Assembly: GCA_964544765.1 (NCBI GenBank)
Contig: CAZJDM010000001.1
Span: 1,851 to 65,850, forward strand
DNA from: an uncultured bacterium
GTDB lineage: Bacteria; Bdellovibrionota_B; Oligoflexia; CAYFLR01
Length of the DNA: 64,000 nucleotides
Reading direction: 5' to 3'
Part shown: one piece after another, positions 1 to 64,000 of the stretch
How positions within the stretch are numbered: the stretch's first letter is position 1
How the letters are laid out: each line of letters starts with the position of its first letter
Made by a program: the position numbers and the translations under genes
The notes under the pieces: model-generated
Databases searched by the model: none
What the model was told of the DNA's origin: nothing
The model's input: only the letters and a program-made list of their open reading frames with translations

Positions 1-480
1 AATTGCCCCCATTAATTTAAGCTCATCTCTTACTCCCACTTGCTTCATTTCGACCCTAATTCTTAAACGAGAAGCTAAATCTTTCACCAGTTCCCTAAAA
101 TCAACCCTACCATCGGCCGAAAAATAAAAAATAGCCGCGTTGCCAACAAAATTGTATTCCACATCTAACAATTTCATTTTGAGCTTCCGATGTTTAACTC
201 TCTCCAAACAATAATCGAAAGCTACTTTTCCCTTTTGAAGATTTTTTTCTAACTGTGATAAATCTTTTGAATGAGCTCTCCTGATGGTTTTCTTTAAACT
301 TTTATGCCTTTCTTCCGTAACAGCTTCTACCCTTAAATGTTGAACTGTTCCAAATCTTAGGCCCTTATCACTTTCGACGATTACCTTGTCTTTTACACAA
401 AGATCAAAACCCTCTGCATTATAATCCTGTAGTAGTTCAGGTCTAACAAATCCCACTTTAGCAATTTTTATTAACTTCAC
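1..480 (-). CDS. PSP1 C-terminal domain protein (YaaT/RicT-like), 3' part runs off the window edge
   Basis: Reverse-strand translation from a GTG at 480 gives VKLIKIAKVGFVRPELLQDYNAEGFDLCVKDKV...VEYNFVGNAAIFYFSADGRVDFRELVKDL, typical of the PSP1 domain. It lies immediately downstream of holB, as in the tmk-holB-yaaT arrangement of many bacteria. Not in the ORF track because it is truncated by the window. Confidence 0.5.
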   Translation of the reverse strand, partial: MKLIKIAKVGFVRPELLQDYNAEGFDLCVKDKVIVESDKGLRFGTVQHLRVEAVTEERHKSLKKTIRRAHSKDLSQLEKNLQKGKVAFDYCLERVKHRKLKMKLLDVEYNFVGNAAIFYFSADGRVDFRELVKDLASRLRIRVEMKQVGVRDELKLMGAI

Positions 481-1450
481 TTTTAGCTCCAAATCCAAAA
501 AGAAACCCTTCCCAAAACATTTGAGAGTTGGGATTTAAATGTAAATTTTTTTGAAAAAATTCTACTAATCTTATTTTCCTTCTAATATCAAAAAAAGACA
601 ATCTCTTTTGTAAAACTTTAATCAGATCCATTTCACTTAATAAAACAAATCTTTGACTACCTTCTGTCACCTTAGATACCAACAGGTCTCTTAATAAAAA
701 AACCAAAATTTCTAACGCTTCTTTAAGAGACACTTGCTTAGATACTGTATCCAATAACTGAAAAAACTCAGAAGAAAAGTTACTATCATTAGCATACTTA
801 ACCAGCCTCAAAACATCTTTCCGTTGTTCTATTTTTTCAGGTTCCAGCATCATTAAAGATTTTTTTACACTACCTCGAGCAAATTTTACCGCACTCTGGA
901 TTTCAATAGCAGAACGACCCGCAAATAAATTGTTTAAAATCAGGAATAGGTTTTCATCAGATAAAGAAGAAAACCTTATTTTTACACATCGGGACCTAAT
1001 GGTCGGTAAAATTTGATGGGTTTGGTGCCCTATCAAGATAAATACGTTCTCCAAAGTCGGCTCTTCTAGTGTTTTCAACAAAGCATTGCCCGCTAAACGA
1101 TTCATATTTTCTACGTCATTAATTATTATTACTCGCTTCTTTCCCAAAACCGTTCCAACTCTGGTAAGCTCAAAAATACTACGAATTGTTGCCAACTTAA
1201 TCATTTTTTGATCTTCAAAAATTTTTACGTCCGGATATAAATTATTATCAATCTGCAGACAAGCCTTACATTTTCCACAACAATCCTCTCCCTTTGATCT
1301 TGAAGTACAATTAAGCAATTTAGCAAAATATAACGCCGTTTTTAACTTCCCAATTCCTTCAATACCTGAAAACATATATGCATTTGATACCTTTTCAGTA
1401 TCAACAACTTGTTTAAGTGCGTTTATTTGGTTTTCATGGCCTATTATCAA
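458..1450 (-). CDS. holB: DNA polymerase III delta-prime subunit (clamp loader)
   Basis: 330 aa. N-terminal AAA+ region, a CxxC zinc module (CCGKCKAC) and the clamp-loader TIRSRC sensor motif. Adjacent to tmk. Confidence 0.75.
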   Translation of the reverse strand: MIIGHENQINALKQVVDTEKVSNAYMFSGIEGIGKLKTALYFAKLLNCTSRSKGEDCCGKCKACLQIDNNLYPDVKIFEDQKMIKLATIRSIFELTRVGTVLGKKRVIIINDVENMNRLAGNALLKTLEEPTLENVFILIGHQTHQILPTIRSRCVKIRFSSLSDENLFLILNNLFAGRSAIEIQSAVKFARGSVKKSLMMLEPEKIEQRKDVLRLVKYANDSNFSSEFFQLLDTVSKQVSLKEALEILVFLLRDLLVSKVTEGSQRFVLLSEMDLIKVLQKRLSFFDIRRKIRLVEFFQKNLHLNPNSQMFWEGFLFGFGAKSEVNKNC

Positions 1451-2078
1451 AAGAAATCCTTTCTTTCACTCCCTTAATTACTATTTTGCTTATGTCCACT
1501 TCTGAAGCCTCTGTTGTATTTACCACGACAAAACGCTCTGAATTTTCCTTAGCTCTTTTTAAAAAGCCTTCCCTAACTTGATCATGGAACCGGGTTGATT
1601 CTTGATCTATCCGAGATTTAGCTTTTTTTCTATCACACACTCGGTCCAACGCAACTTTTACATCACAGTCAAATAAGAAAGTCAAATCAGGAACCACCTG
1701 AGCACAAACTAACTTATCCATTTCAATTAAATGTTTCTTATCTATCCCCCTTACATAACCCTGATAGACCCAGCTTGAATCGTAAAACCGATCTGATAAA
1801 ACAAATTTGTTGGCAATTAATGCTGGTTTAATTAAATTTTCAACATGCTGTCTTCTAGCAGCATATACCAATAACAACTCAGTTATTGCATCCATCGTTT
1901 CTGTTGGCAAATTATTAAAAATAGACCGTATTTCTTCAGCTATAGGAGTTCCACCAGGTTCTCTGGTTAAAACAGTCGGTATATTTCTAGAGGTTAACCA
2001 ATTATTTAATATTTCTATTTGAGTAGATTTACCCGTCCCTTCGCCACCTTCAAAAGTAATAAACATATAAAAACCCAC
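1434..2078 (-). CDS. tmk: thymidylate kinase
   Basis: P-loop FEGGEGTGKST. The dTMP kinase fold is recognisable through RFYDSS and the DRxxDR-like lid. The likely true start is the internal M of MFITFEGG. Confidence 0.8.
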   Translation of the reverse strand: MGFYMFITFEGGEGTGKSTQIEILNNWLTSRNIPTVLTREPGGTPIAEEIRSIFNNLPTETMDAITELLLVYAARRQHVENLIKPALIANKFVLSDRFYDSSWVYQGYVRGIDKKHLIEMDKLVCAQVVPDLTFLFDCDVKVALDRVCDRKKAKSRIDQESTRFHDQVREGFLKRAKENSERFVVVNTTEASEVDISKIVIKGVKERISFDNRP

Positions 2079-2213
2079 TTATTGACTAGACTATTATGTA
2101 TACTACATGTAAATACATGTAAATATAAACCAAGGCTCTCTTGGTTATGATCTATTGAAAACACAAAGCTGTATTGGTCTCAACCATAATCATATAAAAA
2201 GGATCAATTAATT

Positions 2214-2981
2214 GTGATCAAAACCCCTAACATACTGGATTTATACAACAAAAATATTATCTTCATTGCTGATACTCATTTAAAATCCTCAGAATCCTCA
2301 ACAATTGCCAAATTAAAATCCTCTTTACTACAAACAGATGCCAAGTACAATGTAGTCTGTTTTTTGGGAGATATTTTTGAGTTGTGGTTAGGACATAATT
2401 CTTATTTTATTAAACATTATTCATCATTTATAGATTTATGTCGTCAACTAATAGATAGAGGTATTGAGATTATTTTTATTGAAGGAAACCATGAATACAA
2501 CACTAAACAATTTTTCTCTTCCTATCTAGGAATAAGCTGCTGGCGAGGGCCTTTAAAGATCAGGCTAAATAACAAATCAGTCCTATTAACACATGGAGAT
2601 AGACTATTAAACCAAGGATATCTCTATAATTTATTTCAATTTCTAACTAAAAACCACTATTTTACCAAAATTATAAGCTATCTATTTCCCTCCAAAACAG
2701 CTTTATTGATTGGTATGGGTATCGCTAAACTGAGCAGAAAAAAATCATCATGCAAATCGGTTGATTATTATTTCGAAAACCTAAAAAAAATCATCGCCAA
2801 TTATTCAGAAGATATTTTAATCTTTGGTCATTTTCATAAAAACAAACATTTAGTCTCTAATTTAAGCATCCCAAAGAAAGAAGCCTATTGTGTCTATTCA
2901 GGCAGAAAAGACACTGAATCCTTTCAATACTTATATTATGATTATATTTTAGAAAGGTTTTCCTTTGTTAAACATGAGTAA
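2214..2981 (+). CDS. LpxH-like metallophosphoesterase (UDP-2,3-diacylglucosamine diphosphatase family)
   Basis: FIADTHL, GDIFELWLG and GNHE motifs match the calcineurin-like phosphoesterase / LpxH signature. Confidence 0.5.
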   Translation: MIKTPNILDLYNKNIIFIADTHLKSSESSTIAKLKSSLLQTDAKYNVVCFLGDIFELWLGHNSYFIKHYSSFIDLCRQLIDRGIEIIFIEGNHEYNTKQFFSSYLGISCWRGPLKIRLNNKSVLLTHGDRLLNQGYLYNLFQFLTKNHYFTKIISYLFPSKTALLIGMGIAKLSRKKSSCKSVDYYFENLKKIIANYSEDILIFGHFHKNKHLVSNLSIPKKEAYCVYSGRKDTESFQYLYYDYILERFSFVKHE

Positions 2982-3001
2982 TCCTGTTCATGAATGGTCT
3001 A

Positions 3002-4222
3002 CTAAAAACTATATCCCAAAGACACTCCAATATTTGAATACTTCAAAGATGAAACATACTGACTACCCGAAGCCACTGCCATATATTTGGTCCATTCATA
3101 TTTTGCCAATAGGTGTATACTTCTAAATTCCGCTCCTAACGAGGCAAACCATGTCAACATATGAAAAGAATCATAATTTAGCTTAACATTTCTATCATCT
3201 ACCAATACTGAGTCAGGTAAAACTTTCCCGTTACTTTGTAAGGGCACTCCTCCTCCCAATCGAAACCATAACACTTTATACAATTTCATATGCTCCTCAA
3301 GCTTCAAAGTCAAAAATTGAAACCCTAGTGATCGAATATCCCCATCTCCATCCAAGATATTAAAAGAATGAAAATTAACTAAATCGAGCTTTAATAAAGA
3401 TTCTATGTATAAATTAGGACTAAAGGTAATGGGAATTCTAAAGTTTAATCCACTCTCAACCCAATCAGTAATGGCCGCCTCGGATATGCCTTCATTGGTT
3501 TCAGCACTTTCACTATGAGGTGTTAAGGTATAATTATTATAAATCCTATAATAGGAAATAGAAAAACCCAAAACTTCCCAAATAAACTTTCTAGTAAAAA
3601 AAGACAAGGGATATAAAACAGATGATATTCCATACCGAAATACTGAATTTGATTTAATATCCTGATCATATCTCTGAACTATATTACTGGAAGGATCTCC
3701 GCCTGTCATCTCTGGCATAACTATATTGATCCTATTAGCAACCAATCGAGACATAGAGCTATCCATAAAAAAAAGAGCTCTGGGAGCCTCAGATTTTATT
3801 TTAGGAATGTAGGCTCGTTCCACCATTGCTCCGAAAACAGCAACCGCAGATTTTAAAATACCAGGTCTTTTTCTGATATATTTTCTATTTGTTAGTTTTG
3901 AAATATTAGCAATGCTGTGTTGAGGAAAAACCTTCTTTACAATCAATATAGCCAATCTTACGCGACGTCCTGCGTCAAATCCCTTTCTATCATACAACAA
4001 AACTCTCTCCCCGACCATCATACCATCATCGCTTCCAAGAGATACGTAGTAACTTTTCCCTCTAACTTTAATTATTTTACCAACTGCCGCATATAGATTA
4101 CCGGTTTTATTTAGGACCAAAAATAAAAAGAAAGAATAAAACAAAATCTTCCATATTAAAGGTTTAATCATACTCAACACCCTTTTACTGATTAATCCAT
4201 ATTTAATTAACCCGATGTGCAA
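3002..4222 (-). CDS. putative outer-membrane beta-barrel protein with an N-terminal periplasmic domain (paralog of the 4271..6079 product)
   Basis: N-terminal hydrophobic segment. A soluble domain (GKIIKVRGKSYYVSLGSDDGMMVGERVLLY) similar to the middle domain of the upstream gene. The C-terminal region ends in the aromatic terminal signature ...SLGYSF, typical of OM barrels. Confidence 0.45.
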   Translation of the reverse strand: MHIGLIKYGLISKRVLSMIKPLIWKILFYSFFLFLVLNKTGNLYAAVGKIIKVRGKSYYVSLGSDDGMMVGERVLLYDRKGFDAGRRVRLAILIVKKVFPQHSIANISKLTNRKYIRKRPGILKSAVAVFGAMVERAYIPKIKSEAPRALFFMDSSMSRLVANRINIVMPEMTGGDPSSNIVQRYDQDIKSNSVFRYGISSVLYPLSFFTRKFIWEVLGFSISYYRIYNNYTLTPHSESAETNEGISEAAITDWVESGLNFRIPITFSPNLYIESLLKLDLVNFHSFNILDGDGDIRSLGFQFLTLKLEEHMKLYKVLWFRLGGGVPLQSNGKVLPDSVLVDDRNVKLNYDSFHMLTWFASLGAEFRSIHLLAKYEWTKYMAVASGSQYVSSLKYSNIGVSLGYSF

Positions 4223-4270
4223 GTTTCACTTACACCCCGCTGTTTAAGCGTTGAATTATAATTTATCTAC

Positions 4271-6079
4271 TCAAAATGAATAGGATATACCTAAATGAAT
4301 CAAAACCATTTGCTCATATATTGATACATTGGTCATATTTAACTGGGTATTACCTGGAAAAAGATAATCGTAAATAGTCCATTCCGCACCTACTTTTAGA
4401 TCCAACACACTCTTATATTTACTCAATACCCCTAAATAATACTTTGAATAACTTGACCCATCTGAACTAAAATCGCCATATAATTTATCTGTCGCGTTCC
4501 AGAGAACTTTTTTATTAATAGCTGCTATAATGCCTAAATCATCTAATCCGGCAAACAACCTCACGTAAAGAGGTATTTGAATTCCACAACCTATATCCAA
4601 TGACATAAGTTCTCTACTAGAAACTTGTTTCGCATTATTTATATGAACACTCTCAGACGACTTGGCCTTCGATTCTACACTTTCTAAAAAAACCCCCACC
4701 TTAGGAACTATTTCAAGACCCCTACCTCCCCCAAATAAATCTAAATTGAAGATAGATTCTCCCCATATACCCATACTTTGGTAGCCAACTGATACATCGG
4801 TAGATACAGAAGGATTTTTTTTCTCCAACTTCACTGAAGATTTACCATATGAATAATCCGCTCCAATCCGAACATTAGGTAAAATATCATAATAGCCATT
4901 TATCTTAAAGAAATCCAAAAAGGCATAAGGGGATGATATTACAGCTTTATATTTACTAGATTTAATCTGGAAAAAATACAAAAATGGACCCACACTGGCT
5001 CCAATATTTATTTTTCTACTACTTGTTGGATAGGAAACTTCTTTCTCTGCTGTTATTCTAGAGTCTACCCGACTTATCCCAATCGGATGCTCTCGACTAG
5101 GAGCGATCTTAGCATGACTTCCAGTTTCTTCTGAAGGAAATTTGTCTTTCTTTTTTTGGATATATTCTCTTTCTTTTGGTTTTGGTTGTGATTTTGGTAA
5201 AAAATCTCCCCTTCTTTCAACATTACTTAAGTCCTTAGGAGAGCTTAAATCTCTTTTTAATTTTTCTCGAGTAATCTTTTTATCAAAATATTTTTGAAAA
5301 TCCAATCCATGCAATAATACCTTATCACCCACTTGGATTTTTTTCCCCTCATCTAAAGAAATAACAACACCTAACGACACCTCATCTTTAAGATCAACTA
5401 ACTTTACCGTACCTAATTCGATTTTCTGTACATCCATTAATTCACCCATACTAGGGCTTCTGATAGCATCCTCAATCCGTACTAATTTTAAGAAATCTCC
5501 CTTTTTCAATCTTAAAGTAGAACCCGCATCAATAGTAATAAACTTTCCATTAACACTTGTAACAGAGGCCTGATATGGTAATAAATTCAAAATTCTATAA
5601 TACAAATCCTTAACCATAAGCTCTACATCATACTTTAATTTCCCCTTATCTTCCGACAAAGTGAGTAATTCATTTTCAAAAGCAACTGTTCGCCCATTAC
5701 GGGCATCAACCAAACGTAAAGCAACAACGATCCTTCCATCATTTAATAAAGCACTGTCCAAGATAAATAAGGCATCAATGTCATAATTTTGGATCAGATG
5801 CTTTAATGTCTCATTATCAAGAGATACCTTTTTACTTTTGATAGATTTAACGTAAGAAGACACTACCTCTTTAGACACCAAACGAAACCTCTGTGACAAT
5901 AATATTTGTGCATTTAAAGCATCAAACAACATCTTTTTAACTTTTAAGGGAACCTCTAACCTTGGATTATTAATCGAAGCCACTATTTTATAAGTTCCAA
6001 TCGCTTTTATTACTGATGATTGAGTCAAAAGGAAAATAACTAAAATTAAAGTGTAACAAATCTTAACTAGCTTTTTCAT
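4271..6079 (-). CDS. putative secreted multi-domain outer-membrane protein with a CsgG/FlgO/TolB-N-like domain
   Basis: Signal peptide MKKLVKICYTLILVIFLLTQSSVIKA. The N-domain pattern YKIVASINNP...LFDALNAQILLSQRFRLVSKE...IDALFILDSALLNDGRIVVALRLVDARNGRTV matches the CsgG/FlgO-type lipoprotein ring fold. It is followed by a small beta-rich domain, a K/P/E-rich linker, and a C-terminal barrel ending ...LGISYSF. Confidence 0.45.
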   Translation of the reverse strand: MKKLVKICYTLILVIFLLTQSSVIKAIGTYKIVASINNPRLEVPLKVKKMLFDALNAQILLSQRFRLVSKEVVSSYVKSIKSKKVSLDNETLKHLIQNYDIDALFILDSALLNDGRIVVALRLVDARNGRTVAFENELLTLSEDKGKLKYDVELMVKDLYYRILNLLPYQASVTSVNGKFITIDAGSTLRLKKGDFLKLVRIEDAIRSPSMGELMDVQKIELGTVKLVDLKDEVSLGVVISLDEGKKIQVGDKVLLHGLDFQKYFDKKITREKLKRDLSSPKDLSNVERRGDFLPKSQPKPKEREYIQKKKDKFPSEETGSHAKIAPSREHPIGISRVDSRITAEKEVSYPTSSRKINIGASVGPFLYFFQIKSSKYKAVISSPYAFLDFFKINGYYDILPNVRIGADYSYGKSSVKLEKKNPSVSTDVSVGYQSMGIWGESIFNLDLFGGGRGLEIVPKVGVFLESVESKAKSSESVHINNAKQVSSRELMSLDIGCGIQIPLYVRLFAGLDDLGIIAAINKKVLWNATDKLYGDFSSDGSSYSKYYLGVLSKYKSVLDLKVGAEWTIYDYLFPGNTQLNMTNVSIYEQMVLIHLGISYSF

Positions 6080-6548
6080 AATGAAACTCTATGTTATTAC
6101 ATAATAAATAATTAACTTAATACTTTATTTTTTATTATTATAAAAACTTGTTATAGGTATCTCAAATTGCTCTTGAACAATAGAACTAGCAGATAGAAAT
6201 ACTTCAGATACTTTATTGGAAAATAAGTCTATTTGATCAATAGAAAGCACATGGTGATGAAAATAAGACAATATTCTCTTATCATGAACCTTTACAGAAC
6301 ATAAAACCATTACAATAAAAATGATACTTCCCAAAGAAAGGATCTTTTGAATAAGTCCAAAAACTAACCCAACCATAATTTTCCTTTCTTCTCCCGATTA
6401 ACAAGGATTAGAACAGTTAATGATTAATATCTGCATAAAAAAACACCATTTAGCCTGATTATTAATATTATGAAGGGTTTTGGCAATATTTGCAATCTTA
6501 AATTATTTTTAGCCACTACCAGTGCATGATTTTCCAGGAAGTTGTTGG

Positions 6549-8960
6549 TTATACGACTCTTTTCGATTTATAATCGTTTTTAACTTGCTGGGCCTTGTCT
6601 AAAAAATGACCCTTAAACACTCCATTATAACCAACCAGACATTCTCTAAATATCTGCTCTATACTATCGACAAAAACGATCCTAACCAATTTCATTATTT
6701 CCTTTTCAATTTTTTCTATATCTTTTTTGTTTTTTGCGGGAAGAATCACTGTTTTTATACCGTACCTCAACGCAGCTAAAATCTTTTCTTTCACCCCTCC
6801 TATTGGCAGAATTCGCCCATGTAGAGTAATTTCCCCTGTCATAGCAATATCTGCTCTAATCGGAAGTCCTGTTAGAGCCGAAACCAAGGAAATACACATA
6901 GATACCCCCGCAGAGGGTCCATCTTTTGGAATTGCAGCAGCGGGAACATGTACATGAAAATCACCATTGTAGAAAATGTTTTCATCTAATTCCATACCAT
7001 GTGCTTTAGAACGTACATAACTTAGAGCTGTCAAAATAGATTCCTTCATTACATCGCCCAAGTGTCCGGTCAGCTCTATTTTACCCTTTCCCTTCATTAC
7101 TTTACTTTCAATATATATTACATCACCACCAATTTTTGTCCAAGCAAGTCCCGTTACCACACCCACCTTAGCTTTCTGAGTGTCTCTCATGTCCATCTCA
7201 TATTGATATGGACCTAATAATTCCCGAGCATCCTTAATCTTTAAGGTCCTCTTAAAAGACTCGCCGCTAACATGTTTTCTGGCAATTTTACGAAATAAAG
7301 AGGCAATTCTTTGTTCCAAACCTCTTAATCCTGTTTCTAAAGTATAATGTCTTATTGTAGTTAAAATGGCTTCTCTGGATAAAGTAACAGGTACATCTTG
7401 CAATCCACACAACTTCAGTTGTTTCGGCAACAAATATTTAATGGCAATTTCTACTTTTTCAATTTCCGAATAACCTGATAACTCCAAGATCTCCATCCTA
7501 TCTCTTAATGGAGCTGGAATATCCTCTAAAGAATTAGCGTTGGCCAAAAACAACACGTTGGATAAATCCACTTCCAAGTTTATATAGTTATCCATAAAAG
7601 AATTATTTTGTTCTGGATCTAACACTTCTAATAAAGATGAGGTTGGATCTCCTCTATAATCAGAAGCAAGTTTGTCAATTTCATCCAGCATAATAACCGG
7701 ATTCATGGTCTTTGCCCTTTTTAATGACTGAATTATTCGCCCAGGCATAGATCCTATGTAAGTACGTCTATGTCCACGAATTTCAGCGTCATCTTTTATT
7801 CCTCCTAAGGCAATTCTTTCAAATTTCCTACCCATTGCACGTGCAATTGACTTACCTAAAGAAGTTTTACCTACTCCTGGTGCCCCAACCAAACATAAAA
7901 TAGGTCCTTTTAATGAATTAGTGAGCTTTTTAACCGCTAAAAACTCAATAATTCGTTCTTTCACATTCAAAATGCCATAATGATCCTCATCTAATACTTC
8001 TGACACCCGCTTTAGTTCAATATTATCCTGGCTCTTTTTATCCCAAGGGATATCTATAAGCCACTCAGTGTAATTTCTCACAACTGTATATTCTGCAGCA
8101 TCTTGAGGAATTCTGGATAATTTGGCAAACTGATTATTAATTTCCTTTTTTACATAGGGGGGAAGATTAATTCCCTCAACTCTTTTACGCAAGCTTTCTA
8201 AATCATCTTCAGGTATACCTGACTCACCTAGCTCTCCACGAATGATCCGCATTTGTTCCCGAAGAAAATATTCTCTTTGACTATTGGACATTTCATCTTT
8301 TACTTTGTTCTGTATATCTAGTTGTAAATGAAGAATTTCAATCTCGTTTGCTAACAACTTATCAATACGTAAAAGACGCTGATACGAATCATTACTTGTC
8401 AATAGAGCCTGAGCCTCTTCAATTTCAAAGCCCATATGAGAAGCGATAATATCTGAAAGCCTTCCTGGATCTGAAACATCTTCGATTATCATCATCATAT
8501 CTGGAGATATGAATCTACCCAGTGATATTAACGTTTCTAGCTTATCTCTAACACCCTTCATAAGAGACTTAATAACTGTCTTATCTTGTGAGGATTGGAC
8601 ATCTATAATAGGTTCAAAAAATACATGTGGTATATGTTCATCTACAACAGATATTATAATTCCTTTGGCCAAACCTTGTAATAAAACTTTAGTTCGTCCA
8701 TCGGGCATTTGCACGGTTCGTACAACTGAAACAATAGACCCTGATGGATAATAGGATGAAGATTCTCCCATTTCTCTATTAACACCTATAAATAGAAGTT
8801 TATTTTGAGAAAGGGCATAATTTAATATTTCAGTTTGAAACTCGTCTGATAAAAAAATGGGTATAACTATATTGGGATAGACAATTACTTCATCCAAAAC
8901 TAAAAAAGGTAATTTATTACCTAATTCTTCAAAAGAAGAATTCACAACGACTCCAATCAA
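6549..8960 (-). CDS. lon: ATP-dependent Lon protease
   Basis: 803 aa. LON N-domain, Walker A GPPGVGKTS, and a protease domain with catalytic PKDGPSAG. Confidence 0.9.
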   Translation of the reverse strand: MIGVVVNSSFEELGNKLPFLVLDEVIVYPNIVIPIFLSDEFQTEILNYALSQNKLLFIGVNREMGESSSYYPSGSIVSVVRTVQMPDGRTKVLLQGLAKGIIISVVDEHIPHVFFEPIIDVQSSQDKTVIKSLMKGVRDKLETLISLGRFISPDMMMIIEDVSDPGRLSDIIASHMGFEIEEAQALLTSNDSYQRLLRIDKLLANEIEILHLQLDIQNKVKDEMSNSQREYFLREQMRIIRGELGESGIPEDDLESLRKRVEGINLPPYVKKEINNQFAKLSRIPQDAAEYTVVRNYTEWLIDIPWDKKSQDNIELKRVSEVLDEDHYGILNVKERIIEFLAVKKLTNSLKGPILCLVGAPGVGKTSLGKSIARAMGRKFERIALGGIKDDAEIRGHRRTYIGSMPGRIIQSLKRAKTMNPVIMLDEIDKLASDYRGDPTSSLLEVLDPEQNNSFMDNYINLEVDLSNVLFLANANSLEDIPAPLRDRMEILELSGYSEIEKVEIAIKYLLPKQLKLCGLQDVPVTLSREAILTTIRHYTLETGLRGLEQRIASLFRKIARKHVSGESFKRTLKIKDARELLGPYQYEMDMRDTQKAKVGVVTGLAWTKIGGDVIYIESKVMKGKGKIELTGHLGDVMKESILTALSYVRSKAHGMELDENIFYNGDFHVHVPAAAIPKDGPSAGVSMCISLVSALTGLPIRADIAMTGEITLHGRILPIGGVKEKILAALRYGIKTVILPAKNKKDIEKIEKEIMKLVRIVFVDSIEQIFRECLVGYNGVFKGHFLDKAQQVKNDYKSKRVV

Positions 8961-9131
8961 AAACTTTAGTCCATCTTAGCTGTCTATAAGCCGCTATTTT
9001 TGTATCTAAAGATGAGTCGGTTACTGGTAAGAAAACTTAAATTATTGAATAGAGTATATTCTTTAAAATAACAGAAAATCCCTTGAAATTTTTTATGATT
9101 ATACTTTGTTAAGTCTAATGCTAAATATGGA

Positions 9132-9419
9132 TTATGAACCCCAAACAGGTCCTTCGTCTCCAAACATTTCCTTATCTTCTGGCTCTTCTTTTTCTCCAAA
9201 AACTTCTGGATTAATCTTATCATTATATTCAGCTCTAGTTTTAGGATTTCGCAATATTTGGTAAGCCTCTGTTATCTCTTTAAAAATCTCAGTAGTTTCA
9301 TCTGCAAGGTTGTGGTCAGGATGATATTTACGGGCCAATTGCAAATAGGTTTTACGAATCAGTTCATTACTAGCTTCACTGGTTAAACCTAATTTCTCAT
9401 ATAGGTTGTTGGGCATCAA
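9132..9419 (-). CDS. J-domain-only co-chaperone (DnaJ-like, 95 aa)
   Basis: YEKLGL...KTYLQLARKYHPDHN contains the HPD motif of a J domain. There is no G/F or zinc-finger region. Confidence 0.6.
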   Translation of the reverse strand: MMPNNLYEKLGLTSEASNELIRKTYLQLARKYHPDHNLADETTEIFKEITEAYQILRNPKTRAEYNDKINPEVFGEKEEPEDKEMFGDEGPVWGS

Positions 9420-9436
9420 TCTGCACTTTCTTTATT

Positions 9437-10261
9437 TTAATCTTTCTCTGAGCTTGATTTTTTTTTGGAGCTTTGTTCCTTTTGAGTCTCCTGATCCTCT
9501 TTTTTCTCAACCTCAACCTCATCAGTACCTGTATTGGAAGCAACTTTCACCATACTTGGTCTTAACAGTCTCTCATGAATCATAAATCCTTTTTGTAGAA
9601 CCTCCATTACCGTTTGATCTTCATATTCATCTGTATCGATTTGACTAATTGCCGCATGATACCTAGGATCAAATTTTGTATGTAAAGCATTAATTTCTGT
9701 AACACCGTGCTTTTTAAATACATCAGTAATAATTTTAAAATTCATCTCCACGCCCTCTCTAAATGACTCATATTCAGGGGAATCATCTTTAACACTTTGG
9801 TTCAAGGCCATACTAAAATTATCTGCCACAACTAAAAGATCTTTTATTAAGCTTTCATGACTATATTTGCGCCAATCTTCTTTTTCTTTTCTCATTCTTT
9901 TTCGTTGGTTATCAATATCTGCCATCGCCAGATAATATTTTTCATGTATATCATCACGCTCTTTCTGATGTGAGTCTATCTGTTTCTCCATATCCTCAAT
10001 TTGTTTTTTTAATATATCTACCTCTGATAGATCTTCCGATGGTTCTTTTGATAAATCCTTTTGCCCTTCTTCCAAGTTTACTTTCTCTCCAGATTCTTCT
10101 ATTTTTTTATCTTTCTTAGATTGTTCATCTGAAGTTTTAGAACTCCCTATTTCACTCGTTTTTGTTTTTTCATCAACATTTGATTTATTATTTTCCATAT
10201 ATTCACCATTTATAAAGTCATCGAATAAGCCACATGTGTTAATGTATTCATTCTGGATCAA
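9437..10261 (-). CDS. grpE: nucleotide exchange factor GrpE with a long K/E-rich N-terminal extension
   Basis: The C-terminal half shows GrpE dimerisation/beta-sheet motifs (LLVVADNFSMAL, FDPRYHAAIS). The N-terminal ~110 aa are low-complexity acidic/lysine sequence. Confidence 0.8.
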   Translation of the reverse strand: MIQNEYINTCGLFDDFINGEYMENNKSNVDEKTKTSEIGSSKTSDEQSKKDKKIEESGEKVNLEEGQKDLSKEPSEDLSEVDILKKQIEDMEKQIDSHQKERDDIHEKYYLAMADIDNQRKRMRKEKEDWRKYSHESLIKDLLVVADNFSMALNQSVKDDSPEYESFREGVEMNFKIITDVFKKHGVTEINALHTKFDPRYHAAISQIDTDEYEDQTVMEVLQKGFMIHERLLRPSMVKVASNTGTDEVEVEKKEDQETQKEQSSKKKSSSEKD

Positions 10262-10278
10262 TTGTCAAGATTATGGAT

Positions 10279-11517
10279 TTATCGTAAATTAAAACAATCA
10301 AACACTACTAAAGACAAGTGATCTGAAATATAGCTACCTTTATGGGCAATCATAATTCTTTGATTTTCAAAAGATAAATATCCCTTAATAACCCAGTCTT
10401 CAAATTTCTGGTTAGCTAAAAAATCGATTTCAAAAAAGGTATTTATTTTAATTAAATCAAGCCCTTTTCTAGTACGCAAAGCTGTAAAAACAAACTCCAA
10501 AACAGCTTCTTTTAGATCCCTTTTATCAAATTGATGAATATCTTTAAAAAGATTTTCTCTATCTCCATCAAAACAAGATTCTCCCCACCTTATATATTTA
10601 TTAACATTAGGAACGGTCCGATATCTTGATCCCACTTTATTATTTTTTGTGGTTAGAAAACTGGAGGCACTGGCTCCCAATCCAAGATAGTCATTATAGT
10701 GCCAATAATGTGAGTTATGTTTTGATTCAAATCCCTTAAAAGCATAGTTGGAAATTTCATACTGCTCGTATCCCAAGCTCGTCAATTGTTCATACAAATA
10801 ATGATAGAGTCTTCGCTCATCATCTTCTTTCATAGGTTTAATTGAGCCTTTTTTCACTCGATTACATAAACCGCCACTTTTGCCATACGTCAGACTATAA
10901 AATGAGACATGTTTAATAGGAAAGCTCCGGATTAATAGAATATCTTCTTTTATATCACTTTCTTCCTGACCCGGAATTCCATAAATAAAGTCCAGACTAA
11001 TATTTTCCAGGCTAATGTTTTCTAGAATCTTCAACGCATTCATTACCTGAACTTGACTTTGTTTTCTTCCTAAAATTTTTAACATCTTTTGGTTTCCACT
11101 TTGTACTCCCATACTTATTCTATTTATCCCCATCGCCTTGTATTCAACTGCCTTTTCATATGTTAGATCGGCTGGATTACATTCTATAGTAATCTCACAA
11201 TTTTTACTTACCTTCATTCTTTGATTAATAGCCTTTATGAAATTTTTAATTTGGCAAGCATCCAAAATTGATGGGGATCCACCTCCTAAATAAATCGTTG
11301 TGGGCGAAAATTCGACTCCATAATTTTTTATTACTGTATCTAACTCTATGTTTAATGCTTTCATATATTGATTAATCAAGTAGTCATCATGGTCCTTGTC
11401 CTTAATCACATAAAAATCACAATATAAACATTTTCTATAACAAAAAGGGAGATGTGCATAAACACCTCCAACTTTACCTTGACAAGGATTTGACGCTTTG
11501 ATATCTGATTTTACCAT
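10279..11517 (-). CDS. hemW: radical SAM HemW/HemN-like (oxygen-independent coproporphyrinogen oxidase family / heme chaperone)
   Basis: A CxxxCxxC-type radical SAM cluster motif (CYRKCLYCDFY) and the HemN C-terminal domain. Confidence 0.7.
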   Translation of the reverse strand: MVKSDIKASNPCQGKVGGVYAHLPFCYRKCLYCDFYVIKDKDHDDYLINQYMKALNIELDTVIKNYGVEFSPTTIYLGGGSPSILDACQIKNFIKAINQRMKVSKNCEITIECNPADLTYEKAVEYKAMGINRISMGVQSGNQKMLKILGRKQSQVQVMNALKILENISLENISLDFIYGIPGQEESDIKEDILLIRSFPIKHVSFYSLTYGKSGGLCNRVKKGSIKPMKEDDERRLYHYLYEQLTSLGYEQYEISNYAFKGFESKHNSHYWHYNDYLGLGASASSFLTTKNNKVGSRYRTVPNVNKYIRWGESCFDGDRENLFKDIHQFDKRDLKEAVLEFVFTALRTRKGLDLIKINTFFEIDFLANQKFEDWVIKGYLSFENQRIMIAHKGSYISDHLSLVVFDCFNLR

Positions 11518-11584
11518 TAACTGATTTTCCTTATTATTATTGGTAATTGGTTCTGTAAGATCGTCTATGGGCTAGGAGCTTATT

Positions 11585-11980
11585 TTGAATCCACTCAGTA
11601 ATAATCTTGATACGGACAACCTAAAGGATCTTATTACTAATCCGTGCTGTAAAAAATTAATTGAAAATCTTAGCTTAAACCAAATTTTTGAATTAAAACT
11701 ATTCTCCTTTCTTGACAAAATCCCAGAAGGTGTCTCCTTGGGGCTTTTTCCCCTAGTTGTCTCTATCGTTGAAAAAAGTATAATCCAAAACACACTGATT
11801 AAAACCAAAGGAAACCAAACTCAAGCAGCTGAAATCCTCGGAATTAACCGCAACACCCTGCGCAAGAAAATAGCAGAATTAAAATTAGATGTCTCGCTAA
11901 TAAAATCTAGAGCTAAAGAAGATAGCCGAAAAAAAATAAATATTGTGGAGCATAGTCCTTGGCCACCAGCACTCCCATGA
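11585..11980 (+). CDS. Fis-family DNA-binding protein (HTH_8)
   Basis: The C-terminal KGNQTQAAEILGINRNTLRKKI is a Fis/NtrC-type helix-turn-helix. The exact start is uncertain. Confidence 0.45.
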   Translation: MNPLSNNLDTDNLKDLITNPCCKKLIENLSLNQIFELKLFSFLDKIPEGVSLGLFPLVVSIVEKSIIQNTLIKTKGNQTQAAEILGINRNTLRKKIAELKLDVSLIKSRAKEDSRKKINIVEHSPWPPALP

Positions 11981-14661
11981 TGCAACAGTATAATGAGATT
12001 AAATCTCATTATACTGATACCATTCTATTTTTTCGTTTAGGTGATTTCTACGAGATGTTCAATGACGATGCTAAAAAAGCATCTGAAATCTTGGGAATTA
12101 CCCTCACTACTCGTAATAAAAACTCTCAAAATCCAACTCCTTTATGCGGAATACCATACCACTCAGCAGAACAATATTTAAAAAAATTAGTTAAACACGG
12201 CCTTAAGGTGGCAATTTGCGAGCAAACAGAGGATCCCAGCCAATCAAAGGGATTAGTTAAAAGAGAAGTAACTAATGTAATTACTCCTGGAATTATTTCT
12301 GACCCAGAATTTCTAGAAGGAAATGACAACAATTTCCTTTTAACAATTGGCATAGATGAATCTGATCAATTTATTCTTAGTTATGTAGATATCACTACCA
12401 GTCAACTCAACTTATGTTGGGTGAATAACTCGAAAGAATTAATTGATGAAATTTGTCGAATATCTCCTAAGGAAGTCGTTCCTATGGAGAATGTGCCCAG
12501 TAACATAGTAGATGGTTTAGAAAAGGACTCTAATCTAAAACATATCTTATTTTCTCAAAACAAGAGTTTTGATACTTTATCCTTAGAAGAAAAAACCAAG
12601 TTAATAAAAGTTCAATTTGGTGAAAAAATCCTTAAATACGATTCAAATGTTTGTTTACTAATCGGCTTTACTCTACACTATTTAATCTCTAACCAAAAAA
12701 GTGTATTAAATCACCTAAAAGAAATAAATGAACATAGAGTTTCTAACTACCTTGAGATGGATGAAGCTTCTCGAAGAAATCTAGAGATTATTCATAATAA
12801 CTCAACAATGGAAAAAAGGGGATCTTTACTATCAATACTGGATCAAACCTCAACTCCAATGGGAGGAAGGTTATTAAAACAATGGATCTTATATCCTTTG
12901 AAATCAGCTAAGTTAATCCAAGAAAGACATGAAGTAGTCAATGAGTTTTACTCTTTCCCGCCTATTCAGAATGAACTACTCAAGCTCCTAAAACAAATAG
13001 CTGATTTAGAGAGACTCAACGCCAAAATATCTTTAAAAACAGCTAACCCACGTGACCTTATTCGATTAAAAGACTCACTACTTCTTATTCCAGAGATAAA
13101 ACAATTGTTAAATAATTTATCTCATCCATCACTTAGCCAAATACTAAACCAACTTACTCCCTTGAATCCCGCTAAAGAATTGTTAGAAAAGGCTATAGTT
13201 GATGACCCCATGATTGGTTTTAATCATGGGGAATATATTAGAGAAAATTACCACCCAGAATTAGATAAATTACGAAAATTAAAAAAGGACGCTAAAGAAA
13301 TCATCGCCCGATTGGAACAAAAGGAGAGAGAAAATACAGGTATTCCCACCCTCAAGATTAGATTTAATAATGTTTTTGGATACTATATTGAAGTAAGCAA
13401 AAACAAATCTCATTTAGCTCCCAGCCATTATATTCGTAAGCAAACTCTTACTAATGCTGAAAGGTTTTTTACCCCAGAATTAAAAGAAATTGAGGAGCAG
13501 GTATTATCGGCCGAGGATAAAATACAAAATCTGGAAACCGAACTCTTCCAAAAAGTAATAAGTAGCCTACAAAATTATTCAGATCAATTAATAGAAAACT
13601 CTTCCATATTAGCAACTATTGATGTTTACCATAACTTTGCATCTATCGCCGCCAAATGGGGTTACGTTAAGCCCGAAATGAATCAAAAAGGAAATATAGA
13701 GATAATAGAAGGCAGGCATCCAGTAATTGAGCAAATTTTAAAAGACTCTCAAGATGAAACATTTGTTCCCAATGATGTCTATATAGACCAACAGAAAGAA
13801 CGGATATTACTTATCACCGGGCCTAATATGGCTGGTAAATCTACTATTATGCGACAAGTAGCTTTGATCTCTCTTTTATCTCAAATCGGAAGTTTCGTCC
13901 CAGCAAAGAATGCTGATTTATGTGTTGTAGATAAAATATTCACACGAGTTGGAGCGTCCGATAACCTAACACAGGGACATTCTACGTTCATGGTAGAAAT
14001 GTTGGAAACCGCTAATATATTAAAATCCGCTACCCAAGATAGTCTTATTCTATTAGATGAAATCGGGCGAGGTACTAGTACCTTTGATGGTGTATCTATT
14101 GCATGGGCCGTTTTAGAGAACTTGCACAATAATATCCGGGCAAAAACATTATTTGCCACCCATTATCACGAATTAACATCTTTGACTAAACAATTAACTA
14201 CGACTCATAACTATCAAGTCTTGGTCGAGGAAAAACAAGGAAAAATAAAATTCTTAAGAAAATTAACTAAAGGAGCGGTTAAAAAAAGTTATGGTATTCA
14301 AGTAGCCAAGCTAGCGGGAATTCCTGACTCAGTTATTCAAAGGGCTTTCAAGGTTTTAACTGACCTAGAAAAACAAAACTCATTGGGTATTAACCAGAAT
14401 GATACTATCAATCAATCCCCATCTATACCAATCTCAAAACCCTTTATTGGGTCAACAGATAAACAACTCAACAAATCAATTACCGAACAAACCAGTTTAT
14501 TTTCTGAACCAACCAACAGTGAGAATCAAACTAAAACGTCGAATCAAAATGAACACATGCTCACAATTGCAAAAAAGATTGCTAATTATCCTCTGAATAA
14601 AAAAACACCTCTAGAAGCCATGAATTTCATAGCAAAACTAAAAAAAGAATTGAATAATTAG
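11959..14661 (+). CDS. mutS: DNA mismatch repair protein MutS
   Basis: N-terminal TPMMQQY mismatch-binding motif and Walker A GPNMAGKST. 900 aa. The true start is possibly at the MMQQY methionines. Confidence 0.9.
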   Translation: MATSTPMMQQYNEIKSHYTDTILFFRLGDFYEMFNDDAKKASEILGITLTTRNKNSQNPTPLCGIPYHSAEQYLKKLVKHGLKVAICEQTEDPSQSKGLVKREVTNVITPGIISDPEFLEGNDNNFLLTIGIDESDQFILSYVDITTSQLNLCWVNNSKELIDEICRISPKEVVPMENVPSNIVDGLEKDSNLKHILFSQNKSFDTLSLEEKTKLIKVQFGEKILKYDSNVCLLIGFTLHYLISNQKSVLNHLKEINEHRVSNYLEMDEASRRNLEIIHNNSTMEKRGSLLSILDQTSTPMGGRLLKQWILYPLKSAKLIQERHEVVNEFYSFPPIQNELLKLLKQIADLERLNAKISLKTANPRDLIRLKDSLLLIPEIKQLLNNLSHPSLSQILNQLTPLNPAKELLEKAIVDDPMIGFNHGEYIRENYHPELDKLRKLKKDAKEIIARLEQKERENTGIPTLKIRFNNVFGYYIEVSKNKSHLAPSHYIRKQTLTNAERFFTPELKEIEEQVLSAEDKIQNLETELFQKVISSLQNYSDQLIENSSILATIDVYHNFASIAAKWGYVKPEMNQKGNIEIIEGRHPVIEQILKDSQDETFVPNDVYIDQQKERILLITGPNMAGKSTIMRQVALISLLSQIGSFVPAKNADLCVVDKIFTRVGASDNLTQGHSTFMVEMLETANILKSATQDSLILLDEIGRGTSTFDGVSIAWAVLENLHNNIRAKTLFATHYHELTSLTKQLTTTHNYQVLVEEKQGKIKFLRKLTKGAVKKSYGIQVAKLAGIPDSVIQRAFKVLTDLEKQNSLGINQNDTINQSPSIPISKPFIGSTDKQLNKSITEQTSLFSEPTNSENQTKTSNQNEHMLTIAKKIANYPLNKKTPLEAMNFIAKLKKELNN

Positions 14662-14696
14662 ATTACGCAGAAATTGGCTTGTTCAGCGCAATCTAA

Positions 14697-15845
14697 TTAG
14701 CGAACCTGTGGTCGCAACAAACTTCTGACTTCTATCATGGTTAGAGTTGGATTATAGTCTGGGGATAAAGTAAATATTAGAGGTGCGTTATTAGAGTTAA
14801 CATTTTCTGCCGCTTCTTTGGCAGCTTTAGTCACCGCTGTTTCATCTAAGTTATCGAGAGCCTCGGAAACCTGATCTGGAACATTTTTTCCATAAAGATC
14901 CTTTACTTTGCTCTCCATCATCGAATGTAATTGATCCTTTACAAAACCCCCGCCACCTTCACCCAAGGTTCCTGATACTTGGGATCTTTTCGAATTAATG
15001 TCTTCTATAATTTCACTAATAGGATCAATTACCTTATCTGGAACTCCGGCTGTTTTAAAGGAATCTACACTACTTTGTAAATCCTTGGTAAATTGATCCA
15101 AGATCCAATCAATTAAAAAGGTATTTAATAATTTTGCCAAATTATCAATGGTTGTAGCTACTTCACTAATTCTCTGTTCGTTATTAAGACTCTTATTATC
15201 CTCTTTTTTCAATTTTTCCATTTTAGCCATCGCTTCCATGGCATCTATCTCCCCATTACTATCCTTGTCAAAAAACACAGCAAAGAAAATCAGGGCACGA
15301 ATTAGGTAATTAACTCCTTTAATAATATTAACTCGTACTTTAGCATAATTAACATTATTAAATTCATTTAATAAATTTTCGGACATTCCCAAATTAATTA
15401 GAGCCAATACTTCTTTCTCATTATCCTTTATGAAGACTGCCAGGGAATCAATTTCACCATTTTCAATTTTACTAATAGTCTCACTAGAAACATTGACCGA
15501 CCCCTTTACAACGGTTGATAATTGAATTAAAGGATTTGATGACCCTTCCCCACTGGACTCATCCATACCGGAAAAAACATCCACTAATTTCTCCAATAAT
15601 TCAAAGATATCATTTCCACCTTGAGCACTTTGAGTATTAGCTAAGTTCAACTTGGCCAAAAGGTTGTTAGGGTTTTGTTCATACACATCATTAAACAATT
15701 TTGCTGCTTCGTCAAATTCTCCCTGGTCAAACAAATTTCTACCATCATACATTCGAATATCTTCTGCTTCATCTGCGTCAGAACAACTAATGATATAAGC
15801 GATTGCTATTAAAATCGAAATAAATAAAAATGAATTCTTTTTCAT
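14697..15845 (-). CDS. lipoprotein with a canonical EF-hand calcium-binding loop
   Basis: Lipobox ...IISCSDADE after the signal peptide. The loop DKDSNGEIDAMEAM fits D-x-D-x-N-G-x-I-D-x-x-E exactly. Confidence 0.5.
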   Translation of the reverse strand: MKKNSFLFISILIAIAYIISCSDADEAEDIRMYDGRNLFDQGEFDEAAKLFNDVYEQNPNNLLAKLNLANTQSAQGGNDIFELLEKLVDVFSGMDESSGEGSSNPLIQLSTVVKGSVNVSSETISKIENGEIDSLAVFIKDNEKEVLALINLGMSENLLNEFNNVNYAKVRVNIIKGVNYLIRALIFFAVFFDKDSNGEIDAMEAMAKMEKLKKEDNKSLNNEQRISEVATTIDNLAKLLNTFLIDWILDQFTKDLQSSVDSFKTAGVPDKVIDPISEIIEDINSKRSQVSGTLGEGGGGFVKDQLHSMMESKVKDLYGKNVPDQVSEALDNLDETAVTKAAKEAAENVNSNNAPLIFTLSPDYNPTLTMIEVRSLLRPQVR

Positions 15846-16107
15846 AGATCCTTTATCCTCCTGTAAAGTAAAAATTTGCTAAAGTTACGTTTTTCGTAAT
15901 AGTAATTTGAAGCTGTTTTATTTAGTATAATGAAAAAATCAGAAAAATAAAACCTACAATAATACAAGGTTTTTAAGTCTTTAATAAATGACGGTTTTTA
16001 ATATCTCTTACAAAAGCTCAAAAATCTAAATCGCTATCACTTGGACTTCAGGAAGATCTGGCTTTTTTATCATATTTACAGTAGTATTAATAAAAGCATT
16101 ATTAAAA

Positions 16108-17238
16108 ATGGCCTATAAACAATTTTTCTATTTTGCAAAAAGGAGAAATTTTTCCATGGAACTCAACAATAACAAGAATGCTGAAGATAACTCCACTGTT
16201 TTACCTAAGATTAATGTAATTATACCAGTATATAATGGAGAGCATACTATACTAAAGACATTAGAGTCGGTCTTCTCTCAAAATTATGATAATTTTGATG
16301 TTACAGTTATCGACGATTCTTCTAATGATCGATCCGTTCAGGTTATTCAAGACTCATCTTTTATTGAAAAAATTACTTTTATTCAAAACACTACTAACCT
16401 TGGGATATCTAAGACTTATAACCTTGGGGTATCAAAAACAGACGGAGAGTTCTTTTGTTTTCTCCATCACGACTGTTATTTGATAGATCCTGACTATCTG
16501 TCTAAAGGAACTAAAGTTCTCGAAGACTTAAAAATAGGAGCCGTTACCGGAAAACCTACTATTCCTTCCATCTCCAAATTATCCCTAGCTGAGAAATTAT
16601 ATACTGTTTTAAATTTTATGGATATTCTTCCTGTAAAAGAACCTAAAGTTGAGCCAGTCACCTTTGCTGAATTTAAAGCCGATTTAATACGTCGTGAAAC
16701 TTTGCAAAGCATTGGTAATTTCCCTGAATTGCAAGAAGTATCTCATTCAGGAGAAGATCAAGATATTTCATCCAAGCTTCGTGATAAAAATTTGACAGTT
16801 GTTCAACATAACGATATGTCTTTTGGCCTAAACTATGGTGGTAATCAAGACTCATTTTTGAAACTTTTTTATAAACAAGCGGTTTTAGCCAAATCCCAAG
16901 CTTTTATTATTTTAACCCACAAACAAAACACTGTTCAAAACTTGACACCCAATCGTAAATTAAGGGCCTTTCATCGTAGCTATCAGATTGGTTTTAGTGC
17001 ATTGATCTTAGTATTATTGATTATCTTTTTAGGAATTTATGTCAAAAACCTATTATTAACCATTTTAGTGGCTTTATTAGGGTTCAGGTTCTGCTTTTAT
17101 GTGTTCTATACTATTCAATACGGGCTATCGGGTTATGCCTTATTCTTTCCGTTGGTAGGTTTCTTTTGTGATCTGACGTACGGGATAAGTTTTTTCTATG
17201 GACTTCTAAATGGAATAATTAAAGGAAAACTCAAGTAG
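16108..17238 (+). CDS. family 2 glycosyltransferase with a C-terminal membrane domain
   Basis: VIIPVYNGEHTILKTLESVFSQNYDNFDVTVIDDSSND is the GT2 (GT-A) signature. The C-terminal ~110 aa are hydrophobic helices. Confidence 0.6.
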   Translation: MAYKQFFYFAKRRNFSMELNNNKNAEDNSTVLPKINVIIPVYNGEHTILKTLESVFSQNYDNFDVTVIDDSSNDRSVQVIQDSSFIEKITFIQNTTNLGISKTYNLGVSKTDGEFFCFLHHDCYLIDPDYLSKGTKVLEDLKIGAVTGKPTIPSISKLSLAEKLYTVLNFMDILPVKEPKVEPVTFAEFKADLIRRETLQSIGNFPELQEVSHSGEDQDISSKLRDKNLTVVQHNDMSFGLNYGGNQDSFLKLFYKQAVLAKSQAFIILTHKQNTVQNLTPNRKLRAFHRSYQIGFSALILVLLIIFLGIYVKNLLLTILVALLGFRFCFYVFYTIQYGLSGYALFFPLVGFFCDLTYGISFFYGLLNGIIKGKLK

Positions 17239-17253
17239 AAACAAGCAATTGTT

Positions 17254-19668
17254 TTAGTATAAATTTTCCCGCCTAGCTCTAACTATAAATGGTATACTCA
17301 ACAATAGTATCATCATTAACAACGATCCTTTATCAGCAGAATTACTCTCCTGAATTGAGCAACTTCCACTATCTGGAGCTTTGCGATTAGCGCTGGTTGG
17401 TGGCTTTGCGGTTACTTTCTTACGGAAAGGTTTATTACTATCACGTAGGCTTTTTGCTTGACGACCTTGTTTTTTAATTCTACTTTGCATTGCTTCTACG
17501 GAACTTCCTGCCGGAACACCTAAAGGATTCCCCTTCTTGCCCCCCTTAGTTCCAGCGACCATATCTCTTGACCTATCTTGGACTAACTTAGGATTTCGTT
17601 TAGGAGCCTTACTTCCTGTTGAGATTCCTCCATTTGCTGAAGTCGAGCTTGAAGCTGAAGAAGTACCTGCACCTGCTTTAGTACCTGCACCTGCTTTAGT
17701 ACCTGCACCTGCTTTAGTACCTGCACCTGCCTTAGTACCTGTGCCTGCCTTAGTACCTGCTCCTGTTCCAGCACCAATTGATCCTGTATTATACTGACTA
17801 TCATAAGTCTTTATCTGTCTCTGAGCTTTTGAACCAATAGTATTAGCTTTACACTTTTGTACAGTCTCTGAATCCCATCCAGGTTGTTTAACACATGGAG
17901 TCAGGGCTACACACTGAAAGGAGAAATTACTACTTGCACTAGGTAAATTAATATCAGGGCAATATTTTTTCTGAATACGACTAACCCCACAAACCGAAGG
18001 AATATTTAACCTTTTCCAAAGGTTGCATTGATACCTAGCTATTTCCTGGGCTATCGCACTTTTTTCTGCCGCTTCTAATGAGGTAAGCACTACTTCTAAA
18101 GCATAATCCGCAAACACCAAAAGGTGTTGTTCGTTTTCCATCAAATTAAACCCCAATCCCATAATGGCACCATCGGTAGTACTGTCTAGTTTTGCAAAAA
18201 GAGAGCCTTTGGCTTGATTACTTCCAGGAATCTGCCTGGAATCATAACCCCCTGTATCTGGGGCAATTGGAATTAAGGCCTTAGCGTCTAAATTATCTTG
18301 ATGGTATATTATAACATTATCCACTAAAGCATTTTGACTATCATGTGAAACATATTTGGCAATATAACCTAATACATACGGTTGAGGTAAGTTGGTTATC
18401 ATTGGAATTAAGGCAACCGGTCCAAATGAAGGCCTGGTTGTTTGCTGTCTGCTATCTAGTAGTATTGCCATTGATTGAAAATTAGGCATCTCTCTTAAAG
18501 TCCAACCAGATGGATCATTTTCACTAAAGATCCCACTAAGTATTGATTTAATTCCCAGTTCCGTAAATCCAACACCTTCTTTAAATACTCCCCTAAGTTT
18601 TTTGCCTTCATAGTTTTCACCTTGTACCTTTGGAGCTAACTCATCTGACATGTTATCAAATATATCTTTAACTTCTTTGGACAATTTTCGATGAATGATA
18701 TATTTATCAGTTAAAAAATAGGATATTTGAGAAAAAGCGGTATAATAATCTTCCAAATCCAATTCTCCAGAAGCAGTTGAAGTACCAGAAGCAGTTGAAG
18801 TACCAGAAGCAGTTGAAGTACCAGAAGCAGTTGGAATACCAGAAGTAGCTGAAACATCAGAAGTAGCTGGAACATTGGTCGAAACCAAATTAGCTTCGGC
18901 TAATGTCCTAATTTGATTGGAATTCACTAAGGCACTAACAGTCGGCCCACTATCACTCTCAATGGCCTCACCCCAAGATGGATAGAGCTCAAAAGGATCA
19001 TTGCCATATAGGTCACCGGATGACGACTGATCTGTTGAATCGTCTGCTGGTTCTTCTGATTCATCTGAATCACTCTCATTACGACCTTCATCACCACCAA
19101 TAGTACTTTCAGAAACATTTGAATCTGAATCCACAGCAAGTGTATTACTATCGTTAACTGAGGCTTGATCGGTTGACTCAATAGCCCACTGATCTACGAA
19201 AGCTATTAAATCTCGATCTTCTATTTGTGCCATAAAAGCTTCTGGATGCTCTCCCACGGTTCCAGAAGTAATATGACCTTCTGCTTTCTCTTTGGCCCAT
19301 AAATAATGCCGGCATACCAAACCGAAATCACCGGTTATTTGATCCTCACCACAACTAACATCCCAAGTCCTCAAGTACCTTATGCAATTTTCACTGCTTA
19401 ATTTTGTTGTATCATTTTCATTAGTACCACAAAAAAGAGCCAAGCCATCAAGATATGCCTGTAATGCTTTTTTCTCCGCCTCAACAAGGGGTTCTCTTGA
19501 AACCACCCAGTTTAAGAAAAGCAAGCCTTTTCTAGCTGATGGTTTATCTGATAGACTTCTAGCACTCGAATCTAAGAATTTTACTTGTGATGTCCCAAGT
19601 CTACATCCCGACACTACCAAAAGACCAGATAATATAAATAATAAACTTATTAATTGTAATATACGCAT
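17254..19668 (-). CDS. large repeat-containing surface lipoprotein
   Basis: Signal peptide plus lipobox LLVVSGC. Acidic S/D/E-rich region. Tandem GTSTAS and KAGAGT hexapeptide repeats. The C-terminal tail CS..KGSLLMMILLLSIPFIVRARREN is a hydrophobic helix followed by basic residues. Confidence 0.55.
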   Translation of the reverse strand: MRILQLISLLFILSGLLVVSGCRLGTSQVKFLDSSARSLSDKPSARKGLLFLNWVVSREPLVEAEKKALQAYLDGLALFCGTNENDTTKLSSENCIRYLRTWDVSCGEDQITGDFGLVCRHYLWAKEKAEGHITSGTVGEHPEAFMAQIEDRDLIAFVDQWAIESTDQASVNDSNTLAVDSDSNVSESTIGGDEGRNESDSDESEEPADDSTDQSSSGDLYGNDPFELYPSWGEAIESDSGPTVSALVNSNQIRTLAEANLVSTNVPATSDVSATSGIPTASGTSTASGTSTASGTSTASGELDLEDYYTAFSQISYFLTDKYIIHRKLSKEVKDIFDNMSDELAPKVQGENYEGKKLRGVFKEGVGFTELGIKSILSGIFSENDPSGWTLREMPNFQSMAILLDSRQQTTRPSFGPVALIPMITNLPQPYVLGYIAKYVSHDSQNALVDNVIIYHQDNLDAKALIPIAPDTGGYDSRQIPGSNQAKGSLFAKLDSTTDGAIMGLGFNLMENEQHLLVFADYALEVVLTSLEAAEKSAIAQEIARYQCNLWKRLNIPSVCGVSRIQKKYCPDINLPSASSNFSFQCVALTPCVKQPGWDSETVQKCKANTIGSKAQRQIKTYDSQYNTGSIGAGTGAGTKAGTGTKAGAGTKAGAGTKAGAGTKAGAGTSSASSSTSANGGISTGSKAPKRNPKLVQDRSRDMVAGTKGGKKGNPLGVPAGSSVEAMQSRIKKQGRQAKSLRDSNKPFRKKVTAKPPTSANRKAPDSGSCSIQESNSADKGSLLMMILLLSIPFIVRARRENLY
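17663..17770. repeat. 18-bp tandem repeat (unit gtacctgcacctgcttta), about 5.5 copies, in-frame within the lipoprotein gene
   Basis: Three perfect copies are followed by progressively degenerate copies. Encodes (KAGAGT)n on the minus strand. Confidence 0.8.
18767..18874. repeat. 18-bp tandem repeat (unit ccagaagcagttgaagta), 3 perfect plus about 3 degenerate copies, in-frame within the same gene
   Basis: Encodes (GTSTAS)n on the minus strand. Confidence 0.8.
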
Positions 19669-19691
19669 ACCCCATCCCCTATAACGGGTGA

Positions 19692-20030
19692 TTACTTAAG
19701 TTTTTATCGGCCAATTTACAAAAACCCATTAATTTTTCCATATTTATTATTTATTTCAATGGGTTACTCAAAAGGAATCTTACTCACTCGATTGTAGTCG
19801 AAATAAGAATTTACGAACTTAAAGATCTCAAATATCCCAATGATGTTAAATATTCATTAGTATGTGTTAATAAAAAAACTGGCAAAAAAGTACTTTTTGA
19901 TAATCATCATCCCAAAGGCCATCATTTCCATATTGATGACAAGGAGTACGGCTATATTTTCAGCAATATTGATAATCTTATAGAAGATTTTAAAACGAGA
20001 ATAACAGAGCACTTTAATATAAAATTTTAA
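19692..20030 (+). other. 112-codon open frame with no in-frame ATG/GTG/TTG; His-rich small protein (HHPKGHHFH). Possible non-canonical start or pseudogene.
   Basis: Stop-to-stop frame ending TAA at 20028-20030. Translates ...VVEIRIYELKDLKYPNDVKYSLVCVNKKTGKKVLFDNHHPKGHHFHIDDKEYGYIFSNIDNLIEDFKTRITEHFNIKF. It is 13 nt upstream of the wHTH gene. Confidence 0.25.
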
Positions 20031-20043
20031 CAAGGGATATATT

Positions 20044-20412
20044 ATGAAAAAATTAATCGTGGCCCTGGAATCAAATAGTTCCTTTTTTAAATCAGCTAAA
20101 AAAGAGCTTAAAGATGTTCTTGATAAAGGAAAACGAGGTTCTACTGTTTATAGAATTTCATTTTCTGAGCGCAAAGACTTTAATCGATTTATGGCAAATA
20201 TCCACGTTCTTCAAGTAATTATAAAAGACGCTCCTATATCAATTAATGAGCTAGCAAAAATATTAAACGTTGATCGAAGTGGCATCGTTAGAATATTGAA
20301 GTTCTTTGAAGAATTTGAAATTGTTAAATACGACGAAATAAAGGTCGGCAAAAGAAAACAGAAAAAGCCAATCGTCGATTTTAAGAAAATAGAAATTGAT
20401 TTGGCGTCATGA
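20044..20412 (+). CDS. small winged-helix DNA-binding protein
   Basis: INELAKILNVDRSGIVRILKFFEEFEIV is a MarR/ArsR-like wHTH segment. 122 aa with a basic C-terminus. Confidence 0.4.
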   Translation: MKKLIVALESNSSFFKSAKKELKDVLDKGKRGSTVYRISFSERKDFNRFMANIHVLQVIIKDAPISINELAKILNVDRSGIVRILKFFEEFEIVKYDEIKVGKRKQKKPIVDFKKIEIDLAS

Positions 20413-20441
20413 AAAACTTAAAACATTACCCAAGCTCAGTG

Positions 20442-21740
20442 TTACCGCTTTAAGTTGACAACCTCCTCAATCATACTGTCAGTGGTTGTAATACAACGAG
20501 AATTGGCCTGAAACCCCCTTTGAGACATAATCATTTTAACAAACTCATTGGCCAAATCTACATTTGACTCTTCTAAGGAAGATGAGAAAACACTTCCCCG
20601 ATTTCCAGATTGAGCTAAACCAACACTGGGAGATCCAGACTCTACTGTCGCGTAAAAAGAAGCCATTCCAGCCTTTTTCAACCCATTTATGTTGTTAAAT
20701 GACGCCAGAGACAAACTACATAATTGGCGCTCAATTCCGTTAGAAAACACACCTCTCATAACGCCATCTAGATCAATCTTCATGGTCTTTAAGTTTCCTG
20801 TCTCATAACCATCTTGACTATGAGTAACCACTGTAGATGGAGTACTAGCGGAAGATGTTTCCCCAAGACCATCACCACCTTCTTCTAAAATATTTGTTCC
20901 AAAATCAAAGACTATTTTTTGTTCTTGTTCAACTCCCCCCGAAAAATTAGCCATAATATCATCATGCTCCTCGTTCAAAAGCTTTCCTTCCTGATCAAAA
21001 AATATCCTTCCAGAAGCAATCACCGAAAAAACACCTTTTTCTCCACCTTCTATTTCCTGACCTTCAACTCCAGCATACCAAGACCATATATTTTCGGTTC
21101 CCGGTTTTTTAGAAAAATATACATTAGTCTCATGAGGTGTGCCGGCCGAATCAAAAACAGTAACTGAAGTGGAAAAACTACTTGTGTTTTGTGGTCTATT
21201 AGAATTGAATTCTTCAAACGAGTCAGACCGTAAATCCAAATTAACTATCATTTTCACTTGTTTGGTTTTATTGGGTGGCAAATTGGTCTTTATTACCCTA
21301 ACATCGGTCAATTTAGGAATCAAGCGCCCTGAAGGAGATGCCATATAACCTTGGACGCGGCCATTATTACTGTCTACCATATAACCGTCTTTATCAAACT
21401 GAAAGGTTCCTTGCCTTGTATATAAAAGCCCTCCTGTTGAAGAAGAGGCCTTACTTTTTACAACAAAAAACCCGTCTCCCTGAACAGCGAGATCTGTTAA
21501 TCCTGACGTCCCAGTCACTCCTCCCTGAGAGAAGATAGTAGAAGTATTTCTTAAACGCGTACCTCGACCAATCTGAGCACCTCCACCCATATCCATCGAT
21601 AACATATCCTCGAATTCAGCCCGATCATACTTAAAACCTCTAGTATTGGAATTTGCTATATTATTAGCAACAATTCCCATACTGTCAGCATTGGCGTTTA
21701 ATCCAGTTACGCCACTATATAATGCTTGCGATATGGCCAT
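20442..21740 (-). CDS. flgE: flagellar hook protein FlgE
   Basis: N-terminal MAISQALYSGVTGLNANADSMGIVANNIANSNTRGFK and C-terminal GFQANSRCITTTDSMIEEVVNLKR are the conserved flagellar rod/hook termini. 432 aa. Confidence 0.85.
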   Translation of the reverse strand: MAISQALYSGVTGLNANADSMGIVANNIANSNTRGFKYDRAEFEDMLSMDMGGGAQIGRGTRLRNTSTIFSQGGVTGTSGLTDLAVQGDGFFVVKSKASSSTGGLLYTRQGTFQFDKDGYMVDSNNGRVQGYMASPSGRLIPKLTDVRVIKTNLPPNKTKQVKMIVNLDLRSDSFEEFNSNRPQNTSSFSTSVTVFDSAGTPHETNVYFSKKPGTENIWSWYAGVEGQEIEGGEKGVFSVIASGRIFFDQEGKLLNEEHDDIMANFSGGVEQEQKIVFDFGTNILEEGGDGLGETSSASTPSTVVTHSQDGYETGNLKTMKIDLDGVMRGVFSNGIERQLCSLSLASFNNINGLKKAGMASFYATVESGSPSVGLAQSGNRGSVFSSSLEESNVDLANEFVKMIMSQRGFQANSRCITTTDSMIEEVVNLKR

Positions 21741-21766
21741 AATTACTCCCTATTTTAAGTTAATAT

Positions 21767-22666
21767 TTATTCAAGATTATTCTCTTTTGATTTATTGAAA
21801 GTACTATTAATAGCTCTTACCGCATCTACATCCACCATACCAAGGTCAGTAATAAGAACTGGTACATCTCCCTGCATACGTACACCGGTAACTCGATTGA
21901 CTGTAGCAATTTTTACTGGTACGGGCCTAGAATTAATATCCACCCCCTCGACTTCATAAAAATACACACCCTTACTAGCTTTAGTTCCGTCCAATTTTCT
22001 GCCATCCCAAGTAAATGTATTTAAACCCTCTTTTTGTTTTTCTAACGATAGCTCACCAGTTTTTTGTCCATGACTATCCCTAACAACTACCTTGCCCCTT
22101 GTAATGGGTCTATCTATCTCAAATTGACCCCTTCCTTTTGTTTTTCCATCAAATTGAAACCGTCCCCCGTCCGTCTCAACAGATTTGCCAATAAAATTTA
22201 CTAGACTATTGAAATTACCCTTATCGTTGGATTGAATTAAATTATTAATTCCTTTACCTAACTCCATTAATTGTTCCAAGCTTGTAAACTGGGCCATTTG
22301 TTGAGCTAATTCCACATTTTCTATTGGTTTGGTGGGATCTTGTACCTGCAATTGAGTAATAAATAATTTCATAAAATCGTCTTTATCTAGTTGGGTTTTA
22401 TGATTCTTTCCCGAATTAAGTACTTTCTTTTGTTCCATTACTTCAAACAACTCCTTTCCAGTTGCTGTCTGTTCCTTGATTGCTCTCTGGCGCTTAGCTT
22501 CAATGGAAGATCGATGAACCAACTGTTCAAAATCAATAGGATCTGATTTCTGATTGGTATAGTTACCCGATGTTTTTGGTGTAGTTTTAAAGTTTTTTAC
22601 ACTTTCTAAGGCATTTGACTTAATCTTATCAGAAGTTAAAACTTGTGAAGTGGATTGTATATTCAA
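21767..22666 (-). CDS. flgD: flagellar hook capping/assembly protein FlgD
   Basis: The conserved FlgD segment VELAQQMAQFTSLEQLMELGKGINNL, plus a C-terminal beta domain. Lies between fliK and flgE. Confidence 0.7.
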   Translation of the reverse strand: MNIQSTSQVLTSDKIKSNALESVKNFKTTPKTSGNYTNQKSDPIDFEQLVHRSSIEAKRQRAIKEQTATGKELFEVMEQKKVLNSGKNHKTQLDKDDFMKLFITQLQVQDPTKPIENVELAQQMAQFTSLEQLMELGKGINNLIQSNDKGNFNSLVNFIGKSVETDGGRFQFDGKTKGRGQFEIDRPITRGKVVVRDSHGQKTGELSLEKQKEGLNTFTWDGRKLDGTKASKGVYFYEVEGVDINSRPVPVKIATVNRVTGVRMQGDVPVLITDLGMVDVDAVRAINSTFNKSKENNLE

Positions 22667-22696
22667 TTTAATCTCCTTAGTAGTATTGATAAATAT

Positions 22697-24625
22697 TTAA
22701 GCACGAACACTCACCCGATCTCTAGAAATAACAGACCGATAATGTTGTTCTGGTCGTACACTGCTAGTTCTATCTGTCAGTACCCGCTGATTATTTTTTT
22801 CAACGGAATCATCAGTCTCATCATAAATAAAAGAACGCGCTTCTTTTTCCTGGTTCCTGTCAAAACCTTGATTGGCCCTTTCAAAGTTATCTGCTGTAGA
22901 CTCGTTTTCAATTTTTACATTTATACTTTTAAATTGAAGATTTTGATTATGCAAAGATTCCTTCAGTCTTCCCATACCTTCTTCTAGCATTTTCTGCACT
23001 TCTTTGGACTCAGTAACAACGGCCAAAGAAACTTCCTTACCATCAACATCCACATTAAAAATTACTTTGCCTAGGTGATCTGGTTTTAATTGTATTTTAG
23101 CTGCTCCACCACCTGATTTAATATTATATTCAGCTTTCTCAACTATCTTATCAACCATAGCCTTGATATTCTCAGCCCTGTCACCTTTCAACAACACCTC
23201 ATCTTGTTGGAAAACCGCGCTTTCTGTCTTGTTACTAGGGAAATTAGCGGTTTCAGCTCCCATATTAATATCACTCAACTGGCTAGGTTCATGGATAACT
23301 TTACCGGTGTTTTCTTTATCAACAACTGTAGCTCTAAAATCATTCTTATCGGACTTAGCCCATTTAGCTGCTATTTGTTCTGGCGTAACCTCTTTATTGG
23401 TAGACAAACCATTTACGCTCACCATTTTTTCACTAGTTTTAGTCTGATTAGCCACCGAGCCTGCTTTTGATTCATTTGCGGTTGGTGTTAGAAATAAAGA
23501 TGAATCAGTATTATTGCTTCTTACATTATTGAGCGGTTTATCTATCAAAGAATGACCGTCTTGTTTTTTAACCAGAGAGGCCACCTGCATAATATCGGTT
23601 GAGTTTTTAGTAAAGATATCAGTTGGTGCTTTCATCTGTTCATTAGAAGAAACTTTGAGAGAATGGCCCTTTGTTAATTTAATAAATGAAGTTCTATCAT
23701 GTTGTTCTTGATTTAAAGATTGTAGAGAATGACCTCCATCTTGATGCCGAATATCTGAAAGATCACTAATTAGATATTCATTACCTAAACTACCCTTTTT
23801 ATTAGAACTTCCCTCTTTCTGATAAGAACCTTTAATCAAGGGATCCTGCATAGATTTAGTTCCCCGAAGTAAATCACTTTGATGATTTTTTTCATTTTGC
23901 TTAATATTTTCAGTTCCTTTTTGAGACAGATTGGGAGCTACTATCGTAGAAGACTTTTTTTGTTGTATTTTTTCTGCCCTAACCAGATAATCCGAAAGAT
24001 CGCCCATTTTAACACTGTCTTTCAAAATTCTTAGCTCACTTTGAATAAGCTCGTGATCAAAACCCATTTGATCCAAGAGCTGTTTCATTGTAATAGATTG
24101 ATTTGGAGCAATACCAAAAGCATCAATTATTTCTGTTTCTTGATATTTGTCAAACCCTATCTCCTTTAAAATATCTGCTGGGAGTTTTTCTTCACTTAAA
24201 ACCTGATTAACCCCTTTATCCATTATAGATTTGATCAACGAATTTCTAGTAATGACTTCTACAATGCTATGTTTGAAGTCACTTTTATTACTTGTGATCA
24301 TTGGTTGTTTGGTTTTATTCATGGTTTCTGTATCAAAACTAAAAGCTCCTGTTAAAATAGACAGAAGAGGGGAGTCTTGAATTAAAAGTTGTTTTTTTTC
24401 TTCTAAATTGTTTTCCTTTTTTAATACTTTTTTTTTCCACCCCATATTAATTTTTTTATCTTCTAACGTAGGTGGTTTTTTTTTATTTGTTCTGGCCAAA
24501 ACCTTTTCAAATGAAGAGTTTTTATCTACCTTTTTCCCCGTTTTTTTTACATTTGACATGTCTTTAGTATTATCAACAATATTTCCTTTAGTTGAAGAAG
24601 GTAGTAATAAATTACTTTGCGCCAT
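22697..24625 (-). CDS. fliK: flagellar hook-length control protein FliK
   Basis: Long disordered N-terminal region. C-terminal FliK domain (IQLKPDHLGKVIFNVDVDGKEVSLAVV...). Position between ylxF and flgD. Confidence 0.7.
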   Translation of the reverse strand: MAQSNLLLPSSTKGNIVDNTKDMSNVKKTGKKVDKNSSFEKVLARTNKKKPPTLEDKKINMGWKKKVLKKENNLEEKKQLLIQDSPLLSILTGAFSFDTETMNKTKQPMITSNKSDFKHSIVEVITRNSLIKSIMDKGVNQVLSEEKLPADILKEIGFDKYQETEIIDAFGIAPNQSITMKQLLDQMGFDHELIQSELRILKDSVKMGDLSDYLVRAEKIQQKKSSTIVAPNLSQKGTENIKQNEKNHQSDLLRGTKSMQDPLIKGSYQKEGSSNKKGSLGNEYLISDLSDIRHQDGGHSLQSLNQEQHDRTSFIKLTKGHSLKVSSNEQMKAPTDIFTKNSTDIMQVASLVKKQDGHSLIDKPLNNVRSNNTDSSLFLTPTANESKAGSVANQTKTSEKMVSVNGLSTNKEVTPEQIAAKWAKSDKNDFRATVVDKENTGKVIHEPSQLSDINMGAETANFPSNKTESAVFQQDEVLLKGDRAENIKAMVDKIVEKAEYNIKSGGGAAKIQLKPDHLGKVIFNVDVDGKEVSLAVVTESKEVQKMLEEGMGRLKESLHNQNLQFKSINVKIENESTADNFERANQGFDRNQEKEARSFIYDETDDSVEKNNQRVLTDRTSSVRPEQHYRSVISRDRVSVRA

Positions 24626-24849
24626 AATGAATCCATATAAAATTTATTTGAAAATTAAACTCACGGGATAAATTAGATGCAACATCTATACCAAAATTTT
24701 TTCCCAATTTGTCTTTCAATTTTTTTTTCTAAAGTTCCAAAAAACAGAGCCGAACAGAAGATAAGATGAAAAATAGGTTTTCTTTTAAAAGACTTAAAGA
24801 ATGGAATTTTTTTCCGCTTAACCAGGAAAAAAATACTCATTACTCATAT

Positions 24850-25563
24850 TTATTTAATATTTGAAATCGCCTTGAGTCCTTTTTTCTTTTTTAGCTTGGC
24901 TAAAGCCTCGGAATACTCAACTACTTTATCTGTGTTCATTTTTTCAAAAAGCTTAGAAACAAATTTTTCTTTTAAATGAAGTAATAATTGAACCGCTAGA
25001 CCCTTGTCCATTCTTTCAAAAGCAGGGCCCGCTCTTTTTACATCCATTTTACTATACATAAGAACCAATTTTTCTAGTCTTTTCTTTTTGATTTTCTTCT
25101 CTTGTTCAATTGATTTTTTATATTCTCTATAAATCTTTTCTAACTTATTTATTTTGGCAATAATTTCTTTTTCCATCTTTTTGATATCATTCTCACGTTC
25201 TAATAATTGCCTTTCTTTCTCAACCAGCTCCATTTGTTTTTTCTTCAGTTCCGACACCGAAGGGGTATCCTTCTCTTTAGACTTGATATCTTTCCCAGGT
25301 TTGCTTACTTGTGGAATATATTTTTTTCTGGCACTCTCTTTTTGTTTGCTCATTTCTACATCTAAGGCTCTATTTTTATCTTGGTCGTATTCTTCAACCT
25401 CCTTAGAAGCTTCTTCTTTCTCATTTATACTTTTTTTCCCAGCGGACCCGCTCTTTTTTTCACTATTTTTGGCAAATAGAGAGTTTAAATCCCATGATGT
25501 TCTTTTTAAATAGACCGGCAACAAAAACAAAAAAGCAATTAAGAAAAACCATCTAACCGACAT
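24850..25563 (-). CDS. YlxF/FlbB-like flagellar operon protein (MgtE-N-like C-terminal domain)
   Basis: Single N-terminal TM, K/E coiled-coil, and a C-terminal AVQLLLHLKEKFVSKLFEKMNTDKVVEYSEALAKL. Sits between fliJ and fliK exactly where ylxF sits in the Bacillus subtilis fla/che operon. The start is taken at the internal MSVRWFF. Confidence 0.45.
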   Translation of the reverse strand: MSVRWFFLIAFLFLLPVYLKRTSWDLNSLFAKNSEKKSGSAGKKSINEKEEASKEVEEYDQDKNRALDVEMSKQKESARKKYIPQVSKPGKDIKSKEKDTPSVSELKKKQMELVEKERQLLERENDIKKMEKEIIAKINKLEKIYREYKKSIEQEKKIKKKRLEKLVLMYSKMDVKRAGPAFERMDKGLAVQLLLHLKEKFVSKLFEKMNTDKVVEYSEALAKLKKKKGLKAISNIK

Positions 25564-25996
25564 TTTTATGGAACCCTCCTTTAAAAGTAGAAAAGTCATC
25601 CATCTGCTTATTTTCAATTTTTCTTTCTTCTAATAAATATTTTTTATATTCTTTGTCTCGTAACTCATCCATCAGTTTTTGCTCTTGCTTAGCCTTAACA
25701 ATTAAATGTTCTTTTAAAGCAACATCATTTTTGGCAGCATTAATTAGCACTAACTGATCCATAATATCTTTTTTCAAACTATCAAGATAGACATTATAAA
25801 TTTTCTCTTTTTCATAAAATCCATCAACTAAAGCTTGCATCAACTGATTTTTCCTTTCAACATACTTATCGCGTAAATTAAATAATACCTCAGTTTCTTC
25901 TCTAACTTTTCGATACAAAGCCTCCAACTCTTTTAAAAGGATATTTACCCTTTCTTCTTTATATTTGCGTATAGGTTCTAAAGCAAATTTAAACAT
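25553..25996 (-). CDS. fliJ: flagellar export protein FliJ
   Basis: 147-aa coiled-coil protein immediately downstream of fliI. Confidence 0.55.
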   Translation of the reverse strand: MFKFALEPIRKYKEERVNILLKELEALYRKVREETEVLFNLRDKYVERKNQLMQALVDGFYEKEKIYNVYLDSLKKDIMDQLVLINAAKNDVALKEHLIVKAKQEQKLMDELRDKEYKKYLLEERKIENKQMDDFSTFKGGFHKNVG

Positions 25997-25999
25997 TTA

Positions 26000-27340
26000 T
26001 TATTGTGTTTCTTGATTATTATTAATTAAATCACCAATCTGCTTAACGCTTTCCTCTATAGAACATTTTTCATTAATATCCTGGCGTAAAAATGATAGCA
26101 GACCCGACCTTTTCGATATTGATTCATCAATATCCTGATCACTACCTCTTTGATAGGCGCCAATTTCGATCATCATCTTAGATCTTTCATATACAGAATA
26201 GAAATGTTTGGCTTTCATTGAAAGATTCCAATGTTCTTTATCGATAACATCAATCATTAATCGAGATAGACTGGCCTCTATATCAATTGCGGGATAAACA
26301 CCCTGCTGAGCAAGTTCTCTACTTAGTACAATATGGCCATCCAACGTACCTCTTACCGTATCCGCTACTGGATCTGTTAAATCATCCTGATCAACCAATA
26401 CGGTATATATTCCTGTAATAGCCCCCTTTCCTTTACATGTACCTACCCTTTCTAATAACTTGGGAATAGAAGAAAAAACAGACGGTGTATAACCTTTTGA
26501 GGTTGGAGGTTCTCCTATTGCTAAACCAATTTCTCGCTGTGCATGAGCAAATCGAGTTATAGAATCCATCATTAACAAAACATTCTTTCCCCTATCGCGA
26601 AAATATTCAGCAATGGCAGTCGCCAGATTAGCTCCCCTTATTCGTAAAAGAGGGGATTTTTCAGAAGACACTACCACCAAGACACTCTTGGCCAATCCTT
26701 CCGGGCCAAGATCTTTTTCAATAAACTCCCTAACTTCTCGTCCTCGTTCTCCAATAAGGCCAATAACATTAATATCTGCTTTCACATTTCTAGCCACCAT
26801 ACCAAGTAGAACAGATTTTCCTACTCCACTGCCTGCCATTAGAGCTACTCGCTGACCCTTTCCACAAGTAAAAAGACCATTAATAGCTCGAATTCCTAAG
26901 TCTATAGAATTTTTAATTTGCTTTCTATCAACCGGACTAGGTGGATCATTATATAAAGGGAAATTCTCCAGTTTTTCTGGCTCACCCTTACCATCTAAAA
27001 TATTGCCCATCCCATCCACAATTCTCCCTAAAAGTGAATCGCCAACTTTGATTAAAGCTCCTTCACCCCTTATTCGAATACTACTATTGGTGCTAACCCC
27101 TACCAGAGACTCATACGGCGCTAATAAAACTTTATCTCCCCTAAACCCTACCACCTCTGACATTAATTTGGAATTTGTCTCTTTGGATATAACATCACAA
27201 ATGTTTCCCATTCTTGCCCCTGGTAAGTACCCTTCTATAACGGTACCTATTATCTGGCACACTCTACCCTGAATGGCAAAGGATTCAACCTCTTGTATTT
27301 TTTTGTCAAAAGCTTCTGGATTAAATATTCTCATATTCAT
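26000..27340 (-). CDS. fliI: flagellum-specific ATPase FliI
   Basis: Walker A GSGVGKS, Walker B, and the F1/T3SS-ATPase fold. 446 aa. Confidence 0.9.
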   Translation of the reverse strand: MNMRIFNPEAFDKKIQEVESFAIQGRVCQIIGTVIEGYLPGARMGNICDVISKETNSKLMSEVVGFRGDKVLLAPYESLVGVSTNSSIRIRGEGALIKVGDSLLGRIVDGMGNILDGKGEPEKLENFPLYNDPPSPVDRKQIKNSIDLGIRAINGLFTCGKGQRVALMAGSGVGKSVLLGMVARNVKADINVIGLIGERGREVREFIEKDLGPEGLAKSVLVVVSSEKSPLLRIRGANLATAIAEYFRDRGKNVLLMMDSITRFAHAQREIGLAIGEPPTSKGYTPSVFSSIPKLLERVGTCKGKGAITGIYTVLVDQDDLTDPVADTVRGTLDGHIVLSRELAQQGVYPAIDIEASLSRLMIDVIDKEHWNLSMKAKHFYSVYERSKMMIEIGAYQRGSDQDIDESISKRSGLLSFLRQDINEKCSIEESVKQIGDLINNNQETQ

Positions 27341-27361
27341 AAATATTAATATTAGTTTTTG

Positions 27362-28702
27362 TTAAGAGGCTTTCTTATCTGTTAAAGAAAGATCTAATTG
27401 TTCAACCATGTGATCTATTTGCCTATCAACACTTGAATCAATTACATTCATTTCAGTTTCAATTATAAAATTCGATTTATTGATCCCTGGATCCTTTATC
27501 AATTCCGTTAGTTCCAAATCAGGAAATTTTTCTTTTAAATTGGGAACCAGATTTTGAAAATACTCATAATCATCAGGGTTAATCTTTACCTTGATTCTAT
27601 CTTTTTTGGCAGTCTTTTCTATCACCTCATAAAAAATCTGCTTCAAAATATCTTGATCCAAAGATATCTCTCTATGAATTACCCTCTTAGCTGTTTTTTC
27701 TATGATTAATTTAAAATTTTGTTCTAAAGAAGAGTATACTTTACGCTTAACCTCTTCCAACTCTTGCAACAGTTCTCCTACTTTGGTGAACAAATCATTT
27801 ACCCTAGCTTGAACACTAATAAAACCCTTTTCTTCACCAGACAACCATCCTTGATTAAAACCTTCTTTTTTGGCCGCCTCTATTTCAACCATATCATTGT
27901 CATCTAAATATTTTTTTTGCTTCTCATCTTCAATATCAACAAAACCTTGCTCAATAGATTCAGACTCAAAAATACTTGTTTTCTTTAAATCAGTATCAAC
28001 CGATTCTATTGGTGCCTTTTTTGGTTTTTCAGCGCTTTCCCCCTCCCTCACATCATCAATGTCCTCCTTAGACCTGGTATCAACTGATTTAATATCCGGG
28101 CCATCAAGGTCAACATCCTCAGGTTGGCCCTCATATCCTGTTTTTTTTCCATTCTCTTCGGATTCTTCTTCCAAACCAGAGTTTTTCATGGCCTCATGAA
28201 ACAATTTACTACCCACATCAACTTTTTCCACAGTGCTATCATAATTAAACTTCATATCCTCCATCGAGCGAGTTTTGTCCTCTTTTTTACTACCCCCCTT
28301 TTCACCATCTTGTGTTTTTTCCCGTTCTCCCCCCCCTTCCTCAGCCTCCTCTTCTTCCATTAATACCTGAGCATTTTCATCGTCATCATCTCCTAAATTA
28401 TAAAATCCTTCTCTTCGCCTTTTAATCTCTTGTTCTATATTTTTAACTTCATCAGTAAAGTCCTCTAATTTAATTCGCTTTCCTTCAGAGGAAAATGATT
28501 TCTCACAATACTCAGAAGCGTCTTTAGACAACTTTTTTAGGACTTTTTCTCCATGTTTATTTTTCCTTAATAAGTTACGAAATCGGTTATCAAAAGGAAC
28601 TTCATCAAAAGAATTAATCTCTGAAAAAGAATACTCGTCTACCTTAAATTTATGCTGATCCTTTTTCTTAATAACCATCATGACTTTATGTATCCCTTTC
28701 AT
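27362..28702 (-). CDS. fliH: flagellar assembly protein FliH with a long acidic N-terminal expansion
   Basis: The C-terminal ~150 aa are FliH-like (LEEVKRKVYSSLEQNFKLIIEKTAKRVIHREISLDQD). Position between fliG and fliI. The N-terminal ~280 aa are D/E/K-rich. Confidence 0.6.
   Translation of the reverse strand: MKGIHKVMMVIKKKDQHKFKVDEYSFSEINSFDEVPFDNRFRNLLRKNKHGEKVLKKLSKDASEYCEKSFSSEGKRIKLEDFTDEVKNIEQEIKRRREGFYNLGDDDDENAQVLMEEEEAEEGGGEREKTQDGEKGGSKKEDKTRSMEDMKFNYDSTVEKVDVGSKLFHEAMKNSGLEEESEENGKKTGYEGQPEDVDLDGPDIKSVDTRSKEDIDDVREGESAEKPKKAPIESVDTDLKKTSIFESESIEQGFVDIEDEKQKKYLDDNDMVEIEAAKKEGFNQGWLSGEEKGFISVQARVNDLFTKVGELLQELEEVKRKVYSSLEQNFKLIIEKTAKRVIHREISLDQDILKQIFYEVIEKTAKKDRIKVKINPDDYEYFQNLVPNLKEKFPDLELTELIKDPGINKSNFIIETEMNVIDSSVDRQIDHMVEQLDLSLTDKKAS
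28329..28336. repeat. homopolymeric C8 (G8 on the fliH coding strand)
   Basis: ctcc cccccc ttcc read directly. Encodes EGGGE in FliH. Confidence 0.9.
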
Positions 28703-28709
28703 TTAATAA

Positions 28710-29699
28710 TTAGACAAAAGCAGCATCTCCAGTAGCAATAACAATTTTGCCCTCCTCGTCCAATTTTCTGGCAATTGCTATCAATTCCTGTTGAGCAATT
28801 TCTACCTCGGACAATTTGACGGCGCCCATGGTTTCTATATCCTCTTGTAATTCTTGTCTTGCCCTATCAGACATATTATTGAAAATTAATTCTTTTACTG
28901 CCTCTGAGGCAGTTTTTAGAGCATACTTAAGTTTTTCTTTATTAGCGGCATTTAAGATCATTTGAATACCTCTGTCGTCTATCTTGACAAAATCATCAAA
29001 AGTAAACATAAGATTGCGGATCTGTTCTGCCAAATCAGGATCTCTCTCTTCGAGCTTATCTAATATCTGTTCTTCTGTATTTTTATCTAAGAAATTGAGC
29101 ATATCTACTATGGGTTCTACACCTCCTCTTTTCTGAACAGATACACTACCTAAGCGTTGTACTTCATGACGTAAAATCTCATCAATTTCTTCTATAATTT
29201 CTGGAGATACTGATTCCAGATTAGCAATTCTTAAGATAACCTCTGTATGAACATTTTCTGGTAGCATTTTTAAGGTATCACCACATTTCTTAGAATCCAA
29301 ATGAGCAAGTATCAATGCAATAGTTTGAGGATGTTCATTTCTAATAAAGGTAGCAAGTGTCTTAGGATCAATTAACTCTAGAGAATCTAAATTTACAGAT
29401 GCTACTAGAGCCAGGTCTTCCATTATGCCTTCAGCATCTCCGCCCATTTGCGCAAGTATTTTCTTGGTGTAGTCACTACCACCAAAATAATATTTTTGAT
29501 CAGAGTTTAATATTTGCCAAAACTCACGCATGATCTCATCGATTACTACGTCATCCACACGTCCCAATCGAGACATGGCGCTACCAATTCGCTTTATCTC
29601 AAATTCCGACATATTACGGAAGATTTCTGCCGATATTTCTTCTCCAAAAGCCAATAGCAAAATAGCAGCTTTCTGTGCTCCAGTATATTTAACTGCCAT
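28710..29699 (-). CDS. fliG: flagellar motor switch protein FliG
   Basis: MAVKYTGAQKAAILLLAFGEEISAEIFRNMSEFEIKRIG and the C-terminal torque helix region. 329 aa. Confidence 0.85.
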   Translation of the reverse strand: MAVKYTGAQKAAILLLAFGEEISAEIFRNMSEFEIKRIGSAMSRLGRVDDVVIDEIMREFWQILNSDQKYYFGGSDYTKKILAQMGGDAEGIMEDLALVASVNLDSLELIDPKTLATFIRNEHPQTIALILAHLDSKKCGDTLKMLPENVHTEVILRIANLESVSPEIIEEIDEILRHEVQRLGSVSVQKRGGVEPIVDMLNFLDKNTEEQILDKLEERDPDLAEQIRNLMFTFDDFVKIDDRGIQMILNAANKEKLKYALKTASEAVKELIFNNMSDRARQELQEDIETMGAVKLSEVEIAQQELIAIARKLDEEGKIVIATGDAAFV

Positions 29700-29739
29700 T
29701 GCTCCCCCTTATGTATCTATATTTTAATACTATACCTTC

Positions 29740-31368
29740 CTATTTAGCTGATGATGAAGGCGACATCATCATTCTAAGAGCCTCCGTTGTTTTCTGTGGC
29801 TCATGTTTTGCCAGATACATAATTTGATCTCGAATACTCAACTCTTCAAATGGTACTTCTTCGGTTATTTCAACCTTTTTCATCGGTGTCTTTTCAAAAT
29901 CAGGTTTAAACTCTTCCACCTCTGCATCAGCTGGTTTAATCTTATCTGGATCATATACTAACCATCGTAAATATGGTTTTACTACAAAAATAAAGAAGAT
30001 AATTAAACTTAGAGCCACTGAAGAAATCATTACTATATCTCGCCAAACTTTTTTCTCTTCCATAATAGCAACTTGTCTCTCTTCAAGGGCAAAAACATCC
30101 TCCTTAAATCTCATATTTTCTAAGGTTATTTGATCTCCACGTTTATCATCAAAACCAACAGACTGTCTGATAAGAGCTTCTAGCTTAGCCATTTCCTCTT
30201 TGCCTCTGGCTTCATAAGTAGGAAGATCCTTGGGAGTGGCTCCAGGTATATATTTACCATCTATAAGTACAGATACAGACAATCTTTTAATGGCTCCAGA
30301 TTCTTCAACCGTTTGAGATATTATTTTCCCGATTTCATAATTAACAGTCTGAGTAGATCGTGTTTGAGAAGAACTACTTTTATTTACCTGCACTTCGACA
30401 TCTTCATTAGGTAGATTGGCTTTAGATCCCGGAACACCGGTGGGATTTAGACCGACTCCTTTCATTGCGTCATCTGTAACTTGAGACGATCTCAATACTT
30501 GCTGTTCAGGATCATATTGTTCTTTGGTATACGATACTTGACCAAAATCAATGTCCGCGGTTACCGAAGCCATTACTTTATCCATACCGACAACTCTACC
30601 GATCAAGGTACGAATCTTACTTACATAATCCTTTTCTATTCTTCTTTTATACTCCGACTTAGATTTAGACAAACTTCCTGCTGACAGATCCTGCTCATCT
30701 TCAGTTAAAATGTTTCCCTCTCCATCTACGATGGTTATATTACCAATACTTAAGCCTTCAACACTTCTGGACACTAAATATTGTATCCCGCGCACTTGTT
30801 TTTTGGACAGTGTTTGCCCTCTTTTCAATTTTATATAAATGGCCGCAGAAGGTTCTCTTTTATCCTCTTCAAACAAACGATTTTTAGGTGATACAATATG
30901 CACTCGAGAACTTTTTATCGGTTTTAAGCGGGTAATAGTACGACTTAGCTCTCCCTCTAATGCCCGCCTCTTGTTTATATCCAATTCAAAGTCAGTTACC
31001 GCGAAGTTGGTTTGATCAAATTTCTCCCATCCGATCACACCCCCAGAAGGTAATCCTTCTTGAGACAATTCTAATCTTACATCCACATCCTTTCCGTCTT
31101 GGGCCAGTAACCTATTACCTACAAATTTATAATCCTTTATATTTTTTTTCCGTAAAACATTTTCCATGGCCAACATATCTTCATCAGTCAAATCATCATA
31201 AATGGTTTTGTAACGCTCCTGTTTTTCCAATAACAACATACTCAACATTGACACCAGAATAATACCTAATAATGAAAACAGAACTATTTTTCTAGTAACC
31301 GTTAAATTGTTATAAAAATCTTTGTTCTTACTCAAAAACTGGTCAATAAAAACTCTAAAACTTGGCAA
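29740..31368 (-). CDS. fliF: flagellar MS-ring protein FliF
   Basis: 542 aa with N-terminal and C-terminal TM segments and YscJ/FliF ring domains. Confidence 0.85.
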   Translation of the reverse strand: MPSFRVFIDQFLSKNKDFYNNLTVTRKIVLFSLLGIILVSMLSMLLLEKQERYKTIYDDLTDEDMLAMENVLRKKNIKDYKFVGNRLLAQDGKDVDVRLELSQEGLPSGGVIGWEKFDQTNFAVTDFELDINKRRALEGELSRTITRLKPIKSSRVHIVSPKNRLFEEDKREPSAAIYIKLKRGQTLSKKQVRGIQYLVSRSVEGLSIGNITIVDGEGNILTEDEQDLSAGSLSKSKSEYKRRIEKDYVSKIRTLIGRVVGMDKVMASVTADIDFGQVSYTKEQYDPEQQVLRSSQVTDDAMKGVGLNPTGVPGSKANLPNEDVEVQVNKSSSSQTRSTQTVNYEIGKIISQTVEESGAIKRLSVSVLIDGKYIPGATPKDLPTYEARGKEEMAKLEALIRQSVGFDDKRGDQITLENMRFKEDVFALEERQVAIMEEKKVWRDIVMISSVALSLIIFFIFVVKPYLRWLVYDPDKIKPADAEVEEFKPDFEKTPMKKVEITEEVPFEELSIRDQIMYLAKHEPQKTTEALRMMMSPSSSAK

Positions 31369-31386
31369 AGTTTTATCTCCTTGTTA

Positions 31387-31761
31387 CTATACTTGCATCC
31401 TCATCATTTCCTGATAAGCATCTAAAGCTTTGTTTCTTACTTGCACTAAGAGTTGAAAACTTAAAGCAGCTTTTTCCATTTGAATCATGGCTTCATGAAT
31501 ATTTTTATTCTTACCGGTTGCCAGATTAACCGCTGCTACATCGGCTTTAGCCTGCTCTTTATTAATATCAGAGATATACTCTTGTAAAAAATCACCAAAA
31601 CTTTTACTAGAGGTAGTCGCTGCTTCTGAAGCTTCTGGATTATATCCACCCAATTTAACAGTATCGGCTCTTGAAATATCTGGAAGAGAAACAACCGCTC
31701 TTAATTGACTATTAAAACTAATATCTTTCATCCGCAAATCTCCTCTAGTGTTGAAGAACAA
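31387..31761 (-). CDS. fliE: flagellar hook-basal body protein FliE
   Basis: C-terminal IHEAMIQMEKAALSFQLLVQVRNKALDAYQEMMRMQV. Confidence 0.7.
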   Translation of the reverse strand: MFFNTRGDLRMKDISFNSQLRAVVSLPDISRADTVKLGGYNPEASEAATTSSKSFGDFLQEYISDINKEQAKADVAAVNLATGKNKNIHEAMIQMEKAALSFQLLVQVRNKALDAYQEMMRMQV

Positions 31762-31772
31762 CTAATCAAGTT

Positions 31773-32210
31773 TTATTTACCTATATCTAAGGCCTTAAGC
31801 GCCATATTCTTAGTCGAATTAATTGCTGAAACATTTGCTTCATATGCTCTTGAAGCCATAATAAGATTAACCATTTCTTCCATTACATTTATGTTGGGAT
31901 ATTTTACAAATCCATCTTTATCAGCATGCATGTGCTTAGGGTCATAAACCTTTCTAGGAGGCTTTGCATCTTCGAAAATTCCTGAAACCTTAACTTCCTT
32001 GAGATCAGAGTCAGTTGCTTTAGCAACTAGATCAGCAAAATCAGTATTAGCAGAAACAGCAGATAATACGACGTCCTTCCTCCTATATGGAGCTCCATTT
32101 TCTGAGATTGTTGATTGAGCATTAGCTATATTGCTTGACAATAAATTCATTCGCGTTCTTTGAGCTGCTAACCCAGAAGAACTAATTTTCAATGCACTCA
32201 TAAAATCCAT
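31773..32210 (-). CDS. flgC: flagellar basal-body rod protein FlgC
   Basis: N-terminal LKISSSGLAAQRTRMNLLSSNIANAQST and the C-terminal rod motif. Confidence 0.85.
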   Translation of the reverse strand: MDFMSALKISSSGLAAQRTRMNLLSSNIANAQSTISENGAPYRRKDVVLSAVSANTDFADLVAKATDSDLKEVKVSGIFEDAKPPRKVYDPKHMHADKDGFVKYPNINVMEEMVNLIMASRAYEANVSAINSTKNMALKALDIGK

Positions 32211-32635
32211 TATCTACCCCCTGTTATTGCATACCTTAATAAAGCTAGTTTTTTAGAAATTACCTCTGAAGTGGCCCGATACATAATTTGGTTCTCTGCT
32301 AAGGTACCCATTTCACCTTCTACATTGACAGTATTTCCGTCATTACCAATAGATTCTGTTGGTTGAATAAAAATATCCGGCTCCAACTCACCGTTTACTA
32401 ATTGACGATCATTTAAGTAGTGGTTTCCATTGGTTGACTTTAATTTTAATTTGTCATCATGACCAATCATTTCTTGTAATTGGTTCTCAAACTCATACCC
32501 TCTGGCCCGATACCCTGGAGTTTCTGCATTAACTACATTGGCTATATGCACAGAATGTTTATTCAATCGCTGATTTAAGGCCTCACCAAAAATCTCATAA
32601 GCTTGATCAAATAATGGACTGGACACCTTAATCAT
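32210..32635 (-). CDS. flgB: flagellar basal-body rod protein FlgB
   Basis: HSVHIANVVNAETPGYRARGYEFE rod N-terminal motif. Confidence 0.85.
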   Translation of the reverse strand: MIKVSSPLFDQAYEIFGEALNQRLNKHSVHIANVVNAETPGYRARGYEFENQLQEMIGHDDKLKLKSTNGNHYLNDRQLVNGELEPDIFIQPTESIGNDGNTVNVEGEMGTLAENQIMYRATSEVISKKLALLRYAITGGR

Positions 32636-33953
32636 AAGCCCTCACCTCTATCCCTTCTTTTTTATATTCATTGATTTTATTACGAAGAGTTCTTAAACTA
32701 ATCCCCAGCATTTTAGCTGCATGGGTCCTATTTCCCATAGTTTGATCCAGGGTCTTGACTATCAGCCGCTGTTCAGCGCCTCGAATGGTCATTCCCGGTT
32801 CTAATAAATCTTTTACATCGTGGTTCCCGCTTTCTAAAGGATCCGGTGATTCAAATAAGAAATCTTCTATATTTAAAATTTGATTCCGCCCGAACAAAAC
32901 CGCTCTCTCTATCATATTTTGTAACTCGCGCACATTACCAGGCCATAGATGATTGGCTAGTTTTTCGTAAGCAGCTGGAGAGACATCTATGATATTTTTA
33001 TTGTATTGTTTATTCATTTGTTCAATGTAATATTTTGCTAAAAGAACAACATCCCCCTTACGCTCACGTAGAGGTGGAATGTGAAAGTGAATCACATTCA
33101 ACCGATAAAATAAATCTTCCCGAAAAGAACCTTTACGAACTGACTCTCTTAAATCGACATTGCTAGTAGCTAAAATTCGAATATCTAAATTAGTTACTTG
33201 TTTTCCTCCAAGACGATCTAACTCACGCTCTTGAATTACTCTTAATAATTTTGCCTGCAGCGATATATCAATTTCACTAATTTCATCTAATAAAATCGTT
33301 CCTTTGTTTGCCTGTTCAAATTTACCTATTTTCTTTTGGATAGCTCCGGTAAAGGCGCCTTTTTCATATCCAAACAACTCACTCTCTAATAAGGTTTCAG
33401 GGAGAGCCGCACAATTAACAGCTACAAAGGGATTATCCTTTCGATCTGATTCATCATGAATTAATCTAGCTAATAATTCCTTACCCGTTCCATTCTCTCC
33501 AGTAATTAGGACTGACGCACCTGTTGGAGCAATTTTTTTAGACATAGAAATAATTTCCATCAAAGAAGAATCCTCGGTAACCAATCTTCTTTTGGTAGTA
33601 TCCTGACCTTGTTGAATCAGATTTACATCAAAGTGAATTAACTTTCCTAATGGACAGATCTTTCTTCTAACAATTTTTAATCCCACATATCTTTCCAACA
33701 TCTGAAAGGATGCACCAATAATGTCATTAAATCCCATTTTATTAAAATATAATGAAGCCTTAGAATTCATCATTTCTAGATTATTTTCATGATTAACTAA
33801 TATGACACCGTCTGCCTCCCCCTCTATCAAGGTTTTCATATCCAAATGTTCTGATTTTCCGTTATTATTTAAGGATTCAACATAATTTAGATAATCCCTT
33901 GCTACACTCATATAATCTCCCTCGATGCTTATGTTAAGGTATCCAAAAATCAA
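32628..33953 (-). CDS. sigma-54-dependent transcriptional activator (bEBP) with a non-receiver N-terminal sensory domain
   Basis: AAA+ core with Walker A GENGTGKE, the GAFTGA loop (EKGAFTGA) and a C-terminal Fis-type HTH (AAKMLGISLRTLRNKI). The N-terminal ~130 aa lack REC hallmarks. Confidence 0.8.
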   Translation of the reverse strand: MIFGYLNISIEGDYMSVARDYLNYVESLNNNGKSEHLDMKTLIEGEADGVILVNHENNLEMMNSKASLYFNKMGFNDIIGASFQMLERYVGLKIVRRKICPLGKLIHFDVNLIQQGQDTTKRRLVTEDSSLMEIISMSKKIAPTGASVLITGENGTGKELLARLIHDESDRKDNPFVAVNCAALPETLLESELFGYEKGAFTGAIQKKIGKFEQANKGTILLDEISEIDISLQAKLLRVIQERELDRLGGKQVTNLDIRILATSNVDLRESVRKGSFREDLFYRLNVIHFHIPPLRERKGDVVLLAKYYIEQMNKQYNKNIIDVSPAAYEKLANHLWPGNVRELQNMIERAVLFGRNQILNIEDFLFESPDPLESGNHDVKDLLEPGMTIRGAEQRLIVKTLDQTMGNRTHAAKMLGISLRTLRNKINEYKKEGIEVRAYD

Positions 33954-34347
33954 TTATTAAACGATACGGCTGTTCTTTAAACAGAATTTGATATCGCACA
34001 TCTTTCGACTTAGCTAAGATATACCTTACTTGAAGAGATTTCTTTTCGTCATCCTGAACAACGCTGCAGCTCTTAATGTAATTAAATCCAATTTTGTCAT
34101 AAGGCTCAAATCTAGTTCTAATTTCTCTGTTGCCATTATCATCAATTACTACCTCTGACACCTCAGCAATTGTGGTTTTTTCCAAATTTAACAATAAGGT
34201 CCCAGTCTTTTCACTATAACGAGTGTTGAATTCTTTTTTTTCATTAAAAACAACTGTTACTCTATAAACATTAGTCTGATCTAAAAGGTCGGCTTCCAAT
34301 ACTCCTGTAAAACCAAAACAAAGTATAAATAGAAGAATCTTATTCAT
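33934..34347 (-). CDS. small secreted protein of unknown function, first gene behind the sigma-54 promoter
   Basis: 137 aa with signal peptide MNKILLFILCFGFTGVLEA. Its 3' end overlaps the activator start, suggesting translational coupling. Confidence 0.45.
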   Translation of the reverse strand: MNKILLFILCFGFTGVLEADLLDQTNVYRVTVVFNEKKEFNTRYSEKTGTLLLNLEKTTIAEVSEVVIDDNGNREIRTRFEPYDKIGFNYIKSCSVVQDDEKKSLQVRYILAKSKDVRYQILFKEQPYRLIIDFWIP

Positions 34348-34410
34348 TTTAGCCTCGTTTAATCAATTCTAAGAGAATAAAAACTTAACTTCTTTTATAA
34401 ATTGATGATG

Positions 34411-34427
34411 TTGCAAGTTGTGTGCCA
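34411..34427 (-). promoter_or_regulatory. sigma-54 (-24/-12) promoter: TGGCAC-N5-TTGCA on the minus strand
   Basis: The plus strand reads ttgcaagttgtgtgcca. Its reverse complement is tGGcacacaactTGCaa, with GG and GC separated by exactly 10 nt. Sits about 65 nt upstream of the 33934..34347 ORF, which leads into the bEBP-flgB operon. Confidence 0.55.
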
Positions 34428-34664
34428 TTATTAGGAAAATTTATCCTGCTTAGCTAGAAAGCTTCTGTAACTTAGATTGGCTAATTTTTACCGATAAACT
34501 ATTAGCAGAAAAAAAGACAGATTTGATAAAAATTACTCGATAATAGTGTCAAGGATTTGACTAAAATCAAATTTTTGGCGTTTATAACGGCTGATAAAAA
34601 GCCTAAATAGGAAATATGTACTAAACTGTAGGCAAGATTTTACCTAAAAGATATACTCGTTCGT

Positions 34665-35546
34665 TCACTCGAAACCGTGCTCTTTTAGAAATGCGGTAAA
34701 ATTTTTGATAATACGTTTTTCGAGCTGCCGTGCTCTTTCTCTGGTAAAACCGTACATATTTCCTATTTCCTGTAGGGTTAGAGGCTCGTCACTTAACAAT
34801 CTCTTTTCAAAGATGATTAAATCTTTATCTTTTAAAGTTTTCTTAAACTTCTTTATTAAACTAGAAAACAACTCTTTTGTTTCTTTTTCTATTAATATTT
34901 CATCTGAAGGAGATGCGTTTTCTGGAATTTGGATATCATAATGACCCGAACCTTCTTCTAAATCTTTTGCAGAGCTAATCGAAACATCTTGAGAAAAGAC
35001 TCGGGTTCTCATTTCATCAATTTCATGTTCCTTTACCTGTAAACTCTCGGCTAATAACTTGGTATTAAATTCATTTTCTGCAGAGAAAAGCTTTTCAGCT
35101 TCTTTTCTTAAATTAAAAAAAAGTCTTCTACGAGCTCCTGTGGTACCAATTTTCACTAAACTTTTATTATCCATTAAAAATTTCAAAATATAAGCCCGAA
35201 TCCACCAGGCCGCATATGATGAAACTTTTGTTCCCACATAAGGATTAAACTTCTTAACAGCTTTGATTAGCCCTATGTTACCTTCTTGAATCAGATCTAA
35301 AACGTTGGTATAGCTTTTTTGATATTCCATAGCTATTTTTACTACTAATCGCAAATTAGATGTCACCAAAATATTGGCAGCTTCCTTGTCTCCTTGCTCA
35401 TAAAGATCAACAGCATATTTAAATTCTTCTTCTCGAGTTAACAGAGGGTATTTATTTACCTCTATTAAATATTGCTTAAATGGAGATAACGGAACTAATT
35501 CTTTTTTATTAGTAACTATTAGAGATTTATCTTTGGAAATAGCCAT
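34665..35546 (-). CDS. rpoH: RNA polymerase sigma-32 (heat-shock sigma factor RpoH)
   Basis: Sigma-70 regions 2 and 4 plus the RpoH box (ARRRLFFNLRK). 293 aa. Confidence 0.7.
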   Translation of the reverse strand: MAISKDKSLIVTNKKELVPLSPFKQYLIEVNKYPLLTREEEFKYAVDLYEQGDKEAANILVTSNLRLVVKIAMEYQKSYTNVLDLIQEGNIGLIKAVKKFNPYVGTKVSSYAAWWIRAYILKFLMDNKSLVKIGTTGARRRLFFNLRKEAEKLFSAENEFNTKLLAESLQVKEHEIDEMRTRVFSQDVSISSAKDLEEGSGHYDIQIPENASPSDEILIEKETKELFSSLIKKFKKTLKDKDLIIFEKRLLSDEPLTLQEIGNMYGFTRERARQLEKRIIKNFTAFLKEHGFE

Positions 35547-35658
35547 ATAGCAAAATTCTGATTAAAATTTTTTATATTATTCTTTCTATTTTCTAGTCAT
35601 TTGGTAAAATTGAGAAATAAATACCATTAAAGAACAAAACCAAATGTAATGTAAAATA

Positions 35659-36273
35659 ATGTTTTTCAAGGTTCAACACAAAAACCATCGCTATATAATT
35701 CTATTTTTCGGATTACTTTATATTTTATTTACAAATATTTTATCCGTAACCTTAATAGCATCGGGTGAAATTGGCTTTAAAGCAGGCTACCGCACGTCTG
35801 AAATTGAGGATCAAAAATCAACCCGCCAAAATTTTTCTAGTAGTATTGGTTTCAATTACGGCCTTTTGCAATTTTACATCAGTTATGAAATCGAGAAAGA
35901 TAAGTCAGAGTATGAATTGAGCCAACAAAGCATTGAAGCCATTGAAATTACTGAATATATTATAGGGGGGACCAAACTATTTCTACCTATTACTAATAAA
36001 ATATTACCCTATCTGGCCTGCGGTTTAGGAAGACGAATAGTTGAAAAGAAAATCTACATCGAAGATGTCCCCACTTCAGTAAAATATTCAGGTCCCACTG
36101 TAAATCTGGGAGCTGGTTTACATGTAGCTTTTACTCGATATTTTGGTCTCGAATTCTCCTACACTGTAATACCAATTCCATCAAATAATGACTGGAAATC
36201 TTCTTATAATGATACTAGCAATTTTTCTTATGACCACATTATGAGTGCTGGTATAACCATTAAAATACCATAG
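35659..36273 (+). CDS. small outer-membrane beta-barrel protein (OmpW/Opacity-like)
   Basis: Signal/TM at the N-terminus, alternating amphipathic beta strands, and a C-terminal ...GITIKIP. Confidence 0.45.
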   Translation: MFFKVQHKNHRYIILFFGLLYILFTNILSVTLIASGEIGFKAGYRTSEIEDQKSTRQNFSSSIGFNYGLLQFYISYEIEKDKSEYELSQQSIEAIEITEYIIGGTKLFLPITNKILPYLACGLGRRIVEKKIYIEDVPTSVKYSGPTVNLGAGLHVAFTRYFGLEFSYTVIPIPSNNDWKSSYNDTSNFSYDHIMSAGITIKIP

Positions 36274-36347
36274 TTGACCTTTTGGGTGCAAAATAATATA
36301 CCTATATAACTTAGTGGTTAGACCTTATTAATAGGATAGTATTACTC

Positions 36348-37367
36348 ATGCCAGAAGACGATTTATATCAAATTTTAGGCATTTCCAAAAATGCCACGCA
36401 AACAGAAATTAAAAAGGCTTACCGTAAATTGGCCAAAAAATATCATCCTGATCGTAATAAAGGAGATAAAAAAGCCGAAGATAAGTTCAAAAAAATCACC
36501 GCTTCCTATGAGGTTCTTTCTGACCCTGAAAAAAGAAAACAATATGACTTATTAGGAACTACCGGTCAAAGTGGCTTTGGAGGATTTGGTAATTTTAGTC
36601 AAGGTTTTGGAGGATTTGATTTTAAAGGAAAAGGTGGGGGTTTTTCTTCCTTGTTTGATGAAATTTTTGAAAGTTTTCGTAAACAAAGAGAGGGTCCCGG
36701 ACCAGATTTTCAGCAGCAATACCAACAGCCTAGATCTCCACGAAATCTGGAGGCCACAAACATTGAGCACCCCATCAACATAAGTATTCAAGAATCTTTG
36801 GATGGAACCTCTAAAAACGTTTCATATTATAAAAGAGTCGTCTGCCCCCGATGCAAGGGCAGTCCTTTAGGGTTTTCGTCCTGTCCACATTGTCAAAACC
36901 GGGGCGTTGTGCAAAGCCAAGAAAATCTAACCGTAAAAATACCCAAAGGAATACAACCCAACACTAAAATGCGTTTAGCTGGAAAAGGTCATTTTGACCC
37001 GACAACTAACCATGCTGGACACTTGTTCCTCATTGTTAAACTAGATCCTCACCCTTATTTACGAAGAGAAGACAACGATCTTTTTTGCGATCTTCCAATA
37101 TCTTTCACCGAAGCTCTACTTGGTTGTCTGATTACCTTATCCTTTATGGGAAAAGAAATTAAATTAAAAATTCCTGCTAAAACTCAAAATGAGACCAAAC
37201 TTCGTTTAATCGGAAAGGGTCCTTATTTGTCTTCCAGAAAGTACGGTGACCTGTATTTTATTGTAAAAATTATGATTCCATCTAAATTTTCAAAAAAATT
37301 GAGTAATGCATTAACAGAAATACATGATAACTTACATTTTAACCCTAGAGACAACTGGAAAATTTAG
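36348..37367 (+). CDS. DnaJ-family co-chaperone with a reduced zinc finger (CbpA/DnaJ-like)
   Basis: J domain with HPD, a G/F-rich linker, only two CxxC pairs (CPRCKG...CPHCQNRG), and C-terminal substrate-binding domains. Confidence 0.7.
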
Positions 37368-37387
37368 AATTTTAGGGAGAGTTTTAA

Positions 37388-37666
37388 ATGAAAATTGAAA
37401 AACCAGAAAATGATGTCGATAGTATCGACTTTACTACCTTTATTTTCTCTTTAGGCTCCGCAGCCCTTATTGCTTTAGGAGAATCACCAGATCCTACAAC
37501 AAAAAAGTCCCATTTTTCTCCTTTATCCGCCAAGCAAAACATTGATATTATAGCTCTAATTCAAGAGAAAACTAAAGGAAATTTAACCAATGAAGAATCT
37601 GATTTAATATCCCGAATGCTATCGGACCTTCAAGTGAAGTATGTTTCAAAATTATCAAAATTATAA
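37388..37666 (+). CDS. DUF1844-like small protein
   Basis: FTTFIFSLGSAALIALGESPDP...ALIQEKTKGNLTNEESDLISRMLSDLQVKYV follows the DUF1844 pattern from memory. Confidence 0.4.
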   Translation: MKIEKPENDVDSIDFTTFIFSLGSAALIALGESPDPTTKKSHFSPLSAKQNIDIIALIQEKTKGNLTNEESDLISRMLSDLQVKYVSKLSKL

Positions 37667-38630
37667 AAAAATCAAAACTCTTAAAGAGATTATTATGTCA
37701 GGAATCGGTATCATTACAAACCCTTATTCAAAGAAAAACATAAAAACCCCCGGTCATAAAATTATGATGGGGTATATTTTGGGCAATAGAGGGCATTACA
37801 AAATTACAGAGAGTCTGGAAGATTTATCCAAGGTAGCAGAAGAATTTAAATCCCAAGAGATAGATATACTTGGCATAAATGGAGGAGATGGGACCATTCA
37901 AAAAACAATTACGACTTTTATTTCTGTATATGGAAAAGACAAACTACCTAAAATAGCCCTACTTAGGGGTGGAACCATGAACGTCATTGCTAATAATTTA
38001 AATATTAAAGGTAGTTCAAAAACCTTATTATTAGATTTAGTGGAAAAATACCATGCTGCAGATCCTTTTGATTATGCCAAACTACAAACTATTAAGTGTA
38101 ATGATCAATACGGATTTATTTTTACAAGTGGATTTGCCTCAAATTTTTTAGAGGAATATTATAAAAACAAATCGGGCCCCTTAGGAGCAATTTTTTTCGC
38201 CATTAAACTAGCTTTGGGTATTTTTAGAAAAAATTCTCTTATTCATCAAATTACCAAACCCGCTACCCTTACTATTCAAGGAAAAACCCTTCCTGAAACA
38301 AGTAATACATCAAATACTATCCTTATTAGTACCCTCAATTACCTCCCCTTAAGACTCAAATTATTTAATCGAATCAAAAAAGGAATGAAACGGTTTCAAG
38401 CCTTTTTTATAAATCGCCGCCCCTTTGAGTTAGTTAAACTGGTCCTGAATGTATTTTTTAGATTACCTTTAAATAAAAAGAACATCATTGAACTATTGAG
38501 TGATGAAATTATCCTATCCTCTGACCAAGGAATATTAGTTGGGTTAGATGGAGATTTATTTGGAGAGCAAAAAAATGTTAGAATATCTTTAGGACCAGAA
38601 TTAACTTTTATTCTAAATGGCAAATATTAA
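37641..38630 (+). CDS. DAGK_cat-family lipid kinase (YegS/BmrU-like)
   Basis: GINGGDGT glycine-rich catalytic motif. The likely real start is the internal MSGIGIITNPY (~37695). Confidence 0.55.
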   Translation: MFQNYQNYKKIKTLKEIIMSGIGIITNPYSKKNIKTPGHKIMMGYILGNRGHYKITESLEDLSKVAEEFKSQEIDILGINGGDGTIQKTITTFISVYGKDKLPKIALLRGGTMNVIANNLNIKGSSKTLLLDLVEKYHAADPFDYAKLQTIKCNDQYGFIFTSGFASNFLEEYYKNKSGPLGAIFFAIKLALGIFRKNSLIHQITKPATLTIQGKTLPETSNTSNTILISTLNYLPLRLKLFNRIKKGMKRFQAFFINRRPFELVKLVLNVFFRLPLNKKNIIELLSDEIILSSDQGILVGLDGDLFGEQKNVRISLGPELTFILNGKY

Positions 38631-39667
38631 TGATGATGAATACTCAAAGAACAAGCAAGAACAACTTTTTGACCACCCATTATCCCAAAATAGTTCCTTT
38701 ACCTGGAGATGCTTCTAAACGATGTTATTATAGAATATATGATAAAGAAGGAAAATCTGCGATCCTTACTGAGACCCACCTAGACTCACCGGATACCTTT
38801 AATCATTTTTTAGAGGTTCAAAATTTATTAAAAAAGCGATTTGTACCCGTTCCCGATGTTTTATTTAGCGATCCTAAGGAATTATATTTGCTCCAAACAG
38901 ATCTGGGTGACACTAGAATGTACGATCAACTTCAGTATCTTTCTTCTGAGCAAATAGAATCTCTATATAAAAAAGCCATTGATCTATTAGTCCTTTTTCA
39001 GAAAAAAACTAGTGTTAAGGCCTCCATAACCGCATATAAACAATCTTTTGATTATCACAAGTTATCCTGGGAAGTTGGATTTACCAATCAGCATTTTCTT
39101 ACTTCACTTTTATCATTAAAGAAGGAATCTCATTCCACCAAAATCATGAATTTCCTTACAGAATCATTTCATCAAATCTGCTTACAAATTTCCCAACTCC
39201 CATATATTTTAACCCATAGGGATTATCATTCTAAAAACCTCATGCTACACAAGAATAAGCTTTTTCTAATAGATTTTCAGGATGCCCGGATGGGACCCAC
39301 ATCTTATGATTTGGTTTCTTTACTAAGAGACGCATATTTTCCCCTAGATGAAAAATTACATACAACCTTAATTCGTTATTATTATCAACAAGCAATTAGC
39401 CTGCAAAATTTCATATATATTTTTCCTTCTGAATCTCATTTCATTCAACAATACCATCTTGTTTCTCTACAGCGATTATATAAAGTCATTGGATCCTTTG
39501 CTTTTATATATAAAAACAAGAATGACAAAGCATATCTCGATTATTTAAACACCGCTTTAAATAAACTAAAGGCCGCTGTTTCCTTTTTTCCTCAATATGA
39601 CAACCTATACTCCACACTGATCGAACTAAAGGATCAATTTAGTGCTTTGATGTCCAAGGTTAAATAA
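38630..39667 (+). CDS. APH/ChoK-fold phosphotransferase (AmgK-like anomeric sugar kinase or choline-kinase-like)
   Basis: HRDYHSKNLML catalytic loop and IDFQDA metal-binding motif. 345 aa. Confidence 0.55.
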   Translation: MMMNTQRTSKNNFLTTHYPKIVPLPGDASKRCYYRIYDKEGKSAILTETHLDSPDTFNHFLEVQNLLKKRFVPVPDVLFSDPKELYLLQTDLGDTRMYDQLQYLSSEQIESLYKKAIDLLVLFQKKTSVKASITAYKQSFDYHKLSWEVGFTNQHFLTSLLSLKKESHSTKIMNFLTESFHQICLQISQLPYILTHRDYHSKNLMLHKNKLFLIDFQDARMGPTSYDLVSLLRDAYFPLDEKLHTTLIRYYYQQAISLQNFIYIFPSESHFIQQYHLVSLQRLYKVIGSFAFIYKNKNDKAYLDYLNTALNKLKAAVSFFPQYDNLYSTLIELKDQFSALMSKVK

Positions 39668-40732
39668 ATGAAAGCAATGATTTTAGCCGCTGGATATGGC
39701 ACCAGACTTACTCCTATCACTGATAATTTGCCTAAACCCTTGGTACCGGTTTTAAATATTCCTATTATCGACTATACTTTATTTCAACTTTACAAGGCTA
39801 ATGTTCAAAAGATTGTCATTAATTTACATCACCACGCGGTTCAAATTCGTGATTATATTTCCACCACATGGAACAAGAAACTCAATCTAACTTTTTTGAT
39901 GGAAGAAACTATATTAGGAACCGGGGGAGGGATAAAAAATGCCCAACCATTGTTGAAAGAGGAACCTTTTTTACTTATAAATGCTGATATCCTATTTAAT
40001 CTGGATTTAACTGCATTATACCAACATCATCTCGACACTGGCTTAATAGCTACTATGGTTTTAAGACCTATGGATGCTTCTCAAATTAACAATCTTTCTA
40101 GTATTGAGTTATCCAAGCAAAACAAAATTCTTAAAATCAATCCTCCTCAAGCTGAACCTTCAAACTCACTACCACTTCACTTTGCCTGTATTCATGTTAT
40201 ATCTCCCGCTTTTTTTGATTTATTACCAACACCAGGTTTTAGTTCGATCGTAAATGATGGCTACCTTCCCTTATTAAAGGACAAGCAATCTGTAGAAGGA
40301 TTTCTATATGACGGTTTTTGGTCAGACATTGGACAGTTTCCAGATCTGTACCAAACCAATATGAAGTTACTTACAAAGCCCAATATCGTACCTTTTTACA
40401 AAGAACTCTCTGTTTTAATTAATGAAAATTCTACTTATGAACAACAAGCGCTTGAAAAAACAAGATTAATAATGAACAATATTCTGATAGGCAACAACTG
40501 TTCGATCCATCCCACCGTGCAATTAGAAGATAATTGTATTATTGGTAATTCAGTCCAGATTGATGAGAATACTCACCTATCTAATGTTTTAATTCTACCA
40601 GGTTCTCATATCCCTGCGGATAAAAAGATAATGAATGCTATTGTATATCCTAATAAAACCTTCGGTTGCACGATAAGCGCTGTAAAGTATTTGCAGGCAA
40701 TTCCTCCTTGTAAAGATAATAATAACCTTTAA
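39668..40732 (+). CDS. sugar-1-phosphate nucleotidyltransferase with a C-terminal left-handed beta-helix (MurU/LicC/GlmU-N-like)
   Basis: MKAMILAAGYGTRLTPITDNLPKPLVPV is the NTP-transferase signature. The C-terminal hexapeptide repeats are NNILIGNNCSIHPTVQLEDNCIIGNSVQID. Confidence 0.6.
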   Translation: MKAMILAAGYGTRLTPITDNLPKPLVPVLNIPIIDYTLFQLYKANVQKIVINLHHHAVQIRDYISTTWNKKLNLTFLMEETILGTGGGIKNAQPLLKEEPFLLINADILFNLDLTALYQHHLDTGLIATMVLRPMDASQINNLSSIELSKQNKILKINPPQAEPSNSLPLHFACIHVISPAFFDLLPTPGFSSIVNDGYLPLLKDKQSVEGFLYDGFWSDIGQFPDLYQTNMKLLTKPNIVPFYKELSVLINENSTYEQQALEKTRLIMNNILIGNNCSIHPTVQLEDNCIIGNSVQIDENTHLSNVLILPGSHIPADKKIMNAIVYPNKTFGCTISAVKYLQAIPPCKDNNNL

Positions 40733-40878
40733 TTCCCCTTCTAGTTCCCCTTTATTATTTTCAGCAACTATATCAGAGCCAAGAATGCAAAATATAAATA
40801 AAATTATCTTTTGCATGTTTGAATCTTATATCAATAACTGATACTTTAAAAGTAGAAGAGATTTAATAAGTTCGGTTT

Positions 40879-41967
40879 TTAAGGAAGCAAAGCGATATCC
40901 TTATTAGTTGGATCTTCATTATCAAGCATGTCCGGTATTTTTTGTTGATACAATTTTTCAACTTCTTTCCAAGAAGACAAAATCATATTATAAAATTCTT
41001 TATCGCTTAAAGTTTCCGGTCTACCTGAAAGATTGTCTTTAAGAACAGAGTCTTGGTCATTTTTATCCATATTAAGGGTTAAAACCTTACCTGAAGGATT
41101 TTCATTAATCTCATTTTGCTGATTTAAGGACTCTAATAACACCTCTTCTAAAATGTCTGCTGAAGAGGGTTTATAAGCTGCTATCTTAATAGGTTTGCTT
41201 TTCACCTTGATATCTATTTTAGTTGTATGAGAAGGTCTGGACTTAAGATCATCAACTCCGGCTATTTTTTGAGTGAAATATGTTACTCTCTGACCAGCAT
41301 AAATCACGTGTGGATTTACAATACGTGAGTGACGCCATAAAATGGGCCAACTTCTAGCATCTCCATACACTTTATGTGCAATTCCCGAAAGGGTATCGCC
41401 TCGAACAACTTTATAATACGATGGGGTTTTAGATACATATTGTGATGTAAAATCTTCATTAATAGGAGTCAATTTATAATATACGACATCTCCAACCCGA
41501 CAATTACGAATCGGTTTACCATTGGCGCCAAATATCAACTCATTTTGATTAACTGAACCATAGACTTTTTTTCTAATACTCTTCACCGATTCAAAAAGTC
41601 CAACCACATAGGGCATCATGGTTCCATGTTCCGGCAGAAATTTATTAACCTGTCCTGGCTCAGTGTTTATTCTTTGATCATCCTCAGCCATTAACTGTTC
41701 TTCAATCATTTGCTCGATAGAATTATTCAGAGAGTTATCATCTACAACACTATCTGCTTGATTATTTTGAGATTTGTCATCTTCATCAACAGGATTTTCA
41801 TCGGACGCAACAGATTTAGCTGATATATCTGTTTCAATATTCGATTGATTTTCTTCAATGGTTATTTCAACCTTTTCTTCATTATATCCTGCACATGCTA
41901 AAAATAATGTATGAACCGCAAAGATCATAATCACTATGTTTATAATTTGGGATATGATGTTTTTCAT
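40879..41967 (-). CDS. secreted LysM-domain protein
   Basis: N-terminal signal/TM, acidic low-complexity region, LysM motif (YKVVRGDTLSGIAHKVYGDARSWPILWRHS). Confidence 0.5.
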   Translation of the reverse strand: MKNIISQIINIVIMIFAVHTLFLACAGYNEEKVEITIEENQSNIETDISAKSVASDENPVDEDDKSQNNQADSVVDDNSLNNSIEQMIEEQLMAEDDQRINTEPGQVNKFLPEHGTMMPYVVGLFESVKSIRKKVYGSVNQNELIFGANGKPIRNCRVGDVVYYKLTPINEDFTSQYVSKTPSYYKVVRGDTLSGIAHKVYGDARSWPILWRHSRIVNPHVIYAGQRVTYFTQKIAGVDDLKSRPSHTTKIDIKVKSKPIKIAAYKPSSADILEEVLLESLNQQNEINENPSGKVLTLNMDKNDQDSVLKDNLSGRPETLSDKEFYNMILSSWKEVEKLYQQKIPDMLDNEDPTNKDIALLP

Positions 41968-42182
41968 AATGTAACCCCATAATATTATTACACCTATAAT
42001 TATTTACTTTATCATAATTAACTCAATCGTGAAACATTTTTTCCATTTTTTATGTGTTTTTTTTCAAACTACTCTATTGATTTTTTTACAAAAACCATGT
42101 AGAGTCCTTGACTAATACACAGTTTCGCATATTCATTGGGGAACGGTTTTAATTTCAAAAACTTATGAATAATTAATATATT

Positions 42183-43169
42183 ATGAGTTCTACACAAAAA
42201 ATTGGCGTGTTAATTTTAGCGGCAGGGTTAGGTACGCGAATGCGTAGCAAAAAGCCCAAAATGCTTCATACCTTATTCTCCCAACCCTTATTGTATTATC
42301 CTATTGATTTAGCCCTTAATTTAAATCCCGCACAAATAATACCTATTATAAGTGATTCTATAATAAAGTCAGATGTATTAACCAAATATAGTAATTATAA
42401 AAACCTTATTTCCCCCTGTATTCAAGAGGAACCCTTAGGCACCGGACACGCCGTCCAATGTGGCTTGCAGCATATATCCCCTGATATAAAGACAGTATTT
42501 ATTTTATGTGGTGATATTCCCGCCTTCTCTAGTCAAACAGCCAAAGATTTCTTAAAAAATCATGTTGATTCGAACGCCACATTAAGTGTACTTACCGCAT
42601 CGCTTCCCAATCCCTTTGGGTTTGGCCGTATCATAAAAAATGATAAAGGAGACTTCATCAAAATAGTTGAGCAAAAAGACGCTAATCCTCAAGAAAAAAC
42701 AACTAATGAGGTTAATTCTGGCATATATTGTATTGATATTAATTTTCTGCGAAAATCTATTAACCAATTATCTAATAACAACTCGCAAACAGAGTTCTAT
42801 CTCACTGATATTATAGAGATTGCTTTTAAACAGGGGCTTTCTCCAACTACCTTTAAAATAGAAGACCACATGGAAATTTTTGGAGTTAACACCTTAGAAC
42901 AACTAGCTACTATTCAACGACACATGCAAAACAAGATTTTATCTAATTTTATGGATAATGGAGTACGAATAATAGATCCCTTTACGACTTACATTTCTCC
43001 TGAAGTCAGTATCAGCCCTGATGTAACTATCCATCCTTGTACTCATATACATGGAAAAACAATTATATCAGAAGGTGCCATAATTGGACCCAATGTCAGT
43101 TTAGAAAACATCAAAATTGCTAAAAATGAGGTTATTTCTACTCAAAAAGCAATTAATATATCAAGCTAA
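42183..43169 (+). CDS. glmU: GlmU-like N-acetylglucosamine-1-phosphate uridylyltransferase lacking the C-terminal acetyltransferase half
   Basis: ILAAGLGTRMRSKKPKMLHTL matches the GlmU N-terminus. Only 328 aa. The stop is followed 20 nt later by glmS with its own RBS, so there is no room for the LbH acetyltransferase domain. Confidence 0.6.
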   Translation: MSSTQKIGVLILAAGLGTRMRSKKPKMLHTLFSQPLLYYPIDLALNLNPAQIIPIISDSIIKSDVLTKYSNYKNLISPCIQEEPLGTGHAVQCGLQHISPDIKTVFILCGDIPAFSSQTAKDFLKNHVDSNATLSVLTASLPNPFGFGRIIKNDKGDFIKIVEQKDANPQEKTTNEVNSGIYCIDINFLRKSINQLSNNNSQTEFYLTDIIEIAFKQGLSPTTFKIEDHMEIFGVNTLEQLATIQRHMQNKILSNFMDNGVRIIDPFTTYISPEVSISPDVTIHPCTHIHGKTIISEGAIIGPNVSLENIKIAKNEVISTQKAINISS

Positions 43170-43189
43170 GGAAGTAAGGAAATTAAATT

Positions 43190-45019
43190 ATGTGTGGAAT
43201 TATCGGATATATTGGAAAAAACGATGCCAGAAATGTTATTTTAGAAGGTCTTAAAACTCTTGAATACAGGGGCTATGATTCATCAGGAATTGCTGTTTTA
43301 AAGAATAAGGAGATCCGGGTTGTAAAGTCAAAGGGTAAAATAGTACAACTTGAAAAGAAACTTAAAGAAGAACCTATTGTTAGTAATATAGGCATTGGGC
43401 ATACCAGATGGGCCACACATGGCAAGCCAAATGGATTAAACGCTCATCCTCATCATATAGACAACATTGTCCTTATTCACAATGGTATTATTGAAAATTA
43501 CCATTCTATCAAACAAAAAATGATAGACAATGGTCGAAAATTTATCTCAGAAACCGATACCGAGGTTGCTGCCCATTTAGTTGCGTATAATTACCAAAAA
43601 AGTAAAAATATAAAAGAGGCCATTTTACAAAGCGTCAACCAATTAGAGGGATCCTTTTCTTTAGGAATTATCTGCCAAGATTACCCAAATAAAATCTTTG
43701 GAGTAAAAAATGGCTCTCCCTTAATTGTTGGCCATCATCCTGAACACACATTATTTGCCTCAGACATTCCGGCTTTAGTTCGCTACACCGATGAAATTTA
43801 TCACATGGAAGATCTTGAAATTACAGAGATTTCACGTGAAACCATCTCTTTTTATGATTTTGAAGGACAAACCATCAACAAATCTCCTCACAAAATGCAA
43901 TGGACCCCTGTGAACATAGAGAAGGGTGGTTATAAACATTATATGCTCAAAGAGATCTTTGAACAACCCACAGCCTTGGCCAATAATATTTCTACTCGTA
44001 TTTTTAAAGACACCGGAACTCTTAATATTAAGGAAACTGGAATTAATGAAATTGATTTAAAGCAAATTAAGAAGATCCATATCATAGCTTGTGGTACCAG
44101 CTGGCACGCTGGTTTGATAGGCAAATTTTTAATTGAAAAAATTACACGCATACCGGTCGAAGTTGATCTAGCTTCTGAGTATCGTTATAGATCGCCGCTT
44201 ATTGATAAAGAAACTATCCTAATTCCCATTTCACAATCTGGTGAAACAGCTGACACTTTGGCATCTTTAAAGCTAGCCTGCTCTAAAGACATGCCCAGCA
44301 TAGCTATTGTTAATGCTTTTGAAAGCTCTATTTCTCGCTTAGCTAATGCTGCTTTTTACACTTTAGCTGGTCCCGAAATTGGTGTCGCCTCAACTAAAGC
44401 TTTTACTACCCAGATTCTTACCCTTTATCAACTGGCCCTGGCAATTGCTCAAGAAATGAAAATCCTTTCTTCCGAGGAACTAAATGCAAAACTCCAGGAT
44501 ATAGTAACTCTTCCCTCTTTAGTGGAAAAAACCTTATCTTTATCTGGAGATATTGAAAAACTAAGTTCAATTTATCAATCCATAAACAGTTTTATGTTTA
44601 TAGGGAGAGGTATTAATTATCCGATTGCCTTAGAGGGAGCTCTTAAGCTTAAAGAAATTTCGTACATTCATGCCGAAGGATATCCTGCAGGGGAATTAAA
44701 ACATGGTCCCATTGCTTTAATTGATGAAGTAATGCCCACTGTTGCCATTTGTTTAAAAGATCATGTATACACCAAAACATTCTCAAATATTGAAGAAATT
44801 CATGCTCGCGGAGGTAAACTTATAATAATAGCTACTGAAGGAGATGAATCCTTTAACCAAATCACCGATCATGTTTTTTACCTTCCTAAGGTATCATGGG
44901 AACTTTCTCCAATATTAGCTTCTATACCTCTCCAGCTCTTGGCTTATTACATCGCAAACTTGAAAGGAACAGATATTGACCAACCAAGAAACCTCGCAAA
45001 AAGCGTCACCGTTGAATAG
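43190..45019 (+). CDS. glmS: glutamine--fructose-6-phosphate aminotransferase
   Basis: MCGIIGYIG Ntn amidotransferase start and two SIS domains. 609 aa. Confidence 0.9.
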   Translation: MCGIIGYIGKNDARNVILEGLKTLEYRGYDSSGIAVLKNKEIRVVKSKGKIVQLEKKLKEEPIVSNIGIGHTRWATHGKPNGLNAHPHHIDNIVLIHNGIIENYHSIKQKMIDNGRKFISETDTEVAAHLVAYNYQKSKNIKEAILQSVNQLEGSFSLGIICQDYPNKIFGVKNGSPLIVGHHPEHTLFASDIPALVRYTDEIYHMEDLEITEISRETISFYDFEGQTINKSPHKMQWTPVNIEKGGYKHYMLKEIFEQPTALANNISTRIFKDTGTLNIKETGINEIDLKQIKKIHIIACGTSWHAGLIGKFLIEKITRIPVEVDLASEYRYRSPLIDKETILIPISQSGETADTLASLKLACSKDMPSIAIVNAFESSISRLANAAFYTLAGPEIGVASTKAFTTQILTLYQLALAIAQEMKILSSEELNAKLQDIVTLPSLVEKTLSLSGDIEKLSSIYQSINSFMFIGRGINYPIALEGALKLKEISYIHAEGYPAGELKHGPIALIDEVMPTVAICLKDHVYTKTFSNIEEIHARGGKLIIIATEGDESFNQITDHVFYLPKVSWELSPILASIPLQLLAYYIANLKGTDIDQPRNLAKSVTVE

Positions 45020-47219
45020 CAATAAGATATTTGACCGCCTAAACGAAGCCCAAATAAGCGCTGTATCTGCTCCAGATGGCCCAATTGAGGTTTTTGCAGG
45101 AGCTGGAAGCGGCAAAACAATGGTTATAGTCGCTCGCATTGTTTATTTAATTCAAAAGGGAATTGATCCTTATTCTATTTTATCCCTAACCTTTACCAAT
45201 AAAGCCGCTAAGGAAATGAAATATAGAATTAATTCTCTGATTTCTTCCCAGGCAAACAAATGTCTTATCAGCACATTTCATTCTGCTTGCGCCTTGCTCT
45301 TAAGACCTTTTAATCATTTATTAGGATTCAATGCCCCCTTTACCATTATAGATGATACAGAACAACTTACTACTATCCGCAATATTCTTCGTGATACAGG
45401 TATATCCAGTCAATTTTTGACTCCTAAAGAAATTCAAAGCGCTATTAATAAATCCAAAAGAGAGGGAATATCCGCTGCTATTTTTGCTGGAAATGCCACT
45501 CAAAACCCTAAAACAATGGCTATTTCTCAGGTTTTCGCTACATATGAAGGGATTTTACAATCCTCCAATCAACTCGACTTTGGCTCTTTAATACTCCGTT
45601 TTGTTGATCTAATGGAAAACAATAACGATGTACTAACACATTATCAAAATCGTTTTAAATATATATTGGTCGATGAATATCAAGATACTAATCTTATTCA
45701 AAATAAATTGATCACTCTACTGGCAAAAAATCATCACAATATATTTGTGGTGGGTGACGACGACCAATCGATTTATTCCTGGCGAGGAGCTGATCCTAAC
45801 AGTTTTATTCGTTTTCAAGAAGCCTTTCCCAAAACACAAATATTTAAACTTGAGCAGAATTATAGATCCACTAAAAATATTATTGATGCATCATCTCACC
45901 TGATTGCTAAAAATACCAGTCGCACCACTAAAACCTTGTGGACCGAGAATAACAAAGGAGAGCTTATTTCAGCTGAAAGGATGTTAGACTCCTATCATGA
46001 AGCTAATTTTATCGCTGATGAGGTTCGGAACCTTAAGTTGAACGGTACTAGCTATAACCAAATGGCTATTTTTTATCGAACTAACGCTCAATCAAGATTA
46101 TTAGAAGAAATTTTTAATCGCAATAATATCCCTTATCGTATTTACGGAGGACTGCGCTTCTTTGACCGATCAGAGATTAAAGACCTAGTATATTATCTAA
46201 AAGCCATTCAAAATCCCAGTAATCAACTTGCATTAGAACGAATTATAAATAAGCCCAAAAGAGGTATTGGTAAATCCACTATTCAAAAAATTTCTGAATT
46301 TGCCAAACAAAACCAAACCTCTTTCTGGCAAATCCTGGTAGACGGAGCTCCCTCTATTAAACTTAGTAGCGGAATTCGAAAAAAACTATATGATTTCACT
46401 AGCTTTCTATTAGTATTTATGAATAAAGTTTCCAAAACCAAAGTTTCATCTTTATTAGAAGAAATCATCTCCCAAACAGAATTTCTTTCTTTTTTAGAAA
46501 AATCAGACCCTGAAACATTCTCTGATCGCTTTGAAAATATTCATGAATTAAAAAACTCTATCATGGCTATGGAAGAACTAAAACCATTATCTCTAGATGA
46601 CTACCTTCAAACCGTCAGCCTCCAATCTATGCCTGAAGAAAGTAATGAGGAAAGAGATGTAAATCAACACGAAGTTGTTTCTTTCATGACTCTTCACTCG
46701 GCAAAAGGACTTGAATTTCCTTATGTTTTTATAACCGGTGTAGAGGACGGTTTAATTCCGCATTATAATAGTACTTATGAAGTACAATCCTTTGAGGAGG
46801 AAAGGCGCCTTTTTTATGTTGGTATGACTAGAGCCATGAAAAAGCTTTTTTTAACGTATTGTATGCGCCGATTCGAACACGGCAAATATATTACCCCCAT
46901 GCCCTCTCCCTTTCTGGATGAAATCCCCGCTCAATATTTTAATCAATCTGAAATATCTACAACTTCTGACTATAATTCTTCATTACCATCCCCACTACCT
47001 TCCTCATTTAAAGAAATAACCAACCCCATTTGCAAAGAGACCAATAATGATGTATCTTCCTTTACGATAGGGCAGAAAGTAATTCATAAAACCTTTGGTA
47101 TCGGTCGGGTTTTAAAAAGAGTTACAGGCCATAGTGGTGATAAAATTACCGTTTTTTTCGATATTTGTGGAGAAAAAACTATATTACCTGAGTATTTATC
47201 TGCTTTTAAACAAACTTAA
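45012..47219 (+). CDS. uvrD: UvrD/PcrA-family DNA helicase
   Basis: AGAGSGKT Walker A and the UvrD helicase motifs. The ORF-track start at 44976 would overlap glmS by 44 nt. A TTG at 45012 overlapping the glmS stop (TTGAATAG) is the more likely start. Confidence 0.8.
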
Positions 47220-47247
47220 TGCGGACTTCGTCCGCTAGCCGCATTAT
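47220..47247 (+). terminator. GC-rich inverted repeat (gcggac-ttc-gtccgc nested within aatgcgg...ccgcatt) immediately after the uvrD stop
   Basis: Read directly. Unusual GC content for this sequence. No trailing U-tract, so terminator function is uncertain. Confidence 0.3.
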
Positions 47248-49129
47248 GAATTCTTCTACACAAAATTTTGATGTTTTAGTTATTGGAGCTGGTCATGCTG
47301 GCGTTGAGGCCTCTTTAGCTACTGCTAGATTAGGTCTTAAAACCTGTTTAATTACTATGAATTTAGATCATATAGCTTCCATGTCTTGCAATCCATCAAT
47401 AGGCGGAACAGCTAAAGGACATTTAGTTCGAGAAATTGATACTTTAGGTGGGCAAATGGGTAAAACTATTGATATGGCTGGAATCCATTTTAGAACCTTG
47501 AATGCTTCCAAGGGCCCGGCTGTTCGTTCTTCTAGAGCCCAGGCTGACAAGGATCTTTACCGTCGACTTATGACAAGAACTATCCAACTCCAACCTAACT
47601 TATCTATTAGGCAAGATACGGTAGAAAACATAATATACACCAATTCTGAAGTTACTGGAGTTAAAACCAAGCTTGGTCTACACCTATTAAGCAATCATTT
47701 GATCTTGACTACCGGAACTTTTTTAAATGGTTTAATCCACACCGGTAATAAAAACTTTGCCGCTGGACGTTTAGGTGATCAACATTGTACCGGGATAACC
47801 CATTGTCTTCAGCAAGCCGGGTTTACAACAGGACGTTTAAAAACAGGAACCCCTCCTCGTTTAGATGGTAAAACAATCGATTTTAACCAAATGGAATCAC
47901 AAGAAGGAGATATTGATTTTACACCTTTTTCTTATTCCAATCGTTTTAATGGAGTCGAAAATAAGGTTCTGTGTCATATAACCTACACCAATTCATCTAC
48001 TCATGACATCATTAGAAACAACTTCAATCGTTCTCCTTTATTTACCGGTACTATTAAAGGTATAGGTCCACGTTACTGTCCCAGCATCGAAGACAAAGTT
48101 AACCGTTTTGCCAATCGCGATCGTCATCAAGTATTTATTGAGCCTGAAGGATTGGATTGTAATGAATATTATCCTAACGGAATTTCAACCAGCTTACCAT
48201 ATGATGTTCAAATTGATTTTCTGCATCAAATTCCCGGCCTACAAGACGCTCAAATAACTCGACCTGGATATGCTGTTGAATATGATTTTATTAACCCAAT
48301 CCAATTATTTCCAACTTTAGAGTCTAAATCTTATAGTGGACTCTATTTTGCTGGACAAATTAATGGTACCTCTGGATATGAGGAAGCAGCCGCTCAAGGT
48401 TTGATAGCGGGTATAAATGCCGCTAATTCAATTTTAAAGCGTCCACCTTTCATTCTAAATCGCAATGAGTCATATATAGGAGTTCTAATTGATGATTTAA
48501 TCACTAAAGGGGCTTCTGAGCCCTATAGAATGTTTACCTCACGCGCCGAATTTAGGCTGCTATTACGAGAAGATAACACAGATGAACGTCTTCTAACCAA
48601 AGGTTATGAACTAGGTCTTATTGATAGTGATATCTACAACGATTTTAAATCTGAACAAAACACCAAAACCATTGTAACCCAGCAACTTGCTCAGTCACAT
48701 TTAGCTTTAAATTCTCCAGTGAAAAATTTCTTCTTATCTCGAAATCTACCAGTTCCATCTGGTTCTTGCTCCTATAAAACATTGTTGAAAAGAACCGAAT
48801 TTGATTACCAGCTACTTTATGATCTAGATCCTTCTCTTCCCACTGTATCAAGCTATTTAAAAAGAAAGATTAAATTTGATATAAAACTTGAAGGCTATAT
48901 CCAACGACAACAAGCTGAAATTAATCGTCTTAGCCAATTAGAACAAATAAAAATTCCCAATAATATGAACTATCGCTTGGTTAAAGGATTATCTAACGAG
49001 GTTGTCGAAATCTTAATACGAACACTTCCTCAAACCTTAGGTCAGGTATCACGAATACAGGGAATTACTCCAGCCGCTATTTCTATTCTGTATTTATATG
49101 TAAAACGGCATCTTGAGGAATCCATTTAA
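47246..49129 (+). CDS. mnmG: tRNA uridine 5-carboxymethylaminomethyl modification enzyme MnmG (GidA)
   Basis: FAD-binding [14 protein letters not shown]. The full MnmG architecture is conserved. The start is taken at MNSSTQNF rather than the hairpin-encoded upstream M. Confidence 0.9.
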
Positions 49130-49233
49130 CAAACCGGATCTCCCATTAAATTCGAAAGCTTCGCAATCAAATTATAGTGGGAGTTTATCTATTTTAGTTA
49201 AAGAAGCGATGTTATTACCAGCTTTTTATCGAA

Positions 49234-49249
49234 TGTTTCACGTGAAACT
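49234..49249. promoter_or_regulatory. parS centromere-like site (tgtttcacgtgaaact, 15/16 to the consensus TGTTTCACGTGAAACA)
   Basis: Palindromic site read directly in the mnmG-parA intergenic region. Confidence 0.65.
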
Positions 49250-49324
49250 TTTTCAAATTAATCTGATCTGTTTAATTGACACACAACATTAGTCTGTTAT
49301 GATAACCATTAATACAATAATATA

Positions 49325-49353
49325 TTTGACATTACAGTACTTTTCTATTTTAA
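49325..49353 (+). promoter_or_regulatory. candidate sigma-70 promoter TTGACA-N17-TTTAAT upstream of parA
   Basis: Read directly. About 35 nt upstream of the GGAGG RBS and parA ATG. Confidence 0.35.
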
Positions 49354-49386
49354 TTTGAGAGTATCCAATTGAATTGTGGAGGTTTT

Positions 49387-50241
49387 ATGGCAAAGATCAT
49401 TTCCATTTCAAATCAGAAAGGCGGCGTTGGCAAAACTACTACAGCGGTTAATTTAGCATCATCCTTAGCAACATCCAATAAAAGAACCCTTTTAATCGAC
49501 CTAGATCCTCAGGCCAACTCATGTAGCGGCCTCGGAGTACGCATACCAGACGGATCACCCCATATTTATAGTGTTTTAATAGGTAAGAAGAAAATAAAAC
49601 AGATAATACTTAAGTCCACCATTAAAGGACTCGACCTAGCCCCATCCAACCCTGATTTGTATGGGGTCGAAGTAGAATTATCCCAAACAATTGCCCGTGA
49701 ATATAAATTAAAAGACGCCCTAGAACCGGTTTTACCCTATTACGATTTCATCCTGATCGATTGTCCTCCAGCACTAGGAATATTAACCATTAATGCTCTA
49801 ACCGCCTCTAACTCGGTATTAATTCCCCTCCAATGTGAATATTATGCCCTAGAAGGACTTAGTAATTTACTAAATACATTTAAACTGGTACAACGCATTA
49901 ATTCTGACCTTTTTCTCGAAGGTATTTTATTTACTATGTACGACAAACGAAACAACATTTGTAATCAGGTTGTTAAAGAAGTTTCTGCACGCTTTAAAAA
50001 TTATATTTTTTCCACCATAATTCCTCGCAATGTAAAGCTATCTGAAGCTCCGAGCCATGAACAACCTATTTTGTTATATGATTATAATTCCTCAGGTTGT
50101 AAAGCTTACTTAAAACTATCTAGAGAAATAATCAGAAAAAATCTGCAACAAAAACAATCTGTGGTTACCACTAAATCAATTCCTAATAAGGTTATTAATT
50201 ATAATAGCAAGAATTCATCAATTTCAGGGAGGGGATTATGA
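49387..50241 (+). CDS. parA: chromosome partitioning ATPase ParA (Soj)
   Basis: MAKIISISNQKGGVGKTT is the deviant Walker A. The start is taken at the RBS-preceded ATG rather than the ORF-track 49369. Confidence 0.85.
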   Translation: MAKIISISNQKGGVGKTTTAVNLASSLATSNKRTLLIDLDPQANSCSGLGVRIPDGSPHIYSVLIGKKKIKQIILKSTIKGLDLAPSNPDLYGVEVELSQTIAREYKLKDALEPVLPYYDFILIDCPPALGILTINALTASNSVLIPLQCEYYALEGLSNLLNTFKLVQRINSDLFLEGILFTMYDKRNNICNQVVKEVSARFKNYIFSTIIPRNVKLSEAPSHEQPILLYDYNSSGCKAYLKLSREIIRKNLQQKQSVVTTKSIPNKVINYNSKNSSISGRGL

Positions 50242-51149
50242 AAAAACGATCTGCCTTAGGAAATGGGGTTAATTCCCTTTTTTCTAGCGATGTTGATTTA
50301 GACAAAGGGCCCTCAGTGCAGGCTCCAGTTACCAAATCTACTAAAACCCCAGCTTCCGTGTTTCAAGCTCCAATTCATAAAATACAACCAAGTCTCTCTC
50401 AACCTAGAAAGCTTTTTCAAGATGAAGATTTAGAAGAGCTATCTAAATCCATTAAGGAGGTGGGAATTATCCAACCCCTTATAGTTAAAATGGATGAAAA
50501 AGACGATTCTTTTATGATTGTCGCTGGTGAACGTAGGTGGAGAGCTGCTCAGAAGGCCGGATTACACGAAGTACCAATAATTTTACGGGAATGCGACAAT
50601 AAAGACATGCTAGAGATAGCATTAATTGAAAACATTCAAAGGCAAGATCTCAACGTTATTGAAGAAGCTGAAGCTTATCAAATGCTACAAATAAAATATA
50701 ACCTCAATCAAGAAGATATCTCTAAAAAGGTTGGAAAAGACCGTACCACCATCACCAATACCTTGCGAATCCTAAAACTTCCTCCCGAAATTCAAAGAGA
50801 TATTATTGATGAAACCTTATCTATGGGTCATGCCCGAGCTCTTTTAGCTCTCGAAAATAAAGACCTACAACTTGAAGTCCGTAATTTAATTAAAATAAAG
50901 GACTTGAATGTAAGACAAACGGAACAAATAATCCGAAAATTAAAACAAAAAAAAGACCAAAAAAACACCCTAAGCAGGGTTTATCAGGAAAATCCCAACC
51001 TACTTTTTTTGTCTGAATCACTACAAAAATATTTTGGGACCAAAGTCACAATTAAAGGACGTGGAAAAAAGGGAAAAATTGAGATATCCTATCATTCTTT
51101 CGATGACCTCGAAAGAATTTTAGATTTAATGAAGAGCAAAAATGCTTAA
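50238..51149 (+). CDS. parB: chromosome partitioning protein ParB (Spo0J)
   Basis: GLGRG-like N-terminus (ALGNGVNSLF), the ParB box, and HTH (KKVGKDRTTITNTLRILKLPPEIQ). Confidence 0.85.
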   Translation: MKKRSALGNGVNSLFSSDVDLDKGPSVQAPVTKSTKTPASVFQAPIHKIQPSLSQPRKLFQDEDLEELSKSIKEVGIIQPLIVKMDEKDDSFMIVAGERRWRAAQKAGLHEVPIILRECDNKDMLEIALIENIQRQDLNVIEEAEAYQMLQIKYNLNQEDISKKVGKDRTTITNTLRILKLPPEIQRDIIDETLSMGHARALLALENKDLQLEVRNLIKIKDLNVRQTEQIIRKLKQKKDQKNTLSRVYQENPNLLFLSESLQKYFGTKVTIKGRGKKGKIEISYHSFDDLERILDLMKSKNA

Positions 51150-51173
51150 TAATCAATTATTAGGAGTTTTTTA

Positions 51174-51578
51174 ATGAAAAATAAATCAAATCAAATGCCC
51201 ACTTATAAGGAACAATCCGCTAATCAGGGTAAACGTGAACTAAAAGCTTTTTTGGAAAAAGGGAGTGAATTTGAAGGTAAATTGATTTTTGAAGGAACAG
51301 TTCGTTTAAATGGCAAATTTACCGGTGAAATAGTCACGAATGATGTTTTAATTATAGGTGAAGATGCTGAGATTAACGCCAATATTGATGCTGGCAATAT
51401 TATTTCAAGTGGAAAAGTAAATGGGAACATTATTACCCGAGAAAAGTTAGAATTATTAAGTCCCGGTGTATTAGTAGGCAATGTTGAGACACCATGTCTA
51501 AATATCCAAGAAGGGGTAATTTTTGATGGTAATTGTAAAATGACTCCTCCCAAAAATTCCTCTCCTACCAAGATATAA
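51174..51578 (+). CDS. bactofilin (DUF583 polymer-forming cytoskeletal protein)
   Basis: Repeated beta-helical G-x-V/I-x-G-N/D hexad pattern throughout the 134 aa. Confidence 0.7.
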   Translation: MKNKSNQMPTYKEQSANQGKRELKAFLEKGSEFEGKLIFEGTVRLNGKFTGEIVTNDVLIIGEDAEINANIDAGNIISSGKVNGNIITREKLELLSPGVLVGNVETPCLNIQEGVIFDGNCKMTPPKNSSPTKI

Positions 51579-51596
51579 ATTAGGGAGATTCTTATT

Positions 51597-52211
51597 ATGA
51601 CGTTGGATATACTAAGATGGCCACACCCTATTTTATCTAAGGTGGCTGAACCCGTGACCGATTTTTCTAAAGACCTCTCTGACTTAGCTGAAGAAATGTT
51701 TGTAACCATGAATGAGGCAAATGGAATTGGATTAGCTGCTCCACAAATTGGAAAATCTATTCGTATGTTTGTAATTCATATACCTTTTACTGAAGAAGAC
51801 ACTGATGAAACAAACCACGTTGACACAGAGGTCACTTCCTCTCAAGAGGAAGATAAGAAAGATATTACCTTAGTTGAAGAATGGTGGCATAATCAGGACT
51901 TTGTATTTGTAAATCCTCAAATTATTTCTTCATCAGGTAAGGTAGTTTACAATGAAGGTTGTTTAAGTTTACCAGAAATCAATGAAGACATAACCCGGTA
52001 TCAAAAGATTAAGGTCAAATATTTTTCTTTAGATGGAGTAGAACATACTATTGAAGCCAATGATCTTTTTAGTGTATGTATTCAACATGAACTTGACCAC
52101 TTAGATGGAAAGGTTTTTATTCAACGTCTTTCAAGATTAAAATTTAGCTTGCTTAAAAAAAGAATTTTAAAAGAAATAAAAGAAGCAGAAAAAAAGGATA
52201 ATTTGTTATAA
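51597..52211 (+). CDS. def: peptide deformylase with an acidic insertion
   Basis: GIGLAAPQIG, EGCLS and HELDHL metal-binding motifs. An inserted ~30-aa D/E-rich segment. Confidence 0.85.
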   Translation: MTLDILRWPHPILSKVAEPVTDFSKDLSDLAEEMFVTMNEANGIGLAAPQIGKSIRMFVIHIPFTEEDTDETNHVDTEVTSSQEEDKKDITLVEEWWHNQDFVFVNPQIISSSGKVVYNEGCLSLPEINEDITRYQKIKVKYFSLDGVEHTIEANDLFSVCIQHELDHLDGKVFIQRLSRLKFSLLKKRILKEIKEAEKKDNLL

Positions 52212-53170
52212 TGGCAGCTCCTTATCGCATAATTTTCATGGGAACACCTGATTTTGCTCTTCCTAGCTTACGTTTATTGGCAGAAAATCCTTTATTAGAC
52301 GTTGTTGCTATTTTTTCTCAACCAGATCGCCAAGCTGGTAGGGGAAAAAAAGTTTCCGCTCCACCTGTCAAAATATTGGCATCTAAATTGGAAATTCCTC
52401 TCTATCAACTTGAATCTCTAAAATCCAAAGAAGAAACCAAATCCCTTTTTCACCAATTAAAACCGGATTGCATAATAGTAGTGGCTTATGGATTATTTTT
52501 ACCACGATGGCTTCTTAGCTTACCTCGCTGTGGTTGCCTTAATCTCCACCCTTCCTTACTACCCAAGTACCGTGGTCCTAGTCCAATCAATTTTACTCTT
52601 ATAAACGGAGATACTCAAACAGGTATTACTGTAATAGCTATTAATGACCAAATGGATGCCGGTGATATCGTACATCAAAACACCTTCACAGTCTCTGTAG
52701 ATGATACTTATCAGTCATTACACGATAAGTTATCACTTTTTGGAGCTCGAGAACTAAACCAAATAACACCTAAATGGATCAGCGGGGAAATCGAAGCATC
52801 TGCTCAAAATCATGAAACAGCTACCTTTACACAACTAATAAATAAAAGCGACGGTTTGATTGATTGGTCAAAAAGCTCTAAAACAATTGCAAATCAAGTA
52901 CGGGCATTTGATCCGTGGCCCTCATCTTTTACTTTTTTAAATAATAAACGGATTCGTTTATTCAACTATACATTTGAATTTCCATCTTTTGATAAAAATG
53001 AATATCAAACTGGACAGATAATTATTGCCAAAGAAATTATTGTGGTTCGAACCGGCGATGGATTTGTAGGTTTTAAAGAAATTCAAATGGAAGGAAAAAA
53101 ACGTTTAAAAGTAAAAGAGTTCTTAATAGGAAATACCTTGAGTCAAGACGCTCAATTTAAAAACCAATAA
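52211..53170 (+). CDS. fmt: methionyl-tRNA formyltransferase
   Basis: N-terminal formyltransferase domain (MGTPDFALPSL, HPSLLP) plus the C-terminal domain. Confidence 0.85.
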   Translation: MAAPYRIIFMGTPDFALPSLRLLAENPLLDVVAIFSQPDRQAGRGKKVSAPPVKILASKLEIPLYQLESLKSKEETKSLFHQLKPDCIIVVAYGLFLPRWLLSLPRCGCLNLHPSLLPKYRGPSPINFTLINGDTQTGITVIAINDQMDAGDIVHQNTFTVSVDDTYQSLHDKLSLFGARELNQITPKWISGEIEASAQNHETATFTQLINKSDGLIDWSKSSKTIANQVRAFDPWPSSFTFLNNKRIRLFNYTFEFPSFDKNEYQTGQIIIAKEIIVVRTGDGFVGFKEIQMEGKKRLKVKEFLIGNTLSQDAQFKNQ

Positions 53171-53192
53171 ATTAACAGATTGAGGAATTCAT

Positions 53193-53843
53193 ATGACAAT
53201 CATATCTCCTTCTATACTAGCAGCAGACTTACTAACCCTTGATAAAGAGATTGAACAACTATCTAAAGCAGGTGCAGACATGTTGCATCTGGACATTATG
53301 GATGGACATTTTGTTCCAAACCTGACTTTTGGGCCACCTCTCATCAAGCAAATCAAGAAAAAATTTCCTAATTTACCCTTAGATGTCCATTTAATGATAA
53401 CTAATGCCGAAACGGTAATAGATGATTATATTAATGCCGGAAGTGATTATATTTCAGTTCATCTGGAAGCAAATACTCATATACATCGAACTATTTCCAA
53501 AATTCAGGATAATGGACTTAAAGCTGGTGTGGCTATTAATCCATCGACCCCTATATCTCTTTTAGATAATATTCTATATTTAACCGATTTTATTTTAATA
53601 ATGTCGGTAAATCCTGGCTTTTCCTTTCAAAAATTTATTGAGCCAACTTTTAACAAAATATCTTCATTGAAAAGAAAAATAGATGAGAATGGATTTAAAG
53701 CTCAGATTGCAGTTGATGGCGGGGTTACTACAGAAAATTCTTCGACTCTTATTTCTAATGGAGCCGAAATATTGGTTTCAGGAAAAACTATCTTTGCCAG
53801 TAATGATTATGCTGAAGTTATTAAATCTCTCAAATCACCTTAG
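53193..53843 (+). CDS. rpe: ribulose-phosphate 3-epimerase
   Basis: SILAADL, HLDIMDGHFVPN and VDGG motifs. Confidence 0.85.
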   Translation: MTIISPSILAADLLTLDKEIEQLSKAGADMLHLDIMDGHFVPNLTFGPPLIKQIKKKFPNLPLDVHLMITNAETVIDDYINAGSDYISVHLEANTHIHRTISKIQDNGLKAGVAINPSTPISLLDNILYLTDFILIMSVNPGFSFQKFIEPTFNKISSLKRKIDENGFKAQIAVDGGVTTENSSTLISNGAEILVSGKTIFASNDYAEVIKSLKSP

Positions 53844-53878
53844 GTTTTTAAATTAATTTATTTTCAGCAGGAGGAACA

Positions 53879-55387
53879 TTGAAAACTCTTCTTTTGAATG
53901 GGAATCAACTATCAATTAATCAGGCAATAGAAGCAGTTACTCAAACTGTTAAATTAAAAATAGATACCAAATGTCTTCCTTATATTAATAAATCACGAAA
54001 GTTTATTGAAAATATAATCAACAAAGCGGAACCTGTTTATGGAGTAAACACTGGTTTTGGATTATTAAGCAATGAAAAAATTAAACAAAAAGATCTAAAT
54101 GCTCTTCAAGAAAACTTAATCCGCAGTCATGCTGCTGGTGTTGGAAAACCACTGGATCCTCTAATCGTCAAACTAATCATACTTTTTAAAGCTAATAGCT
54201 TGATTATAGGTCATTCAGCTGTACGACCTATAATTATAGAACAGTTACTCAATTTATTTAATCAGGAAATTATACCAGTTGTTCCTCAAAAAGGTTCGGT
54301 AGGCGCAAGTGGTGATTTAGCTCCTTTAGCTCATTTATCTTTGGTATTAATGGGAGAGGGAGAAGCTTTTTATCGAGGTAAACGCATATCAGGATCGAAG
54401 GCTTTGAAAATTGCTGGTTTAGATCCTATTAAACTATCTGCTAAAGAAGGATTATCATTAATCAACGGGACTCAAGTTATGACAGCCATTGGTTGTTGGG
54501 CTTATTATCTGGCGAATATTCTAGCTGATACTGCTGATGTGGTTGGCGCTACCACCTTAGATGCGCTTCAAGGCACTTTAGCCCCTTTTGATCCTGATAT
54601 TCAAAGAGTTAGACCCCATCAAGGACAAGAAATAGTCGCCAATAATTTTTTAAAACTGTTAGAGGAGGATGAAATTCGTGAAAATCACAAAAATGATGAC
54701 GATCGAGTTCAGGATCCTTATTCACTACGTTGTATCCCTCAAGTTCATGGAGCAGCTAGAGATATCATAGATCATGTAAAAACGGTTCTATCTAAAGAAA
54801 TAAATTCAGTTACAGATAATCCTTTAGTCTTTCCTGAAAAAGACAAAATTCTTTCTGGTGGCAATTTTCACGGCCAGCCAGTGGCATTTGCCATGGATTA
54901 CCTTGCTTTAGGCTGTGCCGAATTGGGAAGTATAGCCGAAAGGCGGATTGATAAGCTGGTCAATCCTATTTTTAATTTATTGCCGGCCTTTTTGGTAAAA
55001 AACAGCGGCTTAAATTCCGGTTTTATGATTCCCCACGTAGTTGCCGCCTCTTTAGTATCAGAAAACAAGATTTTATGTCACCCGGCTAGTATCGATTCAA
55101 TTCCTACCTCGGCTGATAAAGAAGATCATGTCAGCATGGGAACCATTGCTGCTCGTAAATGTATAGATGTAATTTATAATGTTATGCATGTTCTGGCCAT
55201 TGAAGTTATAGCCGCCTGTCAAGGACTTGATTTTCATAAGCCACTTAAACCTGGCATTGGACCGCAAAAGGTTTACCAACATGTTCGTAAGAAAGTTCCT
55301 TTCTTTAAGAAAGACATTTTCTTTGGTCCTTATATCGAAGATATTAAGAAAGATATTGAAAAAGGGATGTTTGCGTCTATATTGTAA
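53879..55387 (+). CDS. hutH: histidine ammonia-lyase family (HAL/PAL aromatic amino acid lyase)
   Basis: GSVGASGDLAPLAH contains the ASG triad that forms the MIO cofactor. 502 aa. No hutU or hutI nearby. Confidence 0.75.
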   Translation: MKTLLLNGNQLSINQAIEAVTQTVKLKIDTKCLPYINKSRKFIENIINKAEPVYGVNTGFGLLSNEKIKQKDLNALQENLIRSHAAGVGKPLDPLIVKLIILFKANSLIIGHSAVRPIIIEQLLNLFNQEIIPVVPQKGSVGASGDLAPLAHLSLVLMGEGEAFYRGKRISGSKALKIAGLDPIKLSAKEGLSLINGTQVMTAIGCWAYYLANILADTADVVGATTLDALQGTLAPFDPDIQRVRPHQGQEIVANNFLKLLEEDEIRENHKNDDDRVQDPYSLRCIPQVHGAARDIIDHVKTVLSKEINSVTDNPLVFPEKDKILSGGNFHGQPVAFAMDYLALGCAELGSIAERRIDKLVNPIFNLLPAFLVKNSGLNSGFMIPHVVAASLVSENKILCHPASIDSIPTSADKEDHVSMGTIAARKCIDVIYNVMHVLAIEVIAACQGLDFHKPLKPGIGPQKVYQHVRKKVPFFKKDIFFGPYIEDIKKDIEKGMFASIL

Positions 55388-55502
55388 CAAGTCTTCTAAA
55401 TACCAGCTTGAAATAGTCGATATTTTTAAGTATACCCAAATAGCTCACCTTTGAGGTTGATTTATCGCCTTTACGATTGAGCTATTTGAGAGATACCTAT
55501 AC

Positions 55503-56657
55503 ATGAGTTTATTCTATTTCGATCACGCAGCTTCAACGCCCATGATGCCCGAAGCTATCCAGACACTTACCAGGAGTTCAAGCTCAGATTTTATGAACTC
55601 TGCTTCTAATCATAAACTGGGAAAAGAATTGAATAAACGACTAGAAATTGCTCGTAGCAAGTTTTTAGATTTCTTAAAGGCTCACGACCACTACCAGTTT
55701 ATTTTTACTAGCTCAGCAACTGAATCAAATAATATGGTAGCCAAAGGTTTAGCTCTTAATCCGCAGGACCAGATCTTTATCTGTTTAGCAGATCATCCCA
55801 GCCTAATAAAACCATGGGACAGTAAATTATTACACCAAGTAGAGGTCCAAGAGATTCCCTGGAAAAAAAATGGACAAATTGATATAACTACACTAATAAA
55901 AACCCTAACAATAAATACTCGCTTAATCAGTCTTGCCCAGGTCAACAACCATTGTGGTAGTCTACATGATGTTATCTCAATTGCCAAACAAGTAAAAAAG
56001 ATCCATCCCCACATCCATTTCCATGTTGATGCCGCCCAATCTTTTGCTAAAATTCCTTTTCAATTGCACCCTTCAATAGATACACTATCTATATCTGCTC
56101 ACAAAATGGGTGGTCCTAAAGGAATTGCGGGTTTGTACATCAAAAAAGGAATAAAATTGGATCCTTTGATGGAAGGGGGGGGACATGAACTGGCTTTGAG
56201 ACCCTCTACCATAGCATGCCCTTTAGCTTTTTCTTTTTTAAAAGCCGCTGAGTTAAGATTTGCGAAATTAACTGAAACATATACACGATTGCTAGAATTA
56301 CACAATTATTTAATAAGAAGTCTTAAAGAACAAATCCCCGTAGTTAAAGTTCATTTCATTGATGAAGAAGACTCTGTTGTATCACCTTATATCACACTAA
56401 TTATTTTACCTGATGTATCCGCGGATATTGTAATTAGAAATTTACAAGATAAAAATATCTTTGTATCAACCAACGCCGCTTGTTCTTCCCGCATTAAAGA
56501 CGATAATCCCGCCTACCGGGTTTTGCATATTCCAAATAAATATAGAAAAAACCTAATTCGCATTTCTATAGCACCAGAAACCACTAGCGATCAAATTGAT
56601 TACCTGGTTTCTAATCTAAAGGAAGTATACTCCGACCTACATAGCATTTTAGAATAA
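55503..56657 (+). CDS. class V aminotransferase / cysteine desulfurase (NifS/IscS/NifZ-like)
   Basis: PLP-lysine context SAHKMGGPKG and the fold-type I pattern. 384 aa. Confidence 0.7.
   Translation: MSLFYFDHAASTPMMPEAIQTLTRSSSSDFMNSASNHKLGKELNKRLEIARSKFLDFLKAHDHYQFIFTSSATESNNMVAKGLALNPQDQIFICLADHPSLIKPWDSKLLHQVEVQEIPWKKNGQIDITTLIKTLTINTRLISLAQVNNHCGSLHDVISIAKQVKKIHPHIHFHVDAAQSFAKIPFQLHPSIDTLSISAHKMGGPKGIAGLYIKKGIKLDPLMEGGGHELALRPSTIACPLAFSFLKAAELRFAKLTETYTRLLELHNYLIRSLKEQIPVVKVHFIDEEDSVVSPYITLIILPDVSADIVIRNLQDKNIFVSTNAACSSRIKDDNPAYRVLHIPNKYRKNLIRISIAPETTSDQIDYLVSNLKEVYSDLHSILE
56175..56182. repeat. homopolymeric G8 inside the cysteine desulfurase coding sequence
   Basis: ggaa gggggggg acat read directly. 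Encodes MEGGGHE. Confidence 0.9.
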
Positions 56658-56717
56658 CTAGATGGTACTAATAATAGCTAAGACTACGACGTTGGAACGA
56701 ATAGGTCCATGTCCAAA

Positions 56718-57719
56718 TCAAAAATTCGATTTAATGTGATACACTCCTAAGATTACCTTTAAGAATTGCTCCTGCCACTTTTTCAAATCATCAAGCACCG
56801 AGCTTACTGTATATTGATCAGTTACGTGCCGTTTTTGCTGCCTAGCCTCTTCTAGCAACTTTTCAGCGAAGCAAACAAAATCACCATGGTATGGGAAATC
56901 AACTGATGCGATTTTATATTTAAGAGAGTTGTAGCTATATCTAAATGTAAAAGTAATATTATCTGTTTTTAGGTCATAAAAAAGACACCGATTGTGGAAG
57001 CAATTTCTTTTATCACGAGGAGTGTAATATTTCATTGGCAGGGTATCCACAATCATTCTTGCTTGCTCTGCATTAATACTTGTTCTAAATGGAAAAATTC
57101 TTACAATCTCTTCCTGAGTGATTTTATTGGGGTCTGGCGGTAATGGCACTTGATGATATATCACCTTTAAAAACCTAGTATCAGACGTTATTCTTATTTT
57201 AAGCATATCTTCTAAGAGATAATCTTCTTTTAATTCTTGCATGTACTGTGGGTTTTCTCTTAAAAAATGAAGTAATAAGTTAAGTTGTAACAATGTAAAA
57301 GAAAAGCTAATACCTAAAGTGTCTCTATCAAAACCCATCTCTACAATGATTCCTTGAGTATTTAACTCACTAATTACTTTATCAGTATCTAACAGGTGTT
57401 CTAAATATTTAGCTTTATCGGTAAGAGTACCATATTCAAGGTCCAATCCTATGCTATTGGCGACAGAGAAAATATCTTCTCTAGACTCACCACTCGACAT
57501 AAACTCTTTATGTTTGACATCCTTTGGTTTACAAATCTGATTCACTCTGCACTTATAAGCTTTAAAAAACCCAAAAGAAATCCCTGTGACATTTCCATAA
57601 AGATCTAAAACGAAAGAGCCACTATCACCATGTTGTTGACTAAAACCATATTGAGAATGGTCATGCTTGGGTACAAATAAGTCAAATTGTTGAATATCTT
57701 TATCAGGAGATTTAAACAT
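56718..57719 (-). CDS. orphan protein beginning with a trypsin-like serine-protease C-terminal remnant (GDSGS...GISFG) followed by ~270 aa of unknown function
   Basis: HGDSGSFVLDLYGNVTGISFG parallels the chymotrypsin/HtrA Ser195 region (GDSGGP...G.V.GI.S.G). There is no upstream His/Asp region. The reading frame continues open upstream into the IS200-like remnant. Confidence 0.4.
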   Translation of the reverse strand: MFKSPDKDIQQFDLFVPKHDHSQYGFSQQHGDSGSFVLDLYGNVTGISFGFFKAYKCRVNQICKPKDVKHKEFMSSGESREDIFSVANSIGLDLEYGTLTDKAKYLEHLLDTDKVISELNTQGIIVEMGFDRDTLGISFSFTLLQLNLLLHFLRENPQYMQELKEDYLLEDMLKIRITSDTRFLKVIYHQVPLPPDPNKITQEEIVRIFPFRTSINAEQARMIVDTLPMKYYTPRDKRNCFHNRCLFYDLKTDNITFTFRYSYNSLKYKIASVDFPYHGDFVCFAEKLLEEARQQKRHVTDQYTVSSVLDDLKKWQEQFLKVILGVYHIKSNF

Positions 57720-57769
57720 AAAAGGACCAACTTTTGATATAGATAAGCAGACATCACATTTGGCTAAAT

Positions 57770-58126
57770 ATGATAAAACAACTTCTCGTTTATACAGGAG
57801 AACATGTGAAAAAGATGATTAATCAATTGACAAAAAGAAATGACGCAAAATTTACTATAGAAAAGATGGAAGTCGACAAGGATCATATCCATCTTATGGT
57901 AAATGCGAATCCTAACGTATCCGCAACTCAAATTATTAGAAGAATTAAACAAAACACTACTTTTTTAATTTGGAATGAGTTTAATGATTATTTGAAAAAA
58001 CACTATTGGAAAGAGAAGACTTTTTGGTCAGATGGTTACTTTGTTTCATCTATAGGAAATGCTTCAGAAGACACTATTCGGAGGTATATTGATAACCAAG
58101 GATATAAAACACCAAGACTAAGCTGA
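57770..58126 (+). mobile_element. tnpA: IS200/IS605-family (HUH, Y1) transposase TnpA-like ORF, apparently N-terminally truncated or degenerate
   Basis: HUH motif HIHLMV and catalytic-Tyr region FWSDGYFVSSIG align with IS200 TnpA. The N-terminal beta-strand (YHxVFxxKYRR) is missing. Confidence 0.5.
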
Positions 58127-58202
58127 CATTATACTAAATATAGCAATCAAAATCAATGTATTCATCACTTAAACATCAACACCAGTTTAATCATAAGGAA
58201 AA

Positions 58203-59402
58203 CTAAAAAGAAATAATTTCCATCTGAGAAATCGTATCAACAATTCTATCCTCTAACTGAAGATTGCCAATCACCTGCTGCCAATAGGATTGATAAGGCT
58301 TGGTAATAGGGTGTTTAGCGGCAAATAAACTACAGGCGTCATCATGAGGTCTTACAGAAATGGGGTGAGTACCAATTTTCTCGGATAGATTAATAATCTC
58401 CTGTTTATTAAATCCAGATAACGGTCTAAATATTGGCAACGCAGTTGCCTGATTAACTAATGATATATTATCAAGGGTTTGACTAGATACCTGCCCTAGA
58501 GAATCACCGGTTACTATGCCTCCAGCGCCAACTTTTTGGGCAATTCTGGTGGCAATTTTAATCATGAACCAACGAAATAAGATTGTACGATAGGAGGTTT
58601 TACATTGTTTGGTAATGTCTTTTTGCACCGTTCCAAAAGGAATTATATAAAGATTACATCCATTTTGATAACGCCCTAACACTTTCATTAAATCGATAAT
58701 TTTATCTTTAACTTCTTCCCCAACATAAGGATAAGCATAGAAAAATAGAAAAGTTTGTTTACAACCCCTTTTGGACATTAAATAACTTGCCACTGGAGAA
58801 TCAAAGCCACCAGACAACAAGCACACTAGATGACCACTAGTTCCAACCGGTAATCCACCGACACCTTCGTAGCTGCGAGTATATAAATAGGATCCATCTT
58901 GTAGGATTCTTATATATAAAACTATGTCAGGATTCCTTAAATTCACTTTTAAACCATCTACGTTCTTTAAAATATGATGACCAACCTGAGCAGCCAAATC
59001 TGTGCTGGTTAAAGGAAAGGTCTTTTTAGCTCTTTTGACCCTGACCGCAAAAGTAATTAAGGACAGATCTTTCTTTGCATTCTTTTTATCCTTTATATTA
59101 TTAACTTCCGGCCTTAAGATATCTAGTGAGGAAGAAAAAATCTGTTCCATTTGCCAATCAATCTTTAAAGCGGATTGAATAGAGTGAATACCCGGAATAC
59201 ACAGCAAATTGTCTATAGTGCTCTTATCAAAATCTTTTTTTGATTCTAAAATATGACGATGATCTATTAATTGATAATGAACTTTTTCATTATGAGTCTT
59301 TTCCATTGTTTGTAATATATGTTCTTTTAAGGTTTTACGATAAAAAGATTGATTATCTCCTTTTAGCCAAAGCTCGTGAACACTAATCATTAAAATTTTC
59401 AC
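58203..59402 (-). CDS. thiI: tRNA 4-thiouridine synthase ThiI
   Basis: PP-loop SGGFDSPVA and N-terminal THUMP-like region. 399 aa. Confidence 0.8.
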   Translation of the reverse strand: MKILMISVHELWLKGDNQSFYRKTLKEHILQTMEKTHNEKVHYQLIDHRHILESKKDFDKSTIDNLLCIPGIHSIQSALKIDWQMEQIFSSSLDILRPEVNNIKDKKNAKKDLSLITFAVRVKRAKKTFPLTSTDLAAQVGHHILKNVDGLKVNLRNPDIVLYIRILQDGSYLYTRSYEGVGGLPVGTSGHLVCLLSGGFDSPVASYLMSKRGCKQTFLFFYAYPYVGEEVKDKIIDLMKVLGRYQNGCNLYIIPFGTVQKDITKQCKTSYRTILFRWFMIKIATRIAQKVGAGGIVTGDSLGQVSSQTLDNISLVNQATALPIFRPLSGFNKQEIINLSEKIGTHPISVRPHDDACSLFAAKHPITKPYQSYWQQVIGNLQLEDRIVDTISQMEIISF

Positions 59403-59656
59403 TCTTAAATCCTATGTCTGGTTTAGTGGGTATAGGGGTAATTGTCCTAAACATATACCTAATAAATATTGTCAGGCCAATCACTGATTTGCTCTAAATA
59501 ACAAACATAGATTAAATTGTACAAGCATTTATTTAAACCACTAATTGTCTACGATACGTAGGTTTTTCAACAACTTATATTAAAAATATTTTTAAGTTTT
59601 GATTTTCTCGTCCGATCCTAACTCATATAGATAAAGATATAAAAAGGAGCGACATA

Positions 59657-61243
59657 ATGACATCCATAAGAAATCGAATAAAAAAGCTAAGAAAAAACAA
59701 GAATGAAAAGGATATTCCTATAATAATGAAGGATAAATCTTCGACTACGAAGCAAAATGATCCTGAAATTACCTCCCAATCTAAATGCTCCCAAGAAGCC
59801 CAAGATAATGATAAAGAAATCCCTAATTATGCAAAAAAAACCCTAATAGATGAAGCTCATTTTAATCACATTCAACTTTTAACTTACGTAAATACTTTTG
59901 TGGTGATGGTTTGCTTCATAATGATATCAATTCAATTTTTCTCTAAAAAACCAATTCAATCTAAAACGGACCTTTCACCCTCTCAAAAAAGCTTTGCTGC
60001 TTCTAGTCTAAAAGAAACGGTTGAAAATAAGACGTTAACAGCAAGTAGTACTTCTGCAGATAAAGAAAAAAATATGAATCTTTCACCAACCATAAAAATT
60101 CGCGACCCTGAAGCAGATGATAATCCTTCCCTTTCGATAGCATTACCCTCAAGAGATATACCAAATAACAAAAAAACCAAGAAAAAACAAATGCTGGGAC
60201 CTACAATCACAAATAAAGCTATTACAAATCTACAAACAAAGGAAGAATCGAATACACCTTATAATTCTTATAACTCTAATGTTAAGGATTCCTTAAATAG
60301 AAAGTCAGAAGAATTACCCACAACAGCTTTATATAATTACTTTAAACAGTTAAATAAAAAACAAAGCGATTCACCATCTCACAGGTTTATAACTCGTGAT
60401 TTCACGTTTCACTTTTCGGACCATATCTACAAATCCGGAAAATATCAAATAACTGAAAGAATAGAGACCGTTTTGGAAGAAATAGCTAATCTGGTAAAAC
60501 CTTTCGAGAAGGATTTAACATTAACCGTGATAGGGCATTCTGAAACACAGGAAAAGGAAGTATCAAGCCATCACGATGAGCCACCTTCACTCTCTCTATT
60601 ACGAGCACAAGGAGCTATTGAGATACTAAACCTACTCGATCTCAGAGATTGTAGCGCTATAGCAGTGGGTGCTGAAAACAAAATTCGCAATGCCAGATCT
60701 ATTAGCATACGATTTGAAAGAAATATGAATCCTTCTACCAATACAGACGATCAATCACACAAAAGATTGTTAGACAAAGATGAAAAGCAAGTAAGCTCAG
60801 ATAAATTATCAATAGACAAATTTGAAGACACCCTTAATGAAATAGATCGTTTTTTAAAAACTAAAGAATTGGGTTATATTGATAGATCATCCTCAACTTC
60901 TGCGGTTCTTCATTTCAAAAACAATTATTTCAATACCGGAGAATTTAAATTATCAAGTAAAGAAAGAAAAGATATTAACCAACTGTATAAAATAATTAAT
61001 ATTTTAAGCAGCGACATAAAATTAGAGGTCATTGGACATACTGACGCTAGGAAAATAAAAACCAAAGCTCTCAAAAAAGCAGTAGCTAATAATTTGTTAC
61101 TATCTAAATTAAGGGCTCAAACTATAGCTCAAGCTATGATCAAAAGTGGATTTAAAACAGAAAACATTGAAACTCGTGGAAAAGGACCGTCAGAAAGGGA
61201 TACTCGTAGTGTTAGTATCCATATGCAAATAAAAACTATTTAA
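59657..61243 (+). CDS. membrane-anchored protein with two tandem degenerate OmpA-like peptidoglycan-binding domains
   Basis: Basic cytoplasmic N-terminus, one TM helix with no conserved Asp (LLTYVNTFVVMVCFIMISIQFF), then two OmpA_C-like modules (…LTLTVIGHSETQ…LLRAQGAIEIL and …LEVIGHTDARK…LLLSKLRAQTIAQAMIKSG). Confidence 0.55.
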   Translation: MTSIRNRIKKLRKNKNEKDIPIIMKDKSSTTKQNDPEITSQSKCSQEAQDNDKEIPNYAKKTLIDEAHFNHIQLLTYVNTFVVMVCFIMISIQFFSKKPIQSKTDLSPSQKSFAASSLKETVENKTLTASSTSADKEKNMNLSPTIKIRDPEADDNPSLSIALPSRDIPNNKKTKKKQMLGPTITNKAITNLQTKEESNTPYNSYNSNVKDSLNRKSEELPTTALYNYFKQLNKKQSDSPSHRFITRDFTFHFSDHIYKSGKYQITERIETVLEEIANLVKPFEKDLTLTVIGHSETQEKEVSSHHDEPPSLSLLRAQGAIEILNLLDLRDCSAIAVGAENKIRNARSISIRFERNMNPSTNTDDQSHKRLLDKDEKQVSSDKLSIDKFEDTLNEIDRFLKTKELGYIDRSSSTSAVLHFKNNYFNTGEFKLSSKERKDINQLYKIINILSSDIKLEVIGHTDARKIKTKALKKAVANNLLLSKLRAQTIAQAMIKSGFKTENIETRGKGPSERDTRSVSIHMQIKTI

Positions 61244-61325
61244 TTTTTCAAATCCTCGTCTTGTACATTTGACCATTGAAAAAATATGTTGTAGTTAATA
61301 AAAGCTTATTTTTTAAGGTTGTGAC

Positions 61326-61760
61326 ATGAAAAAAAACTTTGATTTTACGACATTATTTTCTGACGATTCTTTTGAAAAGCTTTCTAAGCTGACACAAAAA
61401 CGATTTATCGCCTACCTAAAATCAGACGAGACCATTACTTTTAGCGGTTCTTTTGATCAATTAGCATTGAAAATAGACCTATCTTTATCTAACAAGGACA
61501 GGTCATTCTACTATGAAATCAATGCTGCGATGGACCTAGTTTCAAATCCCCCAATTACTCCCTCAGACGCCCGGGACAAAGTAATCGACCTAATAGACCA
61601 ATATCTCATCGAATATTTTGAGAGCGGTAGAGAAGTTTTTCTTTTTATAGACTGGAAAACATATACAATTGATCAATACACTATCCACATGAAAGGACAA
61701 ATCTTAAACAAATTAGCTGAAGATATGGCGGACCAATTATTACAAGGAAATTCGCATTAA
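61326..61760 (+). CDS. hypothetical protein (144 aa)
   Basis: Unbroken ORF with an RBS-like upstream sequence. No recognisable motif. Confidence 0.35.
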   Translation: MKKNFDFTTLFSDDSFEKLSKLTQKRFIAYLKSDETITFSGSFDQLALKIDLSLSNKDRSFYYEINAAMDLVSNPPITPSDARDKVIDLIDQYLIEYFESGREVFLFIDWKTYTIDQYTIHMKGQILNKLAEDMADQLLQGNSH

Positions 61761-61794
61761 AAATTTACATCTAAGCGAATAACATCACCGTCAC

Positions 61795-63699
61795 TTATTG
61801 ACTAGCTACATTAAAAGATCCCAAGTAGGGATATTCTTTTAGATATTTTTTTATATAGTCAAGGATTTCTGTTCGTCTTTCCTCCAATATTAACCCATTT
61901 CTTGTGATTTGTTGATTTATTGATTCTAATAGATCCCGACAAGCATAATTCATATCAAATAGAGTACTTTCAACGGTTGCTCCCAGAAGAGATTGACTAA
62001 TTTTTACCTCACCATCATCAACCAATACATGCACTTCATTGATTTTACCTAACAAATTATGGTTCATAGAAAGAGTTTCTTGATAGGCGCCGGTTAAAAA
62101 GATAGCCAAATAATAGGATTTATTGCCAAAATCATGTAACTCGATATATTTCTTCTTGTCTCTAGAATCAATAAAAGCATCAATACAACCATCAGAATCA
62201 CAAGTTATATCAACTATTGTGGCCTCATAGTCTGGTTTTCTATTATGTTGTGAAATGGGAACAATTGGAAAAAGTTGCTCCAAAGCCCAATGGTCTGGAA
62301 TAGAGTTAAAAATTGAAAAATTTGCCAAAAACTTTTTCTCTTGGTTTTTCTTCAAAACAACATAAATCTCCTCAGAGATCGGACTCCCCACAACCAATCC
62401 ATAGGCCTTATTACAGATCTCATCAAAAAATATTTCACCAAAGGCTCGTTCGATTAAATTTAGATACCCTAAACGAAAAAGGTTATAGACATCATCGCGA
62501 TGATGAATAGCATCATAAAGATATTCCTCACAATTTTTTAAAGAAATATTCTTATAGATGTATTGAAGCTCTTTTAGAGCCAAATGTTCAAAATTCATTA
62601 ATTTCATATCATTGGTAATACGATTCTCATTACCCTGTATTTCTCTTATGTCCGCCACTAAAACCGAGTGATAGGCAGCAACATATCGCCCACTTTCTGT
62701 AACAATAGTGGGGTGAAGAACATTTTCAGCAGTGCATAATTCACCAATTAAAAACACCAAGTCATTGGCAAATTCCTGTACATTATAATTGGCACTGGCA
62801 TAATAAGAGGTTTTACTACCATCATAATCTACACCAATGCCCCCTCCCACATTAAGATACTTTATTGAACTACCCATTTGCATTAACTGAATATAAACTC
62901 TTACCGCTTCGGTTACCGCTGATTTTATTGTTCGAATATCGGGGATCTGACTACCGATATGATAATGCAACATAGTAAATTTACAGGTTAATTTATTTAA
63001 CTTTAATGTTTCCCAGGCTCTAATAATCTCAGTAGTTGTTAAGCCGAATTTAGAACGCTGACCACTAGTCTGGCTCCAAATACCTGTCCCCCTAGAACAC
63101 AGCTTAATACGCATTCCAATTTCTGGTAAGTCTTTAAATCTTTCGCTAAACTTTAAAATTAAGCCCAACTCATCCAGTCCTTCTATCACTAGCACCACAT
63201 TCTTTCCAATTTCTTTAGCAATAAAGGCTAGCTCAATATAACTAGCATCTTTAAATCCATTACAGACTATTAAAGCGTTTGGATGTAAATCATGGGTCAA
63301 AGCAGCAAATAGTTCAGGTTTGGTTCCTACTTCAAGCCCATATGCATATTTATCCCCATACTTTATCAATGAATCTATAAATTCCTTACGATGATTCACC
63401 TTATAAGGAAAAAGACCTAAATGTTCTCCCTGATAACCATTTTCTTTGATTGCTTTTTTAAAAGAGCCAATTAACCTACTGATTTGAGTGTCTATAATTT
63501 GAGGAAATCTAACTAAAAAAGGAGTATTGAGTGATCTATTCTCTACTTGCTTAACTATTTCTACCAGATCAACTTTTTCTTTTTTTTGTCCAGTTGGATA
63601 TATAACTACATGCCCTTTTTCATCTATATCTACATAACCAGAACCCCATTCTTCAATATTGTATAGTTCTTTGGCTGCTTCGACATTACTTCTAATCAT
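61795..63699 (-). CDS. speA: biosynthetic arginine decarboxylase
   Basis: 634 aa. The Orn/DAP/Arg decarboxylase fold-III architecture, with the SpeA-specific N-terminal extension and C-terminal beta domain, recognised by overall similarity. Confidence 0.7.
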   Translation of the reverse strand: MIRSNVEAAKELYNIEEWGSGYVDIDEKGHVVIYPTGQKKEKVDLVEIVKQVENRSLNTPFLVRFPQIIDTQISRLIGSFKKAIKENGYQGEHLGLFPYKVNHRKEFIDSLIKYGDKYAYGLEVGTKPELFAALTHDLHPNALIVCNGFKDASYIELAFIAKEIGKNVVLVIEGLDELGLILKFSERFKDLPEIGMRIKLCSRGTGIWSQTSGQRSKFGLTTTEIIRAWETLKLNKLTCKFTMLHYHIGSQIPDIRTIKSAVTEAVRVYIQLMQMGSSIKYLNVGGGIGVDYDGSKTSYYASANYNVQEFANDLVFLIGELCTAENVLHPTIVTESGRYVAAYHSVLVADIREIQGNENRITNDMKLMNFEHLALKELQYIYKNISLKNCEEYLYDAIHHRDDVYNLFRLGYLNLIERAFGEIFFDEICNKAYGLVVGSPISEEIYVVLKKNQEKKFLANFSIFNSIPDHWALEQLFPIVPISQHNRKPDYEATIVDITCDSDGCIDAFIDSRDKKKYIELHDFGNKSYYLAIFLTGAYQETLSMNHNLLGKINEVHVLVDDGEVKISQSLLGATVESTLFDMNYACRDLLESINQQITRNGLILEERRTEILDYIKKYLKEYPYLGSFNVASQ

Positions 63700-63824
63700 T
63701 TTATAACCTTATAAACATACAAAAGAACACACTCAAAACCAGAATGTCATATATCTTATAAAAGGCTACTTTTTCAAGAAATTTTACTGAAAAAAAAAAT
63801 TCTTTCTGTTAAAAATTATTTATT

Positions 63825-64000
63825 ATGAGAGTAATTTCTGGAAAATTCAGAGGAAAAAAATTAATCAGTCCTAAAGATAATCAAATCCGACCAACCAGCG
63901 ATAAAGTAAAAGGAGCCATTTTTAATATACTCCAAAGACAGATAAATGGCTCTAAATGCTTGGATCTATTTGCGGGTACTGGGAACTTAGGAATTGAAGC
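63825..64000 (+). CDS. rsmD: 16S rRNA (guanine966-N2)-methyltransferase RsmD, 5' part (runs off the window)
   Basis: MRVISGKFRGKKLISPKDNQIRPTSDKVKGAIFNI...LDLFAGTGNLGIE matches the RsmD N-terminus and SAM motif I. Confidence 0.6.
   Translation, partial: MRVISGKFRGKKLISPKDNQIRPTSDKVKGAIFNILQRQINGSKCLDLFAGTGNLGIE

Follow-up and report, generated by a model that had tools for sequence, protein, structure and literature searches.

A predicted outer-membrane barrel protein with a FlgT/TsaP-type periplasmic module in a conserved three-gene unit

Two consecutive open reading frames lie on the minus strand of the window, i.e. the complete 64,000-nucleotide stretch of DNA analysed here, at 4271-6079 and 3002-4222, as the original prediction had described. 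The first encodes a large protein of 602 residues (4271-6079, stop codon included), supported by the ORF list, orthologues and an AlphaFold model. For the second, comparison with the N-termini of the orthologues makes the ATG at 4171 a more likely start than the TTG upstream of it at 4222, and the small protein then has 389 residues (3002-4171, stop codon included). The pair lies between an LpxH-like gene (2214-2981, top NCBIfam match LpxH with an E-value of 2.4e-25, under the cutoff) and lon (6549-8960). Both flanks had been named correctly, but a conserved ORF of 83 amino acids on the minus strand (6125-6376), identified from the ORF list, orthologues and hydrophobicity, had been missed. It is the first member of a conserved three-gene unit. 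The window comes from an uncultured, flagellated, low-GC bacterium, and a flagellar cluster begins within it, 14 kb from the pair, which lies outside that cluster.

Orthologues with 37-41% identity and the same gene order are found in two other genomes (L001 and L002), i.e. the order 83-aa gene, large gene, small gene is kept in three genomes. Because both sequence and gene order are conserved, chance ORFs can be ruled out. In L012, from a related lineage, the small gene is intact while the large gene next to it is reduced to a 3' remnant, so the two proteins may not be obligate partners. A 78-aa ORF upstream of the small-protein orthologue P0004 was considered as a counterpart of the 83-aa gene and rejected, as it is a large-gene remnant. 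A scan of a genome collection gave matches in one species only, a MAG, and a first metagenome scan gave none. In the window, the Rfam search found no RNA family and the promoter and terminator scan gave results at chance level.

The 83-aa protein has a single N-terminal hydrophobic helix, at about residues 4-27 according to hydrophobicity, and the orthologue alignment shows a conserved motif, KxxDxRxxxYFH. In L001 and L002 its gene is located directly upstream of the large gene and overlaps the start of the latter by 4 nt. No Pfam family was found for this protein, and matches to an HMM built for it are confined to the window, L001 and L002/L003.

According to the AlphaFold model (mean pLDDT 83), the large protein is confidently predicted to consist of a signal peptide, a domain with the TolB-N/CsgG/LpoB fold, a beta-roll of the FlgT_C/TsaP type, a disordered linker and a 10-stranded barrel, in this order. 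The Sec signal peptide, residues 1-26 (6002-6079, minus strand, as are all features below), is predicted from sequence and hydrophobicity with a likely cleavage site between MKKLVKICYTLILVIFLLTQSSVIKA and IG. It ends in SSVIKA; a lipobox motif is missing ahead of the predicted cleavage site, and no cysteine follows that site. Beyond the signal peptide, the model shows just two globular domains in the periplasm. The first, an alpha/beta domain at residues 27-166 (5582-6001), has the fold of TolB-N, FlgT_M, CsgG, PelC and LpoB; profile and structure searches thus agree with the CsgG/FlgO/TolB-N pattern that had been noticed in this region. At the level of family models the agreement does not hold, as the CsgG model (PF03783) has no match and the FlgO model (PF17680) reaches at best an E-value of 0.06, in two of three orthologues.

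The second domain, a beta-roll at residues 167-258 (5306-5581), is modelled with a pLDDT of 90-98 and is assigned to the type of FlgT_C and the TsaP C-domains by Pfam, profile, HMM and model. The Pfam FlgT_C model matches all three orthologues, each time sub-threshold (18.6 bits against a cutoff of 27 bits, E-value 0.0026), and a profile of the middle domain built from the wider family finds TsaP (3jc8, E-value 1.2e-6; 6ve2, 5.7e-5) and FlgT (4e-3). When the two domains are compared as one module, the top structural match is the Vibrio H-ring protein FlgT (Foldseek E-value 5e-9). FlgT_N has no Pfam match in the large protein and its orthologues, the peptidoglycan-binding domains OmpA_C and LysM were not found in them either, and all their Pfam matches are below the gathering thresholds. 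The shallow profile of three large-protein sequences gave no match when searched against the sequences of the PDB.

A helix (residues 260-279) and then a disordered linker rich in K, S, R, E and P occupy 5015-5305, as judged from pLDDT, DSSP and composition. The linker has about 65-90 residues, with a pLDDT below 50 at residues 288-352, and among the orthologues it is poorly conserved and varies in length. The remaining part, residues 356-602 (4274-5014), is modelled as a 10-stranded outer-membrane beta-barrel that ends in the beta-signal HLGISYSF; the barrel columns of the underlying alignment are without support from sequence statistics. The features expected of an outer-membrane protein are present in the model: a signal peptide, a closed antiparallel barrel with an even number of strands and a C-terminal aromatic beta-signal. 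In a structure search, the nearest structures to the barrel are OpcA, OmpT/Pla and a Legionella major outer-membrane protein.

The small protein has a predicted signal peptide at residues 1-28 (4088-4171), placed by hydrophobicity, with a probable cleavage site between MIKPLIWKILFYSFFLFLVLNKTGNLYA and AVGK; the hydrophobic N-terminus is conserved in its orthologues (P0003, P0004 and L001:9790-10971, 37-40% identity). A FlgT_C-like beta-roll follows at residues 29-109 (3845-4087), and then a segment conserved in the orthologue alignments at residues 110-165 (3677-3844; SAVAVFGAM...AP...NR.N..MPE), for which no family or PDB match was found. Residues 166-389 (3005-3676) may form a second outer-membrane barrel, ending in GVSLGYSF. 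We infer this barrel from the signal peptide and the C-terminal beta-signal, which is aromatic in three of four orthologues. The alternating hydrophobicity of the region is 0.97, compared with 0.94 in the modelled barrel of the large protein, but this score cannot separate barrel from non-barrel. Searches of this region found no match in Pfam, outer-membrane protein families or the PDB, a PDB search with the small-protein profile returned only noise, and Pfam detected no LysM domain in the small protein.

The peptide strings quoted earlier, including the C-termini IHLGISYSF and VSLGYSF, are all present, and the barrel ends proposed from them agree with the 10-stranded model for the large protein; for the small one the proposal goes no further than the two signals. 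The idea that the two genes are paralogues overall is not supported: BLASTP found no similarity between the proteins, full-length hhalign gives a probability of 1%, and the barrel regions are unrelated by sequence (hhalign probability 0.3-0.6%). The shared beta-rich module does hold up, at the superfamily level only. Residues 28-109 of the small family align to a 118-sequence profile of the middle domain over 82-83 columns with a probability of 75% (P-value 2.6e-5, score 36.2). None of 150 column shuffles reached this score (mean 12.3, standard deviation 2.2, maximum 19.7). Using hmmsearch, the middle domain finds three small-protein orthologues with E-values of 0.003-0.04, and noise starts at an E-value of 2. 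Against the large protein's own three-sequence profile, hhalign gives the beta-roll a probability of only 0.7%. Judged by sequence comparison, the beta-roll is the sole part common to both proteins.

Profile comparisons show that the large protein belongs, by its N-terminal and middle domains, to a widespread unannotated family with at least 179 sequence clusters (representatives at an E-value of 1e-3 or below). Family members have about 500-620 residues and combine a TolB-N-like domain, a beta-roll, a linker and a barrel. Family profiles built without the window clade match the large protein with E-values of 7.8e-15 (N-terminal domain) and 2.7e-26 (middle domain), while the corresponding barrel profile has no match to the barrel of the window. 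Neither Pfam nor NCBIfam has a model for this family, and the literature that was searched contains no paper on it.

In the main branch of the family, the gene is located directly after SpoVR, in a PrkA-DUF444-SpoVR operon, in all 16 informative contexts, and in none of these are flagellar or pilus genes the neighbours. The large gene of the window, and likewise that of L001 and L002, is instead preceded by lon and the 83-aa gene, i.e. the window clade has lost the SpoVR neighbourhood. A convergent metallophosphatase gene downstream is common to the window, L009, L018 and L025. The family protein has 32-41% identity, compared with 76-90% for its PrkA, DUF444 and SpoVR neighbours. Conservation is highest in the periplasmic domains (E-values of 1e-15 to 1e-26) and lowest in the barrel. 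We infer that the family was originally linked to the PrkA-YeaH-SpoVR operon and not to the flagellum.

The reading of function that we favour, which we hold to have a reasonable chance but somewhat less than an even one, is that the proteins make up a periplasmic scaffold or tether anchored in the outer membrane, and not a secretion pore like that of CsgG. The barrels would take the place of the lipid anchors that FlgO and FlgP supply to the H-ring, and the flexible linker would allow the two-domain module of the large protein to extend down into the periplasm. There, the TolB-N-like domains and the beta-roll would dock on another structure of the envelope, comparable to the docking of FlgT on the LP-ring of the flagellum and of TsaP on the secretin PilQ. 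A possible target is the flagellar basal body, as the flagellar cluster is 14 kb away. Counting against such a scaffold are the position of the locus outside that cluster, the operon context of the main branch, the absence of FlgT_N and the sub-threshold Pfam matches.

The same parts could also be arranged as an LpoB-like adaptor, in which the barrel anchors in the outer membrane and the linker takes the TolB-N/LpoB-fold domain across the peptidoglycan, where it would bind a partner in the inner membrane or periplasm and regulate it. For the main branch, such an adaptor would be the arm of the PrkA-YeaH-SpoVR starvation module on the envelope side; for the lineage of the window, the 83-aa membrane protein is a conceivable partner. 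We regard this as rather doubtful: the top structural match is the pairing of FlgT_M with FlgT_C and not LpoB, and the window clade has left the SpoVR neighbourhood. PrkA, DUF444 and SpoVR are not known to carry signal peptides, so a direct contact with the adaptor is not obvious. Alternatively, the barrel itself could be the functional part, as an OpcA-like adhesin, an OmpT/Pla-like protease or a small channel, with a periplasmic module that serves just to stabilise it or attach it to the cell wall, like the C-terminal domain of OmpA. The structures nearest to the barrel fit such an ordinary surface protein, as do the fast evolution relative to the operon neighbours, expected of a surface-exposed protein, and the low conservation of the barrel. 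However, the identity to OpcA and OmpT is just 13%, Pfam detects neither OmpA_C nor LysM, and the periplasmic domains are the best conserved part, an indication that selection acts on the function of the periplasmic module; we consider this alternative improbable. A secretion channel made from an N-terminal CsgG-fold ring and the barrel is very improbable. In the CsgG channel the transmembrane hairpins are contributed by the CsgG fold itself, while here the membrane part is, in the monomer model, a separate and narrow 10-stranded barrel beyond a disordered linker. The lack of a CsgG Pfam match and of a lipobox also speaks against secretion, and no substrate or amyloid genes were seen near the pair in the neighbourhoods of the window, L001 and L002.

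A broader picture, which we think unlikely as a whole, combines the scaffold with the operon context. The PrkA-YeaH-SpoVR (YeaG-YeaH-YcgB) starvation/dormancy module would have, in this family, an outer-membrane arm not recognised so far, where a barrel-anchored FlgT-like scaffold couples the cytoplasmic kinase system to envelope remodelling. The lineage of the window would have uncoupled it from the operon and rebuilt it as the 83-aa protein, the large barrel protein and a second barrel protein with a beta-roll, and these three parts together might build a ring or a tether on one of the machines of the envelope. If true, it would be a new, lipid-independent way to anchor FlgT/TsaP-type scaffolds.

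Modules of the FlgT/TsaP type are known from flagellar and pilus rings, which they decorate either in soluble form or bound to peptidoglycan, whereas here such a module appears to be covalently tethered to its own outer-membrane barrel. The placement after SpoVR in the main branch offers a concrete candidate for an envelope partner of the PrkA/YeaG-YeaH-SpoVR/YcgB system. For annotation, three "hypothetical proteins" gain a defined domain architecture. FlgT of the Vibrio H-ring (PDB 3W1E, 8Z5N) shares with the large protein, at the fold level, a TolB-N-like domain followed by a beta-roll (FlgT_M, PF16539, and FlgT_C, PF16538). However, FlgT is soluble in the periplasm, has an FlgT_N domain (PF16548) but no barrel, and is encoded with flagellar genes, while the large protein lacks FlgT_N, has its module linked through a disordered linker to a predicted 10-stranded barrel and is located at a non-flagellar locus. 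TsaP, associated with the type IVa pilus secretin (PDB 3JC8 chain Ta, 6VE2 chain O), is the top sequence-profile match of the middle domain. The beta-rolls of TsaP, its CI and CII domains, resemble FlgT_C and decorate a ring in the outer membrane, and the small protein carries one such beta-roll. TsaP combines an N-terminal LysM with two beta-rolls, without a TolB-N-like domain or a barrel, and LysM is absent from both proteins studied here. A LysM-containing ORF elsewhere in the window (40879-41967) was considered as a TsaP-like relative and rejected, as the middle-domain HMM does not match it.

The N-terminal domain of TolB has the same fold as that of the large protein, but the six-bladed beta-propeller of TolB is absent and replaced by linker and barrel. 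LpoB, CsgG, PelC, GNA1162 and LptE are related to this domain by fold. The large protein lacks the lipid anchor of LpoB, CsgG and PelC, its anchor most likely being the C-terminal barrel, and it has no transmembrane hairpins of the CsgG type. The match to the FlgO model is far under threshold, and the large protein is without a lipobox. Its barrel has 13-14% identity to OpcA (2VDF), the OmpT/Pla omptins and the Legionella Dot/Icm-associated porin I (9NH1), which, unlike the large protein, have no periplasmic N-terminal module.

Two consecutive minus-strand genes had been described between an LpxH-like gene and lon, and both ORFs are found, at 4271-6079 (602 aa, the large protein) and at 3002-4222, where orthologue N-termini favour a start at ATG 4171, giving a small protein of 389 aa. 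The peptide strings quoted for them are all present in the window. An 83-aa ORF (6125-6376, minus strand) with one N-terminal hydrophobic helix, overlooked in the original prediction, lies between lon and the large gene. The locus is flanked by Lon (6549-8960) and by a metallophosphatase gene (2214-2981) whose top NCBIfam match is LpxH (E 2.4e-25), at 89 bits against an equivalog cutoff of 134. Judging from sequence and hydrophobicity, both the large and the small protein carry plausible N-terminal Sec signal peptides that lack a lipobox. Both terminate in aromatic beta-signals, and HLGISYSF of the large protein follows the canonical polar-x-G-x-x-aromatic-x-aromatic pattern.

A search of 5.8 billion proteins returned, for the large protein, a single orthologue (P0001, 38% identical) and, for the small protein, three matches, one of them the window's own sequence. 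The gene order is kept in a Logan contig (L001) and in MAG GCA_964343805.1 (L002/L003): MutS, a Fis-like HTH protein, a radical-SAM HemN-like protein, GrpE and Lon are followed by a 75-83-aa, a ~600-aa and a ~390-aa protein, and then by the convergent metallophosphatase, Tmk, HolB, PSP1 and TatD. In L001 and L002, the 83-aa gene runs 4 nt into the large gene. The small protein is called too short in L001, where an extension of the ORF further upstream adds a signal peptide. Only these genomes are matched by HMMs of the small and the 83-aa proteins, and a single species representative among 185,579 contains the three-gene unit; GC is low in the lineage (33-42%). Given the shared gene order and the restricted HMM matches, the three genes are a conserved unit limited to a rarely sampled lineage, and probably an operon. 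Sequence comparison indicates that all three ORFs are real genes.

In a fourth lineage of this narrow clade (L012/L013), the large gene is reduced to its last ~110 codons upstream of an intact small gene, and the two adjoin FUR-FeoA-FeoB. The remnant (P0024; L012:5191-5559 and L013:2-295, HMM positions 482-592, E 1e-26) is either a truncation by rearrangement or part of a chimeric contig. Separately, Lon of the MAG is split (L002:3385-5840) into ORFs of 615 aa, for which no Pfam hit is recorded, and 203 aa, with Lon_C; the cause is a frameshift, pseudogene formation or an assembly error.

When 1.84 billion representatives were searched exhaustively with a profile, the large protein fell into a family of 179 proteins (E <= 1e-3) with signal peptides and aromatic C-termini. 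Most are 500-620 aa long and match the N-terminal and middle regions of the query (roughly residues 90-270) at equivalent positions. The AlphaFold model, obtained with 118 of the 179 proteins in the alignment, has a mean pLDDT of 83 and consists of an alpha/beta domain (residues 26-166), a beta domain (171-255), a helix (260-279), a disordered K/S/R/E/P-rich linker (288-352, pLDDT < 50) and a beta-barrel (357-601). When the model is compared with the PDB by Foldseek, FlgT is the top match (3w1e, E 5e-9, 283 columns), followed by the Vibrio LPHT-ring entry 8z5n (E 7e-9). At the sequence level, the family profile matches TsaP in the middle domain (E 1.2e-6 and 5.7e-5), the TolB N-domain (E 9e-4) and FlgT (E 4e-3). 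The CsgG/FlgO/TolB-N pattern noticed at the N-terminus is therefore supported as a fold class by the TolB and FlgT matches. Sub-threshold Pfam matches recur among the orthologues: FlgT_C in 3 of 3, and OMP_b-brl, DUF6340 and FlgO in 2 of 3 each. Profiles built without the window clade recover the N-terminal (E 7.8e-15) and middle (E 2.7e-26) domains and miss the barrel region. The predicted barrel is therefore backed by the model, the beta-signal and the weak OMP matches, not by family homology.

Behind its signal peptide, the small protein has a beta-roll of FlgT_C type (residues 29-109), then a conserved stretch of 55 residues with no fold assigned, and a C-terminal region of ~225 residues with alternating hydrophobicity, ending in GYSF. 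Three of the four orthologues have an aromatic residue at the C-terminus. Matches are absent from Pfam, NCBIfam and PDB sequences. An aromatic-terminal barrel had been proposed for both proteins; it holds for the large one, and this sequence pattern is consistent with a putative barrel in the small one.

BLASTP detects no similarity between the two proteins (best E 0.67), a full-length profile-profile comparison gives a probability of 1%, and the C-terminal regions are unrelated (0.3-0.6%). Over 82 columns, residues 28-109 of the small family align with the profile built for the middle domain of the wider family (hhalign probability 75%, P 2.6e-5), with a score of 36.2 vs a mean of 12.3 (sd 2.2, maximum 19.7) for 150 column-shuffled profiles. 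The result is the same after the window clade is taken out of the middle-domain profile; the neighbour's own profile, of three sequences, gives no match (0.7%). These comparisons and the shuffle control therefore indicate that the beta-rich module common to the two proteins is a genuine, homologous type of domain, yet that the genes are not the paralogous pair originally suggested, in the sense of duplication.

Neither Pfam nor NCBIfam gives an assignment for any of the family members tested, the source names are "hypothetical protein" or none, and no fusion of a FlgT-like module with a barrel is described in the literature searched, in line with the earlier remark that the fusion is not a described family. 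In the main branch, the gene is located directly after SpoVR, often overlapping it, in all 16 informative contexts (five by exact protein look-up and 11 of 11 JGI loci with upstream sequence); the SpoVR-linked loci are L004-L007, L009, L011, L014-L018, L020, L021 and L023-L026. The arrangement is release factor, PrkA, DUF444 (YeaH), SpoVR and then the family gene. Identity between these loci is 76-90% for PrkA, DUF444 and SpoVR and only 32-41% for the barrel protein. Two family members from other branches are located elsewhere. In the window clade, Lon and the 83-aa gene are upstream of the large gene in place of SpoVR. The small partner is absent from distant loci and is a gain of this clade. 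A convergent metallophosphatase, homologous to the 2214-2981 gene, lies downstream of the family gene in L009, L018 and L025, as it does in the window, which hints at positional orthology. The chief interest of the locus is that it exposes a sizeable unnamed family strictly linked to the poorly understood PrkA-YeaH-SpoVR operon.

Elsewhere in the window, a minus-strand flagellar cluster (20442-31368) encodes FlgE, FlgD, FliK, an unannotated 255-aa ORF (24850-25617), FliI, FliH, FliG and FliF; after it come genes for a sigma-54 activator (32628-33953) and a sigma-70-family factor (34665-35546). Between a GT2 glycosyltransferase and this cluster is an 804-aa ORF (17254-19668, minus strand) with no Pfam or NCBIfam match. 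A 204-aa ORF without family assignment (35659-36273), possibly encoding a small outer-membrane protein, is the top non-self match of the barrel HMM, at an insignificant E of 0.06-0.35. In a 362-aa ORF (40879-41967), residues 169-228 form an internal LysM domain, with no further family match; a TsaP-like identity was rejected, as the FlgT_C-like domain HMM gives no match. The grouping of gidA (mnmG), parA and parB at 47219-51149, after glmS and uvrD, suggests that this part of the chromosome is close to the origin. Over 1-12 kb the GC skew is strongly negative, and no Rfam family, tRNA included, reaches its gathering score in 1-64000.

FlgT encircles the LP-rings and acts as a scaffold for the T-ring, and the H-ring is attached to the outer membrane through the lipoproteins FlgO and FlgP. 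On the PilQ secretin, spokes are built by the FlgT_C-like beta-rolls of TsaP. LpoB, PelC and CsgG, lipoproteins with the TolB-N fold, act as adaptors or rings just beneath the outer membrane. Guided by the behaviour of these parts, the most economical reading is a periplasmic scaffold or tether anchored in the outer membrane, in which the barrel would replace a lipid anchor and a linker of 65-90 residues would give the periplasmic module reach. Since the organism is flagellated, the flagellar base is a candidate docking target; neither the window locus nor the SpoVR-linked context of the family is flagellar. Rival readings are a reach-through adaptor resembling LpoB, which might be the envelope arm of the PrkA-YeaH-SpoVR module, and a surface protein in which the barrel would be the functional part. 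The secretion role raised in the original prediction, as a CsgG-like ring, is unlikely: the membrane part is modelled as a separate narrow barrel, and both a CsgG model match and a lipobox are absent. CsgG membership is not upheld. The original observation is largely confirmed and its interpretation partly supported.

The locus is a new variant assembled from known parts. By the published borders of FlgT (N 24-109, M 121-287, C 292-377; bioRxiv 10.64898/2025.12.02.691832), the periplasmic half of the large protein corresponds to FlgT_M plus FlgT_C, without FlgT_N.

Follow-up and report, generated by a model that had tools for sequence, protein, structure and literature searches.

In the current study, the product of a gene located in a 64-kb window (the whole stretch of DNA that was analysed) is identified as an envelope lipoprotein of an uncultured diderm bacterium, belonging to a small, unannotated family that is known from metagenomes only. 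The protein ends in a tail composed of a Cys motif, a polar spacer, a hydrophobic helix and a basic tip, which, judging from sequence comparison, is a selected module and not a chance transmembrane segment, and which resembles the cysteine-type protein-sorting tags, of which it may be a relative yet to be described. Whether the tail is a new signal of the cysteine-type tripartite kind, serving in sorting or anchoring and acted upon by an enzyme encoded at an unlinked site, is in our estimation evenly balanced, with a permanent C-terminal anchor being the main rival.

Architecture of the gene and its product

The features of the gene are listed below in the direction of translation, with coordinates given as window positions.

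19675–19680, minus strand: Shine-Dalgarno-like AGGGGA, 6 nt 5′ of the ATG (sequence reading)
17254–19668, minus strand: whole gene, an ORF with an ATG start, encoding the 804-aa lipoprotein
19603–19668, minus strand: lipoprotein signal peptide, residues 1–22, with lipobox VVSG-C22 (PS51257-like pattern)
19279–19602, minus strand: N-terminal domain, residues 23–130, with 4 Cys (alignment A1, AlphaFold2)
18751–19278, minus strand: acidic S/T/D/E-rich disordered linker, residues 131–306 (composition, pLDDT ~25)
18767–18875, minus strand: array 1, 18-bp in-frame (Tandem Repeats Finder (TRF) score 146)
17833–18750, minus strand: conserved central domain, residues 307–612, a beta-rich part plus a 4-helix subdomain with 6 Cys
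17371–17832, minus strand: basic disordered linker, residues 613–766, rich in K/R and G/A/T/S (composition, pLDDT ~29)
17662–17765, minus strand: array 2, 18-bp in-frame (TRF score 173, 5.8 copies, 94% matches)
17353–17367, minus strand: tail signature motif G768-S-C770-S-I772 (family consensus [GSA]-C-[ST]-[IV])
17329–17352, minus strand: polar spacer Q773–K780 (4–13 residues in relatives)
17281–17328, minus strand: hydrophobic helix G781–V796 with Pro793 (hydropathy; AlphaFold2 helix 781–803)
17254–17280, minus strand: basic C-terminal end RARRENLY and stop codon (K/R after the helix)

The original prediction, which was made from the letters of the window, had proposed an 804-aa ORF with a lipoprotein signal, and both were recovered. 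The N-terminus reads MRILQLISLLFILSGLLVVSGC, in which the stretch ILSGLLVVSGC ends at C22 of the 804-aa protein, and it passed a PROSITE PS51257-style lipobox pattern which demands a positive n-region (here provided by Arg2), a hydrophobic h-region and the sequence [LVI][ASTVI][GAS]C within residues 15–35. A hydrophobic segment followed by a Cys aligns with C22 in every full-length relative (alignment A1), and residues 2–19 are predicted by AlphaFold2 to form a helix.

The N-terminal domain comprises a conserved strand motif, AR.G.LFLNW, followed by a helical bundle which holds its four Cys residues (alignment A1); in the full-length AlphaFold2 model these elements correspond to a strand at residues 49–57 and helices at residues 61–129, with pLDDT values of 56–77. 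The acidic S/D/E-rich tract that had been described is also present, with 26 D/E against 2 K/R in residues 151–250, and the linker containing it is unalignable among relatives and modelled at a pLDDT of ~25 by AlphaFold2. The second linker is of opposite character (K/R 19% versus D/E 4%), the two disordered linkers measuring ~175 and ~155 residues in the AlphaFold2 model. The protein contains 12 Cys residues in total, i.e. the lipobox C22, four in the N-terminal domain, six at the end of the central domain and C770 of the tail, the last of these being the only one without an obvious partner.

The whole protein matched no family in Pfam or NCBIfam, a sub-threshold CD1107-like match from the same searches having been rejected as it was caused by the acidic tract. 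A trypsin-like (PA clan) protease was considered for the central domain; since the candidate triad H325/Asp/S489 is not invariant and a PA-clan enzyme would need more than the ~38 residues that separate the Asp from the Ser, the domain was not called a protease. Rfam and tRNA scans of the 64-kb window returned nothing, and a promoter/terminator scan yielded sites that were no more numerous than in shuffled sequence. Homology of FlgE to proteins of solved structure is not diagnostic for the organism.

The C-terminal tail

The tail reads ...SGSCSIQESNSADK-GSLLMMILLLSIPFIV-RARRENLY and contains, as had been foreseen, a Cys motif, a hydrophobic helix and an Arg-rich end, this tripartite layout being retained in all ten tails examined (those of nine proteins and of locus L010 from a metagenome-assembled genome (MAG), in which a frameshift separates the tail from the rest). 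It thereby shows all elements of the generic layout of tripartite sorting domains (Haft), i.e. a short motif and a hydrophobic transmembrane segment, with a basic cluster closing the chain. The tail Cys is invariant, at least 90% of the ten tails retain the Ser and Ile that follow it (alignment A3), and the residue which precedes it is G, S or A in every case. The hydrophobic cores span 14–18 residues and are followed by two to six K/R residues in 10/10 tails, while a Pro or Gly lies inside the uncharged stretch in eight of the ten, the exceptions being P0001 and P0003. Six members are full-length and unfused, and their Cys is located 34–46 residues from the C-terminus; the conserved C-terminal module as a whole amounts to about 35–45 residues. 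In contrast to this constancy, the central domain and the tail Cys are separated by 67 to 365 residues, across linkers that cannot be aligned, and the codons which specify the motif differ among seven loci. The view that the tail is selected rests furthermore on the apparent presence of two or three tail-bearing paralogs in each organism.

Family and paralogs

An exhaustive search of 1.84 billion cluster representatives retrieved eight true relatives (E from 1e-31 to 2e-13), their similarity to the query being confined to residues 296–613; the family overall has about nine relatives, all of them metagenomic and with 28–38% identity in the central domain, and a scan of a genome collection with alignment A2 produced a single locus, L010, whereas a metagenome collection yielded no locus and evidently does not contain these contigs. 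The original prediction hinged in part on whether other proteins share the tail, and nine further tails were found, so that the refutation which it had named does not apply as worded; every one of the sharers is a homolog or paralog of this one family, and in about 330 kb of related DNA no protein outside the family carried such a tail. The tail profile (A3) gave no match among 5.8 billion proteins, being too short to reach E ≤10. Word-index searches with the full protein and with the central domain were likewise empty, but carry no weight as negatives, the former having missed even the query itself because low-complexity words saturated its candidates.

Several observations bear on the coexistence of paralogs. 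One MAG, GCA_964343805.1, carries both L010 and L012; the samples that yielded P0004 (L007, GC 33.9%) and P0014 (L011, GC 34.1%) also contain contigs identical to the window; and P0005 and P0001 are on contigs of one sample with coverage of 22.5 and 22.7, respectively. P0001 was present on four contigs from two assembly sources.

The relatives designated type D (P0001, P0003 and P0008/L012) deviate from the remainder in that the basic cluster of the tail continues in frame into a lipobox signal and a downstream domain of about 190 residues, for which no homolog was found in the window or at the other loci. The other seven of the ten members end directly after the basic cluster, and the unfused types A, B and C preserve the Cys motif as well as the fused type D does. 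The in-frame second lipoprotein signal that follows the type-D tail fixes the topology of the tail helix as out-to-in. At the N-terminus, an Asp at position +2 after the lipobox Cys is absent in nine of ten members (counting L012 and not P0008).

Comparison with named sorting signals

The original prediction had placed the tail alongside the MYXO-, GlyGly- and PEP-CTERM classes. Such membership was not borne out, as no CTERM model reached its threshold, the best, JDVT-CTERM, scoring 14 bits where 27 are required; by motif and profile the tail falls outside the MYXO-, JDVT-, GlyGly- and PEP-CTERM classes. The JDVT-CTERM model (NF033191) was the only sorting-domain model to match the query tail (14.1 bits, profile positions 3–34 of 35); the P0008 tail scored 14.4 bits and the tails of the other six relatives gave no match to it.

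The JDVT-CTERM/MrtJ system (NF033191/NF033192) shares with the query a single invariant Cys, a spacer of ~9 residues before the helix, a helix-perturbing Pro within the helix or close to it, a basic end and a small number of clients per genome. In JDVT-CTERM the Cys is followed by a spacer of about nine residues and a near-invariant DP at +9/+10 that precedes a Leu-rich helix (bioRxiv 10.1101/2023.06.07.544157); the query has D779-K780 at the position of this Asp-Pro, and none of the relatives has DP there. The gene for a CPBP protein is adjacent in 16 of 17 JDVT loci, and in low-client systems of this kind the enzyme is usually adjacent (bioRxiv 10.1101/2023.06.07.544157), whereas none adjoins the genes described here. 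Furthermore, the clients in the present case are paralogs of one family, all with a lipobox, and the lineage concerned is not among the Pseudomonadota listed for JDVT-CTERM.

MYXO-CTERM (TIGR03901) gave no HMM match at E ≤10, whether the full protein or nine isolated tails were used. The MYXO-CTERM/MrtX system nevertheless resembles the query in its tripartite tail, which runs from an invariant Cys after Gly through a helix to an Arg cluster. MYXO-CTERM proteins are Sec-exported and remain in the inner membrane through their tail helix, and by analogy the same is proposed here; the subsequent path of Cys lipidation, intramembrane cleavage and surface delivery might likewise be shared. Cleavage by MrtX requires the Cys, and in the current working model lipidation precedes cleavage (PMC11980579). 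Occasional internal tails arising through gene fusion are a further point of likeness, the internal MYXO-CTERM of MXAN_5598 being a parallel to the type-D tail (PMC11980579). In contrast to the query, MYXO-CTERM typically has GCGC, essentially no spacer and a helix without Pro or charge, and it occurs on 3–73 unrelated proteins per genome, in Myxococcota only, whereas in ~330 kb of related DNA the present tail was seen on paralogs of one family only.

Synerg-CTERM/MrtS (TIGR04564) also combines an invariant Cys, preceded by a Ser/Gly-rich stretch, with a conserved Pro within the transmembrane segment (bioRxiv 10.1101/2023.06.07.544157), but it lacks a spacer between Cys and helix, is confined to Synergistota and gave no HMM match here. 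The GlyGly-CTERM/rhombosortase and PEP-CTERM/exosortase systems resemble the query in that their exported proteins end in a motif, a helix and a basic cluster, in this order; the present tails have no GG at the start of the helix and no Pro-Glu-Pro motif, and neither model gave an HMM match. In general, the polar spacer of the present tail exceeds that of most known classes in both length and variability.

Two further Cys motifs merit comparison. The lipobox recognised by Lgt/Lsp likewise has G, S or A at position −1 to the Cys; in the tail, the hydrophobic residues at −3/−2 are missing, the motif is upstream of the helix and the topology is inverted. The CaaX box, which is eukaryotic or archaeal and processed by Rce1, lies at the very C-terminus, is cytosolic and becomes prenylated. 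The tail motif C-[S/T]-[I/V]-x would fit C-a-a-X with an aliphatic a2 (P0006 and P0014 having CSIM), a likeness that we treat as a lead, but it is predicted to face the periplasm and lies 34–46 residues from the end.

Genes for processing enzymes

A sorting enzyme, which the original prediction led one to expect in the genome, was sought in the 64-kb window and in 10-kb flanks of eight distinct family loci. No rhombosortase, exosortase, archaeosortase, sortase or CPBP gene was detected in the window or within 10 kb of the relatives: neither a PF02517/CPBP gene nor an unannotated multi-pass protein adjoins any of the eight loci, rhomboid-family genes are absent from window and flanks, and no member of the exosortase Pfam family occurs in any flank. 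S-glycosylation by the product of a neighbouring GT2 gene was considered and rejected, the match to SunS (E 2e-4) covering only a generic GT2 domain.

Proposed function and competing explanations

We propose that, following Sec export, the tail helix would act as a stop-transfer anchor, leaving the motif on the periplasmic side and the basic tip on the cytoplasmic side, and that the tail may function in the manner of the cysteine-type tripartite signals MYXO-CTERM, JDVT-CTERM and Synerg-CTERM. The invariant, unpaired Cys could then be modified, most likely by lipidation, and the helix might be removed by an intramembrane protease encoded elsewhere in the genome. The likeliest candidate would be a CPBP/Rce1-like enzyme of the 'myxosortase' type, given the likeness of C-[S/T]-[I/V]-x to a CaaX box. 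Loss of the helix would free a protein that is lipid-anchored at its N-terminus, allowing it to leave the inner membrane, while the repeat-bearing linkers may serve as flexible spacers of variable length. In favour of this reading speak the constancy of the tail next to unalignable linkers, the several tail-bearing paralogs per organism, C770 as the odd one among 12 Cys residues, the type-D tail with its topology and its parallel in MXAN_5598, the tripartite design common to the known Cys-type signals and the JDVT-CTERM match. Known sorting signals are defined by their sharing among unrelated clients, and it counts against a sorting signal in the present case that no curated model reaches threshold, that in about 330 kb of related DNA the tail is found on one family only, that no enzyme gene was detected in the window or within 10 kb of the eight loci and that the polar spacer is unusually long and variable.

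These latter observations favour the explanation in which the helix is never removed and the protein stays anchored permanently, through a lipid at its N-terminus and a transmembrane helix at its C-terminus, to which we assign an appreciable but lesser probability. Both ends could reside in the inner membrane, or the protein could tether the outer to the inner membrane through its long disordered linkers, which at the lengths modelled might span the periplasm; the juxtamembrane Cys would then serve an intermolecular disulfide, metal binding or the binding of a partner. That the tail is limited to one protein family is what would be expected of a family-specific anchor, and such an arrangement is also consistent with the lack of a processing enzyme near any member, with sorting-domain models that all score below cutoff and with the polar spacer which separates motif from helix. 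It leaves unexplained, however, the strict [GSA]-C-[ST]-[IV] motif, the Pro/Gly of the helix and the narrow range of 34–46 residues, features which persist in paralogs at ~28% identity whose linkers vary freely, and the hydrophobic cores are short for this role (14–18 residues). Under the Lol rule of E. coli, which may not apply to the present lineage, lipoproteins without Asp at +2 proceed to the outer membrane; the absence of this residue in 9/10 members thus predicts outer-membrane targeting, which is incompatible with a retained inner-membrane helix. A more elaborate scheme, which we advance tentatively and consider less likely than not, would make the tail a new class of cysteine-type sorting signal, always paired with an N-terminal lipobox, such that modification of the Cys and excision of the helix by a periplasm-facing, CPBP-like protease that reads a CaaX-like motif yield proteins lipid-anchored at both ends and separated by repeat-tuned spacers, or, if the helix is kept, an inner/outer-membrane tether, with the type-D tail doubling as the start of a second lipoprotein signal in a polyprotein.

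The type-D members, in which three tails run in frame into a lipobox and a domain of ~190 residues, might alternatively suggest that the tail is a remnant of a polyprotein hairpin, i.e. the first half of a membrane hairpin before a second lipoprotein; in the window gene it would be a leftover stop-transfer segment whose downstream partner was lost. We deem this improbable, given the seven members that stop directly after the basic cluster, the equal conservation of the Cys motif in unfused and fused types and the lack of homologs of the downstream domain in the window and at the other loci; fusion of a tail to a gene is, moreover, already known as an occasional accident from MXAN_5598 (PMC11980579). 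More improbable still is a tail Cys that serves as substrate of a thioether-forming radical SAM/SPASM maturase, the outcome being a crosslink and not sorting. In two genomes differing in GC, type-B relatives lie tail-to-tail with a gene for a PapB/SCIFF/QhpD-like radical SAM/SPASM enzyme, and the query tail contains C-x-x-x-E, but this adjacency is weak evidence because the entire type-B neighbourhood is syntenic; the enzyme scores below every family cutoff, the type-B tails lack C-x3-D/E (CSISQ, CSISS), and no such enzyme is encoded next to the gene of the window, whose radical SAM gene at 10279–11517 is HemW (252 bits). Finally, a fortuitous hydrophobic C-terminus without a specific role would be in keeping with the absence of a database family and with an AT-rich genome, which favours hydrophobic and basic codons, yet 10/10 tails are conserved although their flanking linkers diverge completely, and the 804-aa protein has the only real C-terminal hydrophobic and basic tail among the ORFs of the window. 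At the level of these comparisons the chance explanation is effectively refuted, and we accord it the slightest probability of those considered.

The cysteine-type signals (MYXO-, JDVT-, Synerg- and CGP-CTERM) have been tied to CPBP 'myxosortases' only recently. If the present tail is processed, it constitutes a divergent example that would help to define what the processing machinery reads, useful features being its clean C-[S/T]-[I/V], the tolerance of a variable spacer, the helix Pro and the obligatory N-terminal lipid anchor, and the family would be a natural source of doubly anchored substrates. Should the tail stay unprocessed, these proteins would represent an unusual class of envelope protein, fixed by a lipid at one end and by a helix at the other. 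The practical impact is modest, since the family, unannotated in Pfam/NCBIfam, is confined to a poorly known uncultured lineage.

Tandem arrays in the linkers

Two in-frame 18-bp arrays had been predicted, and both were confirmed by TRF and by inspection of the codon register; they are the only arrays with a TRF score of at least 60 in the 64-kb window. Array 1, in the acidic linker, encodes TSTASG three times (two perfect DNA copies and one single-mismatch copy) and is preceded by three degenerate copies, while array 2, in the basic linker, encodes three perfect copies of GAGTKA with degenerate copies on its flanks. An apparent indel between contig L001 and the window proved to be an N/poly-C scaffold artefact. 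The anticipated variation in repeat number was not seen, the gene being 100% nucleotide-identical on the other contigs compared, L001 and L002, and the exact 804-aa protein is encoded on four contigs. The linker repeats are fast-evolving and in-frame.

Results

The lipoprotein gene and its product

The original prediction described the gene accurately, since its ORF, lipobox, acidic composition, TRF-detected arrays and tail were each found again in the sequence. The features of the gene, and those of its product as derived from an alignment of relatives and AlphaFold2, are:

17254..19668 (-), lipoprotein ORF encoding 804 aa
6 nt 5' of the ATG (-), ribosome-binding site AGGGGA
18767-18875, 18-bp array encoding TSTASG (TRF)
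17662-17765, 18-bp array encoding GAGTKA (TRF)
N-terminus, signal helix with lipobox
N-domain, conserved strand AR.G.LFLNW and a helical bundle holding four Cys
Acidic linker, disordered (pLDDT about 25)
Central domain, beta-rich in one part, with a confidently predicted Cys-rich subdomain of four helices (pLDDT 73.9, pTM 0.82 for the domain model)
Basic linker after the central domain, disordered
Residues 781-803, C-terminal helix (AlphaFold2)

A PROSITE-style lipobox pattern fits the N-terminus, MRILQLISLLFILSGLLVVSGC, and puts its Cys at position 22; residues 151-250 are strongly acidic (26 D/E vs 2 K/R) and residues 613-766 are basic. The protein ends in ...SG-S-C770-S-I-QESNSADK-GSLLMMILLLSIPFIV-RARRENLY. 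Its 12 Cys residues comprise C22 of the lipobox, four in the N-domain, six where the central domain ends, and C770, which is thereby the odd one.

Neither Pfam nor NCBIfam assigned the protein to a family. Searching 1.84 billion cluster representatives exhaustively with HMMER returned eight true relatives (E 1e-31 to 2e-13, 28-38% identity), similar only across residues 296-613, all from metagenomes or MAGs and none of them named; one species-representative genome, GCA_964343805.1, contains a relative. The lipoprotein family is unannotated.

Tandem repeats

Read in codon register, both arrays have roughly three perfect copies bordered by degenerate ones, and they are the only arrays scoring at least 60 in the 64 kb. 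At the two corresponding positions in its linkers, the ortholog P0005 has unrelated arrays with units of 24 and 15 bp, and the ortholog at locus L010 carries none, so that the arrays arise and turn over independently; what selection maintains in the linkers is their disorder and charge, not a particular sequence. Variation in repeat copy number was not seen (the gene is nucleotide-identical on contigs L001 and L002, and the exact protein occurs on four contigs), which is weak evidence because exact-match look-ups cannot find variants. The sole mismatch between the window (28290-28346) and L001 (1314-1379) falls in a FliH-like gene, where L001 has Ns and poly-C; it was rejected as a polymorphism, the N/poly-C run being a scaffolding artefact.

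A conserved C-terminal tail

Ten tails were compared, from nine proteins and the MAG locus L010, and the common tail is present in all ten. In their alignment the Cys is invariant, always preceded by G, S or A, and the S and I that follow it show 90% conservation or more; next comes a polar spacer (4-13 residues) and then an uncharged stretch that includes Pro or Gly in eight tails, the hydrophobic core is short (14-18 residues), and 2-6 K/R residues follow the helix. Where the member is full-length and unfused (six cases), 34-46 residues separate the Cys from the C-terminus, while the stretch between central domain and Cys ranges from 67 to 365 residues of unalignable, low-complexity sequence. 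Since motif and spacing are maintained, linker length and sequence are free, and the codons for the Cys motif differ from locus to locus, comparison indicates that selection acts on the tail itself. In the MAG ortholog (L010 8705-10868) the Cys tail is out of frame with the remainder of the gene. The shift occurs within the low-complexity basic linker, in a record that also has masked Ns, and probably reflects misassembly of a repetitive stretch.

Four types were distinguished among the family members:

Type A, window gene; after the flagellar fliG...flgD-flgE cluster, tail-to-tail with a membrane GT2 glycosyltransferase gene and upstream of mutS
Type B, P0004 (locus L007) and P0007 (L009); between cysS and a radical SAM/SPASM gene
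Type C, P0014 (L011)
Type D, P0001, P0003 and P0008 (L012)

The window gene has syntenic orthologs in P0005 (L008, GC 43%) and at L010 (GC 40%). Paralogs co-reside at bin level in GCA_964343805.1, which includes both L010 (CAYFLR010000019) and L012 (CAYFLR010000051). We infer that the paralogs at L007 (GC 33.9%) and L011 (GC 34.1%), whose samples also yielded contigs 100% identical to the window, co-reside in the window organism, and those on the P0005 and P0001 contigs, from one sample at coverages of 22.5 and 22.7, presumably do so in a second organism. On the basis of these three cases, two or three tail-bearing paralogs per genome appear to be present. All proteins with the tail are paralogs or homologs within this family; when the window and 12 loci, about 330 kb together, were scanned for its pattern, it was found on no protein outside the family, and the window's other real ORFs have no ending of this kind.

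Type D fusions and tail topology

In type D the frame runs on past the Cys tail (L013 2032-5127, P0001; L012 8712-11227, P0008 with an upstream ORF; and P0003). Here the tail's basic cluster doubles as n-region for another lipoprotein signal (e.g. KHKEKINRLWVAPLLFVLLPSC), after which comes a domain of approximately 190 residues without a homolog in the window. The position of this second signal, straight after the basic cluster, establishes a periplasm-to-cytoplasm topology for the tail helix, and type D may represent a natural two-lipoprotein polyprotein. P0001 was found on four contigs from two assembly sources. Type D proteins also carry, between N-domain and central domain, an inserted metzincin-like zinc-binding motif of the HExxHxxGxxH type (P0001, P0003 and L012 8712-9773; variants HEAMHNIGFWH, HESMHILGFSH and HEMLHVANFDH), a motif that the window protein lacks.

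Discussion

The reading of the tail as a sorting signal stands insofar as it is a selected, tripartite, Cys-bearing module, but no curated C-terminal sorting model matched at threshold and the full protein had no NCBIfam hits. With isolated tails, JDVT-CTERM alone matched, in two of nine, and scored 14 bits where its cutoff is 27. MYXO-CTERM has a GCGC motif and a helix without Pro or charge, and occurs on many unrelated clients; in JDVT-CTERM a single Cys is followed by about nine residues, a near-invariant DP and a Leu-rich helix, and a genome has about one client, next to which the CPBP protease MrtJ is encoded in 16 of 17 cases; Synerg-CTERM lacks a spacer and has an invariant helix Pro (bioRxiv 10.1101/2023.06.07.544157). 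In common with such signals, the present tail has one invariant Cys, a spacer and a Pro in the helix. Since DP is absent, no protease is adjacent and the tail falls short of the HMM cutoffs, it at best works like the known Cys-type signals and is a member of none. We class it as a candidate for a new variant among the Cys-type signals for C-terminal sorting or anchoring, borne by a lipoprotein family that is unannotated. For MYXO-CTERM, cleavage of TraA by MrtX has been shown experimentally to need the Cys, lipidation, cleavage and T2SS-dependent surface delivery are proposed to follow in that order, and an internal copy, which the internal type D tail parallels, has arisen through gene fusion (PMC11980579).

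Our favoured explanation, which we hold to be about as likely as not, is that the tail serves as both stop-transfer anchor and Cys-type sorting signal. C770 would be modified and the helix cut off by an intramembrane protease encoded away from the gene, thereby freeing a protein whose N-terminal lipid would otherwise stay trapped at the inner membrane. The data establish the architecture, conservation, paralogs and topology, and from these the modification, the cleavage and the class of enzyme are inferred. The window organism is diderm, as OmpA and an outer-membrane beta-barrel protein are encoded in the window. The CaaX box is the substrate of Rce1, the CPBP prototype, and C-[S/T]-[I/V]-x in the tail resembles it, which we take as a lead. 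The main rival, a permanent helix that fixes the protein at both ends, is a serious if lesser prospect, and is in keeping with the confinement of the tail to one family and with the outcome of the search for a sorting enzyme: Pfam revealed no CPBP, rhomboid, exosortase/archaeosortase or sortase gene in the whole window or the 10-kb flanks of eight distinct family loci. When unannotated multi-pass proteins were screened for by hydropathy, the only ones detected were FecCD permeases, CHASE2 and MASE3 kinases and a Wzy-like protein.

The remaining explanations carry little weight. A remnant of a polyprotein hairpin is improbable, and it is slightly more doubtful still that the Cys is a radical SAM thioether target. 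The radical SAM/SPASM genes tail-to-tail with type B (L007 12618-14048 (-) and L009 12750-14216 (-)) have as their nearest matches PapB, SCIFF and QhpD, peptide maturases that form thioethers (262 and 247 bits, under the 340-bit cutoff); no precursor-peptide gene is visible. Type B C-linkers have an extra conserved C...NPKCK motif. The PapB-like enzyme adjoins type B only, and type B tails lack the C-x3-D/E motif. Chance, finally, has a negligible likelihood.

Neighbouring genes

A GT2 glycosyltransferase gene with C-terminal membrane segments (window 16108-17238 (+); L008 12204-13259; L010 10877-11929) is convergent with all three type A genes, about 10-50 nt from the stop codon, in genomes of 34-43% GC. 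Its matches are to generic GT2 only, and a role in glycosylating the Ser/Thr-rich linkers is conceivable. Separating flgE from the lipoprotein gene, and on the other strand than the latter, is a small winged-helix (HVO_A0114/MarR-like) gene at window 20044-20412 (+), which is missing from L008. At L015 (6644-8026), the gene of the relative P0002 overlaps the start of a gene for a 460-aa unannotated lipoprotein (LIVISC lipobox), and a TPR protein gene precedes that of P0002; TPR-like genes also lie beside type A and type C loci. A bactofilin gene is located directly 3' of parA-parB, downstream of gidA/mnmG (window about 49369-51578 (+)), an order which locates the window close to the origin region of the chromosome.

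What the first reader, a model, noticed from the sequence alone, without database searches (positions are those of the whole stretch)
19692..20412. Start-less His-rich small ORF coupled to a wHTH gene: cryptic two-gene cassette between the lipoprotein and the flagellar operon
A 112-codon open frame contains no in-frame ATG, GTG or TTG. It encodes a conserved-looking core VLFDNHHPKGHHFHIDDKEYGYIF and ends 13 nt before a 122-aa winged-helix DNA-binding protein. A small globular His-cluster protein plus a small HTH partner is the layout of many toxin-antitoxin and addiction or defence modules. The missing start suggests either non-canonical initiation (ATT or ATA), programmed recoding, or a decaying module. 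It lies in a short non-housekeeping gap.
Basis: partly seen in the sequence, partly recalled or inferred. Interest (0 to 1): 0.5.

Follow-up and report, generated by a model that had tools for sequence, protein, structure and literature searches.

The report
Toxin-antitoxin pair with beheaded toxin gene
This is a small toxin-antitoxin gene pair of the already described TumE-TumA family in which the toxin gene has lost its front end (promoter, start codon and first nine codons) while the antitoxin gene is intact, so it is most likely an ordinary, recently disabled addiction module rather than a new kind of gene.

Summary
Bases 19692-20030 (+) are a 112-codon open frame with no ATG, GTG or TTG. 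It ends 13 nt before a 122-aa winged-helix gene (20044-20412). Eight independent metagenome assemblies carry the identical sequence, so it is not an assembly error.

The frame is a TumE (DUF6516, PF20126) toxin. The partner is an HVO_A0114-type wHTH protein (PF25212). The layout matches TumE-TumA toxin-antitoxin systems (Durairaj et al. 2023).

About 550 relatives are almost all exactly 96 aa, and nearly all relatives examined at DNA level have a canonical start. The two closest relatives (L105, L009) share a promoter, a leader, an ATG and nine N-terminal codons. The window has none of these. Homology to both starts abruptly at 19770 and the upstream DNA is unrelated.

The lost codons form most of strand β1, which AlphaFold2 models confidently in an intact relative. 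The remaining 86 codons keep every invariant residue and show no excess of lineage-specific changes. The truncation is therefore either recent or tolerated.

Best reading (about 0.65): a freshly 5'-truncated, untranslated toxin beside an intact antitoxin. Rivals are weak initiation at ATT or ATA (about 0.2) and a -1 slip or reinitiation from an out-of-frame ATG (about 0.05). This is a degenerate member of a known family, of low interest.

The parts
19692..20030 (+).
   Evidence: no ATG, GTG or TTG in frame. Preceded by TGA at 19689-91.
19770..20030 (+). tumE body: codons equivalent to residues 10-95 of the closest intact relatives, plus the stop. Contains the whole Pfam TumE domain
   Evidence: PF20126 at 43.3 bits, profile positions 4-80 of 81. 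blastn HSPs to L105 and L009 both begin exactly at 19770. All invariant family columns are retained. AF2 core has five strands and a C-terminal helix, pLDDT 83.6.
19899..19931 (+). Family signature DNHHPKGHHFH (His cluster)
   Evidence: D, N, H, H, P, K, H and H are invariant in the 27-sequence alignment; most of these remain invariant (one His >=90%) in the 73-sequence alignment.
19669..19769 (.). Upstream segment with no homology to the promoter, leader or first nine codons of the closest tumE relatives. It is also the divergent 5' region of the lipoprotein gene (ATG 19668, minus strand)
   Evidence: Ungapped identity to L105 and L009 is 1-6 of 15 per window, which is random level. L105 against L009 keeps 5-12 of 15, 57% overall. 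No blastn HSP. Promoter-like matches on both strands are no more frequent than in shuffles.
19759..19797 (+). Out-of-frame 12-codon ORF (ATG...TAG, MGYSKGILLTRL) overlapping the start of the tumE body. It contains A_AAA_G (19770-19774), and its stop overlaps in-frame ATT 19791 / GTA 19794
   Evidence: sequence. No stable RNA structure downstream, z = +1.17. The ATG lies in the non-homologous segment.
19791..19793 (+). In-frame ATT, the best near-cognate start candidate. It coincides with the first residue of strand beta2. AAGGA lies 14 nt upstream
   Evidence: The spacing is longer than the usual 5-10 nt.
19740..19742 (+). In-frame ATA exactly 96 codons before the stop (the family's modal length). 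No SD upstream
   Evidence: The coincidence is estimated at about 0.3 in AT-rich DNA (my estimate).
20032..20037 (+). AAGGGA Shine-Dalgarno of tumA inside the 13-nt spacer, 6 nt before the ATG
   Evidence: sequence. L009 and L105 also have a spacer carrying an SD-like purine stretch (AAGGAG, AAGAGG); L106 has a spacer without an obvious one. Most other relatives have an ATGA overlap.
20044..20412 (+). tumA-like antitoxin/repressor gene: 122-aa HVO_A0114-type winged helix-turn-helix, intact
   Evidence: PF25212 at 32.3 bits against a cutoff of 27.6, plus HTH_24. It is 80%, 77% and 72% identical to the partners of tumE in L009, L105 and L106. 59 of 98 related loci have a phmmer-detectable homologue directly downstream of tumE.

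Best explanation
The two frames are a type II toxin-antitoxin cassette of the TumE-TumA superfamily, in toxin-first order. The toxin is a DUF6516 protein. In tested members of the family it blocks protein synthesis, possibly as an RNase. The antitoxin is an HVO_A0114-type winged-helix protein. By analogy it would bind the toxin and repress the operon.

In this genome the cassette sits between the lipoprotein gene and flgE and is more AT-rich than both. The toxin gene has lost everything upstream of codon 10: the promoter, the leader, the ATG and the nine codons that form most of strand beta1. That segment has been replaced by unrelated intergenic DNA. With no canonical start and no usable ribosome-binding site, the toxin is most likely not translated, or only in traces. 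The antitoxin gene keeps its own Shine-Dalgarno sequence and remains intact.

The toxin body shows no further damage, so the truncation is evolutionarily recent.

Shown: family membership of both products, the truncation breakpoint, and the intactness of the toxin body and of tumA. Inferred: that the toxin is not translated, that tumA is still expressed, and that the event is recent.
For: Both products pass Pfam gathering thresholds.

The TumE-TumA family was validated as a translation-inhibiting TA system (PMC10584680).

546 relatives score E<=1e-10 and nearly all are 96 aa. In about 95 related loci the toxin has ATG (GTG in GC-rich lineages) 52-55 codons before DNHHPKG. 59 of 98 loci have a TumA-like ORF directly downstream.

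The closest relatives L105 and L009 encode 95-aa toxins starting M(T/K)(T/A)K(I/L)(I/L)R(A/S)LKRN. They share 57% nucleotide identity through codons 1-9, the leader and a TTGACA-17-(T/C)ACACT promoter. The window is at random level there (12-27% upstream, 30-37% in codons 1-9). Its blastn HSPs to both relatives begin exactly at 19770.

In an intact relative, AF2 places a confident strand beta1 at residues 4-13 (pLDDT 95). The window's equivalent N-terminus is modelled as disordered (pLDDT below 50). M1, A3, L5 and K10 are at least 90% conserved in the family.

No SD lies 5-10 nt before any in-frame near-cognate codon.

Broken tumE copies are common. L027 has an in-frame stop, L103, L104 and L054 have frameshifts, and L082 and L083 are truncated. 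A Halococcus copy is cut by ISH3.

The sequence is identical in 8 assemblies.
Against: The 86 retained codons are fully open in a 28% GC gene. They keep every invariant residue and carry fewer lineage-specific amino-acid changes (5) than L105 (7) or L009 (9). No relaxation of constraint is visible. This is also what a still-functional gene would show.

The frame stays open 26 codons upstream of the breakpoint. It contains ATA/ATT codons at about the family's start position.

The complete Pfam domain is retained. Only the less conserved N-terminal strand is missing.

No expression data are available. No polymorphism exists among the available contigs to test for selection.
Confidence: 0.65

Rival explanations
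1. The truncated toxin is still made at a low level by initiation at a near-cognate codon. Candidates are ATT 19791 (product starts at strand beta2, 79 aa), or ATA 19740 / ATT 19746 / ATT 19749 (about 94-96 aa with a novel N-terminus). The result would be a functional TA pair with a very low toxin:antitoxin translation ratio.
For: The body is intact and shows no excess of lineage-specific substitutions. The whole Pfam domain is retained. ATA 19740 gives exactly the family's modal 96 codons. AAGGA lies upstream of ATT 19791, and the folded core begins there in the AF2 model. tumA is also still under constraint: 13 lineage-specific changes against 12 and 7.
Against: From established knowledge, ATT and ATA initiate at roughly 1% or less of ATG efficiency. 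AAGGA is 14 nt from ATT 19791, beyond the usual spacing, and nothing SD-like precedes ATA/ATT 19740-19751. None of about 95 related loci or about 550 proteins gives a precedent for a non-canonical start or a short form. Strand beta1, which is conserved and confidently modelled, would be missing or replaced. The ATA coincidence is expected by chance about 30% of the time in this AT-rich DNA (my estimate).
Confidence: 0.2
2. Translation starts at the out-of-frame ATG 19759. It reaches the toxin frame either by a programmed -1 slip of tRNA-Lys on A_AAA_G (19770-74), or by termination at TAG 19795 followed by reinitiation at the overlapping ATT 19791.
For: ATG 19759 is the only canonical start codon in any + frame between the upstream TGA (19689-91) and the toxin's homologous body, and it is in the +1 register. 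A -1 shift on TCA_AAA_G re-pairs perfectly and enters the conserved frame at AAA AGG. A TATTAT hexamer sits 8 nt upstream of this ATG, which recalls the leaderless-looking layout of many relatives. The short ORF's stop overlaps ATT 19791.
Against: There is no full X_XXY_YYZ heptamer. There is no downstream stimulatory structure: MFE z = +1.17, and 180 of 200 shuffles fold at least as well. There is no SD-like stimulator upstream and no Rfam match. All relatives use a plain in-frame ATG or GTG. The ATG lies in DNA unrelated to the relatives. AAAAGG is simply the conserved Lys-Arg codon pair, also present in L105 and L009.
Confidence: 0.05
3. The missing start is an assembly or sequencing artefact, such as an indel or a chimeric join, and the real genome carries an intact tumE.
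For: Several related loci from long-read MAGs show frameshifts that could be errors.
Against: Eight contigs from different samples, assemblers and archives are 100% identical over 19600-20060. They differ in the repeat length of the adjacent lipoprotein gene. The defect is absence of about 100 nt of homologous sequence, not a single indel.
Confidence: 0.02

Closest known systems
TumE-TumA toxin-antitoxin superfamily (DUF6516/PF20126 toxin; Durairaj et al., Nature 2023, PMC10584680)
   Same: The toxin frame matches PF20126 above threshold and has the DNHHPKGHHxH signature. It has an alpha+beta predicted fold with no confident PDB match (best Foldseek E 0.38; the paper reports likewise for HHpred and Foldseek). 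It forms a two-gene cassette with a small DNA-binding partner.
   Different: The six validated pairs are gammaproteobacterial (subcluster 1a), and in most subclusters the toxin lies downstream of its partner. Here the toxin comes first, the partner is an HVO_A0114-type wHTH, and the toxin belongs to a 96-aa subfamily centred on Bdellovibrionota-like MAGs. No pair of this subfamily has been tested in the literature I could search. This copy lacks its 5' end.
Intact sister cassettes L105 (Logan DRR203914) and L009 (ENA ERZ24794645)
   Same: TumE body is 65-67% identical and TumA 77-81% identical at the amino-acid level. Gene order is the same, and a short spacer carries its own SD before tumA.
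   Different: Both have a TTGACA-17-(T/C)ACACT promoter, a leader, an ATG and nine further N-terminal codons. The window has unrelated DNA upstream of 19770. Their genomic contexts also differ, so the cassette is mobile.
Toxin-first type II TA operons (for example higBA, mqsRA, hicAB), recalled from general knowledge
   Same: The toxin gene precedes an HTH antitoxin that has its own ribosome-binding site.
   Different: There is no sequence or fold relationship. In those systems the toxin has a canonical start.
Decayed TA loci and orphan antitoxins, including broken DUF6516 genes (L027, L054, L103, L104; Halococcus plasmid4 copy cut by ISH3, bioRxiv 10.1101/2022.08.16.504008)
   Same: The toxin is disabled while the neighbouring HTH gene stays intact.
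   Different: Here the lesion is a clean 5' truncation or replacement, with no other damage and no mobile element visible at the breakpoint.

Membership tests
TumE (PF20126 / DUF6516) toxin | Sequence matches the family profile above the curated threshold | tested here: met
   43.3 bits against a gathering score of 23.4, profile positions 4-80 of 81.
TumE (PF20126 / DUF6516) toxin | Conserved residues of the subfamily are present (K10, E20, DNHHPKG-H-H, Y, L, DF) | tested here: met
   All 14 invariant columns and the near-invariant columns of the homologous part are retained. N-terminal M1, A3 and L5 are absent.
TumE (PF20126 / DUF6516) toxin | Predicted alpha+beta fold: antiparallel sheet packed by a helix, no PDB relative | tested here: inconclusive
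   The core strands and the C-terminal helix are modelled at pLDDT 83.6 and match the elements of the intact relative (pLDDT 95.2). Strand beta1 is missing or disordered. No Foldseek PDB hit has E below 0.3.
TumE (PF20126 / DUF6516) toxin | Complete gene with a translation start at the family position (about 96 aa) | tested here: not met
   There is no ATG, GTG or TTG in 112 codons. Homology to intact relatives begins at codon 10.
TumE (PF20126 / DUF6516) toxin | Growth inhibition on expression, through inhibition of translation | not testable with these tools
   Requires expression assays as in PMC10584680.
TumA-type antitoxin (HVO_A0114, PF25212 wHTH) | Profile match above threshold and a winged-helix DNA-binding domain | tested here: met
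   PF25212 at 32.3 bits against 27.6. HTH_24 at 22.6 against 21.9. Weaker MarR and TrmB hits.
TumA-type antitoxin (HVO_A0114, PF25212 wHTH) | Encoded immediately next to a tumE gene, co-directional | tested here: met
   13-nt spacer. The same pairing occurs in 59 of 98 related loci by single-sequence phmmer and in L009, L105 and L106.
TumA-type antitoxin (HVO_A0114, PF25212 wHTH) | Neutralises the cognate toxin and binds the operator | not testable with these tools
   No complex prediction or assay was available.
Functional type II TA operon | Shared autoregulated promoter or operator upstream of the first gene | tested here: not met
   The promoter shared by L105 and L009 is absent. Promoter-like matches in the window do not exceed shuffles, 8 against 5.8 +/- 2.6. 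I estimate that the 8-nt inverted repeat 19723-30 / 19758-65 is at chance level for this AT-rich region.
Programmed -1 ribosomal frameshift site | Slippery sequence, a stimulatory element, and conservation | tested here: not met
   Only a minimal A_AAA_G is present. There is no stable downstream structure, z = +1.17. There is no Rfam match. All relatives are in frame.
Non-canonical (AUU/AUA) initiation | Near-cognate codon with a ribosome-binding site at functional spacing, conserved in relatives | tested here: not met
   AAGGA is 14 nt before ATT 19791. No SD precedes ATA/ATT 19740-51. Relatives use ATG or GTG. Actual initiation is not testable here.

The most novel reading that the evidence does not exclude
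The beheaded toxin may not be dead. It could be kept, with a replaced N-terminus or without strand beta1, and translated at a very low level by an unconventional route. Candidate routes are AUU or AUA initiation, reinitiation after the 12-codon out-of-frame ORF whose stop overlaps ATT 19791, or a -1 slip on A_AAA_G. That would give a TumE-TumA module whose toxin dose is set by start-codon-less translation. It would also explain why the body shows no decay and why tumA is still conserved.
Probability: 0.12. Interest if true: 0.55.

Novelty: new member of a known kind. Interest (0 to 1): 0.2.

Why it matters
The finding matters little in itself. It is one more copy, and a damaged one, of a toxin-antitoxin family named in 2023.

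It is useful in three ways:
- Annotation. Gene callers skip the start-less toxin in every assembly of this population and leave what looks like a lone HTH regulator. The regulator is in fact the antitoxin of a TumE-TumA pair.
- TA decay. It catches a toxin-first module just after the toxin was disabled at its 5' end, before any secondary decay.
- Untested subfamily. The comparison set points to a large 96-aa, toxin-first TumE subfamily paired with HVO_A0114-type partners. Its promoters look leaderless and palindrome-flanked. This subfamily would be the more rewarding target for experiments.

Tried and rejected
1. Internal 16-nt deletion. I first thought a deletion between ATG 19759 and the Lys codon explained the frame offset: 11 nt here against 27 nt in L105 and L009, with TTACTCA repeated 16 nt apart. 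I rejected this because everything upstream of 19770, including that ATG, is unrelated to the relatives.

2. Point mutation of the start (ATG to ATA at 19740, or GTG to GTA at 19794). The surrounding codons show no homology, and the GTG in L009 is only a gene-caller choice inside a longer ATG-initiated ORF.

3. Relocated 5' fragment (inversion or insertion). A search of the window for the relatives' promoter motif and N-terminal peptide gave only chance-level hits.

4. Known RNA element or frameshift stimulator. Rfam found nothing near threshold. The fold is no better than shuffles.

5. Defence-system membership. PADLOC has no hit for the toxin. The wHTH gives only generic CasR/Csa3-type HTH hits.

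6. Fold relatives in the PDB. None.

7. Phage or plasmid carriage of this subfamily. No viral-contig or PLSDB match.

8. Operator hunt. The 8-nt inverted repeat flanking TATTAT and the promoter-like hits are within chance expectation.

9. Population test for selection. All available contigs are identical, so this was not possible.

10. The source genome is not among the GTDB representatives, so the organism could not be named.

Full report
**Observation**

Bases 19692-20027 (+) read as 112 sense codons followed by TAA at 20028-30. The frame opens after a TGA at 19689-91 and contains no ATG, GTG or TTG. Thirteen nucleotides later, after an AAGGGA Shine-Dalgarno at 20032-37, a 122-codon ORF starts at ATG 20044 and ends at 20412.

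In-frame ATG/GTG/TTG make up 4.6% of codons in the window's long ORFs. A 112-codon stretch without one therefore has P of about 0.005 (0.009 empirically). Only two of 71 open frames of at least 100 codons in the window lack a start.

The exact TumA-like protein occurs on 16 metagenome contigs. The eight that were fetched come from ENA, JGI and Logan and from different samples. All are 100% identical to the window over 19600-20060, while the adjacent lipoprotein gene varies from 792 to 816 codons. The start-less state is real and not an assembly error. No gene caller called the upstream frame.

**What the two products are**

The upstream frame matches Pfam PF20126 (TumE, formerly DUF6516) at 43.3 bits against a cutoff of 23.4, over profile positions 4-80 of 81. 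The downstream protein matches PF25212 (HVO_A0114, a winged HTH) at 32.3 bits against 27.6. NCBIfam and PADLOC add nothing specific.

TumE-TumA was defined by Durairaj et al. (Nature 2023, PMC10584680). DUF6516 proteins from six gammaproteobacteria stopped E. coli growth, and the adjacent partners neutralised them. One toxin reduced 35S-methionine incorporation, and an RNase activity was proposed but not shown. No PDB relative was found.

My AlphaFold2 model of the window's frame (19740-20027, 73-sequence alignment) has mean pLDDT 83.6. It contains five strands and a C-terminal helix and has no Foldseek PDB match better than E = 0.38.

**Relatives**

Pattern scans found 80 genome loci and 15 metagenome loci that encode relatives. 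The closest are in Bdellovibrionota, Oligoflexia and Bacteriovoracaceae MAGs, and others are in Elusimicrobia, Binatia and further groups. A profile search returned 546 proteins at E<=1e-10. Nearly all are exactly 96 aa, and several are named 'DUF6516 family protein'.

In these loci the toxin starts with ATG (GTG in GC-rich lineages) 52-55 codons before DNHHPKG. In most of them the toxin stop overlaps the partner's ATG (ATGA). In 59 of 98 loci single-sequence phmmer recognises the downstream ORF as a homologue of the window's wHTH protein. The toxin-first TumE + HVO_A0114 pair is therefore a widespread, conserved cassette.

The window's source genome is not among the GTDB representatives, so I cannot name the organism.

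**Why the start is missing**

A search with the antitoxin found three closer cassettes: L009, L105 and the partial L106. Their TumA identities are 80%, 77% and 72%. Both L105 and L009 encode 95-aa toxins beginning M(T/K)(T/A)K(I/L)(I/L)R(A/S)LKRNIT. The 78-aa GTG-initiated protein in the database (P0001) is a gene-caller truncation of the L009 ORF.

I anchored an ungapped comparison on the conserved Lys codon (19770 in the window):
- Downstream, the window matches L105 and L009 at 6-15 of 15 nt per block.
- Upstream, the match falls to 1-6 of 15, which is random for this composition.
- L105 and L009 stay 57% identical to each other through codons 1-9, the leader and a TTGACA-17-(T/C)ACACT promoter.
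- blastn HSPs of the window against both relatives begin exactly at 19770 and run to 20405.

The window therefore lacks the ancestral promoter, leader, ATG and first nine codons. The cause is a 5' truncation or replacement, not a mutated start codon.

The DNA now upstream (19669-19769) is the divergent 5' region of the lipoprotein gene. The 26 'codons' it adds to the open frame are T-rich and unlike any relative's N-terminus. No copy of the lost fragment is present elsewhere in the window.

The cassette is 30% GC (tumE body 28%) against about 40% in both flanking genes. L105 and L009 sit in different contexts, which is consistent with a mobile cassette inserted here.

**What was lost**

In the intact relative P0006, AlphaFold2 (pLDDT 95.2) places a confident strand beta1 at residues 4-13, paired with beta2 at residues 17-25. 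M1, A3, L5 and K10 are at least 90% conserved across 73 family members.

In the window's model the first 14 residues are below pLDDT 50 and unstructured. The first strand begins at model residue 18, which is codon I34 (ATT 19791). Any product would lack most of beta1.

**What was not lost**

The remaining 86 codons are open and keep all invariant and near-invariant family residues. In the three-way comparison they carry 5 lineage-specific amino-acid changes, against 7 in L105 and 9 in L009. TumA carries 13, 12 and 7. Pairwise dN/dS is about 0.06, with dS saturated.

No relaxation of constraint is detectable. Either the truncation is very recent relative to the divergence from these relatives, or the remnant still functions.

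**Could it still be translated?**

In-frame near-cognate codons exist at ATT 19728, ATA 19740, ATT 19746/19749, ATT 19791, ATA 19803 and ATT 19809. Only ATT 19791 has an SD-like AAGGA upstream, and that is 14 nt away. About half of the window's long ORFs show an SD within 4-16 nt of the start. ATA 19740 would give exactly 96 codons, but in this AT-rich DNA I estimate such a coincidence at about 0.3.

An out-of-frame ATG at 19759 opens a 12-codon ORF (MGYSKGILLTRL*). A -1 slip on TCA_AAA_G would enter the toxin frame, and its TAG overlaps ATT 19791. Several points argue against either route:
- The RNA from 19750 to 19860 folds no better than shuffles (z = +1.17).
- Rfam finds nothing.
- AAAAGG is simply the conserved Lys-Arg codon pair.
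- The ATG lies in the non-homologous DNA.
- No relative uses recoding.

Promoter-like matches (for example TTTACA-18-CATATT, 19715-19744) are no more frequent than in shuffles. I estimate that the 8-nt inverted repeat 19723-30 / 19758-65 is within chance expectation.

**Base rates**

Damaged tumE copies are common among the relatives:
- L027 has an in-frame TAA at codon 15.
- L054, L103 and L104 have frameshifts.
- L082 and L083 are truncated.
- A Halococcus plasmid copy is cut by an ISH3 element next to its HTH gene.

No relative shows a non-canonical start.

**Verdict**

This is a TumE-TumA toxin-antitoxin cassette, a known family. Its toxin gene has been beheaded at codon 10. I put the probabilities at:
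- about 0.65 that the toxin is no longer made and the wHTH gene survives as an orphan antitoxin/regulator with its own SD;
- about 0.2 that weak near-cognate initiation still yields some truncated toxin;
- about 0.05 for frameshift or reinitiation from ATG 19759;
- about 0.02 for an artefact.

The cassette is not a new kind of system. Interest is low.

Noticed in passing
L010-L104 (for example L072 2956-3000, L050, L015, L022), 45 nt upstream of the tumE starts: In most related loci tumE has no Shine-Dalgarno (55 of 77). A TTGACA-like -35, a -10-like hexamer and a palindrome of the type (T)ATGGTA-N-TACCAT(A) or ATTGGT-N-ACCAAT end right at the ATG (48 of 77 have an inverted repeat of at least 6 nt). 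This looks like leaderless transcripts with an operator over the promoter. It is a testable TumA binding site for the untested toxin-first subfamily.
   Followed up: partly
L026 2923-3615: In one Bacteriovoracaceae MAG the TumE and TumA-like parts are a single 231-codon frame with no stop between them. It is either a natural toxin-antitoxin fusion or a lost stop codon.
   Followed up: no
window 17254-19668 (-) and L001-L007: The 804-aa lipoprotein next to the cassette has low-complexity repeats (TSGTSTAS..., GTKAGAGTKAG...). Its length varies (792, 804, 810 or 816 aa) among contigs that are otherwise identical in the cassette. This is repeat-number polymorphism within the population.
   Followed up: no
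L027 2947-3255; L054; L103 3001-3239; L104 3001-3215; L082; L083: Several relatives carry damaged tumE genes: an in-frame TAA at codon 15, frameshifts in A-runs, or truncations. Some come from long-read MAGs and may be sequencing errors, while at least L104 comes from a JGI metagenome contig and so may be genuine.
   Followed up: partly
window 20410-20444: tumA (+) and flgE (-) converge with only 29 nt between their stop codons, and the scan found no terminator-like hairpin. Transcription from the cassette could run antisense into the flagellar hook gene.
   Followed up: no
window 29828 (+), 101 codons: This is the only other open frame of at least 100 codons in the window without ATG, GTG or TTG. 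It lies opposite a long minus-strand ORF (29740-31368), so it is probably an antisense shadow frame.
   Followed up: no
window 20031-20043; L009 1011-1025; L105 438-446; L106 200-240: The window's subclade separates tumE and tumA by a short spacer, which carries an SD-like purine stretch in the window, L009 and L105. Most other relatives overlap the two genes as ATGA. This is a shift from coupled to independent antitoxin translation, and it would let tumA survive loss of toxin translation.
   Followed up: partly
window 19669-20441 against the flanks: The cassette is 30% GC (tumE body 28%) against about 40% for the lipoprotein and flgE genes and 34% for the whole window. This is consistent with horizontal acquisition. 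No direct repeats or mobile-element genes were seen at its ends.
   Followed up: partly

Follow-up and report, generated by a model that had tools for sequence, protein, structure and literature searches.

A GlmU reduced to its uridylyltransferase half and coupled to glmS in a rare bacterial lineage

How does a bacterium that makes peptidoglycan obtain UDP-GlcNAc if its GlmU ends before the acetyltransferase half, and is such a gene a lesion or an evolved state? As an antibiotic target, GlmU is considered bifunctional and universally essential, and genome annotations take for granted that it supplies both steps. In the 64,000-nt stretch of DNA analyzed here (hereafter the window), the glmU gene on the forward strand (42183–43169, stop codon included) runs from an ATG to a TAA at 43167–43169 and encodes 328 amino acids ending in AINISS, a predicted monofunctional GlcNAc-1-P uridylyltransferase. 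A first-pass annotation had read this gene as a GlmU consisting of the uridylyltransferase domain and the start of the beta-helix, had placed it at 42183–43189, and had offered either a eukaryote- or archaeon-like split of the two activities or a recent truncation. The start of that interval holds, but the ORF ends at 43169 and the remaining 20 nt are the spacer in front of glmS.

The pyrophosphorylase (uridylyltransferase) domain occupies residues 1–232 (42183–42878, with PF00483 at residues 10–220), followed by a long arm of alpha helix (residues 238–258; 42894–42956; helix by DSSP in the predicted model), a stub of the left-handed beta-helix of about 3.5 coils (residues ~259–318; 42957–43136; short beta strands at 262–318 and PF00132 at 275–307), and a short variable tail with the stop codon (residues 319–328; 43137–43169; pLDDT 58 in the last block), all on the forward strand. 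The N-terminal signature named in the first-pass annotation, LAAGLGTRMRSKKPKMLHTL, of the L-x2-G-x-G-T-x-M-x4-P-K type, is present in the pyrophosphorylase domain. In Pfam the protein matches NTP_transferase (PF00483, E = 6.9e-17), NTP_transf_3, Hexapep and IspD and no other families; the UDPGP-family fold of the eukaryote-type pyrophosphorylases (UAP1/AGX1/NagU) was matched neither in Pfam nor in the structure search. Eleven NCBIfam GlmU equivalog models match it with E values from 1e-56 to 1e-92 (190–310 bits), but the alignments cover only model positions ~2–313 of 447–488 and the score lies under the curated cutoff in all eleven (299.3 versus 366.85 for TIGR01173). The comparison with GlmU family HMMs that the first-pass annotation had proposed therefore leaves the acetyltransferase LbH region uncovered, as it had expected. 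Measured against the bifunctional GlmU of TIGR01173, the protein carries the pyrophosphorylase signature and residues, but neither a complete beta-helix acetyltransferase site nor an equivalog score; its fold and its conserved state are those of a GlmU-derived monofunctional form.

Residues were mapped by aligning the short GlmU to E. coli GlmU, using a reference identical to PDB 1HV9. The C-terminus aligns with E. coli residue 319. Each uridylyltransferase residue checked is kept (E. coli numbering: L11-A-A-G14, G16, T17, R18, K25, Q76, G81 and T82, as well as D105, G140, E154, N169 and N227), and the catalytic and substrate residues of this activity are also kept in the GlmU of the clade relatives. 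Because the protein stops opposite residue 319, the acetyltransferase positions R333, K351, H363, Y366, N377, N386, K392, S405, A423 and R440 have no counterpart. To judge from these residues, the short GlmU is a uridylyltransferase-only enzyme without the acetyltransferase half. A profile HMM of the GlmU C-terminal part, built from 105 full-length homologs and giving 1e-55 to 1e-66 on positive controls, had no match at E ≤ 10 when the window was translated in six frames, and GlmS is complete from its MCGI start, so that no continuation is possible in the space downstream. The residue mapping and the empty C-terminal search together show that the first-pass description of the protein was correct and that there is no hidden continuation.

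The AlphaFold2 model of the short GlmU (81-sequence alignment; pLDDT 94.4, pTM 0.90) has a Rossmann-like domain, the helix at 238–258, strands of the left-handed-beta-helix type at 262–318 and a low-confidence tail. The helical arm corresponds to Leu230–Ala250 of E. coli GlmU (PMC10087520). A Foldseek search of the PDB with this model returned GlmU structures only, with a query-normalised TM score of 0.90 to M. tuberculosis GlmU and 0.85 in both directions to 1FXJ/1FWY, which are E. coli GlmU-Tr331, a laboratory truncation that likewise comprises the pyrophosphorylase domain, the arm and the initial coils of the beta-helix, the acetyltransferase site having been removed. Since the model is co-extensive with GlmU-Tr331, the protein may be regarded as the counterpart of this uridylyltransferase-only construct, although it is natural, ~12 residues shorter and only about 28–30% identical. 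GlmU-Tr331 gives uridylyltransferase activity only, in vivo (Renzi et al. 2015); truncated GlmU domains are each active alone, uridyl transfer proceeds without trimerisation, and interdomain contacts help folding (PMC10087520). The stub of ~3.5 coils in the short GlmU probably serves folding, stability or trimerisation.

The glmU stop codon is followed by a 20-nt spacer (43170–43189, forward strand) with a Shine-Dalgarno-like AAGGAA at 43176–43181, and then by glmS, encoding glutamine--fructose-6-phosphate aminotransferase (43190–45019, forward strand; ATG at 43190; 609 aa). The stop had been placed 20 nt before both a ribosome-binding site and the glmS ATG; the distance to the ATG is right, but the ribosome-binding site lies inside the spacer. 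GlmS is intact and matches its models end to end (NF001484, 809.7 bits; TIGR01135, 800.9 bits, residues 1–609 on 1–601 of 601). No terminator-like site was found on the forward strand in the spacer; the promoter scan gave 17 sites versus 12.9 ± 3.8 in shuffled sequence, which is not above expectation; and Rfam gave no RNA family, neither a glmS ribozyme nor any other, whether the whole window was searched at gathering thresholds or the surroundings of the locus at E ≤ 1. The short glmU is tightly coupled to an intact glmS, just as had been claimed, and since the junction is kept, the two genes are probably still co-expressed. In E. coli, too, glmU lies in an operon with glmS. The best named matches of GlmS are from Deltaproteobacteria and Nitrospirota MAGs at about 52% identity, and no glmU is found near one Deltaproteobacteria GlmS whose context was inspected (P0128). 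At its 3′ end, glmS is overlapped over 44 nt (44976–45019) by the longest pcrA/uvrD ORF, which has a TTG start at 44976; an alternative gene-caller start gives an 8-nt overlap, and the same overlap occurs in the relatives.

A bacterial GlmU is expected from model lengths to have about 450 amino acids, and this prior expectation is all that speaks for an assembly or sequencing artefact (a missed indel) or for a bifunctional glmU that was truncated recently and is becoming a pseudogene. The comparison covered eight independent assemblies (JGI, ENA and Logan): seven are identical in the short glmU, its stop and the spacer, and the eighth differs by 1 nt; the spacer is identical in all eight, and an identical GlmS occurs on at least 15 contigs (JGI, ENA, Logan and NCBI). 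There is no DNA for the missing ~130 residues, as the spacer has 20 nt and no C-terminal remnant exists in any frame. Moreover, the same architecture is found in relatives. In the closest (P0002), glmU encodes 323 aa with about 80% protein identity and glmS begins 21 nt downstream; in two distant relatives, glmU encodes 328 and 324 aa and ends 26 and 8 nt before glmS, with GlmS 60% and 57% and GlmU 43% and 44–45% identical to those of the window. All four known clade members therefore have a glmU of 323–328 aa located 8–26 nt upstream of glmS. The gene order shared with the relatives is rpoH, OMP, dnaJ, DUF1844, DAGK-like kinase, AmgK-like kinase, MurU-like transferase, LysM protein, short glmU, glmS, pcrA, mnmG, parA, parB, bactofilin, def, fmt and rpe. 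When 5.8 billion sequences were searched with a profile built from the four proteins, those four clusters alone were recovered, and the score then fell from 563 to 347 bits; this is a rare lineage, and every known member is short. Among full-length proteins, P0013 (460 aa) matches the clade profile best, and here too glmS comes directly after glmU; a scan of the genome collection for close relatives gave only full-length GlmUs of Actinomarina and Acidimicrobiaceae at 35–36% identity.

Selection has maintained the short protein. The dN/dS ratio against the ~80% identical relative is 0.10 overall and 0.06 in the beta-helix stub (stub pN 0.105, pS 0.70), both ratios being approximate because dS is near saturation (1.07 overall and about 2 for the stub). 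Conservation of the stub matches that of the catalytic domain, at 48–49% versus 43–44% identity to the distant relatives. The tail sequence differs among clade members, with the end point kept within about 3 residues. These comparisons indicate that the short form is an evolved, conserved and long-lasting state and not a lesion. With the same architecture in relatives whose GlmU is 43–81% identical, and a dN/dS of 0.10, the artefact or recent truncation is refuted as far as sequence data allow and retains a practically negligible probability; the first-pass suggestion to that effect can be set aside.

Short GlmUs also occur in other lineages: 14 of the best 120 matches have 320–340 aa. One group is a 321-aa GlmU of the Acidaminococcaceae type, present as complete genes at the canonical Firmicutes locus ispE-gntR-...-glmU-prs-...-pth (L008, 6001–6966; L009, 4027–4992) and named at NCBI only "NTP transferase domain-containing protein". 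It resembles the window protein in its end point (E. coli residue 321), in the same retained stub and in occupying its own lineage's orthologous glmU position, but it sits on a separate tree branch, has another neighborhood and has no adjacent glmS; on these sequences, a diderm Firmicutes family appears to have lost the acetyltransferase half independently. A third short group consists of P0104 (320 aa, a complete gene at L023 3560–4522, Logan SRR26541473) and P0082 (340 aa); the neighborhood of P0104 is unrelated, with genes for an HD-domain protein and purH. The short GlmUs end opposite E. coli residues 316–321, with the exception of P0082 at 335. In a GlmU tree the short forms fall into three distinct groups, one of which lies within a set of full-length proteins, and it seems that the cut arose at least three times at one boundary, just before the coils of the acetyltransferase site, the independence of the three groups resting on a neighbor-joining tree without support values. 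The contexts of the other short-GlmU lineages share no candidate partner gene.

Uridylyltransferase-only GlmUs have already been published, in Capnocytophaga (2015) and in the preprint of Fong et al. (2026). The window protein is homologous to bifunctional GlmU (TIGR01173, PRK143xx) over model positions ~2–313, shares its uridylyltransferase residues and its glmU-glmS operon position, but is without the C-terminal ~135 residues and below every equivalog cutoff. The GlmU_Cc of Capnocytophaga canimorsus (Ccan_15070) and its Bacteroidetes orthologs are likewise monofunctional GlcNAc-1-P uridylyltransferases in a bacterium without a GlmU acetyltransferase, and such orthologs occur in 30 of 45 Bacteroidetes genera (Renzi et al. 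2015). By its published description, however, GlmU_Cc has the transferase domain only and stands very far from bifunctional GlmU, with 27% similarity to the nearest of these, whereas the window protein is a typical GlmU with about 40% identity to bifunctional ones, keeps the beta-helix stub and has glmS adjacent. The N-terminal-only GlmU variants of Fong et al. (2026), for example in Polystyrenella longa, likewise have the uridylyltransferase part only and imply an unidentified acetyltransferase; these came from genomes chosen for carrying NagU. What the present locus adds is a deep and rare lineage that has kept its glmS junction, together with evidence of a recurrent cut at one boundary. It provides a clear and conserved example of an acetyltransferase half long absent while glmS and the cell-wall genes are kept, and it shows which part of the beta-helix stays when only the uridylyltransferase is needed, although it does not establish a new pathway. 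Together with the two other apparently independent lineages, it offers a comparative set for finding the acetyltransferase sought by recent work.

The genes murE, murF, mraY and ftsI lie just beyond the window, which indicates that peptidoglycan is made and UDP-GlcNAc required; they belong to an mraZ-rsmH-ftsL-ftsI-murE-murF-mraY cluster just past the right edge (L024, 1–7260), which follows rsmD-like, coaD and aminotransferase genes. The C-terminal HMM had no match at E ≤ 10 in the extra flanks or in the relatives' syntenic contigs either. Pfam and NCBIfam searches of the window ORFs of at least 120 aa and several shorter ones yielded neither a GNAT nor a hexapeptide acetyltransferase, and there was no acetyltransferase in ~16 kb of extra flank, so that about 80 kb of the genome was covered in all; the remainder may carry a second, full-length glmU paralog or a stand-alone acetyltransferase half. 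The flanks past both window edges hold dcw/mur and housekeeping genes and no glmM. As UDP-GlcNAc is required and no acetyltransferase is present in the window or flanks, the acetyl step probably comes from an enzyme elsewhere or from salvage.

Upstream of glmU on the forward strand, an AmgK-like anomeric sugar kinase of the APH fold (38630–39667) matches NF045759 over its full length with 123.6 bits (cutoff 550) and PDB 3csv with 1.8e-21, and a MurU/GMPP-like sugar-1-P nucleotidyltransferase (39668–40732, 354 aa) matches the MurU model NF045761 with 133.1 bits (cutoff 250) and UGPase, GMPPB and MurU in the PDB. The pair thus reaches neither equivalog cutoff; as both align over their full length and the genes are adjacent, they may be called AmgK/MurU-like by sequence, with putative specificity. 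Together with a DAGK_cat/YegS-like lipid kinase, these genes abut or overlap in a forward-strand run (37641–40732) that is found clade-wide. Between the salvage-like genes and glmU, a LysM-domain protein (PF01476, 1.2e-5) is encoded on the reverse strand (40879–41967), and it occurs at the same place in the relatives with widely variable length (318–437 aa). The MurU-like protein was considered as the missing acetyltransferase and rejected: its beta-helix tail is short and variable, the protein having 354 aa here and 307 and 321 aa in relatives, it has no match to the GlmU acetyltransferase HMM, and because the tail is absent or shortened in relatives it is not the missing enzyme.

Taken together, the gene is very probably a genuine, long-established and selectively maintained monofunctional GlmU derivative, with acetylation supplied from outside this protein. 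The simplest history would be a 3′ deletion within an ancestral glmU-glmS operon that retained the junction and took exactly the coils forming the acetyl-CoA and GlcN-1-P site. The predicted activity is conversion of GlcNAc-1-P and UTP to UDP-GlcNAc for peptidoglycan and envelope. N-acetylation would then come from elsewhere, either from a stand-alone beta-helix enzyme acting on GlcN-1-P or from a GNA1-like GNAT that works on GlcN-6-P, with a mutase as the next step, and because glmS is intact, conserved and coupled in all four members, an acetyltransferase elsewhere in the genome is favored as the most likely source; an additional supply may come from GlcNAc salvage by way of the AmgK-like anomeric kinase encoded 2.5 kb upstream.

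The two routes of acetylation within this preferred reading are each possible though doubtful, and we do not rank them against each other. A separate beta-helix gene that acetylates GlcN-1-P in trans would agree with bacteria in which the two GlmU halves are encoded apart, such as Wujia chipingensis (Fong et al. 2026), and with the intact, coupled glmS, which implies that de novo GlcN-6-P is in use; against it stands the lack of any C-terminal HMM match in the window, extra flanks and relatives' syntenic contigs. The other route, in which a GNA1-like GNAT or another non-GlmU enzyme acetylates GlcN-6-P, a mutase makes GlcNAc-1-P and the short GlmU acts last, is the order of the eukaryotic pathway, the only one that uses separate enzymes (PMC10087520). 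It fits the retained glmS and the "unidentified acetyltransferase" inferred by Fong et al. for species with the N-terminal GlmU part only, but neither a GNAT among the window ORFs nor a mutase was seen. The "archaeon-like" half of the first-pass comparison is not accurate: by the descriptions of TIGR03992 and NF041173, the GlmU-type enzymes of archaea also carry both functions.

Full dependence on outside GlcNAc (from the surroundings, prey or the cell's own wall turnover), phosphorylated at C1 by the AmgK-like kinase and uridylylated by the short GlmU, is a less likely but serious alternative. Its model is C. canimorsus, which has a uridylyltransferase-only GlmU, is without acetyltransferase and GlmM activities and needs external GlcNAc, yet has a source of GlcN-6-P (Renzi et al. 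2015). AmgK, a kinase acting at the anomeric position of MurNAc and GlcNAc, turns GlcNAc into GlcNAc-1-P (PMC5371407), and by analogy the AmgK-like kinase could feed the short GlmU by salvage. The AmgK-like/MurU-like pair and the LysM protein do lie directly upstream and are syntenic clade-wide, but because the whole region is syntenic, the adjacency is weak evidence, and the kinase scores 123.6 bits where its equivalog cutoff is 550. Furthermore, glmS is strongly conserved and translationally coupled in all four clade members, which is difficult to account for if GlcN-6-P has no route to UDP-GlcNAc. Far less probable still is a reversed order, in which the short enzyme makes UDP-GlcN from GlcN-1-P and another enzyme acetylates the nucleotide sugar: E. 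coli GlmU can transfer uridyl before acetyl, though with greatly reduced parameters (PMC10087520), but the GlcNAc-1-P site retains all its residues, T82, E154 and N169 among them, and no candidate UDP-GlcN acetyltransferase was seen.

More broadly, we tentatively propose, at about one chance in three, that de novo UDP-GlcNAc synthesis in this free-living, flagellated, peptidoglycan-making lineage, and by convergence in at least two more, Acidaminococcaceae among them, combines a uridylyltransferase-only GlmU with an acetyltransferase that is not derived from GlmU, either GNA1-like on GlcN-6-P or a new enzyme. If so, this would be a non-canonical bacterial hexosamine pathway, and the recurrent cut at one boundary would mark genomes where phylogenetic profiling could find the missing enzyme.

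The rest of the window, with a G+C content of about 34%, carries holB, tmk, lon, grpE, mutS, flgE, flgD, fliK, fliJ, fliI, fliH, fliG, fliF and fliE, as well as rpoH, dnaJ, pcrA, mnmG, parAB, bactofilin, def, fmt, rpe, thiI and speA; the RpoH match is of the proteobacterial type, and parAB adjoins bactofilin, features that, with the GlmS matches, do no more than suggest a deltaproteobacteria-like lineage. Large ORFs of 406, 602, 804 and 333 aa on the reverse strand (3002–6079, 17254–19668 and 56718–57719) have no significant Pfam match, the 602-aa ORF giving a weak FlgT_C match only (E = 0.003). Between the unannotated 333-aa ORF and thiI, a 118-aa ORF on the forward strand (57770–58126) matches the IS200-like Y1 transposase family (PF01797, 5e-28).
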